Source: a virus. From it: a stretch of DNA of 64,000 nucleotides. The position numbers and the translations under genes were made by a program. Below, piece by piece: positions 1 through 64,000 of this stretch; within the stretch, counting starts at the first letter, position 1, and each line of letters begins with the position of its first letter. The notes under the pieces were generated by a model that saw only the letters and a program-made list of their open reading frames with translations, was not told where the DNA came from and did not search any database. Where the stretch lies: the IMG/VR virus record IMGVR_UViG_3300009157_000003, positions 6,776 to 70,775 of that record; one strand, written 5' to 3'.

Positions 1-146
1 GGGTTACCGTCCACCCGGTGAGCGACGAGACCACGGCGTGCTTTGGGCACCGGATGAACGGCCACACCGCCTCGCAGACCATCTCGTCCCTGGCGAACGA
101 CGTCGAGCGGCGGAAGCGCGAGCTTCGGAACGAGGAGCCCAGCTAG

Positions 147-563
147 ATGGGGCTCGTCGGCGGCCCCCGGCACCACGGCACCGGCCCGAAGCCGCTCCCG
201 TGGAAGTGTCCCGCCTGTCAGGCGGAGAACGTCGGGGTCATGGAAGAGGGGTGTAACGCCTGCGGGGCGAACACCGCCGCCACGAATGCCCGCGCGCAGA
301 AGGGGAACCGGCCAGTGGAGCCGAAGATCCCCGTCGAGCGCATCGCGGCCCAGGTCGTCGCGGATAAGGATATCGACCCGGGGTGGTTCCTGAAGCTCGC
401 GTTCCTGACCCCGCAGGCGAAGACCACGATCGCCGTCGCGCTCCTGCGGTACGCCGAGTCGATCACCGCGACGACGTCAGAAGAACTCCCGCGAGGGATT
501 GTGCTCGCGTGGGGCGAGTTGCTCCAACGTGAGCTTGGATTAGTCGAAGGAGATGAACCGTGA
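147..563 (+). CDS. Hypothetical protein with N-terminal zinc ribbon
   Basis: WKCPAC...CNACG CxxC pairs; its stop overlaps the GTG of the next gene. Confidence 0.7.
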   Translation: MGLVGGPRHHGTGPKPLPWKCPACQAENVGVMEEGCNACGANTAATNARAQKGNRPVEPKIPVERIAAQVVADKDIDPGWFLKLAFLTPQAKTTIAVALLRYAESITATTSEELPRGIVLAWGELLQRELGLVEGDEP

Positions 564-2233
564 CCCAGACTGAGACCCCGCCTGCGGCGCCCGCCGCGGC
601 CCCCGATGCCGTCGTGAACTCCGCCACGCTCCTGATGGGCGCCACGACGTCCGGCAAGACCTCCCTGATCGTGACAATGGCGGAGTACGTATACGAGACA
701 TTCGGGATGATCACCCGCCTCTACAGTATCGACGGGGGCGGGTTCCCGACCCAAATGCAGGCGGCGATCAACGCGGGGATCGTCCAGGTGTGGCGCGTCC
801 GCACCCGGAGCGGCCAGGGGCTCGCGTTCGAGACCTGCCAGCGGGTGAGCCAGGGGTACTGGCCGCGGCGAATCAACCCGAAGACGGGCGAGACCGATCC
901 CAACGTCCAGTTGGTCCCCCCGGTGACGCAGCGCTTCAAGATGTTCTGTCCCAACGGGCACCTACTCCGGGACGTCCCGACGGCGATGCTCCTCGCCCCG
1001 ATCGTGTGCGCGCAGTGTACCAACCTGCTAGTCAACCCGACGAACATGGTCGTGCAGCAGGAGAGCTACCGCACGAAGGGCTTTGAGAACATCGGCGCCA
1101 TCGCAATCGACTCGGCGACGTCGATGGGCGGCTGGATGATGATCGACCTCTCGCACCGCACCGACCTCGGCGGCGAGAAGGGCAACATGGCGAACGTGAA
1201 CTCCGGGGACATGGTCTGGTCCGCGAACAACCGCGCGCAGTTCGGCTTTGTCCAGAACCGGATTGAGGAGTTGGTCCATAACTCCCTGTCGATCCCCGGG
1301 CTGGTCGTCCCGCCCCTCTGGACGGCGCTCACGAACGACGCGACCGACGAGGGGGGGTTGAGCATTCGCGGCCCGGCGATCGCCCCCGGACAGGCGAAGA
1401 ACGGGGTCGCCCCGCAGTGGTTTGGGAACTGTCTGGAGATCACGAGCGAGGTCCGGGACAACGTCAAGTACCGCCAGATGCGCCTGCATGAGTACATCGA
1501 CAAGCAGGGGGTGCGACACCTGTGCAAGGTCCGCGCCTACCCGGGCACGATGCCGGCCATCATGGAGGATATCGACGCGCCCGACCAGCCTGCTTTCGTC
1601 AACTTCAACCTCGGGGCGTTCTACAAGCTCCTGAAGCAGTCCCAGGCCGCGACGGAGAAGGGGTACGCGGCACGGTTCGAGAGCGTCCCGGGCACGCCGG
1701 ATGGGATCGTGGAGTTCGGCGAGCCGAATGACGTCCGGGCCGTGCCTGCGGCGGCACCTGCCAGCCCGCGGGCGGTGGGACCTCGTCCGACCCCCAAGGC
1801 GCCCGTGCAGGCGGCGAAGCCTGCGGCGGCGGCTCCGGCGCCCTCAGTACCACCACCGGCCACCGCGGCCCCGGCGGTAGCCTCTACTGCCCCGGTACCT
1901 GCGACTACCGGAGTGGCCGCTGGGGCGCCGGTGACGCCGCCCAAGCCCGTTCAGGCCGCGGCCAAGCCCTCGACGACCCCAGTGACCGCCAAGGCCCCGA
2001 GTGCGCCCGCTCCGGCGGCCGCACGACCGGCGGCGGCGGCGCCTCCAGCACCGGCGTCCGCCCCCAAGGCGCCCGTCGCGACGCCCGCCGCGGCACGGCC
2101 GACGGCGTCACCCTCTCCGGCCGCGACGGGACCGCGTCCCGCGGCGCCACCCGCATCCCCTGGCCCGGCCCGTGGTCCGGCCGCGCCTCCGGGACGTCGT
2201 CCGGCTCCGCCTGCGGCGCCGGTGAAGCCGTAG
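560..2233 (+). CDS. AAA_24/Sak4-like P-loop ATPase (recombination/SSB loader) with a Zn insert and a ~170-aa Pro/Ala-rich tail
   Basis: Walker A GATTSGKTS, Walker B IAIDSAT, CPNGH..CAQC insert; GGAGA SD; lies upstream of an SSB-like gene, as is typical for Sak4. Confidence 0.75.
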   Translation: MTQTETPPAAPAAAPDAVVNSATLLMGATTSGKTSLIVTMAEYVYETFGMITRLYSIDGGGFPTQMQAAINAGIVQVWRVRTRSGQGLAFETCQRVSQGYWPRRINPKTGETDPNVQLVPPVTQRFKMFCPNGHLLRDVPTAMLLAPIVCAQCTNLLVNPTNMVVQQESYRTKGFENIGAIAIDSATSMGGWMMIDLSHRTDLGGEKGNMANVNSGDMVWSANNRAQFGFVQNRIEELVHNSLSIPGLVVPPLWTALTNDATDEGGLSIRGPAIAPGQAKNGVAPQWFGNCLEITSEVRDNVKYRQMRLHEYIDKQGVRHLCKVRAYPGTMPAIMEDIDAPDQPAFVNFNLGAFYKLLKQSQAATEKGYAARFESVPGTPDGIVEFGEPNDVRAVPAAAPASPRAVGPRPTPKAPVQAAKPAAAAPAPSVPPPATAAPAVASTAPVPATTGVAAGAPVTPPKPVQAAAKPSTTPVTAKAPSAPAPAAARPAAAAPPAPASAPKAPVATPAAARPTASPSPAATGPRPAAPPASPGPARGPAAPPGRRPAPPAAPVKP

Positions 2234-2267
2234 GATCACCATTTCTCATTCACAGGAGAGGACCGTC

Positions 2268-2915
2268 ATGAGCATCGATCTGAATCACCTGAGCGCGAAG
2301 GCCGAGAAGGAGGATGTCGATTTCGACAATCTCCCCGAACAGATGGGCGGGTTCCAGGACCCCCCGCAGCCGGGATCGTACCGGTTTGAGACCCCGAAGA
2401 GTTTCACGGGGGCCAACTTCGAGGAGTACGAGGACGAGGGGCGGAAGTACCTGCGGGTCAAGTTCGACCAGAACGCCCCGCTGCGGATCGTCCAGTCCGT
2501 CAATCCGGACTACACCGACACCCCGTTCACGACCCGGCTGTCGAACGAGCCCCGTCGCCGCGGGAAGGGCGAGGACGCGCCCAAGGCCAGCGACCTCGAC
2601 TACTACATCAAGGCCGTGAAGCACGAGGGCGCGCGTCCCGCCTCGAACAAGGCGTGGGCGCAGGCCATCATCGCGTCCGGCGGCAAGCAGTGGGGCGCCG
2701 ACATCGAGTTCTCCTGGGTCTGCAATCCGAACAAGAACATCTACTCGGTCAACGACGCGGGCACGGCTGTCGAGGTCGAGGGGCAGAAGGGCTGCGGCGC
2801 GAAGTACTACCAGCGGGACATCGCGAAGGTCGAGGGCAAGTTCCCCGTCCGGATCGAGTGCTCCTGCGGCGCCCAGGTGCGGGCGTTCGCGAACCTCACG
2901 CGCTTCCGGGAATAG
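2268..2915 (+). CDS. DUF669-like single-stranded DNA-binding protein with C-terminal Zn motif
   Basis: AGGAGAGGA SD; FQDPPQPGSYRF motif typical of phage SSB-like proteins; position after the Sak4-like ATPase. Confidence 0.6.
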   Translation: MSIDLNHLSAKAEKEDVDFDNLPEQMGGFQDPPQPGSYRFETPKSFTGANFEEYEDEGRKYLRVKFDQNAPLRIVQSVNPDYTDTPFTTRLSNEPRRRGKGEDAPKASDLDYYIKAVKHEGARPASNKAWAQAIIASGGKQWGADIEFSWVCNPNKNIYSVNDAGTAVEVEGQKGCGAKYYQRDIAKVEGKFPVRIECSCGAQVRAFANLTRFRE

Positions 2916-2974
2916 TGATCGTCCCCGGCAGACACGGTTGGCTGACTCCGGCCGTGCCTACCCACACTCGTCGG

Positions 2975-3003
2975 TCCCGAACGAGGGGGATTCGGGATTT
3001 TTT
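2975..3003 (+). terminator. Intrinsic terminator
   Basis: TCCCGAA-N9-TTCGGGA stem followed by TTTTTT, downstream of the SSB gene. Confidence 0.65.
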
Positions 3004-3115
3004 CATCGGCGGGAACATCGTTTGCAAGTAGCATAGGCATTCGCGTAAACAGGGGGGTTTCACAACCGAAGCTCCCCGATTAGTAGACCAAAGGTACACC
3101 GCAAGGAGAGAAACG

Positions 3116-3400
3116 ATGCCCCGCGCCCAGAAGAGTCAGTTGGAAGTCCTCGTCGAAACCGTGATGAAGATGAGCAAGGCGGACGCCGCCCAGGCGCTCA
3201 CCATCCTCAATGTGGTCAATCGTGGACGGGCGGAGACCCGCGGGACCGGCCCGGCGTCCCCGATGGCGCCTGCGGTCCCGACCGCGCACACGAAGCCCGG
3301 CCGTCGGAAGCGTGCGGCCCGGCCGGGGATCGATACGCCGCAGGAGCTTCCGCAGGATGACAGCGTCGCGGAACCTGCGGACGACGTCGCCAACGGGTAG
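3116..3400 (+). CDS. Hypothetical basic protein
   Basis: AAGGAGA SD and ATG; ORF fills the gap between genes. Confidence 0.7.
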   Translation: MPRAQKSQLEVLVETVMKMSKADAAQALTILNVVNRGRAETRGTGPASPMAPAVPTAHTKPGRRKRAARPGIDTPQELPQDDSVAEPADDVANG

Positions 3401-3414
3401 CTAGGACGACCAAC

Positions 3415-4623
3415 ATGGCGATCCCCATCATCATCTTCGGTGACGGCCCGACCACCCACACGGGGTTGGGTCGGATTGCCACGGACCTCGCGCGCCTGTT
3501 GCACGCGCATCGTGAGCAACTGGGGATCGACGTGTATCAGGTCGGCTGGAGCCCGACACCGCCCCCCGACGGGCTCCCGGTCATCGCCGGGACCCAAGGC
3601 TGGTCCCACGGCGGGTGTGACTGGCCGGTGTGGCTGTTCTACGACCTCCGGACCTGGGGGCGGGAAGCGCTCACCACGTTCTACGCCTTTCATATTGGGC
3701 TCGACACCCGCGCGGTCGTCCTGACGGTCTGGGACCCGGCGCGGTGTTACGACCTCTTCGCGCCCGTCGCCGATGGGGTGTACCCTGTGCTCCCGGCGGA
3801 GTACTGGGGGTACTTCCCGATCGACGGGCACAATCATCAGGGGGCGTTCGGCGGCCCGGCGGCGGAGGCCGTACGGGCGTACACCCGCGTGCTGGCCTAC
3901 ACCCGGTACGGCGCAGGCGTCCTCAAGCGAATTGTGAAGACGGTGGATCACCTGCCGCACGGGATCCACACCGGCATCTTCCACCCGAGCGCGACGAGCC
4001 CGCTGGCGACGAAGGTCCGCGAGAAGATCGGCGGCGCGCCGCTCGTCGGCGTCGTCGCCACGAACACCACCCGCAAGGACTGGGGCATGGTCTTCCAGGC
4101 GCTCTGGCGGATGCGCCAGTACACCCCCGACGTCCATCTGTGGGCGCACGTCGATGAACTCGTCACCGAGGCGTGGTCGATTCCCCAGTTGGCGGAGGAT
4201 TACAGTTTCACCGCGGCGAATCTGAGCCTGACGACCGGCGCGCACACCGATGAGGAACTGGCGTCGCTGTACGCCCAGTGCGCGGTCACGATCGCACCCG
4301 GCCGCGGCGAAGGGTTCGGTTTCCCGATCGTCGAGTCGCAGGCGTGCGGGACGCCGGTGATCCATTGTGACTACGCGGGCGGGGCGGAATTCACCCCGAA
4401 GCAACTCCGGATCGATCCCCTCTGCTATCACGCGGTGGGGCCGTACGCGATCGAGCGCCCGATCCTCGACCCGATGACGGTCGCGGTCGTCGCCGAGCAG
4501 TACTTGACGAAGGACGACCCGGCGCCGTGGGCCACCGGCGTCGCGCATCTCGATTGGACCGTACTCTGGCCGCAGTGGCAGCAGTGGATCGCGGACGGCC
4601 TACAGACCTGGAGGCTGCGATGA
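3415..4623 (+). CDS. GT-B fold glycosyltransferase (GT4-like)
   Basis: N-terminal GDGP..TGLG, PHGI, and C-terminal EGFGFPIVESQACGTPVI (EX7E) motif. Confidence 0.9.
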   Translation: MAIPIIIFGDGPTTHTGLGRIATDLARLLHAHREQLGIDVYQVGWSPTPPPDGLPVIAGTQGWSHGGCDWPVWLFYDLRTWGREALTTFYAFHIGLDTRAVVLTVWDPARCYDLFAPVADGVYPVLPAEYWGYFPIDGHNHQGAFGGPAAEAVRAYTRVLAYTRYGAGVLKRIVKTVDHLPHGIHTGIFHPSATSPLATKVREKIGGAPLVGVVATNTTRKDWGMVFQALWRMRQYTPDVHLWAHVDELVTEAWSIPQLAEDYSFTAANLSLTTGAHTDEELASLYAQCAVTIAPGRGEGFGFPIVESQACGTPVIHCDYAGGAEFTPKQLRIDPLCYHAVGPYAIERPILDPMTVAVVAEQYLTKDDPAPWATGVAHLDWTVLWPQWQQWIADGLQTWRLR

Positions 4624-4838
4624 GCCGGAAACGTCGTCATCGTCATCTCAAACCCTACGGGGACACCGCCGCCGAGCTTCCCTGGGACGATCGGCGCGAC
4701 GCGATCCCAACGAAGGGGATGCGGAGCCGCCCGACCGCCCAGGAACTCGCCGAGTGGTCGAACGCCGTCGCCGACGCAGGCGAACACACCGGGCTCGGGA
4801 AACGCAACTGGGAACTCCAGATTGGACGGTTCGCATGA
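4620..4838 (+). CDS. Hypothetical protein
   Basis: ATGA overlap coupling at both ends; GGAGG SD. Confidence 0.55.
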   Translation: MSRKRRHRHLKPYGDTAAELPWDDRRDAIPTKGMRSRPTAQELAEWSNAVADAGEHTGLGKRNWELQIGRFA

Positions 4839-5197
4839 AGCGCCTCGATTTCGGTGGCCGGATGAATCACGTCGAAGGTCCGCAGCCCCAGGTCGCGCGC
4901 GATGCGTTCGGCCGCGAGCTACAGGTCGGGGATGAGATCGTGCTCAATCGGGTCGTCCCCACCCGGATGGTGATCCTGGAGATCCGTCCGGACCTCTCCC
5001 CGAAGGCCGCGCCGAACACGATGATCCTGACCGGGCAGTTCACGATGATCACCAAGCTCGGGGCGAACATGCCCACGCCGGAGTTGATCCTCTACCGGAC
5101 GGCGGAGGAAGCCGGGCGCGTGTCTCCGACGGAGCCGCCCGCGGCGCCTGCGGCTGAGGGCGAGAAGCCCACGACGATCACCACCAGCGATCACTAG
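4835..5197 (+). CDS. Hypothetical protein (SH3/KOW-like RDAFGRELQVGDEIV motif)
   Basis: DxxGxELxVGDxV motif; coupled start. Confidence 0.6.
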   Translation: MKRLDFGGRMNHVEGPQPQVARDAFGRELQVGDEIVLNRVVPTRMVILEIRPDLSPKAAPNTMILTGQFTMITKLGANMPTPELILYRTAEEAGRVSPTEPPAAPAAEGEKPTTITTSDH

Positions 5198-5245
5198 TTC
5201 TTCATCGACGTCTGGTACTTGTACGTACGTACTCAGAGGACACTA

Positions 5246-5764
5246 ATGGCCGACGTCAAAGTCACGACGGAAGAATTCGACGGGCGGAAGATCGACATCT
5301 TCGTGAATGGCGACGGGGAGTTCTATGCGGTCCCCGATCCGCACGACATCGACGAAGTCTTGCGCGAGGCGACCCTGGCGCTCCTCCGGAAGAAGATCAC
5401 CGGGTACGTGCGGCGGAAGAAGGCACGGATCGCGATCCCGGTGGTGCACCTGAAGCGGACGTCGCGGCATCGCGGCCCGGATCAGTACCTCGCCTACACC
5501 GGGATGATCACCGGCATCCATCAACGCAATCGAAATGTGCTGTTCACGACGAAGGCCGAGAAGGGCGTGCAGCAGAGTGATTACGACGATGATTTCTACC
5601 GGGCCGACACCGACGTCACCACGTTGAACCGGCTGATCAAGGCGACGGTCGATGCGAATCAGGCGCTGGAGACGTTCAAGGAAGCCCACCGGGTCAATCC
5701 GCGGCAGGCCGTGCGGGAGGCGTTGAAGGCGGCGGGCGTGGGTGAGGCGGATCTGGAGGACTAA
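5246..5764 (+). CDS. Hypothetical protein
   Basis: GAGGA SD, strong GC3 coding bias. Confidence 0.7.
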   Translation: MADVKVTTEEFDGRKIDIFVNGDGEFYAVPDPHDIDEVLREATLALLRKKITGYVRRKKARIAIPVVHLKRTSRHRGPDQYLAYTGMITGIHQRNRNVLFTTKAEKGVQQSDYDDDFYRADTDVTTLNRLIKATVDANQALETFKEAHRVNPRQAVREALKAAGVGEADLED

Positions 5765-5765
5765 G

Positions 5766-6209
5766 GTGACATCCATCGAGCGCTTGATTCGGACGTCCTG
5801 TAAGTTCCGTGGGGAAGAGTTGCGCCTCGCGCTGCGGGAGAAACTGATCGCGATCGAGAAGCAGGGGCGGGTCCCGCTCGCGCAGACCCCAACGGCCGCC
5901 CGGCGCGCCCTCGTCGTCATCCGGCACGCAGAGGCGCGGATCGCCGAGGCCCGAAAGGTCATCGAGCGCCACGGGTTCATCGCGCACTCGCTCTACACCA
6001 CGACGGAGGATCCGCCGGTCTTCCTCAAGAAGGACTACCGGCAGAAGCGCGAGCAGGCGGACCGGGCGGCCCGGAAGGATCTCGATCGCCGCCTCGCCGA
6101 GATTGAGAAGTACAAGCACACCTGGGTGGTCCGGAGCTTGGGCGCCCGGACCGACGCGATGAAGCGCGCACTCCTCGCGCACGTCCAGCGCGTGTTGAAG
6201 CTGGTGTAG
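5766..6209 (+). CDS. Hypothetical basic helical protein
   Basis: GGAGGA SD before GTG; operon packing. Confidence 0.6.
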   Translation: MTSIERLIRTSCKFRGEELRLALREKLIAIEKQGRVPLAQTPTAARRALVVIRHAEARIAEARKVIERHGFIAHSLYTTTEDPPVFLKKDYRQKREQADRAARKDLDRRLAEIEKYKHTWVVRSLGARTDAMKRALLAHVQRVLKLV

Positions 6210-6212
6210 ATC

Positions 6213-6542
6213 ATGGAGTACCGCTGCTACCACTGCGACTTTCAGACCGACTCGCCACGCACGGCGGAGGATCACGTGCGGATGACAGGGCACCGCGATC
6301 CGATCGACCGCGCGCCCCTCTCCCTCGGGGGACTCGGGGTACCGGGCGTCCGCGCGCCGCAACCCTCCGCCCCGCTCGCGACCCTCGGGCTCGCGCAGGT
6401 AAATCTCGAACAGCGGCTCCGACAGACGTGGTTCCCGGCGCCGATCGCGGGTCCCGTCGAGATCGTCACCTGCCCGGTGTGCGTGGCGCTCGTCATCGAC
6501 TGGCCGCGCCATCGGGATTGGCATCTGGCCGCCGGACACTGA
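6213..6542 (+). CDS. Hypothetical protein with two C2H2-like zinc fingers
   Basis: CYHC..H...H and CPVC..H..H. Confidence 0.6.
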   Translation: MEYRCYHCDFQTDSPRTAEDHVRMTGHRDPIDRAPLSLGGLGVPGVRAPQPSAPLATLGLAQVNLEQRLRQTWFPAPIAGPVEIVTCPVCVALVIDWPRHRDWHLAAGH

Positions 6543-6545
6543 TCG

Positions 6546-8249
6546 ATGACGATCAACCTCAATCACCTGTCGGATGACACCGGGCTCGTGACCGTCGAGG
6601 CCCCGGGCGGGGTGTCGCCGTCGTTCAAGAAGATCGGCGGGATGAGCTTTGCGCCGCGGATGGGGCGGCGGCGCGATGATCCCTCCCTGGTGCAGGAACA
6701 GCGCGATGCGGCGGTCGAGGCGATGGCGGACGCGATCCTGCCGCTCTTACAAGAAGACGACCCGCCTGTCGCCGACGTCGTCACGGACATCATCACGGCC
6801 GGACGGGCGTTGGCGCCGGACGCGCCGGACCTGACGGTCGAGGAGGTCTCCGATGCTCTCTCCCCTGGAATGGCCGTTGACGATGCTCCTGAGCCTGTGG
6901 TCTCGGTGGTGGACCCGACGCTCATCGACGTCGAGATCCCCGACGATCTCCTCCACGAACAATCCTTCCTCTGCGGCCCCGCCGGGACGGGGAAGACGGT
7001 GATGGCGCGATCGTGGGTCCGGCAGTACCCCGGTACGATCCTCGCGGCCACGACGGGGATCGCGGCGGTGAACCTGGGCGAGGGATCGACGATCAACAGC
7101 CTGTTGGGGTACTTCGACACGGATAGCTTGCGCGAGATGTACACGAGCGGGCATCTCCAGGCGCGGCTGGGGAAACTCTGGCGCGCGGGCATCCGCCGGA
7201 TCCTCCTCGACGAAGTCTCGATGATGGATGGGGAGCAGTTGACGATCCTCACCCGGGCGCTCGGGGAGTTAGCAGGACGCGGCATGCTCGTCGATGCGGA
7301 TCTCGCAGAAGAGATGCAGGCGTGGAAGAAGCAGGAGGGCAAGGATCCGATCGCCCTCACCCTCATTGGAGATTTTGCCCAGCTACCGCCGGTGCGAGCG
7401 AGCTTCGCATTCGAGAGCCCCCTCTGGGACCTGTACGCCCGCCACACGCACAAGCTCACCGAGATCCGTCGTCAGGCTGATCGCGCGTTCATTGAAGCGC
7501 TCCAGGCCGCCCGGCGGGGGGATGGCGACGCGGTCGTCCAGTTCTTCGGCCCGCGGCTCAATCGCACGACCGACGATAACTTCGACGGCACCACGATCTT
7601 CGCGAAGAACGATGCGGTCGCGCGGTACAACCAACTCCGGATGGATCGCCTGAAGACCCCGCTCCAGAGCTATTCGGCGGCGCGGTGGGGGGAGCAGCGC
7701 ACCGACTGGAAGCACATTCCCGACGTGCTACACCTGAAGGAAGGCGCGCTGGTGATGGTCCTGGCGAACGCGCGCGAGATCGCCGGAGCGAATGGCCTGC
7801 CCGGACGGATCATCTACGCGAATGGGGACCTGGGGACGATCGTCAGCGCCGATGATGGCCCGCGGGTCGTGGTGGAGTTGAAGCGCAACGGGCGACGGCA
7901 GATCATCGACTGGATTGTGCGGGAGAACACGATCCCGCTCGCACCCGGCCGCCGGAAGGAACTGACGAACGAGGGGAACGAGCACCTGATCAAGGATCGG
8001 TTTGAGGTCATCGGCACGGTGACGTACCTCCCGCTCCGGCTGGCGTACGCGACGACGGTGCATAAGAGCCAGGGCCTCACCCTCGACAATGTCCAGGTGA
8101 ACACCGGCGAAGGCATGTTCCAGACGCCGGGCTTGCTCTACGTCGCGCTGTCACGCGCTCGCACCGCCGACGGGCTCCGATTGATTGGGAGTCCGGTTGG
8201 GCTGAAACAACGGTGTACGGTGCACGGGAAAGTGAAGCCGTACCTCTAA
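6546..8249 (+). CDS. Pif1/RecD2-like SF1B DNA helicase with acidic N-terminal extension
   Basis: GPAGTGKT, ATTGIAA, DEVSM, GDFAQLPPV, RRQ, NGDLG, YATTVHKSQGLT, YVALSR motifs. Confidence 0.95.
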   Translation: MTINLNHLSDDTGLVTVEAPGGVSPSFKKIGGMSFAPRMGRRRDDPSLVQEQRDAAVEAMADAILPLLQEDDPPVADVVTDIITAGRALAPDAPDLTVEEVSDALSPGMAVDDAPEPVVSVVDPTLIDVEIPDDLLHEQSFLCGPAGTGKTVMARSWVRQYPGTILAATTGIAAVNLGEGSTINSLLGYFDTDSLREMYTSGHLQARLGKLWRAGIRRILLDEVSMMDGEQLTILTRALGELAGRGMLVDADLAEEMQAWKKQEGKDPIALTLIGDFAQLPPVRASFAFESPLWDLYARHTHKLTEIRRQADRAFIEALQAARRGDGDAVVQFFGPRLNRTTDDNFDGTTIFAKNDAVARYNQLRMDRLKTPLQSYSAARWGEQRTDWKHIPDVLHLKEGALVMVLANAREIAGANGLPGRIIYANGDLGTIVSADDGPRVVVELKRNGRRQIIDWIVRENTIPLAPGRRKELTNEGNEHLIKDRFEVIGTVTYLPLRLAYATTVHKSQGLTLDNVQVNTGEGMFQTPGLLYVALSRARTADGLRLIGSPVGLKQRCTVHGKVKPYL

Positions 8250-8503
8250 TGGGGAAGAAATTCCCGGCGACGGTGAAGTATCACTCGGACTGGCACCTGT
8301 ACGCCTCGGATGACGCGGGGCACACATGGACCGACGGCGCGATTCAGATCATTCTCTTGCAGGAAATCCGCGACGAACTCAAGCGGCTGAACACGCTGCT
8401 CCATTGTCAGAACTTTCAGCAGATTCCCAAGTCCCTGCGGGAGTTGAATCGACGGTTGGCGCGCACACACCCGCTCAAGGGCCAACCCTCCATCAAAAGC
8501 TGA
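8249..8503 (+). CDS. Hypothetical protein
   Basis: TAATG coupling with the helicase stop. Confidence 0.55.
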   Translation: MGKKFPATVKYHSDWHLYASDDAGHTWTDGAIQIILLQEIRDELKRLNTLLHCQNFQQIPKSLRELNRRLARTHPLKGQPSIKS

Positions 8504-8543
8504 CCATTCACACGCGCTCACACACCAGTACAAGGAGAACACC

Positions 8544-8864
8544 ATGATCCCCTCTACCGTCCCCGTCGTCGCGATCCTCACGTTCGTCCTGCTCATCGTG
8601 TTCCTGGGCTGGCTCCGCCATCACCAGAAGCGCCGCACCCTCGTCACCCCCACGGTCTGTCACGAGAACATCCTCGTGCTCATCATGATCCTGGGCGCCA
8701 TCATCGGCGTACTCGTGACGCACGCGCCCGATCGGAACGCCGCGCGTCAGCAACTGCAAGCCCAGTGGGCGGCGCTCTTCCCGTGGGAGCCGATCGATGA
8801 TCAGGCGATTGAAGACGCGCTCGACGGCTGCGCGTGCTACGACGAGACGGAAGGCGGCGGGTAG
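8544..8864 (+). CDS. Membrane protein with two transmembrane helices
   Basis: AAGGAGA SD; two hydrophobic segments. Confidence 0.65.
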   Translation: MIPSTVPVVAILTFVLLIVFLGWLRHHQKRRTLVTPTVCHENILVLIMILGAIIGVLVTHAPDRNAARQQLQAQWAALFPWEPIDDQAIEDALDGCACYDETEGGG

Positions 8865-8894
8865 GCACAAGGCCCGGCGCGCGCCGAGGATCCC

Positions 8895-9458
8895 ATGCGA
8901 CCGAACACCGTCCCGGATCTCGAATGGATCCACACCGGCGGTCAAACCGGGGCGGACCTCGGCGCGCTCCGGGCGGGCTACGCGCTCGGCGTCCCGACCG
9001 GCGGGTGGATGCCCCGCTACTTCAAGAATGAACTCGGCGAGCGCACGTGGATGGAGCGGCAGTTCGGGATGCGGATGCACGCCTCCCCGCAGTACATCCC
9101 GCGCACCGTCGCCAACCTGAATGACGCCGACGCGGTCGTGCTCTTCGGGAACCTCTTCTCGTCGGGCTCGGCGCGGACGATTGGATCGGGACTCGCGCGC
9201 GGCATGCGGGTCGAACAGAACCTCTCCTCCGTCGATCTGCACGACTGGGTCGCCGAGATTTACCATGCGCTCGGGCGCCCGGTCCGGCTGATGGTCGCCG
9301 GGAATCGCGAGTCGCACAACCGCGGGATCGAAGCGGTGACGTTCCACCGGATCGTGCGTGCGTGGAACCTCACCATCGCGGCGCCGCTCCCGGACTGGGA
9401 CGTCGCCGTCCGCAATCACTCGGGGCTCGACGCGATCAACAAGGAGCGCCAACGATGA
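8895..9458 (+). CDS. SLOG superfamily protein (cpYpsA/MoCo-carrier-like)
   Basis: GGQTGADLGAL, GGWMP, RTVAN..DADA and VAGNRES motifs. Confidence 0.85.
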   Translation: MRPNTVPDLEWIHTGGQTGADLGALRAGYALGVPTGGWMPRYFKNELGERTWMERQFGMRMHASPQYIPRTVANLNDADAVVLFGNLFSSGSARTIGSGLARGMRVEQNLSSVDLHDWVAEIYHALGRPVRLMVAGNRESHNRGIEAVTFHRIVRAWNLTIAAPLPDWDVAVRNHSGLDAINKERQR

Positions 9459-11134
9459 AGACTGTAGACCTCACCCTCACCCTTGGGAACGAACGGGTGA
9501 CGGGCACCGTCAGCGTGCACGCGGCGACCAGCGAGCGCGACGCCCACGTCGCCGGGATCTACGAGCGCGCCAAGGCCGACGTCCAGGCGTACCTTTCGAT
9601 CCCGCCCGATCAGAAGGAGCACGTCCCCACCCACTTCGAGGTCAGCGGCGCCGATGGGCTCCGGATCGCGGACGTCACGGTGCAGTTCGTCGGGAATTTC
9701 AACGACACGCAGATCACCAACGCGGACGGGTGGATCGGTACCGTCATCCCGAAGCCCGGGTCGATGCCGTTCAGCGTGTTCTTCTCGAAGGACGGGTACG
9801 AGGATCTCCAGTTGCACGAATTCCCGTGGGATGGACGCCCGCATCAATCGGGTGGGGACCCGGGCGCGTACCGGATCCTCCTGCGGAAGATCGGCCAACC
9901 CCCCACGGGTGACCTCCGCAAGGGGCCGGTCCGCGCCGACGGCCGCGCGACGGTCGATGACGCCGGAGCGTTCCTCACGATCGGCGCGAGCGCGTTCGCG
10001 ATCCCGTACCTCCTGGAGTTCGAACCCGAGCGCGCCAACGCCAACCTGGAATTCCTCCGCGACGAACACGTGCACGCGCCGCGGGTGTTGTGTGTCGTCG
10101 GGCCGGAGGAGCCCTGGGCCGATCGCGCGATCAACCCGAAGACGTTGGGCTGGCCGCGGTGGACCTCGATGATCCGGCAGACGCTCGTAACGATGCGCGG
10201 GTGGCACCAGCGGGCGATCCTCACCATCTTCGGATCGACCGATGGGCTGGGTCGCGTCGAGCGCCAGCGCGTCGTGAGTGAGATCCGGCAGATCATCCGC
10301 GACCACCGGCATCAGGTCCTCGGGGTCGAGGTCTCGAACGAAGCGAAGGTCAGCTACGAAGAGGCGCTCGAACACGTGCGGATGCTGCTCGTCGGGAATG
10401 ACGGATTGCTCGTCGCGACGACGGCGATGGGGTACGGGCACAGCGGGTGGGACGCGGTTGAGAACATGAACCCTTGGCATCACGCGCGCAAAACCACCGG
10501 CGACGGCGGCATCTGGGAGTACACCGAACAGCCGTACAAGGGGAAGGATAGCCCGCGGGTGATCAGCGACCAGGAGCACATTGGGCCGAAGTCGAGCGTG
10601 GCGGAGGATTCGGATCCCGAGCGACTCACCAGTAGCGCGGCGACGTCCTTTGTGACCGGGCACGCGATCGTCGTCCTGCACACCGGCGCCGGGGTGTTCA
10701 TGGGCGGATCGGGCGGTGACAGCCGCGGGCGGGAGGCGAACCTGTTCGACGTCCCGGGGATCACGACGATGCTCCGGGCGCGGGTGGCGCTCGCGTCGCG
10801 GATGCCTGCGGACCTCCCGAACTGGCGGAACACCAGTCACTCCGATCCGTCGCGCGAGGGAGATTTCCCCTGGAAGACGAGTCATCTCCAGCCGTTCAAT
10901 CCCGGCGGGTGGTTCCTCAAAATCTACGCCGCGCGCCATGCCGACGGGCGCTTCGCCGCCAACTTCATGAAGGTCGAGCAGGACATTGTCCTGGAGCCGG
11001 GCCGCGGGCGATCGCAGGAGTTCACCATCTATCCGTGTGTCGGCGACGATCACGAGGACGTCAGGCTCAAGGTCGGCGAACGGACGACGGTGCAGCGTCG
11101 CGGCGGGTTCTACATTGTCGGGCGGGAAGTATGA
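9455..11134 (+). CDS. Putative glycoside hydrolase (clan GH-A-like TIM barrel) with N-terminal beta-sandwich
   Basis: AAGGAG SD; EVSNE acid/base-like motif, SDQEHIG, F-SKDGYED prealbumin-like domain; family assignment is inferred. Confidence 0.5.
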   Translation: MKTVDLTLTLGNERVTGTVSVHAATSERDAHVAGIYERAKADVQAYLSIPPDQKEHVPTHFEVSGADGLRIADVTVQFVGNFNDTQITNADGWIGTVIPKPGSMPFSVFFSKDGYEDLQLHEFPWDGRPHQSGGDPGAYRILLRKIGQPPTGDLRKGPVRADGRATVDDAGAFLTIGASAFAIPYLLEFEPERANANLEFLRDEHVHAPRVLCVVGPEEPWADRAINPKTLGWPRWTSMIRQTLVTMRGWHQRAILTIFGSTDGLGRVERQRVVSEIRQIIRDHRHQVLGVEVSNEAKVSYEEALEHVRMLLVGNDGLLVATTAMGYGHSGWDAVENMNPWHHARKTTGDGGIWEYTEQPYKGKDSPRVISDQEHIGPKSSVAEDSDPERLTSSAATSFVTGHAIVVLHTGAGVFMGGSGGDSRGREANLFDVPGITTMLRARVALASRMPADLPNWRNTSHSDPSREGDFPWKTSHLQPFNPGGWFLKIYAARHADGRFAANFMKVEQDIVLEPGRGRSQEFTIYPCVGDDHEDVRLKVGERTTVQRRGGFYIVGREV

Positions 11135-11517
11135 AGGTCGTCTACATCGCGGGGCCGTTCCGCGCGCCGAACGCCTGGGAGATCGAGCAGAACATCCGGC
11201 ACGCGGAGGAGTTAGCGCTCCAAGTCTGGCGCGCAGGCTTCGCGGTGATCTGCCCACACACGAACACGCGCTTCTTCCAGGGCGCGGCGCCAGATGCGAT
11301 CTGGCTAGACGGCGACATCGAGATCCTGAAACGCTGCGACGCCGTCGTGATCGCGCAACCGTGGCGTTGGCGGACGTCGAAGGGCACGGTGGCGGAGGTC
11401 CGCGAGGCCCTCACGCGATCGATCCCGGTGTTCCGCACCTTAACGGACCTCCTGATCTGGCATCGGAGCGGCAATCTCGACTACGCCATCCTGGCCGTCG
11501 CCCCGGAGGTCCTATGA
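11131..11517 (+). CDS. Nucleoside 2-deoxyribosyltransferase-like (DUF4406-type) protein
   Basis: VYIAGPF, CPH, CDAVV, SKGTVAE motifs. Confidence 0.85.
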   Translation: MKVVYIAGPFRAPNAWEIEQNIRHAEELALQVWRAGFAVICPHTNTRFFQGAAPDAIWLDGDIEILKRCDAVVIAQPWRWRTSKGTVAEVREALTRSIPVFRTLTDLLIWHRSGNLDYAILAVAPEVL

Positions 11518-12212
11518 GCACGCCGACCGTGAGCGTCGTGATCCCCCACTTCTACGAGGAGCGGACCGCCAATCTGATCCCGATCATCAATGCGCTCCGT
11601 GGGGGGACGATTCAGCCCAAGGAGATCCTGATCTGGAACAACACACAGACGATCATCGGCGACCTGTTGAGTGATCGCCCGTACGTAGAAGTGATCGACT
11701 GCCCCTTCAACATGGGCGCCCAAGCGCGCTTCCTCGCCGCGCTGATGGCCTCCGGGGATCTCATCCTCTTCCAGGACAACGATCTGCACGTCGAGTCTCT
11801 GACGATCGCGTGGATGATCGAACACCATCTCCCCGGGCAGATCATCACCCTCGAAGGGGTGCAGCAGGTCTTCGGACGGGCGTACCGCCGGTGGAACAAG
11901 GTGTACGGCCGTGGACTCCTAGAGCCGATGCAGGTCGGGATCTCCCTCGGCCGCGTCGAGATGGTCGCGCGCGCGGGCCTCCCCGAGATCCTCGCGACGT
12001 TCCCGTTCGATCGCGCGAGCACCGTCATGGACGACCTGGAGTTCAGTGCGGCCGCGCGCACGGCCGGGTACGTCATCCAGGTGATCCCCACCGTGCGCGG
12101 GGTGAGCGATCTCGTCGAGTTCGACACGCGCGGAGTCGGCATGGCGACCGGCCCCGACGCGGCGAGCTACTACACCGCCCGCGATCTCGTCGCCCAGAGG
12201 CTCTTCGGATGA
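11514..12212 (+). CDS. GT-A fold glycosyltransferase (GT2-like)
   Basis: VSVVIPH, EILIWNN, N.G..ARF, FQDND (DxD) and DDLEFS motifs. Confidence 0.85.
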   Translation: MSTPTVSVVIPHFYEERTANLIPIINALRGGTIQPKEILIWNNTQTIIGDLLSDRPYVEVIDCPFNMGAQARFLAALMASGDLILFQDNDLHVESLTIAWMIEHHLPGQIITLEGVQQVFGRAYRRWNKVYGRGLLEPMQVGISLGRVEMVARAGLPEILATFPFDRASTVMDDLEFSAAARTAGYVIQVIPTVRGVSDLVEFDTRGVGMATGPDAASYYTARDLVAQRLFG

Positions 12213-12742
12213 TTGACTTAGAGGTCTCGGATCTCGGCCCGGCCGATCGCAAAGCCCTCTTCACCGGCGTCCCGAATCTGTGGGGCGCGCAGGGGCTCAA
12301 GCAGAAGCTCGCCGTCGTCACGCCCGACCGGCGTTTCGTCCGCTATGCCGATCTCCCCTCCCGGCCGCCGGTGTGTCACGTGGGTCTGACGACGACCACC
12401 GGGACGGTAAATGACGAGGTCTGGACGATCGCGGGCCTCGGGGGGATTGTGACGGTCCCGAGCTATCAGGGGCAGCACCACGCCTCGTCGCTCATCCGCG
12501 TAGTCCTCGATCGGTTGAAGCGCCAGAAGTTCCACGACGTCGCGATGGTGTTCTGCCTCGCACACCGCAAGAGCTTCTACGAGAAGTACGACTGGATCTC
12601 GGTGCCGGGCGCGGTGTGGGTCGATCAGCCGGACGGCCGGGTCGAAGTCGTCCCGCCGTACTACGTGCTGTGGAAGTTCCTGCGGCGCGTCCTGCCGCTC
12701 ACGCTCAAGGGACCGATTCGAATCGAAGGGAGGCCGTGGTGA
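12209..12742 (+). CDS. GNAT N-acetyltransferase (Eis/AAC(2')-like)
   Basis: HVGL, AGLGGIVTVPSYQGQHHAS motif A, FYEKYDW motif B. Confidence 0.85.
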   Translation: MIDLEVSDLGPADRKALFTGVPNLWGAQGLKQKLAVVTPDRRFVRYADLPSRPPVCHVGLTTTTGTVNDEVWTIAGLGGIVTVPSYQGQHHASSLIRVVLDRLKRQKFHDVAMVFCLAHRKSFYEKYDWISVPGAVWVDQPDGRVEVVPPYYVLWKFLRRVLPLTLKGPIRIEGRPW

Positions 12743-13404
12743 CATTCGAGGAGCAACTGCTTCGGTGGGAGGCGCGGGTGGCCGCGCTCGGGTGGCGACG
12801 GGCCGTGATGAACGTCGCGGATGATCCGGCGAAGCATCAGGCCCGCACCGACGCGCACCTGAAGTTTCTTGAGCCGCACCTGCGCGCCGCGCTCCAGCCG
12901 GGCGATCGCCTGCTGCTTGATTATGGGTGTGGCTGGGGACGGCTCACCCCGTACCTCGCGGAGATCATGTTCGACCACGACCCGACCGGCGGCGCGATGG
13001 GCGTCGAGCCGACGGCGTCGCTCCTGGAGAAAGCGCGCGAGGTCAGCCGCACGCCGAATGTGTACTACGAGCGCCTGGGGAAAGACGGGACGATCCCGAT
13101 CCCCGTTAACGGGGTGGACGTCGTCTTCGCCTACATGGTGTTCAGCGCGATCATCGACCCGGTGATGCTCGCGATCGCACTGATGGAGCTTCGGCGTGTG
13201 CTCAAACCGGGGGGGCTCGTCTGCATCATTGATAACACGTCGCGATCAGACGGGCGACCGGTACGTTCCCCTTACTCAATCAGCCGGACCGTCGAGGAGT
13301 ACCAAGACCTCTTTTCGGAGGCGTTCGGCGCGCCCATTCCCGCAGTCGATGAGTACGTGGAGTTGAGGGAAGTCAATCATCTCTTCCTAGGACGGGCGCT
13401 ATGA
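12739..13404 (+). CDS. Class I SAM-dependent methyltransferase
   Basis: LDYGCGWGR motif I, DVVF, ELRRVLKPGG. Confidence 0.9.
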   Translation: MTFEEQLLRWEARVAALGWRRAVMNVADDPAKHQARTDAHLKFLEPHLRAALQPGDRLLLDYGCGWGRLTPYLAEIMFDHDPTGGAMGVEPTASLLEKAREVSRTPNVYYERLGKDGTIPIPVNGVDVVFAYMVFSAIIDPVMLAIALMELRRVLKPGGLVCIIDNTSRSDGRPVRSPYSISRTVEEYQDLFSEAFGAPIPAVDEYVELREVNHLFLGRAL

Positions 13405-14129
13405 CGTACGCCTATGTGATGCGGACGGTCGATCGGACGGCGCGCCCGAAGCCTGCCCGGAACTACCTCGGCGACACCCTTCAGTCGCTCGATCAGGGTG
13501 GCTTCTTCGCTGCGGCCAAACTCCATCTCGTCGATTCCTCCCCGTCGCCGTGGCTGCGCGACTCCTTCAACGGACACGCGAACGTCGGCGGCGCGCTCTA
13601 CGAATGCCACTTCGCGGACCGGGTGTACACCAATAACGAGAATGCGCTCCGCGCGCTCATGATCGGGCTCGGGACCGGCGCCGACTGGATCGTCCACCTG
13701 GAAGATGACATCGCCGTCTGCCGGGATCTCCCCGGATCGATCGACCGTTGGCTCACCGAGTACGCCAGCGAGCACTATGTCCTATACACCTTCCACACGC
13801 CGTACCGACAGGTCCAGGATCGCCACGCGCAGGGCCTAGCAACGTGGCCGTACCCGGTGCAGGCGTTCTACGGGAACCAGTGCTGGGCGATCCGTCGGGC
13901 GGATGCCGAGGACCTCGCCACGTATCTCACGACGCGCATCCCGACCTGGACGACCGGCCAGGGGTTCGACTTGATCATCAAGGAATGGGCGAACCACGCG
14001 GGCGAGAGCTTCTTCCTCGCGAGTTGTCCGAGCTTCGTGCAGCATATCGGCCGGGAGAGCGCGCTCCACCTGGGGCGGTTTCACGAGAATGGCAGCTTCC
14101 CCGGTACGGACTGGAGCTATCAGCCGTGA
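13401..14129 (+). CDS. GT-A glycosyltransferase (LEDD/VQH type)
   Basis: HLEDDI, GFD, PSFVQHIG..S motifs. Confidence 0.8.
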   Translation: MTYAYVMRTVDRTARPKPARNYLGDTLQSLDQGGFFAAAKLHLVDSSPSPWLRDSFNGHANVGGALYECHFADRVYTNNENALRALMIGLGTGADWIVHLEDDIAVCRDLPGSIDRWLTEYASEHYVLYTFHTPYRQVQDRHAQGLATWPYPVQAFYGNQCWAIRRADAEDLATYLTTRIPTWTTGQGFDLIIKEWANHAGESFFLASCPSFVQHIGRESALHLGRFHENGSFPGTDWSYQP

Positions 14130-14380
14130 CGATCAAACCCGCGAGCGAGATGACCGATCACGATCTCGGGGAGGTCTGCGGGCAGGTCGCCGACTTCCTC
14201 GACCAGAGCGTCCGCGAGGCCGTGGCGCGCCCGCTCGACCCGGCCAACCCGCAGCAGCGGGCGCAGGCGGAGATCGTGAATCAACTCCTCGGGGTGGTCT
14301 GGGATCAGAAGGTGCAGGCGCTCCGCCGGGCGAAGGAGAAGCTCCAGGCCGCACCCGTCAAGCAGGAGACGATCCAATGA
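14126..14380 (+). CDS. Hypothetical protein
   Basis: GTGA coupling, GGAG SD. Confidence 0.6.
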   Translation: MTIKPASEMTDHDLGEVCGQVADFLDQSVREAVARPLDPANPQQRAQAEIVNQLLGVVWDQKVQALRRAKEKLQAAPVKQETIQ

Positions 14381-14685
14381 ACCTCGATCATCTCTCCGAC
14401 GACCCGCATCTCGACGCGGCGAAGATCGCGCTCGAACAGCGGGAGGTTGATGACTACGTGAACTATCTCACCGGACTGCTGGAGGATGACTACTGTACGT
14501 TCGCCGCGGACACGCTGACGGGGATCCGCGAGGCGATCAAGGAGCGCCGGGTGATTACCTTCCCCCAGCGCGTCGCCGTGCAGAACATCAAGGACGCGGC
14601 GGATCGCAAGCGGCAGGACGAGGGCCGGAAGGTCGATCACGCCCGGCCCTACCGACGTCGGTACGAAGGGTGGGAACGTCGATGA
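14377..14685 (+). CDS. Hypothetical protein
   Basis: AGGAGA SD; ATGA coupling. Confidence 0.65.
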   Translation: MNLDHLSDDPHLDAAKIALEQREVDDYVNYLTGLLEDDYCTFAADTLTGIREAIKERRVITFPQRVAVQNIKDAADRKRQDEGRKVDHARPYRRRYEGWERR

Positions 14686-15614
14686 CGGGGTTCATCGCGT
14701 GGGAAGGGGCGTCGCTCCTCACCCGTGACGTCCCGCTCGTCGTCATCGTGACCGGCGAGAGCACGAACACGAAGACCGGGCCGATGTGGCAAAGCTGGAT
14801 CCTGCGGAGTGACCTGCACCCGGTGACCGCGGTGAACACCCGGCAGGACGGGGCGATCTGCGGCCAGTGCGTCCATCGGGGCTATCAGGAGCGTGCACGA
14901 AGCTGCTACGTGAATGTCGCCTGGGCACCGGCGGCGGTCTATCGGAGCTATAAGGAAGGGAAGTACGCCCGTGGCTGGCAGGTCGCGGACTGGCCGCCGC
15001 CGAATGGGCGCGCGCTCCGCATGGGCGCGTACGGCGACCCGGCGGCCGTGCCCTACGACGTCTGGAAGCTCCTCGCCTACTGGGCGGGCGCCTGGACCGG
15101 CTACACCCACCAGTGGCGCGTCTGCGATCAGCGCCTCGCACGCTTCTGCATGGCCTCGGTAGACTCCCGCGAGGAGTACTTCGAAGCCCTCAAACTCGGC
15201 TGGCGGACCTTCCGCGTCCGCACCCCTGATCAACCGGCGGAACCCCATGAAATCATCTGTCCGGCCTCGGAAGAAGCGGGCCACGCCACAACCTGCGCGC
15301 AGTGCCTCCTCTGCTCCGGCACGACCCGACCGCGCGCCACGAACATCGTCATCCAGACGCACGGATCCCGCGGGGCCGCCTTCTTCGAAACGCGGCAGCC
15401 CTCCTTGCTTGACGATCGCGGACCGGTTCTGGGCGAAGGTGAAGTTCCCCGACGACCCGAACGGGTGTTGGGAGTGGATCGGCGGGTACAACACCCCGGC
15501 GAAACGCCCGTGGAAGGGGACGCGCAGGCCGATCTTATTTTTGAGGATGACCGGGGGGCGGCGGGGACGCCGGGAAGTGGTGTACGCGACCCGGATCGCG
15601 CTGGCGATCTATGA
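14682..15614 (+). CDS. Cys-rich phage protein (Gp88-like, possibly Fe-S/radical-SAM-like)
   Basis: NTKTG, ICGQC, CYV, RMGAYGDP, YTHQW, MASVD, CPAS..TCAQCLLC motifs; the last ~65 aa overlap the HNH gene. Confidence 0.6.
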   Translation: MTGFIAWEGASLLTRDVPLVVIVTGESTNTKTGPMWQSWILRSDLHPVTAVNTRQDGAICGQCVHRGYQERARSCYVNVAWAPAAVYRSYKEGKYARGWQVADWPPPNGRALRMGAYGDPAAVPYDVWKLLAYWAGAWTGYTHQWRVCDQRLARFCMASVDSREEYFEALKLGWRTFRVRTPDQPAEPHEIICPASEEAGHATTCAQCLLCSGTTRPRATNIVIQTHGSRGAAFFETRQPSLLDDRGPVLGEGEVPRRPERVLGVDRRVQHPGETPVEGDAQADLIFEDDRGAAGTPGSGVRDPDRAGDL

Positions 15615-15876
15615 CGGCGTCCCGCTCACCGCGCGCGTGGGCCTGGAAGCCTGCCACATTAAAGAATGCTCCAACACGCGGTGCGTCCGGTGGGATCACC
15701 TGTACTGGGGCAGTCCCGCGAGCAATCGGTACGACCGGTACGGGTACACCCAGGCACGATTGAGTTTAGAGGACCTCCGTGGCGAAGCAACCAAAGCAGA
15801 AACCGGGGACGTCGGAGCAGGTGGTAGTGACCCCGGACCTGTTCCTGACGGCCGTCCGGACACGATTGGGGATTGA
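15409..15876 (+). CDS. HNH endonuclease (start uncertain: TTG 15409 or ATG 15247)
   Basis: RFWAKV..CWEWIG, ACHIKECSNTRCVRWDHLYWGSPASN..D. Confidence 0.85.
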   Translation: MTIADRFWAKVKFPDDPNGCWEWIGGYNTPAKRPWKGTRRPILFLRMTGGRRGRREVVYATRIALAIYDGVPLTARVGLEACHIKECSNTRCVRWDHLYWGSPASNRYDRYGYTQARLSLEDLRGEATKAETGDVGAGGSDPGPVPDGRPDTIGD

Positions 15877-16273
15877 GGAGTTTGTGCTCGACTGCGCGGC
15901 GGATGAGCACAATACCAAGGCGCCCCTCTACTGGGGCGTCGAACACAATGCGCTGGTGCAGCCGTGGGATCTCGGAGAGGGGTGGAACTGGTGCAACCCG
16001 CCGTACGCGAAGATCAAGCCGTGGGTCAAGAAGGCGCACGAGGAGATGCGCCTCGGCGTGAAGACGGCGATGCTCCTGCCCGCAGGGGTCGGCGCGAATT
16101 GGTACCGTCAGTACGTACACATGGAAGCGCCCGTCCTCGCGCTCAACGGGCGCCTCACCTTCGTCGGGCATCCGACGCCGTACCCGAAGGACATGATCCT
16201 CATCTTGTGGGATGACACCTGGGCGTCCGCGCGACAGAGTCACTTCGACGTCTGGACCTGGAATGCCCCCTAA
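15779..16273 (+). CDS. dam: Phage DNA N6-adenine methyltransferase (Dam family)
   Basis: TPD, LDCAA..N.KA, WCNPPY, LLPA, GRLTF motifs; GAGGA SD. Confidence 0.9.
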   Translation: MAKQPKQKPGTSEQVVVTPDLFLTAVRTRLGIEEFVLDCAADEHNTKAPLYWGVEHNALVQPWDLGEGWNWCNPPYAKIKPWVKKAHEEMRLGVKTAMLLPAGVGANWYRQYVHMEAPVLALNGRLTFVGHPTPYPKDMILILWDDTWASARQSHFDVWTWNAP

Positions 16274-18341
16274 ACCCCTCGGCCCGGGCGCCAAGAAGCC
16301 CCGCGTCTACACGCCCCGGCATCTCAAGCCGACGTGTGACAGCCCCTGCCAGGGGTGTGCCCTCGAATACCGCGGGGGGAAGGGTATTGTCCCGAGCTAT
16401 CGTGGCTCGCCGGATGCGAACGTGCTGTTGTGGGGAGAAGCCCCCTGGCACGACGAGGCGATCAACGGGGAACCCTTCGCGGGCGCCGCCGGGTCGATGC
16501 TCACCCGTGTGCTAAGACTGATCGGCAAACAGCGTGAGCACTTCCGCATCGACAACCTGATCCGGTGTGTCGTCCCGGACATGGAGATTGAGAAGTTCCC
16601 CGGCGCGGTCACCACCTGTCAGTACCGGACGCAGGAGTTAGATCAGGACCCGCCCAAAGTGCTCCTGACGATGGGCACCGTCCCCCTCCGCCACGTGATG
16701 AACCTCCCGCGGAAGAAGAATCACACGATCGAGACCTTCCACGGGACGGTGTCACGCGACCCGACCGATCGCTTCTGGATCACGCACACCTTTCACCCGA
16801 GCTTTCTCCAGCGCGGGGCGACCAACATGATGGGGGTGATGGCGTTTGACATCGCCCGGGCGCTCGACGTCGCGGAGCACGGGTGGGCACCAGACCCCGG
16901 CGTCATCGTAGTCGATCCACCACCGGACTGGCTCCGCGTCTGGGCGGCGGCGTACGTGGCGGCGGTACGGCGCGACGGGCCGTACGCGTACCCCCTGGCG
17001 GCGGACATCGAGACGCCGGATAAAGGCGCCGACGAGGGGATCATCCTGGCGAGTGGCGCGGATCACAGCTATCAGATTAACCGGGTCAATCTGAGTTGTC
17101 ACCCGGACGAAGGGGTGACGTTCCCGTTCGAGTACCCGTACACCGAGATCCTCGCGGAGATCCTCGCCGCGATGGGCGTGCAGTACTTCTGGTTCAAGGG
17201 GTACGACTTCCCCCGGTTGGCGGCCGCCGGGATGCCGATGAATCCGCGGCTGGCCTGGGACTGCATGTGGATGTGGAAGGCGCTCCAGAGTGACCTCCCG
17301 ATGGGCCTGGGATTCGCCGCGCCGTTCTATTCGAAGTTCGGGGCGTGGAAGCACCTGTCGGAGAGTCAGCCCGGGTTCTACGGTGGGGTCGATGGGTTGC
17401 AGACCCGCCGGGTGGGCGACGGCTGCGTGGGCGATCTGGTGAGCCAGGGCCAGTGGCACGTCTTCGAGCGCCACATGCACGACTTCCACCGGACCGCGCT
17501 CCAGCCCGCGACCGACGTCGGGATCTTCATCGATCGCGATCGGCTCAATACCTTCGGCGGCGAGATGGCGGCGAAGGCCACGGATCTGCTGAATCAGATT
17601 CAGGAGACGATCCCCGACGCACTCCTCCCGCTAACCGGCGGCGCGAAGAACGAGGGGCTGACGCGCCCGCCGACCGCGACGGAGCACACGAAGGCGCGAT
17701 CCACGAAGCAGGACGGCACCGAGAAGAAGCACGCGCCCGACCCGATCAAAGCGGAGTTGTTCAAGCGGGCGGTCGTGGTGGAGAAGCTCGTGCTCCGGCA
17801 GGTCCTCGCCTGTCGAAACTGCGGCCTCACTGAGGTGACGACGAAGCACCGGTGCAAGATCCCCGGCGACCCGCGCGTGGAGTTGACCGCCGCGACCGTC
17901 CGCCGCTGGTTCTGGAAGGAACCCTTCAATCCCGATAGTCACGATCAACTGATGAGCTTCGTCACCCACAAGGGGTATCAGCCCGGGAAGTCCAAGCAGA
18001 CGGGCAATCCCTCGGTGGATCGCGACACGCTCTCTCGGCTGTTGCGCGAGACGAAGGATCCCTTCTTCCAACATCTCCTCGACTACAAAGCCGTGATCAA
18101 GGTGAAGGTGCAGTACGTCGATGGGACGCTGCGGAGGTTGGATGCGGAGGATCGCGTCCACCCGCAGACCACCTTCAAGCCCAACACGATGCGGACCAGT
18201 CAGGTGAATCCGAATTGGCAGAACGTAAGAGCGGACAAGGACGGGAAGAAGTCGATCGCCGCCGGGTTCCGGCATTGTGTGGTCGCCAGAGGCGCGTGGG
18301 TCGAGGAAGGGAGTGGGTGGGAAGATGGCACCGCCGACTAG
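16263..18341 (+). CDS. polA: Family A DNA polymerase N-terminal part: uracil-DNA glycosylase-like domain, 3'-5' exonuclease and thumb
   Basis: CQGC, GEAP..E...GEPFAGAAG, HPSFL (family-4 UDG); ADIET, YD, YGGVD (Exo I-III); FNPDS..Q, TMRTSQVNPNWQN, FRHCVVARG; stops before motif A. Confidence 0.9.
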   Translation: MPPKPLGPGAKKPRVYTPRHLKPTCDSPCQGCALEYRGGKGIVPSYRGSPDANVLLWGEAPWHDEAINGEPFAGAAGSMLTRVLRLIGKQREHFRIDNLIRCVVPDMEIEKFPGAVTTCQYRTQELDQDPPKVLLTMGTVPLRHVMNLPRKKNHTIETFHGTVSRDPTDRFWITHTFHPSFLQRGATNMMGVMAFDIARALDVAEHGWAPDPGVIVVDPPPDWLRVWAAAYVAAVRRDGPYAYPLAADIETPDKGADEGIILASGADHSYQINRVNLSCHPDEGVTFPFEYPYTEILAEILAAMGVQYFWFKGYDFPRLAAAGMPMNPRLAWDCMWMWKALQSDLPMGLGFAAPFYSKFGAWKHLSESQPGFYGGVDGLQTRRVGDGCVGDLVSQGQWHVFERHMHDFHRTALQPATDVGIFIDRDRLNTFGGEMAAKATDLLNQIQETIPDALLPLTGGAKNEGLTRPPTATEHTKARSTKQDGTEKKHAPDPIKAELFKRAVVVEKLVLRQVLACRNCGLTEVTTKHRCKIPGDPRVELTAATVRRWFWKEPFNPDSHDQLMSFVTHKGYQPGKSKQTGNPSVDRDTLSRLLRETKDPFFQHLLDYKAVIKVKVQYVDGTLRRLDAEDRVHPQTTFKPNTMRTSQVNPNWQNVRADKDGKKSIAAGFRHCVVARGAWVEEGSGWEDGTAD

Positions 18342-18783
18342 TCCGATTCGGAGCTTCACCGGCGAATACCGGTTCCTGTCGAATTTCTACCCGTACCGGG
18401 TGATCTACGACGGCATGGAGTACCCCACCGTCGAGCATGCGTACCAAGCGGCGAAGTCCTTTGACATCCGGCATCGGCTTCACATTCAGGCCGCCCGGCG
18501 GGGGGCGATCGCCAAGGCGATGGGGCGGAAGGTGCTCCTCCGCGAAGACTGGGAGACCGTGAAGATTCCGATCATGCGCGAGCTATTAGTGTACAAGTTC
18601 GCGGACAAGAACCTGCGCGGGCCGCTCGTCCGCACCGCCCCGCGGGAACTCATTGAGGGCAACTGGTGGGGGGATCGGTTCTGGGGGGTCTCGAACGGGG
18701 AGGGAGAGAATCATCTGGGCAAGCTCCTGATGGAGATCCGGGGTGAGATCCTCGCCTCGGGGATTGTGAAGGCGATCTCATGA
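18325..18783 (+). CDS. NADAR (YbiA-like) protein
   Basis: FLSNFY, YPTVEHAYQAAK, DWE..K..IM, KF, LIEGNWWGDRFWG, GENHLGKLLMEIR. Confidence 0.95.
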   Translation: MAPPTSPIRSFTGEYRFLSNFYPYRVIYDGMEYPTVEHAYQAAKSFDIRHRLHIQAARRGAIAKAMGRKVLLREDWETVKIPIMRELLVYKFADKNLRGPLVRTAPRELIEGNWWGDRFWGVSNGEGENHLGKLLMEIRGEILASGIVKAIS

Positions 18784-19139
18784 CCGTCCGTGAGTACTTC
18801 CGCCAACTCCGCCGTGAGCAGTGGGAGCTTGATAAGGGGTTCTCCAGTCGGGTACACGACATCTTCCCGCCATCGAAGATGATGATCTCCTTCTGTGGGG
18901 ATCGCGATCCGTTTGAACCGGGGCTGTCGGCGGAGCCCTTTCTCGGGTTGGGGGCGGCGGTCCGCGTGCAGTTCCGGTGTCTCGCGTTCTACGCGCTCCA
19001 CCGGGACGTCCTCATTGGCCTCGTCCGAATCGCCGAGATCGTCGAGGTCGAACAGGAGCTTTCCCCCGACGCGGCGGTCGAAGCACTCCAGGCAGCATTC
19101 GCGGAACGGAGTCGGCGACTGAAGGGGGTCGTGGACTAG
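18780..19139 (+). CDS. Hypothetical protein inside the split polymerase locus
   Basis: ATGA coupling with NADAR; TAGTG coupling with the polymerase C-part. Confidence 0.6.
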   Translation: MTVREYFRQLRREQWELDKGFSSRVHDIFPPSKMMISFCGDRDPFEPGLSAEPFLGLGAAVRVQFRCLAFYALHRDVLIGLVRIAEIVEVEQELSPDAAVEALQAAFAERSRRLKGVVD

Positions 19140-20233
19140 TGGCCGCGGTCTGGGCGAGCGCGAAGATCCTCGAATTCGACTACGCGGGGATCGAACAAGT
19201 CCTGATGGGCTGGTTCTTCCAGTCCGCCCGGTACATCCGCATCGCCAAGCTCGGCACGCACGCGATCGTCGCCTCGACGGTGTTGCACCGGCAGACGCCG
19301 CGGATCTGGTCCCCGGCCGACCTCTCGCTCCCCGATAAAGAGATCGCCGCGTACCTGAAGACGATCAAGAAGACGGAGGATGAAGCGGTCGGCCTCGTGT
19401 ACGATCAGTGCAAGCGCACGGTGCACGGGACGGCGTACGGTCTGACGACACACGGCATGGTCCGGAATTTCCCGACGATCTTCCCCACGCTCAAAGTGGC
19501 GGAGGAGACGCAGCGGATCTACTTCGACGTCGCCCCGGAGGTCCCGGAGTTTCACACGTCGGTGCGCCATACCGCGCATCAGCAGAAGTACCTCGGCGGC
19601 GCGGCGACGTACCAGTACCTCCCCGCCGAGCGGAAGGTGATCGGTCATCCCTATGGGTACAAACTCTGGCTCTGGTCCGTTGTCGCGTACGAACGGCTCA
19701 ACCCCGGCCAACTCCTCTGGCGACAGAAGCGCAAGCTCCCCACGATCGAGATCAATGGGATCTGGTACGGGATCACCCTCGGGGAGGACGCCAAACGTGC
19801 TGCGGCGTTCTACCCCCAAGGGACCGCACGAGGCGTACTCACAGATGCCTGTTTCCCCCTCTTTGACCCGGAGGATCCTCTCGCCGAATCCTGTTATATC
19901 GGCGACTGCTATTTCGGCCGCACTCCGCTACGCGCGCCGATTCATGATTCCCTCTTAATCGAAGCGCCGACCCGGATGGTCGATCGGATCATCGAGCGCG
20001 TCTGCCGGGCGATGATGCGGCCGATCGACGCGATGCCGTGCCCGCCGGAGTGGGGGATGGGCGAGTACCTCACCGTCGGGGTGGACGGGAAGATCGGCGC
20101 CGACTGGGGCTCGATGGTCGGGCTCGACCTGCCCCGGTACGAGGACTTAGAGATTGCGAGCGACAGCCCGTACACCCCCGCGGAGGACGAAGACGAGGAT
20201 GACGTCCTGGATCTGGAAACGAGGATTGCATGA
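19139..20233 (+). CDS. polA: Family A DNA polymerase C-terminal catalytic part (palm/fingers)
   Basis: Motif A EFDYAGIE, motif B KRTVHGTAYG, PQGTA, motif C IHDSLLIE; GTG start overlaps the upstream TAG. Confidence 0.9.
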   Translation: MAAVWASAKILEFDYAGIEQVLMGWFFQSARYIRIAKLGTHAIVASTVLHRQTPRIWSPADLSLPDKEIAAYLKTIKKTEDEAVGLVYDQCKRTVHGTAYGLTTHGMVRNFPTIFPTLKVAEETQRIYFDVAPEVPEFHTSVRHTAHQQKYLGGAATYQYLPAERKVIGHPYGYKLWLWSVVAYERLNPGQLLWRQKRKLPTIEINGIWYGITLGEDAKRAAAFYPQGTARGVLTDACFPLFDPEDPLAESCYIGDCYFGRTPLRAPIHDSLLIEAPTRMVDRIIERVCRAMMRPIDAMPCPPEWGMGEYLTVGVDGKIGADWGSMVGLDLPRYEDLEIASDSPYTPAEDEDEDDVLDLETRIA

Positions 20234-20472
20234 TCCCTGAGCCCGGCTTCCGCTTCGTCGTCTGGGTACGGGATCTCCGGCAATGGTTCCCGCCGTCCGA
20301 TCACACCGCCACGCGCGTGACGTACTACGAGGTCACGCGCGTCACCCCGAAACGGGTGTACTTCCGGTCGTCGATCGACGGTCCCGGCTGGCGGCGCTAC
20401 ATGCCGCGGGATCGGTGGGACGACCTCGTCGCCCGTCGGCATCTGCTCGACATCGGGACGAGCATCCCGTGA
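20230..20472 (+). CDS. Hypothetical protein
   Basis: GAGGA SD, ATGA coupling. Confidence 0.6.
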   Translation: MIPEPGFRFVVWVRDLRQWFPPSDHTATRVTYYEVTRVTPKRVYFRSSIDGPGWRRYMPRDRWDDLVARRHLLDIGTSIP

Positions 20473-20984
20473 GCGGCCGCCGCGCTGGAGAACGCTTCAC
20501 CTTCTTCAACACCGCGTTCACCGATGAAGAAGTGGACGTGATCCTGGGGATCATGCAGCAGTGCGGGTTCACCACACCCGGGCAGTTGATCCGCCACGGG
20601 TTGTACTTCTTCGCGACCCGGCACCTGGATCTGGATGTCCCGCTGGACCTGTTCGATCAGCGGCGACGGATCAAGAAGCTGGCTACCGACCGGGTGGTCG
20701 GGGCGGAGGTCCCCCTGCCCGACTCGGCGCCGGAGGTCCCGGGGGTCCCTGAAGGACCGCCGACGTCGTCCCACTCGGGAGCACCCCTAGCGCCTCCAGC
20801 GTCGCCGGAGCCCCCGGCCCACCAGAACGGATCGGCCCCTGGGGGGGCGGCCCCGGCGGCGGCGGCCCGATCGTCGGCGGCGGACCCCCCTGGCCGGTGT
20901 TCGGCCCCGGTCCCATCCCGCGGCCGCTCGACCCGGGGGTCGTCCCGGGCGCCTGCCGCACGCCCCCCTCGGGCGCCTGACTGA
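20469..20984 (+). CDS. Hypothetical protein (ribbon-helix-helix-like N-terminus)
   Basis: GTGA coupling; FTDEE...L...G.T...LIR.GL pattern; the C-terminus overlaps an antisense gene. Confidence 0.5.
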   Translation: MSGRRAGERFTFFNTAFTDEEVDVILGIMQQCGFTTPGQLIRHGLYFFATRHLDLDVPLDLFDQRRRIKKLATDRVVGAEVPLPDSAPEVPGVPEGPPTSSHSGAPLAPPASPEPPAHQNGSAPGGAAPAAAARSSAADPPGRCSAPVPSRGRSTRGSSRAPAARPPRAPD

Positions 20985-23493
20985 GGAAGCCTTCCCGGAC
21001 GAAGAACGCCAGGAGGTTCGACGCGGCGCGGGCGGCCGTCGGCGAGCCTGCCGGAGCCTTAAACCCGGTGGTGAGGTACTGCCGTCCGAGCGGCGTGAGC
21101 ATCGCGCGGACGACCATCGGCGGGGTGATCAGGATCGCCGCCGCGGCAGGCTTCACCCCGCCGGTGAGCGCGCCGAAGATGATCCCACCCTGGGTCAACT
21201 GGATCGCGGTCCGCCCGGCGCCGCCGAAGCGCTGCCGACTCTCGACCTGCTTGAGCACGCGCGCGAGTTGCCAGAAGGCATCGTCGGTGCCGCGGGGGAA
21301 CACTTCCGCGACCGTCTCCGGCGTCAGGCGCTGGAGGCGCGTCATCAGTTCCTTGCCGCTCACGAGATCCGTCGGGGATTTCCCCTTCAGGAGCTTCTGG
21401 CCGAACGCGCTTTGTACTTCCTTCCAATCCTCGACGCCGACGAGCTTCCGGAGCTTCGCGACCTCCTCGATCTTCCCGGCCTCGATCGCATCGGCGACCA
21501 TCCGGTGCGCGGGCGCGAGCCGGGCGCGGAGGTCTCCCGCTTCCTTCGAGAGTTCACTGGCGCGGCCGCTGAACGCCGCCTGCTCGTCGAGATTGGCGAC
21601 GAGATCCATCAGGTGCCCGCTCCCCGATCGCTCGTACACCGCATCGAGGGTCTCGGGCGTGAGCGTCTGGATCCGCTTCGCCAGTTCCTTGCCGGTGACC
21701 CAGTTGCCGGTGTTGTCGCGGAGGATCGAGTCGAGGTGCGCGGCCTGGACGAGCCGCCACGCCTCCTTGCCGACGGCCTTCTTCGCCAGTTGAATGTCGG
21801 CGACACGGCCGGGACGGACGAGCGCATCGACGACCAGCCGCGGTTCCTTGTCGGCGACCTCCGCGAGGAGCCCATCCTCGTAGGTCCGCACCATGGTCTT
21901 CCACGCGGCGTTCGCTTGATCGTACGCTTTGCGGAGCGGGGTCCCCTGCCCCCCGGCGGCCGCGGTCATCTCCTCGTCGATGGCGGCGAAGTACTGTCCG
22001 GCGTAGTACTTCAACTGACCATCCCCGCGGCGCTCCGCCTCGCGCTGGAGCTTGCCGAACTCGGAGCGGATCCGGTGCGCCTGGGAGAACGTCACCTGTC
22101 GCGCTTGGATCTGCTCGGGGGTGATCCCGGCGCGCTGGAACGCGAGCATCAGCGCCCCCTCGGGGGTGTTCTGCGTCATCGCGTCCGCGCCGATGAGCGC
22201 TTGCACGCCGGTCATGTCCCCGGACTCGACCTGCCGCCGGATCGCCCCTTCGAACACCGGATCCGATCCCTCGACGACCTCGGTGCCGGTGCGCTCGACC
22301 AGTCCCGGCAGTTGCCCGGTCTTCCCCTGCATCGCCCGCGCCATCTCCGGGACCCGGCGCTTCTGCGTCGCCGCGACCGAGAGGAGCGGTTCGAGCCCCA
22401 GGGTGATCCCCCCGGCGGCGCGATCAATCTCATCGTAGAGCGCGCTCGCGCTGGACCGGGCCGCATCGTGCGCCGCCTCCTGGAGAGACTGCCACGCGGC
22501 GCCCGCTTGCTCCGTCGGGATGGTCGGCCCCACCTGTGATTGGAGCCCCTGACGGTTGACAACCGCCGCATCGGCCGCCGCACGCGCGCTCCCCTGGTGC
22601 CGGGCCGCCTGCGCCTCGGCCAGGGTCGCCGGACCCGACAGCGCATTCCGGAGCGTGCCCCCCGCCTGCTCGTTGGTGACCCGCGGCCCGAACTGGTCGA
22701 GGATCTCATCCGCCCGCTCGCGCAGGAGATCGTTCTGCTGCTTGAGGAACTGGGAGTACCGGCCCCCGCCGAAGAAGGACCCTTCGAGGATGTTCTCGGC
22801 GACGGCGAGCCCGCGGCTTTCGGTGACCTGCGCCGGAGTGATATGGCCGCCTAGGAACTCGACCGCTTCGCGCCCGGCGTCGGTGACCTTGCGGGCAAAC
22901 GGCGCGAGGAGCCGACGGCCGCCGCGGATGATCCCCTGGCCGATCCCTTCGCCGACGGCCCCGGCGGTGAGCCCGCTCGCGATGCGCGTCTGGACCTCGT
23001 CCAACTCCGGCGGGGCGCCGACGAGCGATTCGAGCGCCATCGAGACGACTTCGCCCGCGCCCGAGCCGACGACCGAGCCCGCGACGCCGCCGCGGATCCC
23101 GCCGACGGTCGAGGCGGCCGCCGGGACGACGGTGCGGAGGAAGCGCTTGGCCCCCTCGGGCGACACCGTCGGGTTCATCGCCCCGACGATCTTCGAGAGG
23201 TCGAACCCGGGCGGCGCATCGAGGGTGTCGATCGTCGCGCCCACCTTCGCGGAGGGATCCGCGGGCGGGTTCATGAGATCCCGCGAGCGCGCGATCGCGA
23301 CGTCCTCGACGTTGGGCTCGCGCAGGCGGAGCGTCCCCAGGCCGGGCGGGGTACTGATCCGCGGCGGCGGTGGGCCGGGCGGCGGCGACTGCGGCGGGAC
23401 GGCGGTCTGGTTCTGGAGCGCGGCGATCTCCGCGGGCGTCGGATTCCGCACGTTCATCTGGACGCCGGACGACTGTTGCGGATCGAGGGCCAT
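20683..23493 (-). CDS. Large ejection/internal virion protein (P22 gp16 position)
   Basis: Ala/Gly-rich helical protein with GxxxG membrane-like segments; last gene of the late operon; synteny. Confidence 0.7.
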   Translation of the reverse strand: MALDPQQSSGVQMNVRNPTPAEIAALQNQTAVPPQSPPPGPPPPRISTPPGLGTLRLREPNVEDVAIARSRDLMNPPADPSAKVGATIDTLDAPPGFDLSKIVGAMNPTVSPEGAKRFLRTVVPAAASTVGGIRGGVAGSVVGSGAGEVVSMALESLVGAPPELDEVQTRIASGLTAGAVGEGIGQGIIRGGRRLLAPFARKVTDAGREAVEFLGGHITPAQVTESRGLAVAENILEGSFFGGGRYSQFLKQQNDLLRERADEILDQFGPRVTNEQAGGTLRNALSGPATLAEAQAARHQGSARAAADAAVVNRQGLQSQVGPTIPTEQAGAAWQSLQEAAHDAARSSASALYDEIDRAAGGITLGLEPLLSVAATQKRRVPEMARAMQGKTGQLPGLVERTGTEVVEGSDPVFEGAIRRQVESGDMTGVQALIGADAMTQNTPEGALMLAFQRAGITPEQIQARQVTFSQAHRIRSEFGKLQREAERRGDGQLKYYAGQYFAAIDEEMTAAAGGQGTPLRKAYDQANAAWKTMVRTYEDGLLAEVADKEPRLVVDALVRPGRVADIQLAKKAVGKEAWRLVQAAHLDSILRDNTGNWVTGKELAKRIQTLTPETLDAVYERSGSGHLMDLVANLDEQAAFSGRASELSKEAGDLRARLAPAHRMVADAIEAGKIEEVAKLRKLVGVEDWKEVQSAFGQKLLKGKSPTDLVSGKELMTRLQRLTPETVAEVFPRGTDDAFWQLARVLKQVESRQRFGGAGRTAIQLTQGGIIFGALTGGVKPAAAAILITPPMVVRAMLTPLGRQYLTTGFKAPAGSPTAARAASNLLAFFVREGFLSQAPEGGVRQAPGTTPGSSGRGMGPGPNTGQGGPPPTIGPPPPGPPPQGPIRSGGPGAPATLEALGVLPSGTTSAVLQGPPGPPAPSRAGGPPPRPPGR

Positions 23494-25437
23494 TTACTTG
23501 ATCTGCGTGATGCGGCCGCTGGCGTCCTTCGCCCACACCTGCGTGGTGCCGTCGGGCAGGGTGATCTCGGCGATGACGTACTGCTGGCCCGGCGAGACGC
23601 GCGCCGAGCCGAGCGCATCCATCACCTGTTGGTTGAGGAGCGTGGGCGGCGGGGCGAGGGCGGCGCCTTGCGCGGCGGCGCCGGTGCCACCCCCGGCCGA
23701 TCCCTGGAGTCCGGGCGGGCCGCCACCGAGCGGGACGCCGCGCTCCAACATCTGCTGGCGGGGCGTCTTGATGTCGCTCAGGACTTTATTGAGACCGTCG
23801 GTGATCTGCTGCACCTTCGCGAGCGCCGTCTCCTGCGTCTCGCCTTCCAGGAGCTTCGCGTCGAGATTGGTGAGGGCGACCTGCGCGCGTTCGATGTCCT
23901 GCTGGGTCAGGCGGCCCGACTCCGCCGCCAGGACCTTGGCGACGTTGCCGATCGCCAACTGAATCTTCGATCGCAGTGTCGCAAAATCGACGTCGGCGGT
24001 GGCCGCTTTGTACGCGAGCGCGCCCTTCGTCGTGAAGGGATCCCACCCGGCGGGGAACACGCGGCGGACGAGCGCGTCGATCTGCGCCATATCCCCCGCG
24101 AGTGATCGCGCGGCGGTGAGGCGCGTGCGCTGGTCGTCGGTGATCGGAATGATCCCATTCAACTCGGCCAGGGTCGTCGTCGGCGAGAGCCCCTGCTCGG
24201 CGCCCGCGGCGATCCCGATCGGCTTCCGCATCTCGGTGTTGATTGAGGCGTCGCCCGATCCCGTCCCGCGCCGGAACGCTTCCGCTTCGTTGAACTGCAA
24301 CTCGCGCGCGAGGATGTCCCGCTGCTGGGATTGATCGAGGAGCGCGTACCGCTTGCCGTAGATCGCGAGCGCGATCGCCTCACGATCGGTCCCCATCGAG
24401 GAGGACCCGGTGATGGTCCGCGGCTGGAACCCGATGAGCGGCTCGCCGGTGGTCGAGTCGAGGTACTTGCCGAGCGTCGGCGAACCGGGGCGGCGATCGA
24501 ACACGCCGAACGCCTGACGGCCGTCGGGTAGCTGTCCGGCGACACTCTGGACGGAGCCCGCGGCGGACGTCCCACGCGCGTTCCGTTCGTACTTCTCCTT
24601 GATGAGCGCGCGGGCGTCGATCGGCGTAAACCCGGCGGCGACCAAGCCCGCGACTTCGCCCTCGACCTCCGCGCTCGCCTTCGCCAGCGTGGTGCGGCGC
24701 GCCTTCTCATCCGGCGGCAGGAAGATCCGCCGCGCCATCGTCACCGGCGGCGTGCGATAGGTGTCCCTGCCGAGCTTGATCCCGCGGAACATGAGCGGCG
24801 GCGGCATCATCGGCGTGACGGCGGCGACGCGGAGATCGGTCTCGGCGCCGTTCGCGGCCCCGTTCGACGCGGGATTCTGCGTGGGGTTCTGCGCCATCGG
24901 GCGTTGGGTCATGCCGTTCATCGCCGACGGCCCCGCCGCGCGCGGAGGCGGCCCGGTCGGCGCGCCCGCGAGACTCGCATCGACGGGTGGGGGCGCGGCC
25001 CCACGCGCGCCATGCCCCATCGATCCCGGCTGACCCGGCGGCGGCGCCATCGCGGCAGACGCGCCGGTCGGGGCCTGCTGCGACGCCGGGGGCGCCGGAC
25101 CGCTCTCGACGCCCCCGAAGGAAGCCGCGGGCATCCCCGCGGTGACCTCGACCGGCTCCCGCACCATCTTCATGATGTTCGTGAGGGACGGGTTCTCGGC
25201 GGGCGGCGCGCCCATCAGATTCGAGAGGAAGTCCTTCTTCCGGCGCCCGTCGCCGGTCGCGAGGTGCATCAGGCCGGAGAACGCCGCTTGGCTGATCTCC
25301 GGGTCGTCGCTCGACGCCAGGGTATTGAGGATCTTCTCCTCGCGCGCGTCCTGTTCGACCTGACGGCGCGCGGCTTCCTCGCGGGAGGCGACCGCGCCCC
25401 GCTGGATCCCGCGCAGGAGCCCGGCGTAGAAGCTCAT
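23494..25437 (-). CDS. Ejection protein (P22 gp20 position)
   Basis: Starts MSFYAGLLRG, coupled by TAATG; helical and Pro-rich; synteny. Confidence 0.65.
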   Translation of the reverse strand: MSFYAGLLRGIQRGAVASREEAARRQVEQDAREEKILNTLASSDDPEISQAAFSGLMHLATGDGRRKKDFLSNLMGAPPAENPSLTNIMKMVREPVEVTAGMPAASFGGVESGPAPPASQQAPTGASAAMAPPPGQPGSMGHGARGAAPPPVDASLAGAPTGPPPRAAGPSAMNGMTQRPMAQNPTQNPASNGAANGAETDLRVAAVTPMMPPPLMFRGIKLGRDTYRTPPVTMARRIFLPPDEKARRTTLAKASAEVEGEVAGLVAAGFTPIDARALIKEKYERNARGTSAAGSVQSVAGQLPDGRQAFGVFDRRPGSPTLGKYLDSTTGEPLIGFQPRTITGSSSMGTDREAIALAIYGKRYALLDQSQQRDILARELQFNEAEAFRRGTGSGDASINTEMRKPIGIAAGAEQGLSPTTTLAELNGIIPITDDQRTRLTAARSLAGDMAQIDALVRRVFPAGWDPFTTKGALAYKAATADVDFATLRSKIQLAIGNVAKVLAAESGRLTQQDIERAQVALTNLDAKLLEGETQETALAKVQQITDGLNKVLSDIKTPRQQMLERGVPLGGGPPGLQGSAGGGTGAAAQGAALAPPPTLLNQQVMDALGSARVSPGQQYVIAEITLPDGTTQVWAKDASGRITQIK

Positions 25438-26180
25438 TAGAAGCGAATCCCGCCGAACGCGCTGCCCTGTCCGGACGCGAGCGCGGGCGTGGTGTACGAC
25501 CCGCCGCCGTACACGCCCGGGGTACTGGACGCGCCCCGATTCTGGTACGCCTTGATGAAGTCGGTGAGCATCATGCCTGCGTCTTCGCCGAACTGCGCGG
25601 ACCGGTTGGCGTTGGCCTCGCCCTGCTGGAATTGAAGCTGCTGCTGATTGAGCGATCGCCCCATCAGGGCATCGAGCGAGCCCATCGACGCGGCGAGGCC
25701 CTGCTGACCCGCGCCGCTCGCCGAGAGCCCCAACTGCGCGGCGGATCCGGCGGCGCCCGCGCGCATCATCGGCGCGAGATTGCCGAGCCGTCCGGCTTTG
25801 TCCCGGGCGAGGTTCGCGCTGGCGACGTCCCGCGAGGCGCCGCGCACGCCGGAGCGATCGAGATTGCTCTCGGCGCCGCGATAGATGTCGGTGATCTCGG
25901 AGCGCTCCGGCGCCGTCGTCGATCGCAGCGCCGCGCGATCGCCCGTGAGGAGCCGCGAGTAGAAGTCCCCCGACTGCTGGACGAGCGGCATCCCGGTTTG
26001 GAAGAGTTGCGCGCCTTGTTGCTGCTGTTGCTGCGCGCCCGCCGTTTGCGCGGTCCGGAGCGGTGCGTCGGCGGCCATCGCCTTCTTCTGGGCGTTGGAC
26101 TTTTTCTTCGCGGAGATCGCCCCGCCGACGGCGCTGATGCCACTGGCGATGAGCGGGATGAACGGAATGACCGCAGGCAT
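25437..26180 (-). CDS. Ejection/DNA-pilot protein (P22 gp7 position)
   Basis: Hydrophobic Gly/Ala N-terminus followed by KKKS and a Gln-rich helix. Confidence 0.7.
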   Translation of the reverse strand: MPAVIPFIPLIASGISAVGGAISAKKKSNAQKKAMAADAPLRTAQTAGAQQQQQQGAQLFQTGMPLVQQSGDFYSRLLTGDRAALRSTTAPERSEITDIYRGAESNLDRSGVRGASRDVASANLARDKAGRLGNLAPMMRAGAAGSAAQLGLSASGAGQQGLAASMGSLDALMGRSLNQQQLQFQQGEANANRSAQFGEDAGMMLTDFIKAYQNRGASSTPGVYGGGSYTTPALASGQGSAFGGIRF

Positions 26181-26654
26181 CTAGGTCTCCGCGAGGGGCG
26201 TCGCGGGCACGGGCACCCGCAGTTGAAACAGCGTGCCGGGGATCGCCTGAAACCCGGCCGTCTCCAGGAGCGTCGCGATCCCCGCCGACGGGGCGATCGT
26301 GAGCGCGGCGGGAATGTCCGCGCGCTGGAGCGTTTCGATCATGCCACTGAGGAGCTTGGCGGCGACGATGCCGGTACGGCCGCGATGCGCCGGGCTGACC
26401 CACACGCCTTCCAGGTGCACGGTGTTCAGCGCCATCCACGACGCGATGATCACGCCGTCCTGCTCGACGACGACGAGCATCGTGAACTGGGGATTGAGGA
26501 CTTCCCCGGCGGCGCTACGGTACGCCCCGTCTAGCCCGACGTAGTGCGCGAGTTCGCCCTTCGCGATCTTGGCGTCCCACTCTTCCGGCGCGATCACCCG
26601 GACGGTGTACGTCCCGGGCGCCGTTGGGGGCGGGGCCAGCGCGTCAGTTGACAT
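26181..26654 (-). CDS. GNAT-fold virion assembly protein (P22 gp14/T7 gp13 position)
   Basis: VVEQDGVIIA, HLEGVWVSPAHRGR motif A. Confidence 0.7.
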   Translation of the reverse strand: MSTDALAPPPTAPGTYTVRVIAPEEWDAKIAKGELAHYVGLDGAYRSAAGEVLNPQFTMLVVVEQDGVIIASWMALNTVHLEGVWVSPAHRGRTGIVAAKLLSGMIETLQRADIPAALTIAPSAGIATLLETAGFQAIPGTLFQLRVPVPATPLAET

Positions 26655-26691
26655 CTCGGGCCGAAAGTGTAACACCCGCCGACCGCAGCAG

Positions 26692-27393
26692 CTAGTCGGG
26701 GATGCCGCCGTCCACCTGATAGTTGGCGGGGAACACCTGGAGCATCTGCGTCCCCATCGTCTGAAGGAACGCGCCTTTGGACGTGAACACGTCGTACGCG
26801 CGGAAGAGCGTCTCGCCCGGGACTTGGAAGGTGAGCTTGTCGTTCGAGATCGCGCCCGAGGGGTTCTTCTGGCGCCCGGCGGTGAACCCGGCCTGTTGGA
26901 GATGCCAGATCATCCGGCGCAGGAGTTCGGCGGCGTTGGCGTCGCGCGTGGGGAGATCCACCGTCGGGGCGCGGAGCGCGGAGAACTCCTGCCCGGTACC
27001 GCAGACGATCATCCCCGCGGTGACGGGGGTGAGCGACGATCCGGCCGGGACGTGCCCGTTCGCCCCGGCGTTCGCACAGCCGTTCGCGCCCTGCCCGTCG
27101 TCGGTGCCGCCGCCCCCCTCGCCGTCCGGGCCGCCGCCGCCGACCGGCGTGCCGCTATCCCCCTCGGCCGTGTCCTTGCCCCCGGCGGCGAGCGCCTGCT
27201 GGATGTTCTCGTTGGCGTTCGTGAGGTCCGACGAGAGTTGGGTGATCGTCGTCGCCTGATCGCGGATGATCGTGTTGGCCGCGTCGAGCCCCTCTTCCAG
27301 GTTGACGACGCGATCCCAGAGTTTGATGAGGGACTGCTGCGCGGCGCGGTCGGTGACTTGGTTGACGTCGGGGTGGGTGCGGCGCGAGGCCAT
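26692..27393 (-). CDS. Tail needle-like protein (N-terminal coiled coil plus C-terminal globular domain)
   Basis: Heptad coiled coil, Gly-rich linker; P22 gp26 position. Confidence 0.55.
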   Translation of the reverse strand: MASRRTHPDVNQVTDRAAQQSLIKLWDRVVNLEEGLDAANTIIRDQATTITQLSSDLTNANENIQQALAAGGKDTAEGDSGTPVGGGGPDGEGGGGTDDGQGANGCANAGANGHVPAGSSLTPVTAGMIVCGTGQEFSALRAPTVDLPTRDANAAELLRRMIWHLQQAGFTAGRQKNPSGAISNDKLTFQVPGETLFRAYDVFTSKGAFLQTMGTQMLQVFPANYQVDGGIPD

Positions 27394-27427
27394 CGATATA
27401 GCTCAATATATATTCAGCTACATTGGC

Positions 27428-30400
27428 CTAGGCCGACCCACCCGATCGCGCCGCCGCGATCGTCGCATTCGTCATCCCGCGCGTCGGGTCGAGATCATCG
27501 TTTCCAAACGGCTGCCGCAGCACCGGCTCGCCGCCGAGGAAATTCTGCACGGTGATCTGGGTCTCCTCGCGGTACAGCCAGAAGGGTTCCGCCGACGTGA
27601 GGATGTACTTGTACAGGATCCCATTCCGGGGCTGCATCGGGACGAAGCGCTTGATCTTCTGCCCGCCGGTCGAGGGGATCACGTAGGTGTTGGTGACGAC
27701 GGCGCCGGTCGCTTGGTTCAGGGTGATCTCGATGTCGAGCGTAACGTCGGCCGTGGACTTCAGCGTGATCATGCCTTCGACGAGATAGTGGAAGCCGGAC
27801 ATGCCGTGATCGACCTGCTGGGTCTCCCAGCGGGTCAGCGCGAACGGCTCCTCGTCGAAGATCGGGCGGATCGTGTACAGCCGCGACGGGTGAAAGTCGG
27901 ACGGGAAGAACCGGAACACGCGCCCGAGGATCTGCGGGAAGCTCACCTGGACGACGGAGCGCCCGTTCGCCTGCACCTGGATCGTCGTCGAGGTCACGCC
28001 ATCGACCTCGATCGCGACGTCCTTTACTTCGTTGAAGGTGTCGATCTCGAACACGACCCCCTTCAGGTACTTGTCCGCTTGCGTGCCGAGGATCGTGAAC
28101 GGTTGATTCCAGTTCGCCTGCTCGGAGGGCTCCTCGATCAGGTGCCAGCGGTGATCGTAGAGCAGGCCCGGGTTGAGATCGGTCGCGGTGAAATGGAAGA
28201 CGTGCCCGCGGCCCCAGGGGAGCGTGAGGTGCACGACGCGGCGGCCGTTGGCGGTGACGTTCCACCACGCCGCGCCGGTCTCCGGGTTGGTCAGGATGAC
28301 GCCATCGACCTCGACGACGATCGTCTTCGTCTGCCCGTTCGTGTCGCAGTAGAGATCGAGCCCGGTGTAGTACTGATCCCACTTGTTCTCGAAGTGAATG
28401 TCCCACCCGGCGATGCGCGGCGGCTCGGCGACGAAGATCCAATCGGCCCGGTACAGGAGCCACGCGAGGCACTGATCGTCGGGGCGGATCCGGACCATGT
28501 TCGTCGGGACCGCCGCCCACGTGTACTTCTTCTTGTGACGGCCGTCGTGGTTGACGTCGAGCGTCGCGATGGTGGAGATGACGCCGTTGAAATCGCGCTC
28601 GATGATAATCGATCGGGTGATCCCGCCGGTGTCGCAGTCGAGGGTGATCCCGCTGACGTAGCACTCGTCGGGATGGCCGAGGTCGTCCCAGGTGGTGACG
28701 CGGTTGATGGTGAGATCGGGCTGCGGGCTGACCGACGTCCCGACTTGGTACAACTCGGGCGGCGTGGTCGAGGCGGACCACTGAATGCGCGTGGCGACGG
28801 ATCGCGCACGCTGCGGCCCGTTCAGATCGCCGTAGAAGGAGTCGAGGATCGCGCGCTTGCGTCCGGCGGCCGCGGTGAGCGTCTGCGGGTTGTTCGTGAC
28901 CGCGAGCCCGTTCAGCGAGTTGGTGATCGTCAACTCGATGTCGTGCGAGTCGAGGTCGAGGATCTGATCGCCGAGCAGCTTCTCCTCGCGCGGGCGGCCG
29001 TAGTCTTCCGATCGCGTTTGGAGATCGACCTCGATGGGATCGCCGTCGTCGCTGTCGCCTTCGTTCGTGTAGAAATCCCCGCCGTTGTTCTCCCCGAGGA
29101 TCAGGTGCATGTCGTCGGGGTCGGTCGTCTCGGCGTACAGCGCGGCGTTCGGACGGCTAAAGGTGGCGTGCCGCCACTGCTTCGCCTCGACACAGAGGAT
29201 GAGGACCTGCCGCTCGCCGCCGGTGTCCTGGTAGCCGAACCACAACTCGCGGCGGTACACCGTGAGGCGGATCGCGGTCGGCACCGTGAGATTGATCGGC
29301 AGGAGCCCGTGCACGCTCTCCCCACGGAAGAGCGGCTCGATCTCGTCGGAGAGGCAGGATTCGGGGCCGCCGCCGGTCGCGTAGATGCCGTCGGTCGCGA
29401 CGATGAACATCGCGCCCATGCCGACGGCGAGACCCCAGCGGGAGGCGAGCCCGCGCTGGCACGCGCTCGGCGCGGACGTGATCCCGCGGCCGCCCGAGAG
29501 ATTCGGGTAGATGGTGTACCCGCGGTCGCGACTGAAGACGTACGGCTGGCCGCCGTACACACACCCGCTCATCAGTTCTTCGGACGGCGAGCAGACCTCA
29601 TCGACGAGATCCGGCGGCCAGTGATCGGGCTCATCAGGAATGCAGGCGTACAAGTGGCCGGGGCGATGCGGATCGCCGAGCGCGAACAGCATCCCGTTTA
29701 CCGGCCCGAAGAGGATCGGCACCGGTTGCGCGAGGACCGTGGTCCCGGCGTCATCGACGGTCGCCACGGGTTGGAAGTGATCGATCTCCAGGGTCGCGGA
29801 CGCTTCGATCGTTGTATCCGTTTCGTTGTCGGTGAACGTCCCGCCGTCGCTCGTGTTCACCCCGGCGAAGCCCCAGTCGGTGACGAACGTGCCGCCGCGG
29901 CGATAGAAGCGCTGGCGGATCGCGCTGTCGCCGAAGGCCGCGGGATCGACGATGATGCCGCGCCGCAGGCTGTCCTGCCAGAGGCTCTCGGCCATGATCG
30001 GCGACGGGTTGCCCTCGGCGCCGGTGCGCGGATCGTAGTTGGTGTAGCGGTAGTCGTACGACTGACTCGCCGGATCCATCGTGTCCGGGCCGCGGCCGCC
30101 GGTCAGATAAATATCCGCGAGGGTGACGGCGACGGCTTCGTCCGCCCCGTTCGCCGCCTGGATGTACAGGATCAAGCCGGTGACCGTGCTCCAGTTGCGC
30201 GACGCGGAGCCGCCGAAGCGCTGGAAGTCCCCGCGGCGGAGCGGGATCCCCACCTTGCCGAACTCGACGAACTCGGCCGCGGCGCCGCCCGCTTGCGCGG
30301 ATTTGGATCGCGCCGGATCGCGCTGCGCCATGAACGCCGAATTGGCGCGCTTGACCGCTTTGCCGGTGACCTCGGCGAACCCGCGCAGGCGCGACTGCTG

Positions 30401-31417
30401 ATTGAGCGCTTCCTGCCGGATCCCCTTGATGCGTGCGGTCTCGGCGGTGGTGATCTGCGACTGCCGCTTGCCGATGACGTCGGTGAAGTCTTCGGGCCGG
30501 AAGGACTTCACGTAGAACTCGTCGTTGACGTCGGTCTCGGTACCCGGCAGGACCGACGTCGAGAACACCGACGAGACGACGAAGTACAGCCGGAACTCCG
30601 CGATCATCCACGGCGGCACGTACCGGCAGATCAGGTGAATGATGTCGTCGTCGGTCGCCGGGAGCGCGCCCACCAGATCGAGGTTGCGTGTGAGATCGAT
30701 CCCGAAGAACGACCAGTACCCATTCTTCGCGTCGAGCGCGGCGCCGGGGTTGAGCGTGAACTCGCCCGCGGTCGGGCCGCCCGTCGGGACGTCGGTATCG
30801 ACCGGCGGGTCGGAGTAGTTCGTCCCGGCGTTGGGCGTCCACGCGGCGGAGTTGGTGCCGTCGCTCGCGGTGATCGTCGCGATCATCGTCTTGTTCTCGG
30901 CGGCCAGCGTGGTGGTGGCGGCGACGGTCGGCGCCGGGAGGCCAATCTCCAGGTCGAGCCCATCGGCGCGCACTTTTCGCATGCGATCCGAATCCGCGAC
31001 GAACGTCCAGGGATCCCCACTGAGCGGCGGCCGGTGCGGGAGGAGCGTCAGGGGATCGCCGGAGTACCCGGCGTCGATCTGCGTGAGCGCGCCGCTCGCG
31101 CCGATGTAGAGCGCGCTGTCCACGCCCCACACGCGCGTGAAGTTTCCGGCTTCCGGATCGTTCATCCGGATCACCGAGTGCGCGACGAGGCCGCCCGTGG
31201 TGGCGATGTTCGTGAGCCCCGAGCGCCCGGTGAGCTTGCCGGATCCCGGGTCGTAGTAGACGTTGGTGAGGATCGAGTACTGCCCGGGCTGGAGCTTCTC
31301 GGTGTCCGCGACGAGATTCAGCCCGCCGACCCCGAAGACGAAGACGGGGGTCTCAAACGGCGTGTCGATGCCGGTCGAGACGATCGGGCGTCCCGGCGCA
31401 GACTGTTGCTCGGGCAT
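27428..31417 (-). CDS. Tail hub/nozzle protein (P22 gp10/T7 gp12-like) with extra domains
   Basis: GGLN..D...L..GQ.....N......G.L..R.G N-terminus, beta-rich, 1329 aa; synteny. Confidence 0.75.
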   Translation of the reverse strand: MPEQQSAPGRPIVSTGIDTPFETPVFVFGVGGLNLVADTEKLQPGQYSILTNVYYDPGSGKLTGRSGLTNIATTGGLVAHSVIRMNDPEAGNFTRVWGVDSALYIGASGALTQIDAGYSGDPLTLLPHRPPLSGDPWTFVADSDRMRKVRADGLDLEIGLPAPTVAATTTLAAENKTMIATITASDGTNSAAWTPNAGTNYSDPPVDTDVPTGGPTAGEFTLNPGAALDAKNGYWSFFGIDLTRNLDLVGALPATDDDIIHLICRYVPPWMIAEFRLYFVVSSVFSTSVLPGTETDVNDEFYVKSFRPEDFTDVIGKRQSQITTAETARIKGIRQEALNQQSRLRGFAEVTGKAVKRANSAFMAQRDPARSKSAQAGGAAAEFVEFGKVGIPLRRGDFQRFGGSASRNWSTVTGLILYIQAANGADEAVAVTLADIYLTGGRGPDTMDPASQSYDYRYTNYDPRTGAEGNPSPIMAESLWQDSLRRGIIVDPAAFGDSAIRQRFYRRGGTFVTDWGFAGVNTSDGGTFTDNETDTTIEASATLEIDHFQPVATVDDAGTTVLAQPVPILFGPVNGMLFALGDPHRPGHLYACIPDEPDHWPPDLVDEVCSPSEELMSGCVYGGQPYVFSRDRGYTIYPNLSGGRGITSAPSACQRGLASRWGLAVGMGAMFIVATDGIYATGGGPESCLSDEIEPLFRGESVHGLLPINLTVPTAIRLTVYRRELWFGYQDTGGERQVLILCVEAKQWRHATFSRPNAALYAETTDPDDMHLILGENNGGDFYTNEGDSDDGDPIEVDLQTRSEDYGRPREEKLLGDQILDLDSHDIELTITNSLNGLAVTNNPQTLTAAAGRKRAILDSFYGDLNGPQRARSVATRIQWSASTTPPELYQVGTSVSPQPDLTINRVTTWDDLGHPDECYVSGITLDCDTGGITRSIIIERDFNGVISTIATLDVNHDGRHKKKYTWAAVPTNMVRIRPDDQCLAWLLYRADWIFVAEPPRIAGWDIHFENKWDQYYTGLDLYCDTNGQTKTIVVEVDGVILTNPETGAAWWNVTANGRRVVHLTLPWGRGHVFHFTATDLNPGLLYDHRWHLIEEPSEQANWNQPFTILGTQADKYLKGVVFEIDTFNEVKDVAIEVDGVTSTTIQVQANGRSVVQVSFPQILGRVFRFFPSDFHPSRLYTIRPIFDEEPFALTRWETQQVDHGMSGFHYLVEGMITLKSTADVTLDIEITLNQATGAVVTNTYVIPSTGGQKIKRFVPMQPRNGILYKYILTSAEPFWLYREETQITVQNFLGGEPVLRQPFGNDDLDPTRGMTNATIAAARSGGSA

Positions 31418-31432
31418 AGGGCCGCCCGTAGT

Positions 31433-32101
31433 CTACGACGACCAGCCGGTCAAGAGAATCTCGGCGATCTCCTGGCCGAGGACGTAGCGCTGTTCGCAGT
31501 ACTGGGCGCGCTCGGGGGATTTGCCCCGGCCGTCCTTCCCGAAGAGGTCCGCGAGGGTGCCGTACTTGCTCGCCGCGGCGGTGAATTCGGCGACGCAGTT
31601 GATCTCGATCCCCGAGCCGTCGAGGTCCTCGCCCTGCGCGACGTACAGGAGTTCGAGCGTGCCGGGGACGTCGGGCGGCGGCGCGATCTTCACCTGAAGG
31701 ACGGGCGAGTCGTAGTCCAGGTAGTACCCCGGCGTGCCGTAGGTGTTCGGCCACAGGGGCTCGCCGTGATCGAGTTCGAAGCTGTCGGCGCGGACGAGCG
31801 AGCGAATGGTCCCGTCGTCGCCGCGCCACACGAGATCGGCGGTGAGGAGCCAGTCCTGCGGGAGCGTGACGACGGAGGTACCCACCGGGACCTTCGGCAC
31901 GGGCGATCCGCCTTGCGGCAGGAGCGGCAACTGCGCGACGGAGATCAGCAGCTTGGTCTGCTTGAGGAAGCGATTGGTGCGCTCGTTCAGCCGGTGGAGG
32001 ACTTCGGCGGCGGTCCACAGACCGGACGGGAACGTGGCGCCCTGATCGCGCGGTTCGAGCAGGACCGATTGGATCTCGTCGAGGATCTGCGCGTCGGTCA
32101 T
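31433..32101 (-). CDS. Head-tail adaptor/ring protein 3
   Basis: WT.AE....LNE, LPQDWL, I.PPPD....LELLY pattern. Confidence 0.7.
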   Translation of the reverse strand: MTDAQILDEIQSVLLEPRDQGATFPSGLWTAAEVLHRLNERTNRFLKQTKLLISVAQLPLLPQGGSPVPKVPVGTSVVTLPQDWLLTADLVWRGDDGTIRSLVRADSFELDHGEPLWPNTYGTPGYYLDYDSPVLQVKIAPPPDVPGTLELLYVAQGEDLDGSGIEINCVAEFTAAASKYGTLADLFGKDGRGKSPERAQYCEQRYVLGQEIAEILLTGWSS

Positions 32102-32808
32102 GATCGCGTGCCTGGGAGCGTCACCGGCTCGGTCGGCACGGTGAGGCGTTTCAACTGCCGGTTATCGAGCCCCATGAACGTACGGTACATCTGACTCGCT
32201 TTGATCAGGCCATTCTCCTCGGCGGCCGCGGCGAGGAACGCGCGGAAGTACGGCGCGGACGCCTGGAACCAGACGCCGCCCTTCGAGAGCGACAGGACGT
32301 GCAGGCAGTAGCCGAGCAGGGTCGAGATATCCGCCTCGGCGAGATCCACGAAGGATCCGTCGAGGAGGAGCACCGGCGTGTCGGCGACGCCTTCGACCGT
32401 GAGCGCGTTGTGCCCGAGCGCGTCCGCGGGCCAGATGTAGACGGAGCGGAGCGAGAGCGGGCACCACAGCATCGGCCGCGTCGGGACGGATCCGCCGGTG
32501 GCGGTCGTCTCCTGGCGCCAGCGCGGGCGGCCGTTATTGAGATCCTCCCGCGTCGTCGAGGACATCGGCTTCGTGTTGAAGCTGATCCGCATGCGGTAGA
32601 GGATCGCGTTCGGGAGCGAGTACTCGTACGCCGCGGGGTTGGTTGGGAGGACGACCGTCTGCCGCCAGCGGCCGGTGAGCGCGTTCCACTCGCGGAGGGC
32701 TTCGTTGATCGCGTCGTTGGCTTCGGTGACGGACCACCAGGGCACACCCTCGTACATCTCCTGGAGACGGGCGCGGAGTTGGGCGCGGGTGATCTGGGTG
32801 TACGGCAC
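32098..32808 (-). CDS. Head-tail adaptor/ring protein 2
   Basis: TRAQLRARL, WS..E.NDAINEA, YSLP, IWP.D pattern. Confidence 0.7.
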   Translation of the reverse strand: MPYTQITRAQLRARLQEMYEGVPWWSVTEANDAINEALREWNALTGRWRQTVVLPTNPAAYEYSLPNAILYRMRISFNTKPMSSTTREDLNNGRPRWRQETTATGGSVPTRPMLWCPLSLRSVYIWPADALGHNALTVEGVADTPVLLLDGSFVDLAEADISTLLGYCLHVLSLSKGGVWFQASAPYFRAFLAAAAEENGLIKASQMYRTFMGLDNRQLKRLTVPTEPVTLPGTRS

Positions 32809-32811
32809 CGG

Positions 32812-33978
32812 TTACGACCCCGGCAGCGACCCGAAGGTCAGCAGGCCGCGGCTGTACTTCCACTGCCGAATCGCGGCGGCCTGGGTGTAGATGTAGTGCG
32901 ACATGCCGATCGCCTGCGTCGTCGTCGGCAGCGTCGTCGAGACCTGGACCTCGGCGCCGCCGTTGATCGAGCAGAAGACGGCGGTCCCGGCGGACGCGAC
33001 GCGAATCTTGAAGCGGTACGCAGTCGAGGCGGCGATCGCCGCGATGTCCGCGCTCACCGTCTGTCCGGATCCATCGCCGGTGACGCACTTGAAGCCGGTG
33101 TCGCTCGCGGTGGTGGAGTACCGGATGGCGACGAACTGCTTGGTCGGGGATTGCGTGTCGGTGTCGGTCCAGTTGACCGACGTCAGTCCTTGCCACCAGC
33201 GGATCGACGTGAGGGTGTCGGGCGAGCGCGCGATCCATTCGTAGGTCGGATCCCACCGCGTCTGCGCCTGATTGGTCGTCGCGGGCATCGCGAGGTTCCC
33301 GGCGGTCCCGGCGGAGGCTTGCGACGCGAGATCCACGTACGGATTGTCCGCTTGGTTCGAGAGCGTCGCGCTGAAGCCCTGGACGAGGCTCGTGATCGCG
33401 ACGAGGTACCCGGACGCGACGACCTGCGCGGTCCCCGAGGAGTCGGTCAGGTAGAACGAGATCGATCGGCGACCCACGCCGAACGCCAGCGCGCTGGGGT
33501 CGCCGGTCGGTGCCTTCCACGTGCCGTCGCCGAACCACGCGGTCGCGGACGTCGCGCCGCTGCCGCTGTTCAAATTAGTGACGGGGAGATTCCCGGTAAC
33601 CTGCGTCGCGAGACTCACCTGTCCGGCCGAGAGCACGCCGGAGGTCAGGAGCGCGACACCGGATCCGGTCGCGCGTTTGAGGATCGCGCCGGTGATCCCG
33701 TTGTAGAGCGCGACTTCGCCATCGACGGAGACGCCCGGGCCGGTGACGCCGCCCGCCGCCGGGACCTGTGTCCAGGTGTTCGTGGTGATGCACTGATAGA
33801 GGCCCGCGGACGCGCCGGTCTTGAAGAAGATCGACCGGATCGTGCACGTCGCCGGGAGCGTGCCGGAGCCGGGGACGACCATCGCGGGGTTCTGCGCGAG
33901 GAGGATCCCCGCGAAGAGCGCGAAGAGGGTCGCGACGAACGTGATCGCCACCGCGTGCCGCATGATCAAGCGTCCCAT
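32812..33978 (-). CDS. Tail fibre-like protein with predicted signal peptide (start 33978 or 33963)
   Basis: MRHAVAITFVATLFALFAGILLA-QN leader; GGVTGP.SVDG..A.YNG.TG, LPVTNLNSG, GDGTW fibre motifs; lectin-like C-terminus. Confidence 0.7.
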   Translation of the reverse strand: MGRLIMRHAVAITFVATLFALFAGILLAQNPAMVVPGSGTLPATCTIRSIFFKTGASAGLYQCITTNTWTQVPAAGGVTGPGVSVDGEVALYNGITGAILKRATGSGVALLTSGVLSAGQVSLATQVTGNLPVTNLNSGSGATSATAWFGDGTWKAPTGDPSALAFGVGRRSISFYLTDSSGTAQVVASGYLVAITSLVQGFSATLSNQADNPYVDLASQASAGTAGNLAMPATTNQAQTRWDPTYEWIARSPDTLTSIRWWQGLTSVNWTDTDTQSPTKQFVAIRYSTTASDTGFKCVTGDGSGQTVSADIAAIAASTAYRFKIRVASAGTAVFCSINGGAEVQVSTTLPTTTQAIGMSHYIYTQAAAIRQWKYSRGLLTFGSLPGS

Positions 33979-34319
33979 TAGTAGATCACCTGCGCGAGCA
34001 CGACTTGCGTGCCGTTGTCGTCGATGAAGAGGGTGACGGTGCGATTCGGCGAAACCCCGACGATGCTCACCTGGAGATCGTCGGCGTCGAGGACGTCGCC
34101 GGGGATCAGCACCCCGCCCACCACGACGTCGAACGGGCCATTGTCGTCGTCGGCCCAGAAGGTGTACGCGCCGGTGAATTGATCGGCGGTGAACGGATTG
34201 GCGAGCGGGGTTTGATCGGCGTCGGCGAAGATCGTCGCAAAATTCTGGGTCCCGGCGAGGAAGACCGACAGCGTCGTGCCGGGCGACGGGGCGATCCCGG
34301 AGTACTGCTGCAAGGCCAT
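33978..34319 (-). CDS. Fibre/tailspike head-binding (adaptor) domain protein
   Basis: V.LAGT...ATIFAD....PLANPFTAD..G.YTFW motif. Confidence 0.7.
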   Translation of the reverse strand: MALQQYSGIAPSPGTTLSVFLAGTQNFATIFADADQTPLANPFTADQFTGAYTFWADDDNGPFDVVVGGVLIPGDVLDADDLQVSIVGVSPNRTVTLFIDDNGTQVVLAQVIY

Positions 34320-34332
34320 CGGATCCTCCGGA

Positions 34333-34629
34333 CTACTTCCCCTTCTCGACCGTCGCGGCGGGGAGCGACGGCGGCGGCGGCCCCGGGGGCGGCGCGACCT
34401 GAATCCGTCCCGTGTTGATCAGGTTGACGATCTCCTGCTGCACCGCGTGATCCGCGTGATGCGTCAGGTGATCTTCGAACAGGTGCCAGACGCCCCCGGC
34501 GATCGCGAACCCGATCGCGCCGAGGATCATGATGCCGAGCCGCCCGCGCCAGTCTACATAGCGGCGCGGATGGAGCGGCCCGGTCCGCGCCTGGATGACG
34601 TCGTCGCCGGGGGGCGTGGGCTCGGGCAT
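34333..34629 (-). CDS. Small single-TM membrane protein
   Basis: LGIMILGAIGFAIAGGVW segment; lies between fibre genes. Confidence 0.55.
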   Translation of the reverse strand: MPEPTPPGDDVIQARTGPLHPRRYVDWRGRLGIMILGAIGFAIAGGVWHLFEDHLTHHADHAVQQEIVNLINTGRIQVAPPPGPPPPSLPAATVEKGK

Positions 34630-34632
34630 AAA

Positions 34633-36369
34633 TTAGGTGACGATGATACACCGGCCGATGTAGCTGGTCCCGTCGTAGAGGAACGAGCAGACGTCCTTCG
34701 AGCCCGCGGGCGTGGAGAGGGTTGGCGCCGCGCCGCCTTCCCAGATCACCGTCACCGGCCACGTCACGGTGCGCGAGCCGGTCGCATCCTGCACGAGTTG
34801 GAGCGTGAACCACGTGCCCGCGGCCGTCGGCGCCGCGAAGGTGATCGTCGCCGTGTCGGTCAGGGTGGTCTTCTGGACCATCCCGTTCGTCCAGGTGATC
34901 GTGACGGCGGTCGAGGAGTTCCCCGCGTCGAAGAACCCGACGTTGAAGATCCCGGTCGTGGTGATGACCGCGGTGCCGCCCGCGCCGGTGCCGAGGCCGA
35001 TGCGCGCCCACTGCGGGGTGGACGCGGTCGCGATCGCCTGCGGGAGCGCGAGGGTGATCGACCCGGCGCCGTTCGTGACGAGGACTTGGTTGGCGGTGCC
35101 GGTGAGCGTCGCCAGGGTGTACCCGGCGCCGTTGCCGATCAGGAGCGTCCCGTTCGCCGCCGCCGAGCCATCGACGCCCGTGCCGCCACGCGCCGCGATC
35201 AAGGTGTTGATCGTCGCATCGGTGTCGGTGAGATCGACGGCGCCCCAGGCGTACGTGGCGGCGCCGGTGACGCGGAGGACCTGCCCGACGGTCGAGGAGT
35301 TGGTGATGACGGTGACCGCGCCCACCCCGTTCCCCTGAAGCAGGCCGGTGAGCGTCGCGGCGCCGGTGCCCCCGTTCGCCACGGGGAGAACGCCGCTGAC
35401 ATCGGTCGTGAGCACCACCGCACCGAAGGTGGGCGCGCCCGCCGCATTGCCGTGCAGGACCTGCACCGTCGTCCCGAGCGAGCCGACGATCGTCGGGCAG
35501 ACGCCCGCGCCGCCGCCGAGGACGATCCGGCTGGCGGTCAGCGCGGACGAGGACGTGATCGTCGTCGCCGCGGTGAAGCAGGGGACGCCGCCGCTCGTAC
35601 CGCTGGCGATCCCGAGCCCACCATTGGGGACCGGTAGGGTACCGGAAACATCAGCGGTGAGGCTGACAGCGCCGAACGTCGGCAGGCCCGCGGCGTTGCC
35701 GTGCAGGACCGTCGTAGTCGTGCCGAGAGACGCAACCACGTTTGGAGCGACGCCTGCTCCTCCGCCCACCACAAGGCGATTAGCCGTAAGCGCAACCGAC
35801 GAGACAATCGTGCCCGAAGCAGTGAAGGCAAGGATCCCTCCTGACGTGCCGCTGCTCACCCCGGTGCCGCCGTTCGCGACGGGGAGAATCCCGCTGACGC
35901 CGGTGAGCGGGATGAGCGGGAGATCGGCGGCGACCAGCGTACGGAACGTCGGCGTCGCCGGAGCCCCACCGGTCGGCCCGACGAACACGGTGTTCGCGGA
36001 CTGTGTCGCGAGGGTGAGCGTGAGCGTCCCGGCGCTGATCACCGGCGAGCCCGAGACGGTGAAGATCGCGGGCGCCGCCAAGCCGACCGAGGTGACGGTG
36101 CCGACCCCGCTGACCAAGCCGACGGCGACGCCATTCCAGAAGAGCGCGCCGCCGACGTTGTACAGGCGATTGGCGGTGGTGCCCGGCGGGACCGCGCCGT
36201 TCTCCAGGGCGAGCCCGACGGCGCGGTCGAAGGTCTGCACCCCCGTCCACTCGTTGTCGCGTGTGAGGAGCCGGAGGACCTGCTGCGAGAGATCCTGGCG
36301 GGCGCCCAGCGTGAACGTCCCCGCGATCATCCCGACCACGACGGCGAGTACGATCGTCCGGATCTTCAT
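34633..36369 (-). CDS. Tail fibre-like protein with LPVANGGTG repeats and predicted signal peptide
   Basis: GGAGG SD; MKIRTIVLAVVVGMIAGTFTLGA leader; GTVTSVGL, VSG.LPV.NGG.G repeats, QDATGSRTVTWP C-terminal domain. Confidence 0.8.
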   Translation of the reverse strand: MKIRTIVLAVVVGMIAGTFTLGARQDLSQQVLRLLTRDNEWTGVQTFDRAVGLALENGAVPPGTTANRLYNVGGALFWNGVAVGLVSGVGTVTSVGLAAPAIFTVSGSPVISAGTLTLTLATQSANTVFVGPTGGAPATPTFRTLVAADLPLIPLTGVSGILPVANGGTGVSSGTSGGILAFTASGTIVSSVALTANRLVVGGGAGVAPNVVASLGTTTTVLHGNAAGLPTFGAVSLTADVSGTLPVPNGGLGIASGTSGGVPCFTAATTITSSSALTASRIVLGGGAGVCPTIVGSLGTTVQVLHGNAAGAPTFGAVVLTTDVSGVLPVANGGTGAATLTGLLQGNGVGAVTVITNSSTVGQVLRVTGAATYAWGAVDLTDTDATINTLIAARGGTGVDGSAAANGTLLIGNGAGYTLATLTGTANQVLVTNGAGSITLALPQAIATASTPQWARIGLGTGAGGTAVITTTGIFNVGFFDAGNSSTAVTITWTNGMVQKTTLTDTATITFAAPTAAGTWFTLQLVQDATGSRTVTWPVTVIWEGGAAPTLSTPAGSKDVCSFLYDGTSYIGRCIIVT

Positions 36370-37598
36370 CAGGGACCTCCGATGACGCCCGCGGGACCTT
36401 GGAGCCCGATCCCGGTGTGTCGCACCGTCCAGGTGCCCGCGGCGTCGCGCGCCACGATGATACTCGTGGTCGCCGCCCCGGGGATCACCGAGACGAAGAG
36501 TTGGTTGTTCCAGACGACGGGCGTGCCCAGGCCGCCGCCGGTCGGCACGCCGAACGTCACCTTGAGGTTGACGTCGGTGACCCAGCCCGCGCCGGTGAAC
36601 CGCAGGACCTTGTTCGTCTGCGGGTCGGAGTACTGGACGAAGAGTTGCCCGTTGAATTCGATGAACCGGCCGAAGAAGCCGTTGGTCGGGTCGCTGCCGC
36701 CGCCGTCGGTGAAGAGGTTGGCGTTGGCGGAGATTTGGAGCGCGCCGAACGGCTGCGGGATCTGGAACGGGAACGTCAGGATGAGCGAGACCGCGACCGA
36801 CGGCGGGATGTTGGCGACGGCGTAGAAGAGCGCATCGGCCGACGGGCTGTAGAACAGTTCGCCGAGGTTGCCGAGGTCGCCGCGCTCGTAGAACTTCTGC
36901 CACTGCGGCGGCGGCGCGGGCGCCGTGTCGATGAGCCAGCGGTAGACCCACGCGGCCGTGAGCACCGTCGTCCCATGCAGCGCCATGTAGAGGAGATCGC
37001 CGAACCACGCGAGCGAGGATCCGCGGACGTCCACCGGCGCTTCGGATCGCGGATCGCCGTACGGGGTGAGCACGCTCCCGGCGGGCGTGAAGCTGTACAC
37101 CTGATTGTCGGTGTTCGCGATGCGGATGATCAGGTACAACTCGCCGGTGCGGACGACGGTGCCGCCTGCGAGTGTGGCCGCCAGCGCGCCGGGAAAGGCC
37201 GCGACCCGCACTACTTCCCCATCGGCATCGTTGTAGCTGACGAGTTGCGGCGCCGCCGAATCGGTGTCGCCCTTCGTGAGGAAGTAGAACGTCCCGCTGA
37301 TCTGCGCGGTCGAGAAGCGCGAGATCCCTGCGCCGCCGGTGCCGATCAACCCCGCGCGCGTGATCGACGGGAACGGGACGAAGGTGAAGCCGTCGGCGGA
37401 AGTGAGCCACTTCGCGCCGCCGACCGGGAACGCGGGCTGGAGCGCGAAGACGAGCACGCCCAGGCCGCTGGGGGGACCGCCCGGCGGGACCCCGGGGATC
37501 GACGGCGGCGTGTCGCCCCCAGTCTCACAGTTGCCGCCCGGCGCGCCCGGCGAGAACGGCGGCGCGCAGGCGGCGAGGGGATCAGTGACCGGTGACAC
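36369..37598 (-). CDS. Putative beta-propeller virion protein
   Basis: Beta-rich repeats (L..F.D.LY, F.EFNGQLF, VWNNQLF); lies in the structural operon. Confidence 0.55.
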   Translation of the reverse strand: MSPVTDPLAACAPPFSPGAPGGNCETGGDTPPSIPGVPPGGPPSGLGVLVFALQPAFPVGGAKWLTSADGFTFVPFPSITRAGLIGTGGAGISRFSTAQISGTFYFLTKGDTDSAAPQLVSYNDADGEVVRVAAFPGALAATLAGGTVVRTGELYLIIRIANTDNQVYSFTPAGSVLTPYGDPRSEAPVDVRGSSLAWFGDLLYMALHGTTVLTAAWVYRWLIDTAPAPPPQWQKFYERGDLGNLGELFYSPSADALFYAVANIPPSVAVSLILTFPFQIPQPFGALQISANANLFTDGGGSDPTNGFFGRFIEFNGQLFVQYSDPQTNKVLRFTGAGWVTDVNLKVTFGVPTGGGLGTPVVWNNQLFVSVIPGAATTSIIVARDAAGTWTVRHTGIGLQGPAGVIGGP

Positions 37599-37911
37599 GA
37601 GTCACCAGCGCGCGAAGCCAGCGGCCGAGGCGGCGGTACCACACGCGATCGTACCGGGTCTGGAGGTCGGCGCGGAGATCGCGGACGACCTCGGTCAGAT
37701 CGACCACCGCCATGACGAGCGCGTCGAGGGGCACGAGGAGCGGGTCGGGCTCGTCGTCGGCGTACGGATCCTCCGGCGGAGCGGTGATCACCGGCGGAGG
37801 GAACGAGACCACGCGCGCGGCCATCTCCGTCGGTTGCTGCACGTTCATGATCGCGTCGCCCAGGCGCGCCGCGACGCCACTCAGGTGCAGGCGTCCGCCG
37901 TCGAGGCTCAT
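37582..37911 (-). CDS. Hypothetical protein (coiled coil with W..RL..W end)
   Basis: ATGA coupling; fills the operon gap. Confidence 0.5.
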   Translation of the reverse strand: MSLDGGRLHLSGVAARLGDAIMNVQQPTEMAARVVSFPPPVITAPPEDPYADDEPDPLLVPLDALVMAVVDLTEVVRDLRADLQTRYDRVWYRRLGRWLRALVTRVTGH

Positions 37912-38255
37912 GTGATCAGCACCGTCACTAGACAGCCCTCGCCCGCGTCATCGGCATCGACGTAGAAGTCTTCGAGCCGGAGCGCGTTCGGCGACCACGT
38001 GAGCGCGGCGCTGAAGGTCGGGAGGAGATTGTCGGTCGGGATCGGCAGGACCGCGTACACCCCGACGAGCGTCGTCTTGTCCATCGCGGCGTTGCCGATG
38101 TAGACGCGGCCGACGTTCGTTTGGAGCGCCTGGAAGAGAATGCCGTGCAGGGGAAAGGTCCGGCCGGTTTTCCATTCATCGGACGGGAGCGCCGCGAACA
38201 CCGAGACCGGCGTCCCGGCCGCCGCAACGATGATCGGGCCGATCGCCTGAATCAT
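37908..38255 (-). CDS. Small beta-sandwich virion protein
   Basis: QA...NVG.VYIG..., YVDA..GEG motif; -10 box upstream. Confidence 0.6.
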   Translation of the reverse strand: MIQAIGPIIVAAAGTPVSVFAALPSDEWKTGRTFPLHGILFQALQTNVGRVYIGNAAMDKTTLVGVYAVLPIPTDNLLPTFSAALTWSPNALRLEDFYVDADDAGEGCLVTVLIT

Positions 38256-38268
38256 GGCGCGGGCGAGT

Positions 38269-38514
38269 TTACCACGCGAATTGCCCGCCGAGCGTGGGCT
38301 CGCCGGTGACCGAGAGCGACTCCTTCGTCCCGAGGGTGAACTTCTCGCGGTGCGCGCCGGTGCCGGGCGGCGGCGGGATCGGCGCGGCGGGGCTGTAGCT
38401 CCACGCAATCGCCGATCGGCCGAGGGTCGTCCCGGTCGATCCCGGCGTGACACCGTTGCCGGGCCGCTTGATGTGCGCGACGGCGCGGCGCTTCGTGAGC
38501 GAGTCTACCGGCAT
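38269..38514 (-). CDS. Hypothetical protein
   Basis: ATG 3 nt after the previous stop; fills the gap. Confidence 0.55.
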   Translation of the reverse strand: MPVDSLTKRRAVAHIKRPGNGVTPGSTGTTLGRSAIAWSYSPAAPIPPPPGTGAHREKFTLGTKESLSVTGEPTLGGQFAW

Positions 38515-38517
38515 CGG

Positions 38518-39831
38518 CTAGGGCGAGTTGGCTTCCGACTCGGTGTAGACCCCGGCGGCGTCGGCAAAGTCCTTCTCCCACTCGGCCGCGCCGCCGTCGT
38601 CGAGGAACTGGATCTTGCCGGTGTTCGAATCGACGAGGATCCCGTTGCGGATCACCATGTAGAGACGGCCGATCTTCTCGGCGAGCGAGACGGTGGCGCC
38701 GGGGACGCCCGTCGGCTCGCCGAAGATATCGACCGTGAGGACGTCGAGCACTTCCGTGTTGACCTGCGCGGGCGTCGCGCGCGAGGACACCGTCGCGTCG
38801 AGGTTGGTCGAGACGAGGATCCCGATCGCGGTAACGCCGCTCTGGATCGATCCCAACTGCGTGTCGAGATTCGCGGCCGCGAGCCCGACGGCGGCGCGGA
38901 TGTCGGCGGCGTTTCCGGCGAGCGACGTGAGCGTGCGCGCGGCGGCGCCCCAGACGGCGGTCGCGACGTCGGCGACCAGGGTCCCGAAGGACGTGAGGGT
39001 GCGCGTCGCAGACGCCCACACCGCGACGCCGGTGTCGGTGAAGTAGTCGGCCGCGAACTTCGCCGAGGCGAACGCGCCCGCGGCGATCGACGCGGCGGTG
39101 ATCACCCCGGCTTGCAGCGCGCCGACGGAGACCTGTACCAACTGCGAAGCAAGCGCGAGCGGCGCAGTCCCGAGCCAGAGGACGAGATCCGTCTTGGGGA
39201 CGCCGTCCGTGTTCGGATCGGCGACCGCCTGCCCGACCCACTGCGCGACGTTCACCGTTTCGCCAGGGAGGAGAATCTCGAAGGTACTCGCGCTGGAGGG
39301 GTTGGTGCCCCACGCGGATTCAACGGTCGCGACTTTGGTCGATCCCACGTAGCCGGTGATCAGGCGCGCCTGCCCGCGCGCGTTCGCCGGGCTGTCGTTC
39401 GTGATGTTGACGTAGCAGCCGTTGTAGAAGCCGTCCTTCGCCGAGGCACCGGCGTCGAGCGTGATCGTCGAGCCCGCGCCCGCCTGCGCCGTGCCCGTGC
39501 GGAGCACCGGCAGGCGCTTCGGGTACAGCACGATCGGGGTCGTCTTCGCGTCGGTGGTCGTGGTCTGGACCCGAATGGTCGAGGACTTGGTATCGAGTTC
39601 GGTCGCGACCAGATCGAGGTAGTACATCCCGCTCGGATCGGTGTCGGCGTCGATGAGTTCCGTCGCCTCGTTGACGCAGTTGGCCGCGATCCCGGAGTTG
39701 CGATTGACCTCGGAGTCGAGCCCGGCCGCGCTGGGGACGAGCGCCCCGGTGTTGTCGAGGATCGGGAAGATGACCCGAAAGCGGGCGTTGTAAATCGGGA
39801 ACGGATGGGCGTCGCCCGGACCGGCCGCCAT
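38518..39831 (-). CDS. Minor virion/fibre protein with AVW.A.RTLT repeats
   Basis: GTAQAGAGSTITL..DGFYNG, AVWASATRTLT/AVWGAAARTLT, NLDATVSSR motifs. Confidence 0.7.
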   Translation of the reverse strand: MAAGPGDAHPFPIYNARFRVIFPILDNTGALVPSAAGLDSEVNRNSGIAANCVNEATELIDADTDPSGMYYLDLVATELDTKSSTIRVQTTTTDAKTTPIVLYPKRLPVLRTGTAQAGAGSTITLDAGASAKDGFYNGCYVNITNDSPANARGQARLITGYVGSTKVATVESAWGTNPSSASTFEILLPGETVNVAQWVGQAVADPNTDGVPKTDLVLWLGTAPLALASQLVQVSVGALQAGVITAASIAAGAFASAKFAADYFTDTGVAVWASATRTLTSFGTLVADVATAVWGAAARTLTSLAGNAADIRAAVGLAAANLDTQLGSIQSGVTAIGILVSTNLDATVSSRATPAQVNTEVLDVLTVDIFGEPTGVPGATVSLAEKIGRLYMVIRNGILVDSNTGKIQFLDDGGAAEWEKDFADAAGVYTESEANSP

Positions 39832-39834
39832 CGG

Positions 39835-40137
39835 CTACCCCACACGCGCGGTGAGTTCGAGCGCCTGGGTGTTCTGCATCGTCCCGTTCAACACGCCCTG
39901 CGTGCCGTTGAGCATGTCGAAGACGGCTTGCCCGGTACCCAGCGGCAGCCCGTGATTGACCTCGAACATCGTGAAGTCGTCGGGATCGGGACCCGTGTCG
40001 AACTGGCGGTACCCGCGGCGGATGAGGACCTCCAGCCCCGCGAGGAGTTCCTTCGTGAGCGTGATGACGCGCAGGAGATCCCCGGCGAAGACCGCCGCGC
40101 TGTCGGTTCGGACGATCTTGATGAAATCCGCAGCCAT
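39835..40137 (-). CDS. Hypothetical structural-region protein
   Basis: AAGGAGG SD; TGATG coupling. Confidence 0.6.
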   Translation of the reverse strand: MAADFIKIVRTDSAAVFAGDLLRVITLTKELLAGLEVLIRRGYRQFDTGPDPDDFTMFEVNHGLPLGTGQAVFDMLNGTQGVLNGTMQNTQALELTARVG

Positions 40138-40928
40138 CAGGCGACCTCCTTGAAGCGACGCGGCACGATGATACCTGATCGGCGGCGTCCCCACATGCGG
40201 CCGTCGCCTTTAGTGCCGATCCCGGGACCGCCCACGTGCGGGACGCCGCCCCAGCGACGGAGGATCGGCTGACTGGTCGAGGTCGGCGCCGCATCCAGGA
40301 CCAGCACGTGCGAGATCAGCGCGAGCACCCCGTTGGCGTCGTTGTTCCACCGCGGGGTGTTGGAGGAGAAGTCGGGCGCCGGTTGCGTTTCGACCGCGAC
40401 GCACCCGGCGTTGTTGGCTTGATCGACTTCGATGACTTCGGTCCACGGGGACACAGGCGAGATCGTCGCGCCACTCCCAGCGTACCCATGCGCGGCGATC
40501 GAGATCCCGGAGAGGGGACCGGTGCCGATGCCCGCCCCGGTGACGATGCTGCCGCTGATGGTGACGGCCGCGCTGACGACCGCCCCGACGTCGCCCGCGT
40601 CCGCCACTTCGATCGCGGCGATGCCGACGTAGCAATCGTTGTCGATCGCGACGGTGATCGTCGGGGTACTGCCGACGGCGTTGAGCGCTTTCCAGGTTTC
40701 GTAGAACCAGGGCTGCCCGGTCGCCGGTCGCGTATCGACGTGCGCCCACGTGTTGGTGTCCGTGTCGGTGATGCCGGTGATCGTCGGGTCGGACGGGTTG
40801 CCGAAGAGATTGGCGAAGAGGATCAGTGTGGACCCGGCGCTGACCGGATTGTCGAAGGTGACGGCGATCGAGAGCGCGGTCCCGCCCGCGTCGAAGTTGC
40901 CTTTGCTCTGGGCGATCGAGGCAGGCAT
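40137..40928 (-). CDS. Beta-rich putative virion protein
   Basis: Thr/Ala/Val-rich, ITGITD...NTW pattern, basic C-terminal tail. Confidence 0.6.
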   Translation of the reverse strand: MPASIAQSKGNFDAGGTALSIAVTFDNPVSAGSTLILFANLFGNPSDPTITGITDTDTNTWAHVDTRPATGQPWFYETWKALNAVGSTPTITVAIDNDCYVGIAAIEVADAGDVGAVVSAAVTISGSIVTGAGIGTGPLSGISIAAHGYAGSGATISPVSPWTEVIEVDQANNAGCVAVETQPAPDFSSNTPRWNNDANGVLALISHVLVLDAAPTSTSQPILRRWGGVPHVGGPGIGTKGDGRMWGRRRSGIIVPRRFKEVA

Positions 40929-40937
40929 CGCCCCGCC

Positions 40938-41255
40938 CTAGCGCGGCGAGGGATTCGCCTCGACGACCGCCGCGACGGTCCCGCCGCCGCCGATCGGGGT
41001 CGTCTCGCGGAGCCGCACGAAGGCGTACGATCCGACGGGGAGATGCAGCGCGAGGGTCGCGCCGCCGTTCAGATTGGCGATGGTGATCGACATGCCGGTG
41101 ATCGGCGCCCACGTGCCCGGGGTATCGACCTCGGGCGCCTCTTCGGCGATCACCACGCCCGCATTCAGGACGCCGTCGCCCGTGAGGTAGAACGTCGCGT
41201 ACGGCGTGAGCGAGAGATCGACGGCCGGACCGCCGATCTCCACAGGCCCGTGCAT
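40938..41255 (-). CDS. Small beta-sandwich protein
   Basis: G.V..EEA......W.PI, FVRLR motif; AGGA SD. Confidence 0.6.
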   Translation of the reverse strand: MHGPVEIGGPAVDLSLTPYATFYLTGDGVLNAGVVIAEEAPEVDTPGTWAPITGMSITIANLNGGATLALHLPVGSYAFVRLRETTPIGGGGTVAAVVEANPSPR

Positions 41256-41259
41256 GATC

Positions 41260-41523
41260 CTAGACGCCTTCGGTCTTGATCGTGCCGGGGGACGCAACCG
41301 GCGGCATCGGGATCTGTCCGCTCGGTCCCGGATCGTCGCCCTGGAGGCTGACGGTGGTCTGCTGCGCGGGCAGCCCGCTCATCGAGTTCGGTGTTTCCTT
41401 GGGGGTCGCGCCGCCGGGCAGATCGAAGCCGCCGGACGTGCCGCCCCCGCCGGAGGCATCGCCGCCGGGCGTCGGGACGACCGCGCCGCTGTAGGGCGTC
41501 TGAATCTCACCGCGTGAAGGCAT
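41260..41523 (-). CDS. Small Gly/Pro-rich hypothetical protein
   Basis: AGGAG SD. Confidence 0.6.
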   Translation of the reverse strand: MPSRGEIQTPYSGAVVPTPGGDASGGGGTSGGFDLPGGATPKETPNSMSGLPAQQTTVSLQGDDPGPSGQIPMPPVASPGTIKTEGV

Positions 41524-41532
41524 CGGGGGCTC

Positions 41533-42501
41533 CTAGAAGTTGGTATAGCCGAAGTAGCTGCCGAGTGTAGCATCGGTCTCCCGCAGGAGTCGAGTGTCGT
41601 ACGCCCAGGTCCAGGCGGACCACCGCTGCCAGGGGATGTTCGAGATCGACTGCTGATAGACGTCATCGTCGCGAATGTCCAACTGGAGGATCCCGGCTTC
41701 GAAGTCGGCTTTCAACTCGCGCGCGAGGGCGATGTTGAAGTAGGGGTTGGGATCGGCCTTCGACGGGCCGGGCCACTTCGCGGCGGACGCGAGCGCGCCG
41801 GATTCAATGACGTCGGTGCGATCGCCCAGGACGCCGCGGAAGACGAATTCATCGGCGAGGCGCGTCGGGCGGCCGATCGCGTAGTACTGGAGCGAGCCCG
41901 CCGCGGTCGGGGTGGGCCAGTACTCGTACTGCACCTGCCCCAGGGTCCCGGGGAACGGCGAGAGCTTCCGGGCGCCCAGCAGGCGCGGCACGCTATCGAG
42001 CGCCGTACGGGTGGGGTCGAGGAGGTTCAGTTCTTCCTGGGTGCACCACCACGGGACGCAGCGCTGATTGACCTGATCGGTGACCATCGAGAAGCGGCCG
42101 AAGTCCGGCGGCAGCGTCGCGTAGGCGTCGAGGATCTGTGCGGTGACGGCGCCGGTCTCCGTACCGACGTACGGCTGATCGAGGGTGATCTGATCCCCGG
42201 CGAGCGTGACGGACTGGATGGTGTACTTGGGCCACGTGCCGACGGAGAACTGGCGCCCGGCGTCGGCGGGGAGGAAGGTCGCGGCGGCGGCCGTGATCGT
42301 CAGCGAGTTGAACGTCGCGTTCACGGTGACGGTGCGGAGGTCGTCCCACACCAGTTGATTTTCGAGGATCGAGAAGGCCCAGCCGCGGTAATCGAACACC
42401 TGCGCGTAGGCATCCTGGACCCAGGCGCGGACGAGCAGGACCGGCGCATTCGGCACGTAGAGCCGGACGCGGCGCCAGACGTCTTCGAAGGTTTCGGCCA
42501 C
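41533..42501 (-). CDS. Head-tail adaptor/ring protein 1 with inserted beta domain
   Basis: TF..V..RV, W.QDAY, LPPDF, YWPTP...GSLQYY pattern. Confidence 0.7.
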   Translation of the reverse strand: MAETFEDVWRRVRLYVPNAPVLLVRAWVQDAYAQVFDYRGWAFSILENQLVWDDLRTVTVNATFNSLTITAAAATFLPADAGRQFSVGTWPKYTIQSVTLAGDQITLDQPYVGTETGAVTAQILDAYATLPPDFGRFSMVTDQVNQRCVPWWCTQEELNLLDPTRTALDSVPRLLGARKLSPFPGTLGQVQYEYWPTPTAAGSLQYYAIGRPTRLADEFVFRGVLGDRTDVIESGALASAAKWPGPSKADPNPYFNIALARELKADFEAGILQLDIRDDDVYQQSISNIPWQRWSAWTWAYDTRLLRETDATLGSYFGYTNF

Positions 42502-42527
42502 AGGCGGCGGGGAGAGTGTAACGGGCG

Positions 42528-42558
42528 ACGGGCGGGAGTGTCTAGGACTCCCGCCCGT
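42528..42558 (-). terminator. GC-rich hairpin (terminator/attenuator) after the capsid genes
   Basis: ACGGGCGGGAGT-N7-ACTCCCGCCCGT perfect 12-bp inverted repeat; no clear U-tract. Confidence 0.55.
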
Positions 42559-42569
42559 TCCCTACGCAT

Positions 42570-42887
42570 TTACTGGCCGACGAACTCCACCCGGCCACTG
42601 TACGCCGTCAGGTCGGTCGCGTTGGCGACCTCGGCGCCGGTGTTCGGGACGAAGTACAGCAGCTTGCCGGTCGCGACGTCGTACCAGGGCAGCAGCATCG
42701 CGGTCCCGTTGGAGAGGACGCCTCCGAGGATCGCGAAAATCTTGCCCATCCGCACTTCGGTGGGATCGACGGTGATCCCCCCGGTGAGGTACCCGCCCTG
42801 GGCCACGGTCGGCCCCGAGAGCGTCGCGACTTGACGGCGACAGGTCGATTCGACCTGCCCCGGGGCCACGGTGAGATCGAGGTTCAT
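42570..42887 (-). CDS. Head decoration/minor capsid-associated protein
   Basis: AAGGAGG SD; Y.TGG....., EVANATDL motif; follows the capsid gene. Confidence 0.6.
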   Translation of the reverse strand: MNLDLTVAPGQVESTCRRQVATLSGPTVAQGGYLTGGITVDPTEVRMGKIFAILGGVLSNGTAMLLPWYDVATGKLLYFVPNTGAEVANATDLTAYSGRVEFVGQ

Positions 42888-42896
42888 GATCCCTCC

Positions 42897-43484
42897 TTAG
42901 CCTTCGGCCATGCCGTCTTCGACCGCGAGCGCCGCCGTGAAGCGCGACGGCGAGCCCGAGGCCACCGACACCGACTGCCCGAGCTTCGGGTACGTCGCCG
43001 CGGATCCGGCCGCCAACACGTCCGCCACGGCGTCGGTCGCCGAGGGGATGACGTTGAGCCCGGCCGCCGTCGGCGCCGCCGTGGGGCCGCCCTGGATGAG
43101 CACCGTGGCATCGCCACGCCGCTGCACGCAGATGATGTCACCGACCGCCGACACGCACCGCGCGACGCCCGCGACGTTGCCGCGTCCGGCCACCGAGACG
43201 TCGGTGGTGACGAGGTAGGTCGCGCGATCGCGCCAGTACATCACGGCGCCTTCCGACGGCAGGACGTCCATCACCGAGTCGTTCTTCACGAGCCGGTACT
43301 GCTTGGACTTCTTGCTGTCCCCCGGGTCCGCGACGGTGAGGAGGTTGCCCAACTGGCCGCCAATGTACGGGTCGGGCTGATTGAGCAAGCCTCCCCCGTA
43401 ATTGCCGACCGATGGGCGCGCCTCGGTCTCCGGATCGCCGGACTGGAGATAGACCGCATTTTGCTGGTTTCGATTCATCGCCAT
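42897..43484 (-). CDS. Capsid cement/decoration protein
   Basis: AAGGAGG SD; directly after the MCP; YRLVK, VAGVA, VQRRG pattern. Confidence 0.65.
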   Translation of the reverse strand: MAMNRNQQNAVYLQSGDPETEARPSVGNYGGGLLNQPDPYIGGQLGNLLTVADPGDSKKSKQYRLVKNDSVMDVLPSEGAVMYWRDRATYLVTTDVSVAGRGNVAGVARCVSAVGDIICVQRRGDATVLIQGGPTAAPTAAGLNVIPSATDAVADVLAAGSAATYPKLGQSVSVASGSPSRFTAALAVEDGMAEG

Positions 43485-43505
43485 TGTGTGAAGTCTACCT
43501 CCTTC

Positions 43506-44633
43506 CTACTTCGTGAAGCCGTACATCCCACGCGAGAGGCGCGGGCTGCGGCAGGTGAAGTTTCCGCCGAAGAGGATCTGGCCGGAAACCTGATTGTCGT
43601 CGCGGGCTCCCTTGAACCCGGTGAAGCCGAAGGCGAACTTCGCCGACTGCGCGATGAAGAGCCGGAGGTACGCATCGTCTCCGGACGGTCCGGGGTTGAG
43701 CCACCAGAACGTCTCGCTGTCGGCGTTGTAGTCGCCCAGGTCGGGGTCATCGACGCCGTCCTGCCCGGGGCAGTACTGCGAGACGACGATCGTCGCCTGA
43801 TTGAACTTCATACCGGGCCAGTTGATCTCCGGGTCGAGCACGTCGATCTTCTGTTGCGGGCTGAAGGTCTCCGCGATGAAGCCCATCTCCCGGTTGGTGG
43901 TCAGCCCGAGCTTCGGACGCTCGGCGCCGATCACGCAGGACATGAAGCTGTGCTCCAGGACGCGGAACGACGTGGTCGTGTTCGACACCGGCACGAGGCC
44001 CACGGGCGAGTTCAGCGCAGGCGCGACGGACGCGCGAAGCTGACCGCCGTAGGTCGGGAAGGTGGCACCGGTCCACGTGGTGTTGGTCCCGTCGGTCAAC
44101 GCCTCTTCGAGCCCGTTGATCTCCGCCGTGCGGTCGTTGCCGCCGACGTTCTGCCCGTGATGGAACAGGGCGATCTCCAGGATCGAGGAGAGGGTCAGCG
44201 CCGCGTTCCCCAGATCGACCTTGAGGGTCGAGAACATGGCGGTCGGTCCGGCCATCTCGACTTCGAGGTCTTCCAGGAATTCGGTGACGTTGACTTCGTA
44301 GTACCGCGGGGTGAAGAGCAGACCCGAGTACGTCTGCCGCTTCGTGACGTTGAACGTGGCGCCCTTCTTGTAGGCGCCGCCGCGCATCGGCTTGTAGAGG
44401 TAGTTCTCTTGGATGAGCGGACCGGTCCACTTCCGATTGAACCGTGCCTTCAGGTAGGCCATCAGCGGCCCCGCCTTGAAGAAGTTGTCCACCACCCCTG
44501 GCATGATCCGCTTGGTCGCGACGGTGTTGACTTCGTCGAGTTGGATCGCCATACCGGCGGCGAACGCCAACAACGAGAGAAGGCTCAACAGGCCGCCGAT
44601 CGCAGAGAGATCGGGCAGGTCGATTGGCAACAC
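43506..44633 (-). CDS. Major capsid protein (HK97 fold) with a 27-aa hydrophobic N-terminal extension (alternative start ATG 44552)
   Basis: VVDNFFK..PL..YL, INGL, G...PTYGG..R, C.SPR..G motifs; follows the scaffold gene; GGAG SD and -10 box precede GTG 44633. Confidence 0.85.
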   Translation of the reverse strand: MLPIDLPDLSAIGGLLSLLSLLAFAAGMAIQLDEVNTVATKRIMPGVVDNFFKAGPLMAYLKARFNRKWTGPLIQENYLYKPMRGGAYKKGATFNVTKRQTYSGLLFTPRYYEVNVTEFLEDLEVEMAGPTAMFSTLKVDLGNAALTLSSILEIALFHHGQNVGGNDRTAEINGLEEALTDGTNTTWTGATFPTYGGQLRASVAPALNSPVGLVPVSNTTTSFRVLEHSFMSCVIGAERPKLGLTTNREMGFIAETFSPQQKIDVLDPEINWPGMKFNQATIVVSQYCPGQDGVDDPDLGDYNADSETFWWLNPGPSGDDAYLRLFIAQSAKFAFGFTGFKGARDDNQVSGQILFGGNFTCRSPRLSRGMYGFTK

Positions 44634-44679
44634 GGAGGACTCCGAACGTACACCGGAGCCCGGGCGATCCGATCAGTAG

Positions 44680-45456
44680 CTACGCGGTTTTGCCCGCGAC
44701 GAGTTGCGAGTACTCGTCAGCGGCCGCTTCGGCACTGAAGTCGCCGGGGTTCGGCTTCTGCGTGGTGTCGAGGGCATCCAGAGGGGAGCCCGGATCGCGT
44801 GCGACGCCCGGGAACCGAGGGTTGTGCCCCTGCGCCTGTCGTTCGACCATGCGCCGGGAGACTTCCTTCTCGATCCGTTCGTCGTCCGCTTTCTTGGCTT
44901 TCTCGGCGTACTTGTCCTTGAACCGCTCCTGGTAGACCCCCATCAGGCCGATGTCTTTGACCTGGGGATCTTTCATCAGGGCCACGGTGTCGAGGACCTC
45001 ACCGAAATTCTGGAAGTGACTGAGTACGAGGGTGTTCAACTGCCCGGCAAACGCCGCGTAGTTGCCCTCGCGCTCCGTCAGAATCTTATCAACGTCCTCG
45101 CGGCTGACCCCAGCCGGAGGGGTGTTCGTCGGATCGCCGACGGGCAGCGGATCGCCGGGCTTCCATCCGGCCTTTTTGGCAGCTTCCCCGATCGCCACGG
45201 TGTCCTTCACGTTCTTGTGCCAATCGGTGAGGGTGCCGTGCCACGCTTCGACTTCGGCCTTGCGGGTCTTGACCTCGTCCATCCCCCGCGAGTAATCCTG
45301 CTGTCGGAGCGCCGCGTCCCCGAGGGTGTCGAGCGCGTCACTGACCGCGTCGCCCGCCAGCACCTCGCGCGCCTTCGTTTGAAGGTCGGCGGGGAGCTTC
45401 CCCATGAACACGTCCAAAATGGCCTGACCCGCTTCGCGCTTGTTCGTCGCTGCCAT
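44680..45456 (-). CDS. Capsid scaffolding protein
   Basis: LRQQDYSR motif, charged helical sequence, directly upstream of the MCP. Confidence 0.75.
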   Translation of the reverse strand: MAATNKREAGQAILDVFMGKLPADLQTKAREVLAGDAVSDALDTLGDAALRQQDYSRGMDEVKTRKAEVEAWHGTLTDWHKNVKDTVAIGEAAKKAGWKPGDPLPVGDPTNTPPAGVSREDVDKILTEREGNYAAFAGQLNTLVLSHFQNFGEVLDTVALMKDPQVKDIGLMGVYQERFKDKYAEKAKKADDERIEKEVSRRMVERQAQGHNPRFPGVARDPGSPLDALDTTQKPNPGDFSAEAAADEYSQLVAGKTA

Positions 45457-45459
45457 ACA

Positions 45460-45855
45460 CTAGATCCCCCCAGACGCCAGTGGCGACCCGGCTCGCGAGA
45501 AGCCCCCTCCCGGAAAGTTGGGGCCAGGGGACATCGGCGAGACGGGACCTGCACCTGCCTGCTGAACCTTTGCCAACGCGCTTTGCAGCGCGGCCTTCAC
45601 GATGGCCCAATCCTGCGCCAGATTGGGCATCATCTGGGCGAAGCTATCGACCGCTTCGCTCATGGACTGCCCCGCGGAGAGGACGCCCGCGAGGACTTCC
45701 GGCGGGAACTGATCCGCCGTGACGGAGGCCGCCGACCCGCGACCGCCCATCAGGTCCCCGAGGGGGAGACCCGGATTCACGCCCTGTTCGAGCGCGGGCG
45801 AGGGCGGCGGGCCGTCGAGCGCCGTGCCGCCGGGGATGTCTGCGGGAGAGGCCAT
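45460..45855 (-). CDS. Small Pro/Gly-rich protein
   Basis: AGGA SD; one amphipathic helix pair. Confidence 0.65.
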   Translation of the reverse strand: MASPADIPGGTALDGPPPSPALEQGVNPGLPLGDLMGGRGSAASVTADQFPPEVLAGVLSAGQSMSEAVDSFAQMMPNLAQDWAIVKAALQSALAKVQQAGAGPVSPMSPGPNFPGGGFSRAGSPLASGGI

Positions 45856-45865
45856 GAAATCCTGG

Positions 45866-46087
45866 TTACCGACGGCCCGACGGCCGCCGCGTGGTCATCA
45901 GCGAGGACTTCTTCGACGCCGCCCCGCCCCCGAGCGATCCGCCGAGGGATCCGCCCCCGCCGCCGCCGCCACCCATCATCGTCTTGCCCAGGCGCATCGG
46001 CGCGCCCAGTGCTTTCTTGACGCCGCCGTGCGCGCCGCCGATGGCTTTCGAGATGCCTTTGTGGAGCGCGCCGAGACCAAAGGGCAT
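45866..46087 (-). CDS. Small Gly/Lys-rich basic protein
   Basis: GAGGA SD; poly-Gly tract. Confidence 0.55.
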   Translation of the reverse strand: MPFGLGALHKGISKAIGGAHGGVKKALGAPMRLGKTMMGGGGGGGGSLGGSLGGGAASKKSSLMTTRRPSGRR

Positions 46088-46116
46088 AGGATCCTCGTCG
46101 TGGACGCCGTCGGAGA

Positions 46117-46308
46117 CTAGCGCTTGCCGCCGAACTTCTTCATCGGCATCTTCGACGCGGGGGAGTTCGTGATCCCCTTGGAGCCGCCGATGTTGCCGGT
46201 CTTCGAGCCTGGGGTACGGATGCCCTTGCGGTTGGACGAGAGGATCCCGGTGGGACCCGTCGGCTTGCTCATCTCCCCAACCTTACCGTAGCCAATTCCT
46301 GCTGGCAT
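46117..46308 (-). CDS. Small Gly/Lys-rich basic protein
   Basis: GAGGA SD and upstream TGcTACGCT box. Confidence 0.6.
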   Translation of the reverse strand: MPAGIGYGKVGEMSKPTGPTGILSSNRKGIRTPGSKTGNIGGSKGITNSPASKMPMKKFGGKR

Positions 46309-46341
46309 GATGATCCTCTTCGGCGCGCTAGCGTAGCACGG

Positions 46342-46551
46342 TTAGCGCTTCGACGTCGTGCGGCCGCCCGGACGGAGTCCCTTGGTGACGCCTTTGGTGG
46401 CGATCGCCTGCCGGTGCATCGCGGCCTTCTTCAGGCCCTCCTGCACGTGCGCGGCGCCGCGGTTCTGAATGTGCGCGTCCGGTCCGGTCGTGTAGTCGGT
46501 CGAGCGGACGTCGCCACGGAGTGATCCAGCGGGAATGCGATCCTGACCCAT
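46342..46551 (-). CDS. Small basic protein
   Basis: GAGGT SD; TAGCCGATG junction. Confidence 0.55.
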   Translation of the reverse strand: MGQDRIPAGSLRGDVRSTDYTTGPDAHIQNRGAAHVQEGLKKAAMHRQAIATKGVTKGLRPGGRTTSKR

Positions 46552-46554
46552 CGG

Positions 46555-46845
46555 CTACCTCGATACGCGGCGATTGGCCGCGGAGACCATCGAGCGGCGG
46601 CGCGGGCCGCGGCGCGACGGGAGATTGATGTCCTGACCGTGAGTCTTCGCGAGCGGGCGGCGATCGAACGCGGCCTGATCGGCTTGCGCGGGGGTGGATC
46701 GCGCGGGCGCGGTGGAGATGCCGGGGTTCTCGACACGCGCGCCTTTGCCGAAGAGGCGCTGATGGGACGCGCGTTCGCCCGCTTCCATGTGCGGGCCGCC
46801 CTTCAGCGGCGAGGTCGTGTTCGCGTCACGCTTCTCTTGCGGCAC
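46555..46845 (-). CDS. Small Arg-rich protein
   Basis: Leaderless GTG 6 nt after TGcTACACT. Confidence 0.55.
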   Translation of the reverse strand: MPQEKRDANTTSPLKGGPHMEAGERASHQRLFGKGARVENPGISTAPARSTPAQADQAAFDRRPLAKTHGQDINLPSRRGPRRRSMVSAANRRVSR

Positions 46846-46863
46846 GGCGGGAGTGTAGCACGA

Positions 46864-49038
46864 TTATTCGGACCCGGCGCCCGCGTCGTGGCGACTTTCG
46901 GTGACGGTGGTGCGGCCGTCGGACTTCTCTTCCATCTGCGGGGGCGCGCTGCCGGAGGCTTTGCGGCCCGCGGGGTTCTCGGTCATCCCGATCCCCAACT
47001 GGGACTGCGCCATCAGGCGTTCGGTGATCGTCGCCGGGATGCGGAATTCGAGGATCTGCCCGGTCGTCGGGTCCATGATGTACTTGCCGGTCAGCGCCGA
47101 CATCGCCTGTTCGGCGCCCAGCATGTCGCCCCCGGCCTGCGCGGTCGCGGCGGCGGCCATCGCCGATTGGACTTCCTGCTGCGCGCGTTTCATATCGAGC
47201 GGCGGGAGCGGCATCGCGGGCGGCTGCCCGACGTTCGGGATCTCCAACGATTCGAGCAGCGACCAGAAGTCGTACATCCCGCCGCGCGCCAGTTGCAGAC
47301 GGATGAGCTTCTGCTCGGTCGCGTTCATCGCCAGCACCGAGTTGGGCGCGATGGTGAAGACGATCGTCTTCGCGAACGCTTTGGCGCGTTGATCGCGGGG
47401 GAGATCGGCGTCGAACTCGGCTTGGTACGCCGGGTTGGGCTGGCCGGTCGCTTCGTCGTACGCCTTCATCCCAGGGATCAACTGATCCGGGTCGTAGTCG
47501 AAGTCATCGAGGAGCATCCCGGCGTCGCCGAGGATCGTGACCCGCTTGGCGTTGGTCTCGTACTGGAACCGGATGATCTTCATCTGCTCGGCGACGTCGC
47601 GGAGGAAGACTTCGATCTGACGGCCTTCCTGGCGGAGTTCGGGGGTCAGGGCTTCCCAGTACCGTTGGATCGTCTCGGCGCCGGGGAGTTGGCGGAGGGC
47701 CATCAGTTGCATCAGGTTCGGCGTCCCCGAGAGGTCGTCGAACTTGTTGAGCATGAAGTCCATGAACCCTTGCGCGAGCGAGAGGACCTGCGCGGGCGGC
47801 CCCTCGTGCAGCTTGAACCCTTCCTTCATGCCCGTTTGGTTGAGCTTGACTTTAGCGCCCGGGCGCCGCGCGTCGAACAGGCGCATGAAGGATTCACTGA
47901 CGGAGCCGCGATCGAACGAGACGGCGGGGTTCAGCCACTTCTTGATGCCGAGGAGGATGTCGCGCGCGGAGTCGTTGATCGCATCCTGAATCGGCGCGAG
48001 GTCGTTGAGGATCGACAGGCCGAGGAATTGCCAGGGGACTTCCCACAGCTTCAGGCGCGAGACCGGAAACTGCCCGTGCCAATAGGTATTGGGGCCGTCG
48101 TAGAGGACGAACTCGGGGGTGGCGAGGATCATCCGCTTGTACGGGTAGAGATGCTCGCCGGGCTTGACGACGTACGACCAGTTGGCGCCGGGCGAGCCCA
48201 TCGCGATCGGCTTGGTGGTCAGGTTCTTGGTGCGATCGTTCAGGAACGTGCGGTAGAGGATGATCTCGCCCGAGCGGATGCGCGACGCCGCGGCGGGTTG
48301 GTTCAGGCCCGCCAGGGTGTCGTTCGCCGGGCTGATCAACCGGGCAACGGTCTGCCGAAAGCGCCCCATCAGCGTGGAGATGAGCGAGTCGGTCGTCGGG
48401 CGGAAGACGTCGGCGAAGGTCGGGTACAACCCGCGCAGGGCGTTGACGGTGTGGCCCTCGCGCAGGATCAACCCATCCCAGTCTTGAATCGACGTAGACA
48501 TCGGCGCCGGGCGGATCGGCAGCGTGTCGCGGCAATCGCGCGGACTCAACCGAATATCCCCGCCGAGACCGAAGAACGGATCCCACTCGGTGACGCAGTC
48601 GCCGGTGCCGCCCGCGAGCGCGTACTTCACGACGTTCCCCAGCGAGACGTCCATCATCGTGGTGATCCACGAGGCGACCGTGAGCTTGTTGAGGAGATCG
48701 GCGTGCGGGGTGAACGCGGGGTTCGTGGCCTTGTACGAGAACAGCGGCTTGAGATCGGTGAGCGCGGAGACGTGCGCCTGGACGACCTTCTTCGATTGGT
48801 TGATGATGAGGCCGGGGTTGAGGTACGGGAGCGACGCTTCGGACGCGCGCTGTTCGCCGATGACGTACTTCTGCCCGACCTCGATGCGATCGTAGGACGG
48901 GTCGGCGCGGTTGATCCGATCGCCTTCCTGCACGGCTTCGCGGAGCCAGCCGAGGACGCGCGGATCCCCGCCGGACTTCAGCGCGTCGAGCGTCATCGGC
49001 GGGAGCGCTTCGATCCCGCTCGGACTGAAGTCGGCCAC
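46864..49038 (-). CDS. Portal protein (P22-like)
   Basis: IINQ, A...L..L, G.G....WDP, Y.HG.FP, L.PIQD.IN motifs; AGGAG SD; size and position. Confidence 0.85.
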   Translation of the reverse strand: MADFSPSGIEALPPMTLDALKSGGDPRVLGWLREAVQEGDRINRADPSYDRIEVGQKYVIGEQRASEASLPYLNPGLIINQSKKVVQAHVSALTDLKPLFSYKATNPAFTPHADLLNKLTVASWITTMMDVSLGNVVKYALAGGTGDCVTEWDPFFGLGGDIRLSPRDCRDTLPIRPAPMSTSIQDWDGLILREGHTVNALRGLYPTFADVFRPTTDSLISTLMGRFRQTVARLISPANDTLAGLNQPAAASRIRSGEIILYRTFLNDRTKNLTTKPIAMGSPGANWSYVVKPGEHLYPYKRMILATPEFVLYDGPNTYWHGQFPVSRLKLWEVPWQFLGLSILNDLAPIQDAINDSARDILLGIKKWLNPAVSFDRGSVSESFMRLFDARRPGAKVKLNQTGMKEGFKLHEGPPAQVLSLAQGFMDFMLNKFDDLSGTPNLMQLMALRQLPGAETIQRYWEALTPELRQEGRQIEVFLRDVAEQMKIIRFQYETNAKRVTILGDAGMLLDDFDYDPDQLIPGMKAYDEATGQPNPAYQAEFDADLPRDQRAKAFAKTIVFTIAPNSVLAMNATEQKLIRLQLARGGMYDFWSLLESLEIPNVGQPPAMPLPPLDMKRAQQEVQSAMAAAATAQAGGDMLGAEQAMSALTGKYIMDPTTGQILEFRIPATITERLMAQSQLGIGMTENPAGRKASGSAPPQMEEKSDGRTTVTESRHDAGAGSE

Positions 49039-49039
49039 G

Positions 49040-49552
49040 CTACTCTCCTGACAGCAGGGGGCTCGCGGTGTCCTCGGTGACGCCCGGGCCGAGCGCGCCG
49101 TCGCTGTGATCGACGGCCTTGAAGGCGCCGCGGCGGCCGAACTTCCGCTTCGTCTCGGCGGAGAGCGCGACCGGAGTGTCGCCGACGGCCGCGCGCGGAT
49201 CGCCGAAGACATTGACGTCGCCGTTCGAGTGATCCTGCGACCACATGCGGAAGGACAGCGCTTCGCCCTCGCCGTTCTTCGCGGCTTGCGCGGTCTCGCG
49301 TTCAATCTGCCGCATCTGCTGGATCGACGTGACCTCGACCTCGCGATAGGAGCCGTCGGGCTGTTTGATGTGCACCGGGAAGGGGCGGACCTGGAGATCG
49401 ATCGCGCCGACGGCCGGGCACCAGTCCATCTTCGTCGGCACGTGCCCGTTTAGGCAGAGCGGCGGATTCTCAGAGGCCCGCTGCGCCACCGGGCGGTAGA
49501 TGTCCCGCAGGACGACGGCGCAGACGGGGCAGACGTAGTCGTGGAGCGGCAC
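49040..49552 (-). CDS. FmdB-like zinc-ribbon protein
   Basis: MPLHDYVCPVC...C..GH..M motif. Confidence 0.7.
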   Translation of the reverse strand: MPLHDYVCPVCAVVLRDIYRPVAQRASENPPLCLNGHVPTKMDWCPAVGAIDLQVRPFPVHIKQPDGSYREVEVTSIQQMRQIERETAQAAKNGEGEALSFRMWSQDHSNGDVNVFGDPRAAVGDTPVALSAETKRKFGRRGAFKAVDHSDGALGPGVTEDTASPLLSGE

Positions 49553-49558
49553 CGGATC

Positions 49559-50182
49559 CTACGACTTCGCCGGAGGCTTCGGAGGCTGCGCCGGACGCGG
49601 ACCGGCCGGAGGCTGCGGCGCCGACGGGCGGGGCGCCGTGTGCGATCCGGTCGGCGTCGGCAAGACCGACTGCACGTGCGTGATCGGATCGTCGGCCGGG
49701 TTCGGCGTGCGATCCGGACGCGCGAGCGGCGACGGCGGCGGGATCGGCGGCGCGGGCGGCTTGACCGGCGGCGCGGGCGGCTCCACGGCCGGACCCCCAC
49801 CGGAGGTGTAGAAAAAGTCGCGCGTGATCACCGCGACGATCTCCTCGACGAGCGCGGCGACGGGCTTGCCCTGGCGCGCGGCGCGGTTCACCAACTCCGC
49901 CATCTGGCCCTCGGAGAGCCGGATCCGCACGCCTTCGAAGGTGATCCCGGCGAGCCCTTCGAGGCGCTTCGCGAGATCCACGCCATCGACGATCGGCGGG
50001 CCGCCCACGCGCTGCTCGATGGCGTCGAGCGCGGACGGTGGGATCACGATCGCTTTCTTGCCGGGTTCGAGCGATCGGAACCGGCGCAACTGATCGGTGA
50101 TCACGCTGTTGATATCCCGCCCCTGCGCGTGCGCGTAGGTCAGGTACACATCGCAGACGGCGTCGTCGAGGGTGAGGCGCAT
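49559..50182 (-). CDS. Hypothetical protein (duplicated RHH-like motifs, Pro-rich tail)
   Basis: ATG 8 nt after TGcTATCCT; MRLTLDD..A...G and IRLSE....L..RA...G repeats. Confidence 0.6.
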   Translation of the reverse strand: MRLTLDDAVCDVYLTYAHAQGRDINSVITDQLRRFRSLEPGKKAIVIPPSALDAIEQRVGGPPIVDGVDLAKRLEGLAGITFEGVRIRLSEGQMAELVNRAARQGKPVAALVEEIVAVITRDFFYTSGGGPAVEPPAPPVKPPAPPIPPPSPLARPDRTPNPADDPITHVQSVLPTPTGSHTAPRPSAPQPPAGPRPAQPPKPPAKS

Positions 50183-50205
50183 GGCGACAGAGGATAGCAC
50201 GCCCC

Positions 50206-53184
50206 TCACTTCCCGATCGACGAGACGACGAGCCCGGTCGGCCCGCAGACCCCGATCGTCTCGGGGCTCGTGACCGCCGCGATGCTCGTCGCCGTCGTCC
50301 ACAGCACCCGGAACCGATGCGGCCCCGCCGACAAGGTCGGGATCGGCCGGGAGTACGGCGCCGTCGCGTCCACCGTGCTGATGCTCACCCACGCGGCCTT
50401 GACCAGATCGAAGCGCTGGAAGAGCGCCCGCGGCCCCGTCATCCCCGTCGGTGGGTCGGCGTTGATCGTGTCGCCTTGGCAGGTGCGGACGAGGAGGACC
50501 ACCGTCGGGGGCGGGACCAGCCGTGGCCGCTTCTCCTCTTCGATCTCTTCGAGCGGCGGACATTCTTTGCCGCCGTTCTCCGGCTTCGTCGTGATCGTGC
50601 GCTGGTGCCCGCGCGTGCGGGTCTCTTCGTTCGGGCCGGTGATCACCCAGTCGGACCACGGTCCCCACGGATCCCACGGCGACACCACGCAATCGATCGG
50701 ATCGGTCGGCGGCGGGGGCGGGGGCGGTGGGGGCGGCGGCGGCGGCGGCAGCGTGCCGAGCCCGCGATTCATCCGGACGAAGCGCCGCACCGAGGCGAGC
50801 GCCACGGGATCATTGGTGATCGCGGCGGGCCACTGGAAGTACGCATCGATCTCGCCGTCGGTACTGAGCGGGCCGATCGCCCACGCATCGGGGAGGCCGA
50901 CGTAATTGTGCGCGTTCCAGCCGAACCAGAGGTTCAGCGGGTTCGACGGCACGATCGTCGGGCGGACCGGGAAGGCGTAGTGGAACGGGCCGCGTGCGCC
51001 GAATCCCCAGATGCGCTCGTCGTCGAGGGTCTGGTTCGAATTCACACCGGCGGCGATGTCCGGGTCGGTCGGCTTGCGGAGGCGCAGGCGGGTGAGGCCG
51101 TGCCCGCCGATGCCCGAGAAGATCACCGCGCCGCGGGGATCCACGATCGACATCCACGGGTAGTGCGGCGGGCGGGTGTACTGGACCGGGCCGGTACCGA
51201 CGGGCTTGCTGGAATTCGCGCGGCCGAACACCCAGGACTTGAACGTGCCGTCGAGCGAGGTATAGCGGAAGTTTTCGTTGAAGCGATCTTCGCCATCCAG
51301 GCACGTCGGCGGCTGCGGCCCTTCGACCGGCAGCACGCAGCCGGGCGCGGGCGCGAGCGAGGTCGCGTTCCCCCAGTAGATCCCATCCTTCAACCCGGCG
51401 TTGCCCCAGCGATCGACGTCGCCCGTGACCCAGCCCCGCGCCCACCGGCCGTCGAAGCTGCCGTCCGTCATCTGATCGATGAGCGCGGCGGTGTGCGTGA
51501 CGGGGTTGAGCCGACGGAGGGTGTTGAGGCCGCGATCGAAGACCACCAACTCGCCGGTGGAGGCGATGCGGACGAAGTAGGGGAAGTAGATCGTCGGGTT
51601 GGCGCCGGTGACGGTGACCTGCGCGCGGACCGCGGTCTGGCCCCAGCACGCGAGGCGGATATCGACCTCGCAGGTGATGTTGGGCTTGCCGACCAGGGTC
51701 TCGCTGACGCCCGGGCCGCCAAACGCGGTGGTGACGGCGCCGGTGGCGATCTCGATGCGGCGGATCGCGTCGTTGTCGTGATCGCTGACGTACAGGTACT
51801 TCCCGTCGAGGCTCGCGACGAGCGAGAACGGATGGCGGAACCGCGCGGCCGCGCCGACCCCATTGACGTAGCCTTCGCTGTGATTGGGATCCCCCGCGAG
51901 CAGGTAGACGTCCCCCGTCCAGTCCTGGCGATTGACCAGGACCGAATAGATGGCGTTGTCGTAGAACCCGGCGACGAAGACGCGATTCGGGTTCGTCGGG
52001 TCGAGCGCGACGTCCATCGCCTGATGCCAGCCGGGGTCGAGCGGATCGTTCCACCCCCCGGTGACGAAGCGGCCGCGGAATTCCATGTTCTGCCGAATCA
52101 CGGTCAGCGGCTTCTTCACCCACACGGGGTGTTTATCCGGGCGGACGCGCCAGCCGACGACGGTCACGAGTTCGCCGTCGGGGTGCATCACGCGGAGTTG
52201 GCCCGACTTATTGGCGAGCCAGCAGCGGCCGTCGGGATCGCAGACGCCCTGCACGTAGCCGTTCGTCCAGCCGACCCCGCGGGGGCCGTCCTTCACGGGG
52301 AACGCGCGATGCCCGTGATCGCCGTGCGCCGTCGGGTCCGTGTTGCCGTTGTTATTCCACAGCCCGATGTACCCCTCGCTCGCCTTCGGCCAGAGCGCGC
52401 GGACGAAGCGCTTCCCCGCGTCGATCGTGCCGGGGGGTTCTTCCCAGAGCATCTGCGCGCCGAGGAATTGTTGATTGTGCGGTTGCAGCATCTCCTGATA
52501 GAGATCCTGCTGGTACGCGGGCGCGGCGTGCCACGGGGTGACGGTGGTGTCGGCCGGATAGCCGCGGGGCAGGAGCGTCGTGACGTCACGGTACGCGCCG
52601 TCCATCTGCGCGGCTTCGAAGACGTAGTCTTGTTCGTTCTGGCTCAGGAACGGGACGAGCGGGGAGAACGACGGGCGGCCGCCCAGGTGCAGGAACATCG
52701 GGTACGGCGCGAAGTCTTGCATCGTCGGCGCGGTGACGCAGGTCACCGGCTCGAAGAATTGGCAGCCCTTGTTGGCGGACGGGGTCGCCTGAATGTTCAC
52801 GCTCACGTCGTGGAAACCGCCCGGCAGGGTGGCGAGCGCGGGCGCGTCGTGCGCGATCGTGAAGAGGTACGGCGCGTCGAGGAACGGCGAGATCGGGACG
52901 CCGTGGACGGTGTACTGGATCTTCAGTTGCGCCGCGGCATAGTTGGTGAAGACCTCGATGCCGAGGCGATCAATGTGGACTTTGAACGAGATCGACGCGG
53001 CCTCGGGCTCGCCGTGATGGAGGTGCCCCCACCGATCGTCGGTCATCTCCAGCCCGGCGGTCTTGATCACTTTGATGCGCCAGTACGCCCAGGTGTCGGG
53101 CCACCCCAGGGCTTGCATCGCCCAGGCGCCCGCCGAGCCGACGACCAACAGCAGCAATAGCAGCAGGAGTCCGCGACGGTGCAT
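50206..53184 (-). CDS. Secreted NHL-repeat beta-propeller protein with poly-Pro linker and TSP1 (spondin-like) domain
   Basis: GGAGGAGG SD; MHRRGLLLLLLLLVVGSAGAWA leader; GYVNGVGAAARFRHPFSL..LYVSD..N.AIRRI NHL repeat; DCVVSPWDPWGPWS..RTR...NGGKECP. Confidence 0.8.
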   Translation of the reverse strand: MHRRGLLLLLLLLVVGSAGAWAMQALGWPDTWAYWRIKVIKTAGLEMTDDRWGHLHHGEPEAASISFKVHIDRLGIEVFTNYAAAQLKIQYTVHGVPISPFLDAPYLFTIAHDAPALATLPGGFHDVSVNIQATPSANKGCQFFEPVTCVTAPTMQDFAPYPMFLHLGGRPSFSPLVPFLSQNEQDYVFEAAQMDGAYRDVTTLLPRGYPADTTVTPWHAAPAYQQDLYQEMLQPHNQQFLGAQMLWEEPPGTIDAGKRFVRALWPKASEGYIGLWNNNGNTDPTAHGDHGHRAFPVKDGPRGVGWTNGYVQGVCDPDGRCWLANKSGQLRVMHPDGELVTVVGWRVRPDKHPVWVKKPLTVIRQNMEFRGRFVTGGWNDPLDPGWHQAMDVALDPTNPNRVFVAGFYDNAIYSVLVNRQDWTGDVYLLAGDPNHSEGYVNGVGAAARFRHPFSLVASLDGKYLYVSDHDNDAIRRIEIATGAVTTAFGGPGVSETLVGKPNITCEVDIRLACWGQTAVRAQVTVTGANPTIYFPYFVRIASTGELVVFDRGLNTLRRLNPVTHTAALIDQMTDGSFDGRWARGWVTGDVDRWGNAGLKDGIYWGNATSLAPAPGCVLPVEGPQPPTCLDGEDRFNENFRYTSLDGTFKSWVFGRANSSKPVGTGPVQYTRPPHYPWMSIVDPRGAVIFSGIGGHGLTRLRLRKPTDPDIAAGVNSNQTLDDERIWGFGARGPFHYAFPVRPTIVPSNPLNLWFGWNAHNYVGLPDAWAIGPLSTDGEIDAYFQWPAAITNDPVALASVRRFVRMNRGLGTLPPPPPPPPPPPPPPTDPIDCVVSPWDPWGPWSDWVITGPNEETRTRGHQRTITTKPENGGKECPPLEEIEEEKRPRLVPPPTVVLLVRTCQGDTINADPPTGMTGPRALFQRFDLVKAAWVSISTVDATAPYSRPIPTLSAGPHRFRVLWTTATSIAAVTSPETIGVCGPTGLVVSSIGK

Positions 53185-53222
53185 GGGGTCCCTCCTCCGG
53201 GATCAGGTGCGCGCCGAGTGTA

Positions 53223-54143
53223 CTACCACGCGACATCGTCGGTCCGACGGGGGTCGTAGAGGATCTCGTCGATCTCCGGATCGAGCCCGACGTTGACCCC
53301 GAGCCGATCGGCTTCGTCGGCGGTCGCGGGGGTGTTGCGCCAGTCGGGCGTCGCGAGCTTCTGGCCTTCGGCCGCGGCCTCGTTGTGCGCGCGTTGTTGA
53401 TGGCGGCGCCGCCTGCGCTCCTCCAGCGGCTCGGTCTCTCCGGCCTGCATGCGGAACGCCACGTAGTTGGCGATCGCGGCGGCCATGATGCAGTCGTCCT
53501 TGGCCCCGCGCGCGGCCGCGGCTTCCCAGAGCGCGCCGTCGGTCGTGAAATCTTTAAGCTGATCGAGGAGGATCGCCGAGTGGATGATGTAGTCGCTTTG
53601 CTCGGTGATCGGATCCCAGGTGCAGAGCGCGTCGTAGAACTTCGAGAGGAGGATCGGACGGGTGCGGACGTTGGTCTGCCAGCCGATGCGGCGGCTGTAC
53701 CGCGAGTCGGTGTCGCGCGCGTCGAGGTACTCCCAGATGTAGAAGTGGGTGTACCCGAGATGCAACTGCAAGGTGTCCTGGGTCGAGAGCCCGTGGTTAT
53801 TACATTCGATCGCGACCATCGCCTCGTAGCCGTCCTCGTCGAGGTACCACTGGCCGAGCGTTTGGATCGTGTACGCGAGTTGGACCGGGAGGATCTCGTT
53901 CGAGACGAATTCGGCGACCTGCTCGGCGGGCTCTTCGATCGTCCCGCAGCGGGTGACGTTGATGACCGAGTCGTCGAGCCCGATGCCGTCGGCGACGTCC
54001 GCACTGATGACGTAGCGCCGGGCGCCGCGCCGCCGCGGGGTCTCGTAGACGGTGAGGAGGTTGGTGATGTCGCCGCGCTCGGTGAGTTCGCCGGGGCGCG
54101 GGCGCCGGAAGCCGTAGCCGCCGGGGAGGATCAGGGGCTCCAC
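53223..54143 (-). CDS. terL: Terminase large subunit, nuclease (RNase H-like) domain
   Basis: YVISADVADG...DDS, IECNNHG, GWQT...TRP, DDCIMAAAIA. Confidence 0.9.
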   Translation of the reverse strand: MEPLILPGGYGFRRPRPGELTERGDITNLLTVYETPRRRGARRYVISADVADGIGLDDSVINVTRCGTIEEPAEQVAEFVSNEILPVQLAYTIQTLGQWYLDEDGYEAMVAIECNNHGLSTQDTLQLHLGYTHFYIWEYLDARDTDSRYSRRIGWQTNVRTRPILLSKFYDALCTWDPITEQSDYIIHSAILLDQLKDFTTDGALWEAAAARGAKDDCIMAAAIANYVAFRMQAGETEPLEERRRRRHQQRAHNEAAAEGQKLATPDWRNTPATADEADRLGVNVGLDPEIDEILYDPRRTDDVAW

Positions 54144-54147
54144 ACGC

Positions 54148-54318
54148 TCACGTCTTCGGATTCACCCAGTGCGGGAAGAGCGTTTTCAGATCGCGCTCCA
54201 TCGCCGTCTCGGATCGAAACCCGCGGATACCGCGCGCGATACACACCGACCCGCGCCACACCCGCCAGTACCATTTGCCGTTCCCTGGGCCACGTCGATA
54301 CCGATTCACACGGATCAT
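54148..54318 (-). CDS. 56-aa YegP/DUF1508-like protein (missing from the ORF track)
   Basis: AGGAGG SD; my translation is MIRVNRYRRGPGNGKWYWRVWRGSVCIARGIRGFRSETAMERDLKTLFPHWVNPKT, with a GKWYWR..IA.G..G pattern. Confidence 0.7.
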   Translation of the reverse strand: MIRVNRYRRGPGNGKWYWRVWRGSVCIARGIRGFRSETAMERDLKTLFPHWVNPKT

Positions 54319-54328
54319 TCTAAGCCTC

Positions 54329-55642
54329 CTAGATCACCTTATGCGTCAGCCCGCCGCCCGCGGCCTGATCGCGCTCCCACGCCTTCAAGGTGGCGATGTC
54401 CTTCGCGGGCTCGACGAAGAGGACGTCGATCGGTTGCTTCGCCTGTTGGGCGAGTTTCTCGCGCGTTTTGACGGAGAAGATCGATCGCCCGGCGTGCTGG
54501 AACGCATCCTCCGCCGTGGCGGGGTACTCCTCGTAGAACACGTGCAGGCGATCCTTCTCGTCGTAGAGCGCGTGGTTGCGCTCGTACCAGTACGCCTGCT
54601 CGCGACTAAGGCGATGCGTGCGGCCCAGGAGATATTTGGCCGAGGAGCGCTCGACCTTGTCCATGTGCTCCTTGGTCGTCGGGTTGGGTGCCCAGCCGTC
54701 GGGGGCGACTTCCCAGTACTTATCCGGCTCGATGTACCACGGGATGAAGACGTTGAAGAAGCGCGTCAGCCCGCGGTCGGTGTTCAACCATTGATGGTGC
54801 CACCAGTCGTACCGGCCCTTCGCGGTCGATTCGAGGACGCCGAAGGTGCGTGGGCGGCGCGGCACACCGGGCAGCAGGCCGTCGTCGATCTGCTCGGGGC
54901 GCTCCCAGGTGGACAACTCGGAGAGATGGAGGATGCCCCAGGTTTTGCCGCGGCCGATGTTGCCCTTGGTCCCGCCGCGATCCTGAAGACCACCGCGCTG
55001 GGATTTGCCCGCGGCGACGCGCAGGCTCGATCCCGTCTCGAAGCTGAAGATCGATCCCTTATTGGTGGGCGGCGTCGCCGACGGCTTGAGCCACCACGGG
55101 AGCGCATCGATCACCGTCTCGGCCATCCCGAGGAGATAGGAGGATTGCTCGGGGACGTCGGCGGCGACGAGCCCCCGCACGGTGGTCTGCGTGGTGACGC
55201 GGTGCGCGAGGATCACCTCCGTCTCCGTGCTGATCCCCAACTGGCGCGCTTTGAGGACGTTCAGGAGGATCCCATCCGGGTGACCCGTGTCGCGGTACTG
55301 CTGCTCGTAGTGCGCGATCGTCGCGAGGAAGAGGTTCTGGGATTCCCAGCGCGGGACGAGCGGTTCGGCGTCCTGGGTTTCCTTGGCGACCATCGCCCAG
55401 CGCTCCGACCAGTACCGATAATCCAGGGTCGCGAGGAGGCGCTCGTGCGTGATGAAGGTTTGCTCGGCGGCGGTCAGGTCGCGCTTCGGGTGCCCTTTGA
55501 CATCGACGGCGTCGGCGAGTTGATCGCGGAGCGCCCAGCACTCGTCATGCGGCGTCCGGCGGAGCCTGCCGCCCGGGATGGCGTCGCCGAGCGCCCGCTC
55601 GACGCGGTCCTGGCTCTCGGCGATGACGTCGGGGTGGAACAT
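54329..55642 (-). CDS. terL: Terminase large subunit, ATPase domain
   Basis: LKARQLGIST Walker A, GRG.T, LHLSE Walker B, ESTAKG, FIPWY, F.EEYP...EDAF. Confidence 0.92.
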   Translation of the reverse strand: MFHPDVIAESQDRVERALGDAIPGGRLRRTPHDECWALRDQLADAVDVKGHPKRDLTAAEQTFITHERLLATLDYRYWSERWAMVAKETQDAEPLVPRWESQNLFLATIAHYEQQYRDTGHPDGILLNVLKARQLGISTETEVILAHRVTTQTTVRGLVAADVPEQSSYLLGMAETVIDALPWWLKPSATPPTNKGSIFSFETGSSLRVAAGKSQRGGLQDRGGTKGNIGRGKTWGILHLSELSTWERPEQIDDGLLPGVPRRPRTFGVLESTAKGRYDWWHHQWLNTDRGLTRFFNVFIPWYIEPDKYWEVAPDGWAPNPTTKEHMDKVERSSAKYLLGRTHRLSREQAYWYERNHALYDEKDRLHVFYEEYPATAEDAFQHAGRSIFSVKTREKLAQQAKQPIDVLFVEPAKDIATLKAWERDQAAGGGLTHKVI

Positions 55643-55669
55643 GCCTGCGGCGCAGTATAGCGCCGGAGG

Positions 55670-55900
55670 CTAGCCGTCGGTCTTCCCACCCACCTGCGGC
55701 GCCGCCAGCGGGGGCGTGTCGATCGGGACCGCAAGGCCCTTCGACGCGAGCCACGCTTCGCCCACGCGGATCACCCGATCGGCGATCTGCTGGACGGCGG
55801 CGATGACCTCGGCGTCGGTCATGCCCGGCTTGCGCCGCAGCAGCGCGGCGATCTCCGGAATGACGACGTTGATCAGGATCGTGTGGATGAGGGGGTTCAC
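55670..55900 (-). CDS. Hypothetical protein next to the lipoprotein
   Basis: GGAGG SD; GTGA coupling. Confidence 0.6.
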   Translation of the reverse strand: MNPLIHTILINVVIPEIAALLRRKPGMTDAEVIAAVQQIADRVIRVGEAWLASKGLAVPIDTPPLAAPQVGGKTDG

Positions 55901-56334
55901 CGGAGACCTCCGAGGGGACGCGGGGCCGCGATCGGGCGCGGAGCCGTCCCGCCCCGGACGGTCGCGAGAATGGTGTCGATCGCGAGGATGTACGCTTCGT
56001 AGGTGGTAGCGATCGGCGGCGGGATCGCGGCCTTCGCTTCATTCCACGCGACGGTGACGCTCGCGAGCCAGCCCTGGGGACTGGTGCGGATCACCTTGGC
56101 CGCGCCGACGGTGAACCGCACGATCGGGATCGCGACGGCGTCGGGGAGGGCCGACTTGGCGTTGGCGTCGATCGCCGCGGTTTGCAGGCGCTCGATGCGG
56201 ATCAGGACTTCGTTCTGGTAGTAGGCTTGGCGCCCCTCGGGCGTCTGGAGGTTCGCCATCTGGCTGGCGCACCCGATCGTGAGGGCGACGAGCACGACGA
56301 CGACGAGCGGCACCGGACGGTAGGGGGATCGCAT
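55897..56334 (-). CDS. Lipoprotein (possible spanin component)
   Basis: MRSPYRPVPLVVVVLVALTIG-C lipobox; lies in the lysis region. Confidence 0.7.
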   Translation of the reverse strand: MRSPYRPVPLVVVVLVALTIGCASQMANLQTPEGRQAYYQNEVLIRIERLQTAAIDANAKSALPDAVAIPIVRFTVGAAKVIRTSPQGWLASVTVAWNEAKAAIPPPIATTYEAYILAIDTILATVRGGTAPRPIAAPRPLGGLR

Positions 56335-56358
56335 GCGCGCGAGTCTAGCACGTCCGGC

Positions 56359-56397
56359 GCCGTCGGAGACTGCCGTCGGAGACTGCCGTCGGAGACT
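56359..56397. repeat. 3 x 13-bp tandem repeat GCCGTCGGAGACT
   Basis: Exact copies at 56359, 56372 and 56385; a further copy at 46106-46118. Confidence 0.9.
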
Positions 56398-56584
56398 AGC
56401 GGCGCGGCGGGATCGGCGGCCCCCAGAAGATGTACCAGAGCGCCACGACGACGATCACCGCCCGGATGATGATCCAGAGCGGGCCGGTGATCGTGAACTG
56501 AAGCAGCGACCCGACCGCCGGGATCACCGCGTACGCCAACACGACGACGACGACGGCGATGAGCGCGCGCACGAAGTACGCCAT
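56396..56584 (-). CDS. Small 2-TM membrane protein (holin-like)
   Basis: AGGAGG SD; two hydrophobic helices; directly after the lysozyme. Confidence 0.7.
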   Translation of the reverse strand: MAYFVRALIAVVVVVLAYAVIPAVGSLLQFTITGPLWIIIRAVIVVVALWYIFWGPPIPPRR

Positions 56585-56593
56585 ACCATCCTC

Positions 56594-57010
56594 CTAGGGA
56601 GATCCGGTCCGCATCTCCCGGGCCAGTCGATGCGCCCGGGTGCCGACGTCGGCCGCCCACTTCGAATCGAGCATCTCGGCGGCGGCCTGATCATAGTCGC
56701 CCCGGTCGAGGGCGGCAATCAGCTTGACAAACGGGCGGAAGCGCGACGCCCCGAGATTGAACAGCATGTTCACGACGACCGCTTGGCGGACCGGGTGGAG
56801 GGTGTCGAACCACGGGAAGCGCCGCGCGTCGGTGATCGCGCCGATGAGATCGTGCTGGAAGAGGAACTCGGCTTCGACGACGGAGATCCCCCGGTCGGTC
56901 AGGTTGCGCCCGCGCCCGATGGTGATCTTCCCGACGGAGTCCACGTAGGGCTTCAGACGGAGTCCTTCATCCCGATCGAGATCCGCCGACAGCCGCGAGA
57001 GATCCATCAT
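56594..57010 (-). CDS. Endolysin, GH24 (T4-like) lysozyme
   Basis: DEGLRLKPYVDSVGKITIGRGRNL (E-X8-D-X5-T), NMLFNLG, AAEMLDSKWA..RA.RL. Confidence 0.95.
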   Translation of the reverse strand: MMDLSRLSADLDRDEGLRLKPYVDSVGKITIGRGRNLTDRGISVVEAEFLFQHDLIGAITDARRFPWFDTLHPVRQAVVVNMLFNLGASRFRPFVKLIAALDRGDYDQAAAEMLDSKWAADVGTRAHRLAREMRTGSP

Positions 57011-57378
57011 GCGCGCGGCGTCGGGTCCGTCGGCGACGGCGCCTGCGCGAGGACATCCGTGCGGCGATTGGCTTCCTCGACCCCGGCGAGACGGCCTTCG
57101 GCGTGCGCGGCGCCGGACGCGGTCTGGATCCACTGTTCGAGCCGGGAGTTGACCGAGAGATGCGTCTCCTGCGACTTCCGGAGCGCGAGGACCGAGGCGA
57201 TCGACGTCGTCACGCCGGTCATGATCACGGCGATGAGGACGGCGTTGTCCTGCTCGGGGCGGAAGACGACCACCGCGACGAGCGCGATGAGTCCGGCGAT
57301 GAAGAGCGAGACGACGGCGACGAGGTAGGGCGTGAGGGAATTCGTCGATGTCGTCGGGAGAGGCAACGGCGGCGGCAT
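57007..57378 (-). CDS. Holin-like 2-TM protein
   Basis: AGGAG SD; two TM helices then VNSRL; coupled to the lysozyme. Confidence 0.65.
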   Translation of the reverse strand: MPPPLPLPTTSTNSLTPYLVAVVSLFIAGLIALVAVVVFRPEQDNAVLIAVIMTGVTTSIASVLALRKSQETHLSVNSRLEQWIQTASGAAHAEGRLAGVEEANRRTDVLAQAPSPTDPTPRA

Positions 57379-57457
57379 CGACGGCTCCTGATCGGTGGAC
57401 CGGAGTGTATCACCAGGAGACCCCCGGCCGCGCCGTGGATCTCCTGGGGCGACGATC

Positions 57458-57700
57458 TTAGCGACGACGCGACTGGGCGGGCGGATCGACCGGCGGCGCG
57501 CCGGGCGTGTTGGCGACGACGGCGGCCGCGAGCGCATCACTCTGGGTGCGGACGCGATCGACGATCGCCTGGATCGCCGCGGGGTTGCCCTTGTTCGCTT
57601 CGACTTCATCGAACAGGGTCTTCAGCAGCGTGGCGGCGGAGCCGTTGACGGTTTCGTCGCGGGCGACTTCAGCTTCGAGGGCGGTCAGATCGAGCGGCAT
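57458..57700 (-). CDS. Small coiled-coil protein
   Basis: GAGGAG SD; L.AEV....TV..SA..LL...DALAAAVVANTP. Confidence 0.7.
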   Translation of the reverse strand: MPLDLTALEAEVARDETVNGSAATLLKTLFDEVEANKGNPAAIQAIVDRVRTQSDALAAAVVANTPGAPPVDPPAQSRRR

Positions 57701-57731
57701 GGGATTCTCCTCTGGGTTGGGGTGGCGAAGA

Positions 57732-57971
57732 CTACGCGGTCGGCGCGGGCGTGGCGGCGACGGCCGCCGCGAGCGCATCGTTTTGACGCTTCAACTGGGC
57801 AGTGAGCGCGTCAATGCGGGCTTGCGTCACGACGTCGTCGCCGGGCGGCGGCGTCGGGGTCGGGAGATGGAGATGCAGATGAATGGCCTCGACGGACACG
57901 ATCACGTGCGTCGGCGGGGTGTGCGTCGGCCAATCGGGACGGGGCGGTCGGGAGCGATCGGCGTCGGACAT
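57732..57971 (-). CDS. Small protein, C-terminal paralogue of the next gene
   Basis: IHLHLH motif; NDALAAAVAATP. Confidence 0.55.
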   Translation of the reverse strand: MSDADRSRPPRPDWPTHTPPTHVIVSVEAIHLHLHLPTPTPPPGDDVVTQARIDALTAQLKRQNDALAAAVAATPAPTA

Positions 57972-58094
57972 AGGATCTCTCAGGGTAGCCCCCGGGAGGG
58001 TGCACACGCTGTGCCATTCGGGATAGCGCCGCCCCCGCCCACCCATGCCCGGGGCAGGCACGAGGTCCCAGCGGCGACGGGCAGCGGCGCGCCT

Positions 58095-58874
58095 TTATTC
58101 TGTATCGAAGTCGTCCGCGGTGGGACCGTCGGAGACGTCGGCGACGACGCCCTCGACGACGGGGCCGCGCCGGGCGTGCAGGATCGCATCGACCCCGCGG
58201 AGGATCTTGCCCATGCCGCCCGGGCCGGTGTCGTTCACATTCACCGAGCGGTTATCGACGACGACGGCCGGGCCGGTCTTGGGCTGGAGCGGCGTGAGGG
58301 AGAGCGCGAGCTTCTGCTGATCGACCGACGGCTTGTATTCGAGCGTGCCGGTGGCGAGGCAGGTCTCACACGGGACTTGGAGGTCCTGCCAGGGGCCGGT
58401 CGGCTCGTCCCCGTCGTCGTCGAGGCGGCGCCGTTCGCGCTTGGTCACGGTGGTGGTGCCGCGACAGGCGGTGCACGTGTCGATGTACGGGGCACCGCGG
58501 CGCATCACGTCGTCCACGACCGCGGGGAGGCGATCGGCGATCGTGCGGATCGCCTGCACCACGGGCACGGCGAACACCCCGTGCTTGAACGCCTGGATCA
58601 ATTCGCCCAGGGGGATGCCACTCTGCTTGCAGATATCCGAGAGCTTCCGGGCGTCGGCCTCGGGATCCGCCAGCACGTTCAGCACATAACTGAGATCGTG
58701 GGTCGGCTCAATCCCCGTGAGCGCGGCGATCAGCGGTTTGCGCCCCCCGGCGGCGACCTCGAACTGATCGATCGCCGCGGCGACGTCCGCCCGGGTGTAG
58801 TGGGTGAGCGGTTTAGCCTCGCCCGCCCGCTGAAGCGCCGCAGGCACCGGGGAGCGGCGCGGGTTTACGGCCAC
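58095..58874 (-). CDS. Putative terminase small subunit-like protein with DnaJ-type zinc finger
   Basis: GGAGG SD; HTH-like LSDICKQSGIPL, CTACRG/CETCLATG, VVVDNRSVNV beta tail; function inferred. Confidence 0.45.
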   Translation of the reverse strand: MAVNPRRSPVPAALQRAGEAKPLTHYTRADVAAAIDQFEVAAGGRKPLIAALTGIEPTHDLSYVLNVLADPEADARKLSDICKQSGIPLGELIQAFKHGVFAVPVVQAIRTIADRLPAVVDDVMRRGAPYIDTCTACRGTTTVTKRERRRLDDDGDEPTGPWQDLQVPCETCLATGTLEYKPSVDQQKLALSLTPLQPKTGPAVVVDNRSVNVNDTGPGGMGKILRGVDAILHARRGPVVEGVVADVSDGPTADDFDTE

Positions 58875-59209
58875 CGGTCCTCCCGATGCGTTGCGCGTCC
58901 TCGCGACTCAGGGGTCGGCGCGGGGACGGCGACTTCCTCGCCATCGAGGTCGGCGACGACTTCCTCGGCGGTGGGATCGCGTCCGAGGATGCGACGGAGT
59001 CGAGCTTCGACGGCATAGGCACGTTCCATCTCCCCCGGGGAGGATCGCACGACCTCGACCGGCGCGTCAACGACGGGGGGTGACTGACGGGGGCGCGGGT
59101 AGCCTTCGGCGGCGTCGGCGATGCGATCGAGCGCATCGGCCCCCCGCTTGACCTCGCGGTGAATGCGGCGGAGGGCCAGCGCCGCAGGCGTCCAGGTGAA
59201 CCACTTCAT
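58865..59209 (-). CDS. Hypothetical protein (LGRDPT.EE motif)
   Basis: ATGA coupling. Confidence 0.55.
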   Translation of the reverse strand: MKWFTWTPAALALRRIHREVKRGADALDRIADAAEGYPRPRQSPPVVDAPVEVVRSSPGEMERAYAVEARLRRILGRDPTAEEVVADLDGEEVAVPAPTPESRGRATHREDRWP

Positions 59210-59403
59210 CGGCGGCGCAGGCTGGAGAAGAGCGTGCCGTTCGACCGGAACATCTCGACGAGCCCCGGCATGTAGATCCGCGTCAGGACCTCGTTGACCT
59301 CGGCCAGCCGCACCGGCGTGATGAGCCCCGCCGCGAGTGCCGCGAGGTAGGCCCGGCGCCGATGACGCTGCCGACGACGTTTGAGCGTGCGGGTCGAGCC
59401 CAT
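59206..59403 (-). CDS. Arg-rich peptide with similarity to the major capsid N-terminus (start 59403 or 59499)
   Basis: 15/35 ungapped identities to MCP residues IQLDEV..YLKAR; coupled to the downstream gene. Confidence 0.6.
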   Translation of the reverse strand: MGSTRTLKRRRQRHRRRAYLAALAAGLITPVRLAEVNEVLTRIYMPGLVEMFRSNGTLFSSLRRR

Positions 59404-59485
59404 GTGGAAGAGAACCGGTGGCTGGCCCGCGCGCCTTTCAGCGTGGGGCGGGGCAGGCGTCCCCGCCTTTGCAGCCGACCGGAGA

Positions 59486-59698
59486 TCACACTTTAGCACG
59501 GCCTAGCGGGTCGATCATCGTCGGCCGGTCGCTGATCACCCGGCAGATGATCGACGGCTCGCCGACCACCGGGTCATAGCCGATCACCCCATGCTCCTCG
59601 CCCGGGTGGATGTCACGATCACAGAGGTCGCAACGGGGGAGGACCGGCACCTTGGGCGGCGGATCGGGACGACCGAGGCGGGGGGCGAGCGGGGTCAT
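59486..59698 (-). CDS. Small Cys-containing hypothetical protein
   Basis: ATGA coupling; CDLC. Confidence 0.5.
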   Translation of the reverse strand: MTPLAPRLGRPDPPPKVPVLPRCDLCDRDIHPGEEHGVIGYDPVVGEPSIICRVISDRPTMIDPLGRAKV

Positions 59699-60192
59699 GC
59701 GCGGGCATCCCGCTTGTCGTCCTCGGTGGGCGTGAACGGGTCCGGTGCCCCCTCGATCACCGGCTGGGGTCGCGGCCGCTCCTCCTGTGGGGCGGGCGCG
59801 GCGGCGCCCTCGCGGAGACGCTGCCATAGTTCTGGAATCTTCGACCAGTCGATCCCATCAGGCGAGTCTCGGTAGCCGCGAATGATGAGTGTGTCGTAAA
59901 TCGCCATCTTAAGCTGCGCCAGCGTGAGCGTCAGGGCGGGCGCGGGCGAACGATGCCACCCCGCTGGAGGCGGTGACGCGGGATCGTCCTTCGGCATGTA
60001 CCCTTCGACCAACGGCTTCAGCCTCTCCTCCTCCGCGGGGGCCGCGCCCGATGGGAGCAGCAGCAGCGAGTCGAGCGCCTGCCACACGAGGAAGCGTGCG
60101 ACGTCCCACTGCTTCAGCGATACCGCCTGCGCGACATTGCTCAGAACGTCAACCGTAAGGTGCTGCGCCAGCGTCGCGCGGGTGGAGATCAT
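59695..60192 (-). CDS. Hypothetical protein
   Basis: GGAGG SD. Confidence 0.6.
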   Translation of the reverse strand: MISTRATLAQHLTVDVLSNVAQAVSLKQWDVARFLVWQALDSLLLLPSGAAPAEEERLKPLVEGYMPKDDPASPPPAGWHRSPAPALTLTLAQLKMAIYDTLIIRGYRDSPDGIDWSKIPELWQRLREGAAAPAPQEERPRPQPVIEGAPDPFTPTEDDKRDARA

Positions 60193-60283
60193 CGGGGCCT
60201 CCGAATGAGGTTGAATAACGACAACACCATCAACGTGACTCCGGCACCATGAAGGAGTCCGGCGATGTACGCTTGCCCCGAGG

Positions 60284-60565
60284 TCACGCCCGATCCCCCG
60301 TGCGACTCCGTCCCTGTGACGGCCGGGCGATCCCCGCGCGCGGCGCAGCCTCTCGGCGTCGCAGACTTACTACGACGTCATAGCCCAGCGCGTCGGCGAC
60401 CTTCACCGCGACTTTCAAGGAGGCTTCCCCCTGGCGGAGCCGCTTCAGTTCGTGCGGATGAAAGAGATCCACCATCGGATCACTCTGCGCGTAGAACATC
60501 TCCGTGAGTTGATGGCCCAGATCACGAATGAGTGATTGGGCGTGCGCTGTCGGATGCGTGATCAC
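60284..60565 (-). CDS. Putative HTH (Xre-like) regulator
   Basis: L.RL.QG.ASL...VKVADALG motif; GTG 8 nt after TAGACT. Confidence 0.5.
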   Translation of the reverse strand: MITHPTAHAQSLIRDLGHQLTEMFYAQSDPMVDLFHPHELKRLRQGEASLKVAVKVADALGYDVVVSLRRREAAPRAGIARPSQGRSRTGDRA

Positions 60566-60747
60566 GGACCGATAGTCTACACCATGCGGCGACCGACAGA
60601 AAAAATTGTGAAAAGTTGGCTGAGGTCGGGCCGCGGCCGCGCGCCGGGGGGGCGCAGCCTTCGGACAATTCTGTCATTACGGTTGTGTGATCGGATTATC
60701 GGGGCGGGACGACGGGCGGATGATGGCCCGTCGTCCCTGGATGCACG

Positions 60748-60954
60748 CTATCGGCCCGTCCGCGGACCGGCATCGTCGTAGTCTGGCGAATAGCCTACGC
60801 AGCGTCTCGCATGGCGTACCATGTCCGTTTCGTACGCAGGCTTGCCGACACGGTACCCACAGTCCGGGCAGTCCCCCGTCTTACCGATCCCGACGTACCG
60901 CCGAGACTGATCAGCCGGTAGCATCAATTCCCGCGCGCGTTGTACTAGGTCCAT
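60748..60954 (-). CDS. Small zinc-binding protein
   Basis: CPDCG..H...C; GAGGA SD. Confidence 0.5.
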   Translation of the reverse strand: MDLVQRARELMLPADQSRRYVGIGKTGDCPDCGYRVGKPAYETDMVRHARRCVGYSPDYDDAGPRTGR

Positions 60955-60992
60955 ACGATAATCCTCATGTGCTGTCCCCTCTCCATGCGGTC

Positions 60993-61032
60993 AGTATGCG
61001 ACACACTAGTATCGGTTGTCAACGTGACAACC
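60993..61032 (-). promoter_or_regulatory. Sigma70-type promoter with overlapping operator
   Basis: TTGACA-18-CATACT; inverted repeat GGTTGTCA-acg-TGACAACC over the -35 box. Confidence 0.65.
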
Positions 61033-61103
61033 ATACCTAGCCAGCTTATCGGCCGTTTACGCGCAAGGTTTACCCAGGGACGGCGCGCCGGGGTCTCTCG
61101 CCC

Positions 61104-61140
61104 GACTTACGTAGTCCGTAAGTCCTTACGCTTTTCGTAA
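61104..61140. promoter_or_regulatory. Tandem palindromic sites TTACG-N5-CGTAA x2
   Basis: 61107-61121 and 61126-61140; the first extends to GACTTACG/CGTAAGTC. Confidence 0.55.
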
Positions 61141-61294
61141 ATCTCCACACCCTAGGATGGCCGTCCCATCGAGCCGGGAATACGCGCGCGTGGCTAGCAG
61201 TAGAGGCTGACGCGCGCACCTGGACGCCCGTACAGACCGCGGGCCGGGTCCCTGGACGTAAGACCCGGCCCGTGTCGGCGACGCGCGCGTCAGG

Positions 61295-62083
61295 CTATTC
61301 GAGGTCTCCGGCCACGTCGATCACGTCGTCCCCGGCATCCTGGCCGGCCGCCATGCCGAACAGACGACCGAGCGAGACCGCGGCGCCGAACCGGCGGACG
61401 GGCGTCAGGTCTCGCATCGCGCGCGTGAAGGCGTTATGCAGGCCCCAGAGCGTCCGCGGTTCGCACTCCGGCGCTTGGTACTTGACCGGGTCGAAGTAGA
61501 ACCGATCGACGTCATCGAAGAGTCGCGACGGGATGACCTCGGCGCGCAGGGCATCGTAGACGATCGTCTTGGCGGTCTGGTCGTCCACGACGGTGGCCGA
61601 CAGACGGTTGATCTCGACATCGAGCGTCTCACCCTGGACGACGAACCGATCGAAGCCCACGACCAGCGCGGCGCCCAGGTCGAGACCCGTCGTGTTTTTC
61701 CGGTTGATCGCGAACGTCGATCCTGAGAGGGCAAGGTTATCGCAGACGAAGACCGTGGTCCCCGCAACCCCACGAATGCCGAGACTCATGTCCGTCGAGT
61801 TCCGGAAGCCGAACGAGATCCCCCGCTCCGTCGTCGTCCGATCCGAGCGCAGGTCCATCACGCCAAACAGCGCGTGTCCCTTGGCGCTGAGGGCGAACGT
61901 CTCGCGTTCGATGCCGTAGCCACGACGGGCGATTTCCTCGCGGATCCCGTCGATCAGGGTGACGTGGGGCACCGGCTTGTGATGCGGGCCCATCGGTGCC
62001 GGGATCGGCAGCGAGGCGAGGACATCGTACGGCGTGAGCTTCGCGGCGAATTTGGGATTGTGCAATGCGAGGGTTCCGGCCAT
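61295..62083 (-). CDS. DUF932-family protein
   Basis: H.PVPH, FRNS.D.S, VCDNL, TLWGLHNAFT motifs; AGGAGA SD. Confidence 0.85.
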   Translation of the reverse strand: MAGTLALHNPKFAAKLTPYDVLASLPIPAPMGPHHKPVPHVTLIDGIREEIARRGYGIERETFALSAKGHALFGVMDLRSDRTTTERGISFGFRNSTDMSLGIRGVAGTTVFVCDNLALSGSTFAINRKNTTGLDLGAALVVGFDRFVVQGETLDVEINRLSATVVDDQTAKTIVYDALRAEVIPSRLFDDVDRFYFDPVKYQAPECEPRTLWGLHNAFTRAMRDLTPVRRFGAAVSLGRLFGMAAGQDAGDDVIDVAGDLE

Positions 62084-62134
62084 GTGGGTCTCTCCTGGTA
62101 TCGCCGTCGCGCCTAGTCGAGACAGCGTATCCCT

Positions 62135-62165
62135 AGTTTAGCACGACCCGATGACAGTCTGTCAA
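62135..62165 (-). promoter_or_regulatory. Leftward sigma70 promoter
   Basis: TTGACA-19-TAAACT with extended TG; palindrome TGACAGtCTGTCA at 62152-62164. Confidence 0.65.
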
Positions 62166-62182
62166 GTAAGGCAGATAGGACC

Positions 62183-62212
62183 TTGACAAGCGTAGCCTGA
62201 CGATGCTAATCT
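62183..62212 (+). promoter_or_regulatory. Rightward sigma70 promoter (leaderless)
   Basis: TTGACA-18-TAATCT with extended TG; ATG 7 nt downstream. Confidence 0.75.
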
Positions 62213-62219
62213 GTGATCG

Positions 62220-62420
62220 ATGAAATCACGTGGGGTCGTCGGCAAGCGTATCGTCAAGGTCCTGCAAACCTATCGACCCGCGGCATACGGGCGCGGGGGC
62301 GAATGGGAACTCCGTGGAATCGTCTTGCAGGATGGGTCGGTCATTCGGTTTATCGCGGTCGAAACCGAGGATACGCCCGCGGTCGTGGGGATTTACCCCG
62401 GACGGAAGGAAGGGGAATAG
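62220..62420 (+). CDS. Small early protein
   Basis: Leaderless ATG; GKRIVKV..I.L.DG motif. Confidence 0.65.
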   Translation: MKSRGVVGKRIVKVLQTYRPAAYGRGGEWELRGIVLQDGSVIRFIAVETEDTPAVVGIYPGRKEGE

Positions 62421-62424
62421 TCCT

Positions 62425-62739
62425 ATGTCCGTGTGCATTGTGTACGGCGACAGTCTCACCGATCGCCGGCCGGGGTCCCTGATTACGCCCGACGCGATCG
62501 GCTGGCGCCGGGAAGCCGCGTACTACCTCACCCTGCCGGACCGCGTCCTAATCCGGGCCACGTGCGCGATCGCGTGCGTCCGCTGCAAGGGCAAGGGGCA
62601 GGTCCGGCGCAAGCTGAAAGGCCGGAGGAAACCGGCGCCGTGGATGACGTACACCGAGTGTACGTACTGCGCTGGGTACGGGTACATCGGTGAGACGATC
62701 CTGGATCATCGGTCGGTACGCGCAGAGGAGTACACCTAA
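62425..62739 (+). CDS. DnaJ-type zinc-finger protein
   Basis: CVRCKGKG and CTYCAGYG. Confidence 0.65.
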   Translation: MSVCIVYGDSLTDRRPGSLITPDAIGWRREAAYYLTLPDRVLIRATCAIACVRCKGKGQVRRKLKGRRKPAPWMTYTECTYCAGYGYIGETILDHRSVRAEEYT

Positions 62740-62741
62740 TC

Positions 62742-63239
62742 ATGGCGAAGCGTACACGTCAGACTGATCCCAAACCCGCGGACCCGTCGTACCGCGTAAC
62801 CTGGGTGTACGACAACGATCACACCCTCGAAGGCTGCGACGGGAAACCCCTCCCGGAGTCGCCAGCGGTGTACGCCCAGAATATCGCGCGCGTCCCGGTC
62901 GGGTACCCCGAGGTCCGCCCGTCCGCGGATACGAGTATCCCGTACCGAGACATGACGTACGAAGAGTACCTCGCGTACTACGGTGATCCGGATCGGCATG
63001 TCGTACTCGGCTGTCAGGTCGAGAAGGAATGCCCCTGTTGTGGGAAATGGGATCACGTGCAATCCCTCTGGGGGATCGATTTCATGGACGACGGAGAGGA
63101 ATGGGCCGCGGTCACGGTGGATCGGACGCTGACGCCAGACGAGGCGCTCAAGCTGCCGGGGTACCTGGCCGAGGTCGCCGGGGAGTTATTGCACGAGGCG
63201 GGGTACCAGGTGCGGAAGAAGGGGGGATCCGGACAGTGA
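62742..63239 (+). CDS. Hypothetical early protein
   Basis: GAGGAG SD; CPCCG, SLWGID. Confidence 0.7.
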   Translation: MAKRTRQTDPKPADPSYRVTWVYDNDHTLEGCDGKPLPESPAVYAQNIARVPVGYPEVRPSADTSIPYRDMTYEEYLAYYGDPDRHVVLGCQVEKECPCCGKWDHVQSLWGIDFMDDGEEWAAVTVDRTLTPDEALKLPGYLAEVAGELLHEAGYQVRKKGGSGQ

Positions 63240-63475
63240 CGACGTCGATCAACGGGAAACCGGCCACCTGGACGCCTGAGATCCTCGAAGCCTGGACGAA
63301 GGCCCTACAGGGGATTGACGACCCCGCCCCGGTGACGAGCGCGAACTACTTTACCCCGCGGCCGTACCGGAACGAGTACGACCGGGGGTCAGACGAGTAC
63401 GGATTTACCTACATCCGGAGCCAGCCGAACGGCAATAAGGAAGTCTATCAGGTCAAGTGGAGGACCCCACAATGA
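63236..63475 (+). CDS. Hypothetical early protein
   Basis: GTGA coupling. Confidence 0.55.
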   Translation: MTTSINGKPATWTPEILEAWTKALQGIDDPAPVTSANYFTPRPYRNEYDRGSDEYGFTYIRSQPNGNKEVYQVKWRTPQ

Positions 63476-63954
63476 GCGCGTTTGCGTTGAGCCGTACCCA
63501 CTTATCCCTCACCGCGGCCATCCTGGAAGACGAGGTCGATCCGCACTACCGGGTCGCCCCAGACACTGGGTACACCCTGCGTTACCCGGAGCTATTCATT
63601 CTCGTGCGGGACGCGAACGCGGGCAGCCTGGAGTACCGCTACCAGACGGATGATGGGCTACGCGCGCTCTGCGCGATCCCCAAGCCCCAAGCGACCGGGA
63701 AGCTCCTCACCCTCTCCCCCGGCGCGAAGCTCAAGATTCTGCATTGCTTCGAGTACCAGTCCTGCGAACGGGACGACTGGCCGCAGTCGCTCGTCTACAC
63801 GCTCATTCGCCGGGCGGAGGCGTCCCTGATGCGGCGCGCACCGGGGTACGAGGCTACGCCGTGGGGCATCGACGATGACGCGCCGGGGACCAAGGTCGTG
63901 GAAGTGGTGAGCTTGTCGGATTTGATCCCCAGCCGTCAGGATCTGAAACGATGA
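63472..63954 (+). CDS. Conserved phage hypothetical protein
   Basis: GGAGG SD; N..SL.YRY, K...C.EYQSCE..DW..S, PGYE..PWG motifs. Confidence 0.7.
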   Translation: MSAFALSRTHLSLTAAILEDEVDPHYRVAPDTGYTLRYPELFILVRDANAGSLEYRYQTDDGLRALCAIPKPQATGKLLTLSPGAKLKILHCFEYQSCERDDWPQSLVYTLIRRAEASLMRRAPGYEATPWGIDDDAPGTKVVEVVSLSDLIPSRQDLKR

Positions 63955-64000
63955 CCCGCGCGAAGCTCCGCGCGTTCAAGTGTCGCAACGGTGTGCATCG

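Follow-up and report, generated by a model that had tools for sequence, protein, structure and literature searches.

A phage family A DNA polymerase encoded in two pieces, cut ahead of motif A and with variable genes at the junction

How a phage may rely on a DNA polymerase that is encoded as two separate proteins, cut just ahead of the catalytic centre, is the question raised by this locus. The source phage is uncultured, and its record is a complete genome with terminal repeats (70,775 bp, ~71 kb); the window refers here to the 64,000-nt stretch of this record that was analyzed. A profile search of the complete 70,775-bp record returned no match to PolB, DnaE, or an intein, leaving the split PolA as the only polymerase. 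All coordinates given in an earlier sequence-only reading of the window were recovered when the sequence was re-read. Our preferred explanation, with a probability of roughly 0.8, is that the phage has inherited a family A polymerase made of two non-covalently associated subunits and that its break point now serves as a slot for cargo genes.

The locus comprises four genes on the plus strand. The first, polA-N (16263..18341), encodes a family-4 UDG-like domain, a 3'-5' exonuclease, the thumb, and the first palm strand, as identified by Pfam, PHROG, and structure-profile matches. Its called start, ATG 16263, gives 692 aa, while the reading frame is open from ATG 16212 (709 aa, the version used for residue numbering), and its stop is the TAG at 18339-18341. 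It is followed by a NADAR gene (18325..18783; 152 aa), an orphan gene (18780..19139; 119 aa) with a coding-like GC3 of 0.78, and polA-C (19139..20233; 364 aa, GTG start), which encodes the remaining palm and the fingers according to Pfam, PHROG, and motif alignment. The earlier description of these genes as translationally coupled agrees with the overlapping ends of all four: the NADAR start (ATG 18325) overlaps the end of polA-N by 17 nt, the orphan start (ATG 18780) overlaps the end of the NADAR gene (ATGA), and the orphan stop (TAG 19137-19139) overlaps the start of polA-C (TAGTG), which lies in a different frame from polA-N. No sigma-70-like promoter or terminator-like site was found inside 16212-20233. 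The GC3 is 0.78-0.85 across all four used frames and low in the polA-C frame upstream of ~19100, which supports GTG 19139 as the start of polA-C; moreover, the C parts of relatives begin with M-A-A-V-W at the matching position. A Dam-type N6-adenine methyltransferase gene (15779..16273, plus strand; PF05869, 7e-23) lies directly 5' of polA-N, and an HNH-type gene is also located upstream of polA in the window. None of the RNA runs searched for the stretch contains it.

The two proteins together carry the features of a family A polymerase. PolA-N matches PF00476 (DNA_pol_A) with 47.7 bits (cut-off 34.3; profile positions 27-148 of 381), polA-C alone reaches 24.8 bits, which is under the same cut-off (positions 208-268), and a PF00476 search of the phage's own genome gave 50.2 bits. 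In the PHROG search, phrog_17 is covered at positions 496-989 by polA-N and at 1007-1239 by polA-C, together spanning 496-1239, and therefore almost nothing is missing at the break. The UDG domain of polA-N was identified by PF03167 (55.7 bits, cut-off 24.3; 7.5e-15) and by solved family-4 UDGs (Thermotoga maritima 1l9g at 1.6e-26; 1l9g and 1vk2 both ~1e-26), and polA-N also matches the PolI thumb region of solved structures. A UDG-like N-terminus is also found in the solved chain 9qhs_A, titled putative DNA polymerase I. The exonuclease residues D265/E267 are invariant in the alignment of relatives. Motif A (EFDYAGIE; 19172..19195) follows 11 residues after the polA-C start and aligns with ...aDYsqiE... 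of a solved Pol I chain, with E12, D14, and E19 of polA-C invariant. Motif B (KRTVHGTAYG; 19412..19441), placed by alignment to a solved Pol I chain, has K92 and H96 invariant and Y100 and G101 nearly so, and motif C (IHDS; 19940..19951) aligns with ...vHDEl..., with I268, H269, D270, and S271 invariant (HDS in place of HDE in the solved chain). All three motifs lie on the plus strand, and their counterparts in a profile built from 45 C parts (llEvDfagiE for motif A, KrvvHGtaYG for motif B, and iHDSl for motif C) line up with solved Pol I chains in the same manner. Based on the profile matches and these motifs, the window enzyme is assigned to the family A DNA polymerases, with a predicted polymerase activity.

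Alignment to unsplit homologues bears out the claim that PolA is split in the palm just before motif A. The break falls in a variable loop that joins the strand ...GFRHCVVARG to the motif-A-carrying strand AVWASAKILEFDYAGIE, and no residues are missing compared with unsplit relatives. PolA-N ends in a 15-residue tail (AWVEEGSGWEDGTAD followed by the stop; 18294..18341, plus strand), recognized from tail classes and from the interface of the complex model, which is absent in short-loop unsplit relatives and kept in the split class of the window. Among 18 sequences with ~55% identity, the tail consensus RG(R)WVE(E/A)GS(GWED/EYAD) has four invariant positions (G694, V697, G700, and D705, each in 18/18 sequences) and three nearly invariant ones.

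The prediction of the two halves as a complex, which had been suggested as a check, placed them together with an ipSAE of 0.85, 0.87, and 0.85, whereas the best of three controls scored 0.00; such a result is expected for halves of a fold with many solved one-chain structures and may reflect no more than those structures. Among solved complexes, 58 of 80 reach the ipSAE mark, as do 2 of 110 mismatched pairs, a calibration that applies only roughly here because the alignments were our own. The runs have at least 72% of contacts in common with a partner pLDDT of at least 82, and the modelled interface takes in polA-N residues 680-699 and 702-706, which include the tail, together with polA-C residues 1-10. 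A heterodimeric PolA, as originally proposed, is the most likely product given conservation in dozens of divergent relatives, intact catalytic motifs, and the difference between model and controls. In comparable cases, the split gene 43 products of Aeromonas phage 25 are reported to co-purify and to be active (PMC2988022), and the split NrdA of Aeh1 is reported to be functional (PMC3045599).

Alternatively, the working enzyme could be one chain if the 798-nt gap were an ORF-carrying self-splicing intron or if the halves were flanked by a split intein. Group I introns and inteins are frequent in phage polymerase genes, and relatives carry inteins close to the break, both ~30 residues upstream (P0034, P0040, and P0108, after ...RLS) and 14 residues downstream (P0157 and P0160, between ...EFDY and C). 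An intron was also considered for the split polymerase of phage MEP401 by its authors (PMC10580990). However, Rfam gave 0 matches at E ≤ 1 in 15500-21000, a test whose reach does not extend to a novel ribozyme class, and coding sequence with overlapping starts and stops fills the entire gap, such that a ribozyme core or the non-coding flanks of a group I or II intron with ORFs would have no space. No intein Pfam family matched the four proteins or any other part of the genome, and accordingly the locus is not a fractured gene of the split-intein type. Moreover, the 15-residue tail and the 11-residue lead of polA-C are far below the length of an intein half and lack the usual splicing residues at their ends, and the stop and the start are retained even in relatives whose halves abut directly, where there is nothing to splice out. 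The original statement that intein and intron hallmarks are lacking thus stands, and a rejoined chain is very unlikely.

The non-covalent two-subunit reading gains from the relatives, which show that the case is not singular, as it had been taken to be, but one member of a large split lineage: 51 of 127 related N-part rows end at the break site. There are 126 stand-alone C parts at E ≤ 1e-10; among the 120 listed, the motif A pattern matched 102 and left 18 unmatched, and 93 of the 102 begin less than 40 residues ahead of the motif (exactly 11 in 43). Among the best 150 of 1207 matches in a 50%-identity library, there were 34 stand-alone C starts, 83 fused proteins, 23 other N-termini, and 10 fragments. 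These relatives also bear on the possibility that the split is damage or an artefact, either as a decaying polymerase gene or as a mis-assembled or chimeric contig. The record is metagenome-assembled, and the reads of one run cover just 151 nt in polA-C plus 37 nt. Against this, the same break recurs with conserved tails and Met starts in assemblies made independently from many samples, invariant catalytic residues and the coding GC3 pattern are retained in both halves, and the complete genome with terminal repeats contains no further polymerase, such that damage or artefact is extremely improbable. Some of the directly coupled "split" relatives might in principle be sequencing frameshifts, but this is at odds with the conserved tails and Met starts.

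The content of the gap varies widely among the split relatives. It is empty, with the halves directly coupled, in L005/L055, L030, L107, and L079, measures ~0.2 kb with no clear gene in L092, and consists of one small ORF in L056 and L109. Larger gaps hold three ORFs (L035), approximately five ORFs including DUF4031 (L116), HNH and NADAR genes (L029; the HNH_3 match is weak, with an E of 0.0035 and a score short of the cut-off), or a Dam gene (PF05869, 2e-12), an 85-aa ORF, and a homologue of the orphan gene (L125). In P0153, the C part carries a fused DpdA. The split state itself appears to have changed repeatedly, based on trees from FastTree and quick IQ-TREE runs rather than careful searches. 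A 127-row FastTree requires at least 21 changes between split and unsplit, of which 16 are forced by starred branches, and a 43-row IQ-TREE has 12 changes, of which 9 are forced, with the state as scattered as shuffled labels. A single split clade was rejected by the AU test (delta lnL 1202, p 7e-47) for a group named after seeing the tree. This scattering could stem from recombination near the junction instead of repeated mutation, and parsimony does not say whether the ancestral form was split or fused. In the unsplit P0010, the loop (ARGRETDDAEYQDRAPAVW) reads as if the tail of its split sister P0007/P0135 had been joined to the C start of that sister.

The NADAR gene of the window matches PF08719 with 84 bits (cut-off 35.1; 1.9e-23), phrog_1017 at 4e-43, and the solved chains of Escherichia coli YbiA (2b3w, 1.9e-21) and 8bau (1e-5). 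An acidic residue (Glu) in the last strand is described as the criterion for the YbiA subfamily (PMC11125620); in the alignment with 2b3w, ...reliEgn... stands opposite ...klvEht..., and we read the aligned Glu as this residue, which, with YbiA as the nearest solved chain, places the gene in the YbiA subfamily. From family membership, the protein probably removes ADP-ribose from guanine in DNA, and a counter-defence role is likely (PMC11125620, PMC11825919), although E. coli YbiA and T4 NADAR are reported in one study to have given no protection against DarT1 in cells (PMC11125620). The orphan gene has no Pfam or PHROG match, and its sole match among 5.8 billion clusters was itself; among the relatives, one partial homologue was found in L125 (1e-16), and its N-terminus weakly resembles a gap ORF of L035. 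As L125 shares the orphan gene but has Dam instead of NADAR in its gap, the two genes of the window did not come as one unit.

The 7-mer GACTAGT occurs at both junction stops on the plus strand, at the end of polA-N (18336..18342) and at the orphan stop and polA-C start (19134..19140), and had been regarded as a possible insertion scar. A mobile cassette of NADAR and orphan genes could accordingly have entered an intact polA and made the split, with GACTAGT as a target duplication or microhomology. The two copies are the only ones on the plus strand of the 64 kb, for which 1.58 are expected on both strands and at least three occurred in 20 of 100 shuffles; they sit in register, and deletion between them would give a TAGTG stop-start; in addition, HNH genes are present in the gap of one relative (L029, weak match) and just upstream of polA in the window, and the nrdA split of Aeh1 has a documented origin by homing endonuclease insertion (PMC3045599). 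However, a match of at least seven letters arose in 19% of trials with random pairs of 40-mers. The junctions of six other cargo-bearing relatives have only 4-5 letters in common, no more than by chance, and a 13-nt inverted match at the same junctions is one of 36 similar pairs in 1.5 kb. Furthermore, Pfam and PHROG searches identified no endonuclease, integrase, or transposase in the gap of the window, and the homing-endonuclease form of "genes in pieces" is rejected for the window on this basis. The tail 5' of the first GACTAGT is conserved in relatives of the same class that have different cargo or none, and the split is thus older than the cargo of the window. With cargo-free coupled splits also existing, the interpretation as a scar is not upheld, and a split made by cassette insertion is rather improbable.

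In the preferred two-subunit reading, the replicative polymerase would be assembled from two unjoined polypeptides, of which polA-N brings the UDG-like domain, the proofreading exonuclease, the thumb, and one palm strand, and polA-C brings the motif A strand, the fingers, and the remaining palm. The chain break would lie in a surface loop or hairpin linking two adjacent palm strands. We infer that the halves physically assemble, that the pair is active as a polymerase, and that the split came first and the cargo later. The split would be inherited in a clade of uncultured high-GC phages, being mutationally easy to make and easy to undo, and the junction would have become an intergenic spot in an early, translationally coupled operon in which extra genes can settle, here a YbiA-type NADAR gene, likely for counter-defence, and an orphan gene. 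A more far-reaching possibility is that the loop before motif A is a selected docking slot and the break is more than tolerated. Junction genes (NADAR here; Dam, DpdA, and HNH in relatives) may be coupled in translation to the polymerase such that the cargo would act on DNA at the fork, for example by removing ADP-ribosylated guanines or by modification of newly made DNA; the conserved tail would in that case act as a clasp, by analogy with the tails of the split Aeh1 NrdA, and the orphan protein might form a third subunit with a role in assembly. Taken as a whole, including the clasp tail and the cargo at the fork, this is unlikely.

A family A polymerase can thus be cut between two strands of the catalytic palm, 11 residues ahead of its metal-binding aspartate, and evidently remain the only replicase of a phage. 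The many interchanges between one-piece and two-piece forms provide a break point that is both natural and well sampled, from which split PolA enzymes could be engineered, and the locus is a test bed for the survival of fragmented essential genes through clasp tails and translational coupling that sets stoichiometry. The junction is also a place to seek new phage accessory or counter-defence genes, with varying cargo that includes the DNA-modification families Dam and DpdA, nuclease-like HNH, and NADAR with its inferred counter-defence role.

The arrangement is real but has precedent, as the cultured marine phage MEP401 is cut at the same spot and related phages likewise, and it does not form a new category; splits have been recorded before in phage polymerases of families A, B, and C. 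MEP401/MEP402, a Methylophilales OM43 phage, has a split DNA polymerase (gp13/gp14/gp15; PMC10580990, OP830906). Translation of OP830906 gives a gp13 end of ...PNLQNFDGEIKTLFLSRYGE before the stop and a gp15 start of MILNADAKALEW, which place the cut at a spot homologous to that of the window, a few residues before the motif A aspartate. In both, the break comes after the strand that follows the ...PNxQN... motif and before the one carrying motif A, with the two parts in separate ORFs, and the split is reported to be common to most metagenomic genomes related to MEP401 (PMC10580990). However, MEP401 is a low-GC marine phage with a single 77-aa insert gene and a PolA of another subfamily that lacks the UDG domain, and its description does not place the cut relative to motif A, leaves an intron open, and reports neither fused/split flips nor a tail (PMC10580990). 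The two show no tblastn likeness, and no common descent is claimed between these differing subfamilies. Against GenBank phages generally, identity is at most 30% over parts of polA-N, and polA-C has zero tblastn matches.

The T7-like cyanophages of the S-SBP1/S-TIP37 group also have a two-gene PolA predicted to reassemble, with an AlphaFold model of the two parts that is reported to superpose on an unsplit relative, but their cut is at the boundary of the exonuclease and polymerase domains with no cargo genes described, whereas that of the window is inside the palm (Czernecki et al. 2023, PMC10201439; PMC12695635). Their split is termed the first seen in PolAs (PMC10201439). The same study describes UDG-PolA fusions (N4-like cluster 17, SPO1, and others) that share the family-4 UDG-like N-terminus, exonuclease, and polymerase, although the members described there are single chains and the window enzyme is in two (PMC10201439). 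Fractured genes likewise divide phage DNA-synthesis genes in two with a free-standing gene in between, but are described as ligated by trans-splicing of split inteins, of which the window has no parts (Dassa et al. 2009, PMC2677866). In Aeh1 nrdA-a/mobE/nrdA-b and gene 43A/43B of Aeromonas phages 25 and 44RR, the two polypeptides of an essential replication enzyme, broken at a critical region, are reported to reassemble unspliced, with Aeh1 NrdA activity needing the new terminal tails at the break (PMC3045599; PMC2988022). These enzymes are an RNR or a family B polymerase with a homing endonuclease gene or an untranslated spacer in the gap, whereas the gap of the window is nuclease-free and divides a family A polymerase.

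The virus record is 70,775 bp long, has direct terminal repeats, and is rated 100% complete. In the window, four plus-strand genes lie head to tail: polA-N (the N-terminal half of the family A DNA polymerase), a NADAR gene, a 119-aa orphan gene, and polA-C (the C-terminal half). PolA-N has its database start at ATG 16263 (692 aa), with the ORF open from ATG 16212, and stops at TAG 18339–18341. The NADAR gene (ATG 18325 to 18783) overlaps polA-N by 17 nt, the orphan gene (ATG 18780 to TAG 19137–19139) overlaps NADAR at ATGA, and polA-C (GTG 19139 to 20233) overlaps the orphan gene at TAGTG. Third-codon-position GC is 0.78–0.85 for every chosen frame and drops in the polA-C frame upstream of approximately 19100, and many relatives have an M-A-A-V-W start at the exact position of GTG 19139. 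No sigma-70-like promoter was found in the polA-N to polA-C region and no terminator-like site within 16212–20233. Upstream neighbors include a Dda-like helicase, sugar-/methyl-transferase-like genes, an HNH-type endonuclease gene (15247–15876; phrog_1872, 1e-10; phrog_826), and a Dam methyltransferase gene (15779–16273; PF05869, 7e-23), the latter two located directly 5' of polA-N in overlapping frames. No RNA run carrying this locus was found, and one DNA run (0.05 share) has a 151-nt contig at 19302–19452 and 37 nt near 17636, both away from the junctions.

The Pfam matches of polA-N are UDG and DNA_pol_A profile positions 27–148, and that of polA-C is DNA_pol_A profile positions 208–268; likewise, phrog_17 (DNA polymerase) is divided between polA-N (positions 496–989) and polA-C (1007–1239). 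Alignment to unsplit relatives (1000–1080 aa) indicates that no residues were lost in the split form. PolA-N ends in the strand ...AAGFRHCVVARG followed by a 15-residue tail, and EFDYAGIE starts 11 residues into polA-C. A profile of 45 C parts pairs this stretch with ...aDYsqiE... of solved Pol I chains, identifying it as motif A, and places motif B at KRvvHGtaYG and motif C at iHDSl. PolA-N has matches to family-4 UDGs of solved structure (about 1e-26) and to the Pol I thumb region. Given this thumb match and the motif alignments of polA-C, the break falls within the palm, where it separates two adjacent strands. The window has KRTVHGTAYG as motif B (19412–19441) and IHDS as motif C (19940–19951); these residues are invariant or nearly so in the 45 aligned C parts, so that where they differ from the Pol I consensus, the difference is a family trait.

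No Rfam family was detected at E ≤ 1 in 15500–21000, the gap between polA-N and polA-C is coding throughout, and intein families had no match in the proteins or the whole genome. Moreover, both flanks of the cut are much too short to be intein halves. A programmed frameshift or ribosomal bypass across the 798 coding nt was rejected. No family B or C polymerase was found in the genome. The sequence-only reading, which had described a polymerase split in two with passenger genes between, is confirmed; its placement of the cut inside the palm is borne out by the alignments to unsplit relatives and solved Pol I chains, its report of no intein or intron hallmarks agrees with the Rfam, intein, and coding results, and its main interpretation of a two-part PolA is supported.

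True inteins do occur in relatives near the cut, at ...RLS| (motif ...RLS|xxPNxQN) and directly after ...EFDY| of motif A (...EFDY|C), and the N part has further in-frame inteins at about residue 150 and about residue 300. The carriers are three N parts (P0034, P0040, and P0108), two C parts (P0157 and P0160), and the loci L021/L022, L033, and L037/L038, and some intein-bearing relatives are additionally split at the cut site of the window. The polymerase region is clearly a target of mobile elements, yet none of the intein sites coincides with the cut.

In the modelled complex of polA-C with polA-N residues 225–709 (numbered from ATG 16212), ipSAE values were 0.85, 0.87, and 0.85, compared with 0.00 for the best of three controls, although where a fold has many solved single-chain structures, its two halves can pass because the model has learned those structures. 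Of 80 solved complexes, 58 reach the mark of the tool, as do 2 of 110 mismatched pairs. At least 72% of contacts are common to the runs, partner pLDDT is at least 82, and the modelled interface takes in polA-N residues 680–699 and 702–706 (strand and tail) and polA-C residues 1–10. As a prediction, the model shows likeness to an intact polymerase and not binding.

The split is shared among relatives, whose gene neighborhoods were taken from IMG/VR, JGI, and GTDB loci. The polA-N search matched 158 proteins, and the 120 matches listed fall into two length classes (~680–700 aa and ~1000–1080 aa). Together with seven locus ORFs, 51 of 127 N-part rows end at the cut site and 76 continue, three of the 127 having been reassigned by hand on inspection. 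The tails of split forms are clade-specific; the class of the window, RG(R)WVE(E/A)GS(GWED/EYAD), has four invariant and three nearly invariant positions among 18 sequences of ~55% identity. Stand-alone C parts numbered 126 at E ≤ 1e-10 in the polA-C search. Among the 120 listed, the motif A pattern matched 102 and failed to match 18; in 93 of those 102, motif A is preceded by fewer than 40 residues (exactly 11 in 43 of them), and nine have longer N-termini. Run against a library of 50%-identity clusters, the profile of the C parts matches 1207 proteins (287 at 1e-30), the best 150 of which comprise 83 full-length proteins, 34 stand-alone C parts starting at the cut site, 23 with other N-termini, and 10 fragments. 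Several of the 23 start ~135 residues earlier than the cut site. Starts ~133–146 residues before the C-part profile, near ...FNPxS..., are seen in nine more distant relatives (P0232, P0251, P0315, P0320, P0341, P0342, P0347, P0356, and P0362) and suggest a second site of recurrent fission where the polymerase domain begins, though some could be fragments.

The 130 fetched loci, some of which are the same phage in two collections, include 92 unsplit genes, 13 called split (the calls for L053 and L128 being doubtful), two with an in-frame insert, and 23 incomplete. Among GenBank phages, polA-N had eight weak matches, mostly to the UDG part, and polA-C had none. GTDB had a single match, on a contig of 48.6 kb from the bin of a Gemmatimonadales MAG; its polA is unsplit at the cut site, and the binning offers a weak hint of the host. 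In this relative, the UDG part is in frame 1 and the remaining polA in frame 2 (L134, 6001–6269); the frame change could reflect a further fission or a frameshift introduced during assembly.

A FastTree phylogeny of the N parts, with tail columns excluded, requires at least 21 changes of split state, of which well-supported branches force 16. In an IQ-TREE quick tree of the 43-row neighborhood of the window, there are 12 changes (9 forced), as many as with shuffled labels. A single split clade, for a group named only after the first tree was seen, was rejected by the AU test (delta lnL 1202, p 7e-47). Sister pairs of opposite state occur, such as P0007 (split) and P0010 (fused), and the fused loop of P0010 resembles the joined tail and C start of P0007. 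At a cargo-free junction, a point change or one-base indel is sufficient to flip the state; alternatively, recombination at the junction could be the source of the scattered split state.

The break point is constant and the cargo is variable. The gap is empty in L005/L055, L030, L107, and L079, with halves overlapping or GTGA-coupled, and spans ~190 nt in L092. A single small ORF occupies it in L056 and L109; Dam, an 85-aa ORF, and a homolog of the orphan gene in L125; three ORFs in L035; about five ORFs, including DUF4031, in L116; and an HNH-like gene, NADAR, and several further ORFs in the ~2.3-kb gap of L029. In P0153 (600 aa), the partner of the N part P0025, a DpdA domain (PF23859, 1e-45) is fused to the N-terminus of the C part within a single ORF. 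DpdA belongs to the 7-deazapurine-in-DNA transglycosylases.

The orphan gene had no Pfam family, PHROG family, or IMG/VR relative, and its protein matched only itself in a search of 5.8 billion clusters; its Atlas model (pLDDT 0.46) had no usable match, with structural rows at TM < 0.5. Among gap ORFs, a homolog is clear in L125 (1e-16) and weak in L035 (5e-6 over 40 residues). A small-ORF family ('MTVRE...') always preceding the C part was considered and dropped, with L125 the sole clear homolog, L035 weak, and L056 unrelated.

The 7-mer GACTAGT, which the sequence-only reading had proposed as an insertion scar, occurs on the plus strand of the window only at the two junction stops (18336–18342 and 19134–19140). 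Against a scar, 19% of trials with random 40-mers yield seven shared letters, junction repeats are lacking at the six other cargo-bearing loci, and an inverted repeat at the junctions (13 nt, 85%) is noise, since 36 such pairs, itself included, occur within 1.5 kb. The passenger genes also differ in history, with the orphan gene common to the window and L125 and NADAR not. DNA excision between the 7-mers was rejected, as two ORFs would remain. The pair is probably due to chance, or at most a local microhomology.

The first gap gene has a Pfam match to NADAR, and its closest solved chain is E. coli YbiA (2b3w, 1.9e-21). A Glu of the window protein aligns with a YbiA Glu and may be read as the last-strand Glu defining the YbiA subfamily, based on the criterion in PMC11125620. 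In the same paper, NADARs of the YbiA type and of phages are reported to take ADP-ribose off DNA guanines in vitro, and phage NADARs (AdfN) are described as defeating DarTG1 defense (PMC11825919). The window NADAR may accordingly have a counter-defense role. Of 129 loci, only three have a NADAR homolog near polA: it is upstream of the gene in two and in the gap in the third. In L019, a NADAR (3865–4302) 50% identical to that of the window ends 53 nt 5' of an unsplit polA; therefore, the same accessory gene sits beside or inside the polymerase gene, phage by phage.

Czernecki et al. 2023 (PMC10201439) describe UDG-PolA fusions as well as T7-like cyanophages with an exo|pol fission, which they term the first split observed in PolAs. 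No description of a cut before motif A in a UDG-PolA was found in the main texts covered. For the cultured OM43 phages MEP401 and MEP402, the polymerase is reported to be encoded by two ORFs separated by a small one (PMC10580990). The MEP401 record, translated here, has its cut at the homologous position, immediately ahead of motif A; the cut sites of MEP401 and the window are alike but their PolA subfamilies are unrelated, and thus the site recurs in an unrelated PolA subfamily. The split polymerase of the window is of value chiefly for its cargo slot and for a break whose lability is well sampled. Fractured genes carry split inteins (PMC2677866), whereas the split polymerase of the window is without them. 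Aeh1 NrdA and the Aeromonas-phage gene 43, reported as functional split enzymes without splicing (PMC3045599; PMC2988022), are precedents for the window polymerase.

What the first reader, a model, noticed from the sequence alone, without database searches (positions are those of the whole stretch)
44552..44650. Major capsid protein appears to have a hydrophobic, signal-like N-terminal leader
The in-frame GTG at 44633 has both a GGAG SD and a -10 box, while ATG 44552 has neither. The 27-aa extension MLPIDLPDLSAIGGLLSLLSLLAFAAG is a membrane-like helix ending in an AxA-type site just before the conserved capsid sequence. With the signal-peptide fibres, the secreted NHL/TSP1 protein and the capsid-mimic peptide, this hints at membrane-anchored or export-linked virion assembly. 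Caveats: the n-region is acidic rather than basic, and codon usage there is less GC3-biased.
Basis: partly seen in the sequence, partly recalled or inferred. Interest (0 to 1): 0.8.

Follow-up and report, generated by a model that had tools for sequence, protein, structure and literature searches.

The report
Membrane-type leader on phage capsid protein
The main shell protein of this uncultured 71-kb soil-type phage is made with a short, greasy, membrane-anchor-like front piece that about four in ten of its relatives also carry, which is unexpected for a capsid that must be built inside the cell and whose purpose is untested.

Summary
Observation confirmed and extended. The HK97-fold major capsid protein (MCP, minus strand 43506-44633) has GGAG, a 6-nt spacer, then GTG 44633. 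The in-frame ATG 44552 has no Shine-Dalgarno. The 27-residue extension is membrane-grade hydrophobic (Kyte-Doolittle 1.97-2.15). Only 0.35% of six-frame windows and 0.66% of shuffles reach this.

Of 58 homologous loci, 16 carry a 20-50-residue in-frame hydrophobic leader. In 10 of those 16 no start codon lies within 33 nt upstream of the mature N-terminus, so the leader must be translated. The other 42 have a stop 1-13 codons upstream. Of 119 proteins, 45 are long, needing at least 15 changes of state on the tree.

The leader shows coding periodicity and evolves much faster than the body. No gene co-varies with it. No prohead-type or rhomboid protease family was found.

My reading: a real, facultative signal-anchor or propeptide that holds new MCP at the cytoplasmic face of the membrane. 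It is not an export signal. Its function and fate are inferred only.

I found no description in print. Earlier notes of this scan report similar leaders in at least six other phage genomes.

The parts
44640..44643 (-). Shine-Dalgarno GGAG, 6 nt before GTG 44633
   Evidence: sequence. The same layout, GGAG/GAGG 5-9 nt before the leader start, occurs in 13 of 16 leader-bearing loci.
44553..44633 (-). Leader coding stretch: GTG start plus 26 codons. It has an acidic tail (LPIDLPDLS) and then an 18-22-residue hydrophobic helix ending AFAAG.
   Evidence: KD19 2.15. (T at codon position 2 is 0.46, GC3 0.81). (chance 0.35% and 0.66%). (AlphaFold2 helix at residues 9-25, with low-confidence residues 26-53 (pLDDT below 50) between it and the body).
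44550..44552 (-). In-frame ATG at the position of the start codon of leaderless relatives ('position 1'). It has no Shine-Dalgarno here.
43506..44552 (-). Conserved body of the HK97-fold major capsid protein (348 codons plus stop)
   Evidence: PHROG 9953 major head protein, E 7.5e-8. 612 homologues. All top Foldseek hits are HK97-fold phage capsid proteins.
44680..45456 (-). Upstream gene in the scaffolding position (258 aa). Its stop lies 46 nt before GTG 44633.
   Evidence: Homologues sit directly upstream of the MCP in 53 of 58 loci. The scaffolding assignment rests on position only: no family hit.
46864..49305 (-). Portal protein gene (context for the head module)
   Evidence: tblastn against the annotated portal of Tunturiibacter phage Tunturi_1: E 4e-36, 27% identity over 426 aa. 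No Pfam or PHROG hit.

Best explanation
The capsid gene is translated from GTG 44633, giving a 375-residue pre-MCP. Its first 27 residues are a membrane-type hydrophobic helix joined through a small-residue hinge (AAG) to the N-arm of an ordinary HK97-fold capsid protein.

This leader belongs to a facultative, fast-evolving N-terminal module found in about 38% of this MCP family. The full version has these parts in order:
- a basic amphipathic helix
- a Pro-containing cap (R-A-N/H-P)
- a hydrophobic helix of about 14 residues
- a 4-residue turn rich in H, P, G and D
- a second hydrophobic stretch of about 8 residues
- Gly, then the mature N-terminus

The window carries a shortened, single-helix version.

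My inferred mechanism is as follows. The hydrophobic segment emerges first from the ribosome and inserts into, or lies in, the cytoplasmic membrane as a signal-anchor or helical hairpin. The capsid domain stays in the cytoplasm. New subunits are therefore concentrated or held at the inner face of the membrane until they join procapsids. Either a host protease clips the leader at or near the Gly hinge, or the leader is pulled out and tucked inside the shell.

Shown: the leader is coded, selected for hydrophobicity, obligatory in many relatives and dispensable in others.

Inferred: membrane insertion, topology and removal.
For: Start site.
- GGAG, 6 nt, then GTG at 44633. There is no SD before ATG 44552.
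- Leaderless relatives have an SD before position 1 in 28 of 29 distinct loci.
- Leader-bearing relatives have GGAG/GAGG 5-9 nt before the leader start in 13 of 16.

Obligatory leaders.
- In 15 relatives' loci the codon at position 1 is GGG, GGC, CTG or CTC (plus for L057 and L059).
- In 10 of 16 long loci no ATG, GTG or TTG lies within 33 nt upstream of position 1.
- Among the 35 long proteins listed with context, position 1 is G in 32 and L in 3.

Selection.
- T at codon position 2 is 0.36-0.56, against 0.05-0.24 in the other two frames. GC3 is 0.67-0.91.
- K, R, D and E are absent at positions -1 to -6 and nearly absent at -13 to -26, across 45 leaders.
- Chance hydrophobicity is 0.35-0.66%.

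Anchor-like evolution. Leader identity is 47% where bodies are 90-99% identical, 26% at 80-89%, and about 16% at 60-79%.

Structure. AlphaFold2 models the leader as separate helices with pLDDT about 71-75, followed by a low-confidence stretch (pLDDT below 50) before the body.

Topology. In leaders longer than 30 residues, the part before the last 30 holds 69 K/R against 25 D/E. The turn has K/R at 0.07 or less per position. This fits both ends of the hairpin being cytoplasmic.

The hinge sits exactly where leaderless forms start.

Precedent for a dispensable MCP leader cut by a host enzyme: phage 80alpha (abstract of PMC5744158).
Against: - No experiment or proteomic datum exists for this family. 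No RNA run holds the locus.
- In the long-type leaders the two hydrophobic stretches (about 14 and about 8-13 residues) are short for bilayer-spanning helices.
- No prohead protease family (S78, S49, S77, ClpP) and no rhomboid was found in the complete genome (the S77 search rang in no control genome, so it shows nothing). No gene co-varies with the leader. Removal therefore has no identified agent.
- A membrane-tethered N-arm is topologically awkward for closing a shell.
- The window keeps an ATG at position 1, and its closest relative is leaderless: 90-91% identity, with a stop 4 codons upstream of position 1. The window's own leader could therefore be recent and of little consequence.
- No close homologue of the window's specific leader was found. 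Its homology to other leaders rests on one MAFFT alignment of a P-x-L-S/T-A cap plus a helix.
Confidence: 0.5

Rival explanations
1. Interior assembly or stability element with no membrane involved. The hydrophobic helix or hairpin stays on the MCP and faces the capsid interior with the N-arm. There it bundles under hexamers and pentamers, like a miniature HK97 delta domain or a built-in cement, and helps capsomer formation or shell stability.
For: - No protease was found.
- A separate scaffold-position gene exists, as in protease-free P22- and T7-type systems.
- The long-type helices are too short for standard membrane spans.
- AlphaFold2 gives confident stand-alone helices.
- Patchy presence resembles that of decoration proteins.
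Against: - A structural contact element should be conserved about as well as the body. Instead it has 47% identity where bodies are 90-99% identical.
- So hydrophobic an N-terminal segment would be expected to be captured by the membrane-targeting machinery (established knowledge, not tested here).
- Nothing in the models packs it against the body.
Confidence: 0.22
2. In this window the working MCP starts at ATG 44552. The upstream open frame would then be a recent, largely inconsequential extension. Alternatively both starts are used, giving a minor long form and a major short form.
For: - The window alone among the 16 long loci has ATG at position 1.
- Its nearest relatives are leaderless: P0001 and L050 at 90-91%, P0002 at 86%.
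- The spacer between the scaffold-position gene and the MCP is not alignable between them.
- GC3 is lower in the leader.
Against: - There is no SD before ATG 44552, whereas 28 of 29 leaderless loci have one there.
- A good SD precedes GTG 44633.
- The hydrophobicity is far above chance.
- Codon periodicity fits the frame.
- The layout equals that of relatives where the leader is obligatory.
Confidence: 0.15
3. Classical Sec signal peptide cut by signal peptidase I. The MCP or part of it would be exported, and virion assembly would be export-linked.
For: - A hydrophobic core followed by A-A-G fits the -3/-1 rule in the window.
- Other late proteins of this phage have signal-like N-termini: the 992-aa and 388-aa proteins.
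Against: - The n-region is acidic.
- Pro follows the junction Gly in 8 of the 35 leaders listed with context, and Leu stands at position 1 in 3 of 35.
- Long-type leaders have two hydrophobic stretches, which predicts a hairpin with the passenger left inside.
- A capsid that packages DNA through a terminase must be cytoplasmic (established knowledge).
- Leaderless close relatives make the same capsid.
Confidence: 0.03
4. Conflict-driven accessory. The leader would sequester or mask free MCP or its N-arm from host immune sensors that detect capsid proteins, or would take part in lysis timing or exclusion, rather than in assembly itself.
For: - Rapid gain and loss: at least 15 changes, at least 7 forced by well-supported branches.
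- Very fast sequence turnover.
- The same genome has a separate small gene that copies the MCP N-arm, which could be a decoy.
Against: There is no direct evidence. No defence or anti-defence gene was tied to it, and no co-varying gene was found.
Confidence: 0.07

Closest known systems
HK97-fold major capsid proteins of tailed phages (nearest solved by fold: SU10, Mic1, phiXacJX1, A-1(L), lambda; nearest cultured by sequence: Tunturiibacter phages Tunturi_1 and Tunturi_2, 31% identity)
   Same: The body has the HK97 fold and matches PHROG 9953. The gene order from portal to scaffold-position gene to MCP matches Tunturi_1.
   Different: None of these is described with a membrane-type N-terminal leader. 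Tunturi_1 MCP starts directly at the N-arm.
N-terminal leader of Staphylococcus phage 80alpha capsid and scaffolding proteins, removed by the host protease Prp (PMC5744158, abstract read)
   Same: A short N-terminal MCP extension, processed by a host rather than a phage enzyme, and dispensable: pre-cleaved or uncleavable CP mutants are viable. This parallels the on/off distribution seen here.
   Different: By recall, not checked in a call here, the 80alpha leader is not a membrane-type hydrophobic segment and Prp is confined to Firmicutes. Here cleavage is not shown and no agent is known.
HK97 delta domain and other prohead-protease-cleaved MCP propeptides (recalled)
   Same: An N-terminal extension that precedes the N-arm and faces the procapsid interior.
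   Different: Delta domains are about 100 residues long, soluble and scaffolding-like. They replace a scaffold gene and come with an adjacent protease. Here the leader is 20-50 hydrophobic residues, a scaffold-position gene is present, and no S78, S49 or ClpP protease was found (the S77 search was uninformative).
Major coat proteins of filamentous phages (M13 procoat, Pf3 coat; recalled)
   Same: A major virion protein that resides in the cytoplasmic membrane before assembly. The window's acidic tail plus single helix resembles the Pf3-type N-out/C-in design.
   Different: They are unrelated in fold and in assembly route (extrusion through the membrane). There is no homology.
Sec signal peptides cut by signal peptidase I
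   Same: A hydrophobic core followed by small residues. In long-type relatives there is also a basic N-terminal part.
   Different: The window's n-region is acidic. Pro at +1 is frequent. Most relatives have two hydrophobic stretches. The passenger protein is cytoplasmic.
Similar leaders noted by this scan on other phage MCPs (notes e1-5797431 and e1-5847350 with a phage rhomboid; e1-5984645; e1-3431378; e1-6084944; e1-5353533)
   Same: A membrane- or signal-like N-terminal leader on a tailed-phage MCP, conserved among relatives, with no description found in print.
   Different: They concern unrelated MCP families and genomes: by-sequence look-up found no look-alike. The Bacteroidales case co-occurs with a phage rhomboid, and none is present here. 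These are unchecked AI notes.

Membership tests
HK97-fold major capsid protein | HK97 fold of the body (spine helix, A and P domains) | tested here: met
   AlphaFold2 model with pLDDT 61.6 and pTM 0.60. The top Foldseek PDB hits are all phage HK97-fold capsid proteins: E 1.6e-4 to 2e-3, probability 0.84-1.00, TM 0.29-0.47. The model is of moderate quality.
HK97-fold major capsid protein | Sequence-family membership and head-module context | tested here: met
   PHROG 9953 'major head protein', E 7.5e-8. tblastn to the annotated major head protein of Tunturi_1, E 7e-17. The portal homologue lies upstream. There was no Pfam hit and no PDB sequence hit.
Sec signal peptide (signal peptidase I type) | Positively charged n-region | tested here: not met
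   The window's n-region LPIDLPDLS has two Asp and no Lys or Arg. Long-type relatives do have a basic N-terminal part.
Sec signal peptide (signal peptidase I type) | Small residues at -3 and -1, and no Pro at +1 | tested here: inconclusive
   Met in the window (A-A-G before M). In relatives, Pro follows the junction Gly in 8 of the 35 leaders listed with context, and Leu stands at position 1 in 3 of 35.
Sec signal peptide (signal peptidase I type) | Passenger protein works outside the cytoplasm | not testable with these tools
   Established knowledge says a terminase-packaged capsid is cytoplasmic. Leaderless relatives at 85-90% identity make the same protein.
Twin-arginine (Tat) signal | RR motif before the hydrophobic core | tested here: not met
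   There is no Arg in the window's leader.
Prohead-protease-processed propeptide (HK97 delta-domain type) | Phage-encoded prohead protease (S78, S49, S77 or ClpP type) | tested here: not met
   There were 0 matches at E<=0.1 in the complete 70,775-bp record for PF04586, PF01343, PF03420 and PF00574. The S77 search rang in no control genome and is uninformative. This phage is remote from known families, so a novel protease is not excluded.
Prohead-protease-processed propeptide (HK97 delta-domain type) | Long soluble scaffolding-like N-domain replacing a scaffold gene | tested here: not met
   The leader is 27 residues and hydrophobic. A 258-aa gene sits in the scaffold position.
Rhomboid-linked MCP leader (as in scan notes on Bacteroidales phages) | Phage-encoded rhomboid protease co-occurring with the leader | tested here: not met
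   PF01694 gave 0 matches in the own genome, while the control rang in 14 of 14 genomes. No gene cluster was specific to the 6 leader-bearing genomes against the 5 leaderless ones.
Signal-anchor or monotopic hairpin membrane anchor (functional class, not a homology family) | Uncharged hydrophobic stretch(es) of membrane grade, charge asymmetry, and actual membrane insertion | tested here: inconclusive
   Hydrophobicity and charge pattern are met. The long-type helices are short, about 14 and about 8-13 residues. Membrane insertion cannot be tested here, and no dedicated TM or signal predictor was available.

The most novel reading that the evidence does not exclude
Several unrelated lineages of tailed phages, this soil family among them, would have independently evolved capsid subunits that are first inserted co-translationally into the cytoplasmic membrane through an N-terminal anchor. 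A host intramembrane or membrane-proximal protease would then release them. Procapsid assembly would therefore be staged on the membrane. This would be a step in HK97-type capsid assembly that has not been described.
Probability: 0.3. Interest if true: 0.85.

Novelty: new variant of a known kind. Interest (0 to 1): 0.62.

Why it matters
Tailed-phage capsids are taken to assemble from soluble cytoplasmic subunits. The textbook membrane link is T4's portal initiator (recalled). This MCP family has more than 600 homologues in the searched collection, mostly from metagenome assemblies. About 38% of its members are made with an obligatory membrane-type leader, and close relatives do without it. That gives a natural on/off series for asking three questions:
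- Is capsid protein staged at the membrane?
- How is it released?
- What advantage does this give: local concentration, timing, protection from host sensors, or shell stability?

It also matters for annotation. Gene callers choose the short start wherever an ATG or GTG is available, as they would in this window, and so hide the feature.

Tried and rejected
- Homologues of the window's own leader. A search scored on residues 1-45 alone returned nothing at E<=0.001 from 92 candidates. A 45-residue query cannot reach significance in a database of that size, so this is uninformative.
- Sequence search of PDB with the family profile: 0 hits at E<=1.
- Pfam: no family for the MCP or its neighbours.
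- Separate small hydrophobic gene (fission/fusion idea). In leaderless loci the scaffold-position gene stops 20-76 nt before the MCP start. None of the loci I could read in the truncated output showed a hydrophobic ORF in any forward frame there (output cut at 20,000 of 33,280 characters). Rejected.
- Linked partner gene. No ORF cluster within +-3 kb is specific to the long loci, 16 long against 42 short. None is specific in whole genomes, 6 long (window, G001-G005) against 5 short (G006-G010). The only 4-of-6-versus-0 clusters are confined to one MCP clade. The sample is small, ORFs were called crudely by GC3, and the BLAST threshold was 1e-5.
- Alignment of the scaffold-MCP spacer with the nearest leaderless relatives: not alignable, so the origin of the leader DNA is not resolved.
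- Promoter and terminator scan of 44300-45000: none found.
- Sequencing runs: no RNA holder listed.
- Complex prediction was not used. I make no binding claim that a pass would change.
- Double-glycine bacteriocin leader, prepilin leader and 2A-like skipping were considered from recalled consensus patterns and dropped. The patterns do not fit, or are not conserved in relatives. No tool test was made.
- Literature. Five full-text searches listed no paper whose title or abstract start describes a transmembrane or signal-type leader on a tailed-phage MCP. PMC12934983 was checked by passages and is irrelevant. A search for the Tunturiibacter phages found no paper. Subscription journals and supplements were not searchable.
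No SignalP, TMHMM or DeepTMHMM was available.
Full report
What is there. The finding lies on the minus strand. ORF listing and the reverse-complement read show, in order:
- a 258-aa gene ending at TAG 44682-44680
- 46 nt of spacer containing TACGTT (44650-44645) and GGAG (44643-44640)
- 6 nt, then GTG 44633
- 27 codons that read (M)LPIDLPDLSAIGGLLSLLSLLAFAAG
- ATG 44552, which opens MAIQLDEVNTV... and runs to the stop at 43506

The body is a capsid protein.
- It matches PHROG 9953 'major head protein' at E 7.5e-8.
- It has 612 homologues in the large protein collection.
- The AlphaFold2 model (pLDDT 61.6) has only HK97-fold phage capsid proteins among its best PDB matches.
- The nearest cultured relatives are the Tunturiibacter phages, at 31% identity.
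- The 813-aa gene upstream matches the Tunturi_1 portal at E 4e-36.
- The window is 64 kb of a complete 70,775-bp IMG/VR virus record with direct terminal repeats.

Is the observation more than chance? Yes.
- The leader's best 19-residue Kyte-Doolittle window scores 1.97, or 2.15 when it runs into MAI.
- That is within the range of the best TM-like or signal-like segments that the same scan flags in this phage's other ORFs (1.6-3.1).
- Only 33 of 9464 stop-free 27-residue windows in the six-frame translation reach it. Only 132 of 20000 shuffles of the 81 nt are open and as hydrophobic.
- In the leader frame, T at codon position 2 is 0.46, against 0.12 and 0.24 in the other frames. GC3 is 0.81, against 0.90 for the body.

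Which start? No purine-rich motif precedes ATG 44552. I classified 58 homologous loci: 56 IMG/VR loci minus L008 and L049, plus 3 genome contigs and the window.
- 42 loci are 'short'. They have ATG or GTG at the mature N-terminus ('position 1'), an in-frame stop 1-13 codons upstream, and the scaffold-position gene ending 20-76 nt upstream. In 28 of 29 distinct sequences a GGAG, GAGG or AGGAG lies 4-11 nt before the start.
- 16 loci are 'long'. The scaffold-position gene ends about 130-176 nt upstream in the long loci I could read (output partly cut). The frame is open into the MCP.
- In 13 of these 16, GGAG/GAGG lies 5-9 nt before the first start of the open frame. L011 has GAGGAG further away. 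L009 and L010 have none canonical.

The window has exactly the long layout.

Relatives show the leader is translated. In the 15 long loci other than the window, position 1 is GGG, GGC, CTG or CTC. In 10 of the 16 no ATG, GTG or TTG occurs within 33 nt upstream of it. So the MCP can be made only with the leader.

Among the 120 best protein hits, 119 were classifiable. Of these, 45 carry an extension of 19-48 residues and 74 do not. In the 35 listed with context, position 1 is G in 32 and L in 3.

All 16 long loci show the same codon periodicity.

Right-aligned on the junction, the 45 leaders give a clear architecture.
- Positions -1 to -8 are hydrophobic, with no K, R, D or E at -1 to -6.
- Positions -9 to -12 form a turn rich in H, P, G and D.
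- Positions -13 to -26 are hydrophobic.
- Positions -27 to -30 carry an R-A-N/H-P cap.
- Before that lies a basic amphipathic part. In leaders longer than 30 residues, the part before the last 30 holds 69 K/R against 25 D/E.

AlphaFold2 on a long-type member (P0047) gives helices at 2-13, 15-28 and 37-40 with pLDDT 72-75. A low-confidence stretch (residues 41-66, pLDDT below 50) follows before the body.

The window's leader is a short version. It shares this form with P0049, P0077/L057 and P0041. It has an acidic tail, a P-x-L-S-A cap that MAFFT aligns with the P-R-L-T/S-A cap of long leaders, and one helix of about 20 residues.

Evolution. On a tree of MCP bodies, the long/short label needs at least 15 changes, at least 7 of them forced by well-supported branches. 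Shuffled labels give a mean of 36.

One caveat applies. 'Short' protein calls may include gene-caller artefacts. The DNA-level classification above does not have this problem.

The window's nearest relatives are leaderless.
- P0001 and L050 are 90-91% identical, with a stop 4 codons upstream of position 1.
- P0003, at 85%, has a different 40-residue leader.

Leader sequence turns over much faster than the body. Identity is 47% where bodies are 90-99% identical, 26% at 80-89%, and about 16% at 60-79%. Only the physico-chemical pattern is kept. That is how signal and anchor sequences evolve, not how shell contacts evolve.

More distant relatives (30-53% identity) mostly align from their first residues and so have no leader. 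A few fragments and two low-GC members (P0190, P0260) carry hydrophobic N-terminal extensions.

What it is not. It is not a separate small gene. The frame has no stop, and the leaderless loci I could read show no hydrophobic ORF in the spacer (output partly cut).

It is not a general signal-peptidase-I substrate. The window's A-A-G before M fits, but the junction is Gly-Pro in 8 of the 35 leaders listed with context and has Leu at position 1 in 3 of 35. The window's n-region is acidic. The passenger protein must stay in the cytoplasm.

It is not an HK97-type delta domain. It is too short and too hydrophobic, and a scaffold-position gene is present. No S78, S49 or ClpP protease was found in the complete genome. 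The S77 search was uninformative.

Earlier notes of this scan suggested a phage rhomboid partner. None is present here.

No gene co-varies with the leader, either within +-3 kb or in 6 leader-bearing against 5 leaderless genomes of 53-76 kb, at least 10 of them 93% or more complete.

How it most likely works. Shown: the leader is encoded, translated in many relatives, selected for membrane-grade hydrophobicity, and dispensable over short evolutionary distances.

Inferred: as the first part of the chain to emerge, such a segment should partition into the cytoplasmic membrane.
- Long-type leaders look like an in-plane basic helix plus a short hairpin with both ends inside.
- The window's acidic tail plus single helix looks like an N-out/C-in anchor.
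- In both cases the capsid domain stays in the cytoplasm.

This would concentrate or hold subunits at the membrane.

Because the N-arm of HK97-type proteins faces the procapsid interior and meets the scaffold (established for P22 and 80alpha; abstract of PMC5744158), a tether must be released. Release could come by cleavage near the conserved Gly hinge. That hinge sits exactly where leaderless forms begin, so cleavage there would recreate their N-terminus. Alternatively, the short hairpin could be extracted.

The 80alpha case shows that a host protease can trim a dispensable MCP leader. No agent is identified here. I put 0.85 on 'translated and selected' and about 0.5 on the full anchor reading.

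The main rival, at 0.22, is an uncleaved interior helix bundle acting as a mini-scaffold or cement.

A reading in which the window itself mainly uses ATG 44552 keeps 0.15. This is because of the retained ATG and the leaderless nearest relatives.

Novelty. Five full-text searches found no description of a transmembrane or signal-type leader on a tailed-phage MCP. Subscription literature and supplements were not covered.

The scan's own notes report the same kind of leader on unrelated MCPs in at least six other phage genomes. None is a sequence look-alike of this one. These notes are unchecked AI notes, not independent evidence. They do suggest a recurrent, undescribed phenomenon rather than a curiosity of one genome.

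I file it as a new variant of a known kind: an MCP N-terminal extension or propeptide of a membrane-anchor type.

Noticed in passing
window 59206-59499 (-): A 97-aa ORF whose last 44 residues are a paralogue of the MCP N-arm. BLASTP gives E 1e-7 and 19 of 44 identical. The alignment starts at ALAAG against the leader's AFAAG. An Arg-rich tract precedes it. A similar N-arm-like ORF exists in one relative (G003:C1:70086-70187, E 3e-5 to the MCP), but was not seen in the other nine genomes.
   Followed up: partly
window 55670-57609 (-): A cluster of small membrane proteins next to the terminase region. It looks like a lysis cassette: a 76-aa protein with an N-terminal TM, a 145-aa protein with a lipoprotein-like LTIGC signal, a 62-aa protein with two TMs, and a 200-aa protein with two TMs and a weak holin-family hit (PF16081, E 0.0082, below cut-off).
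   Followed up: no
window 50206-53184 (-), 32812-33978 (-), 25437-26180 (-): Other late proteins start with hydrophobic segments. The 992-aa protein has a classical signal-like start and a sub-threshold TSP1_spondin hit (PF19028, E 2.7e-5, 24.8 bits against a cut-off of 41). The 388-aa protein has a signal- or anchor-like start. The 247-aa protein has an uncharged N-terminal TM followed by KKK.
   Followed up: partly
P0190, P0260 (proteins); L061:3938-4120: Two low-GC MCP relatives (at least 33% identity to the window MCP where listed) carry a hydrophobic extension of about 24 residues directly before DPL(F/Y)SEI. In the cultured Tunturi_1 phage the matching ANPLFSEI motif is at the very N-terminus of the MCP. 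This may be an independent gain of a leader or a gene-caller extension. I did not check the DNA.
   Followed up: no
P0131 (protein): A 187-aa MCP fragment (78% identity to the window MCP) has a 55-residue leader with two longer hydrophobic stretches of about 17 and 19 residues. Each could span a bilayer. It is the most membrane-like variant seen.
   Followed up: no
L057, L059 (genome contigs): Two of the three family members found in species-representative genomes lie on contigs binned as Gemmatimonadota or Gemmatimonadales MAGs. Both carry the leader. The third is binned as Patescibacteria and is leaderless. This is a weak hint at the host. The contigs may be phage DNA binned by chance.
   Followed up: no
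window 46864-49305 (-) and most late genes: The portal, the scaffold-position protein and 8 other late proteins gave no Pfam or PHROG family at E<=0.001, apart from a tail-fibre C-terminus on the 925-aa protein. This phage group is very remote from described families.
   Followed up: partly
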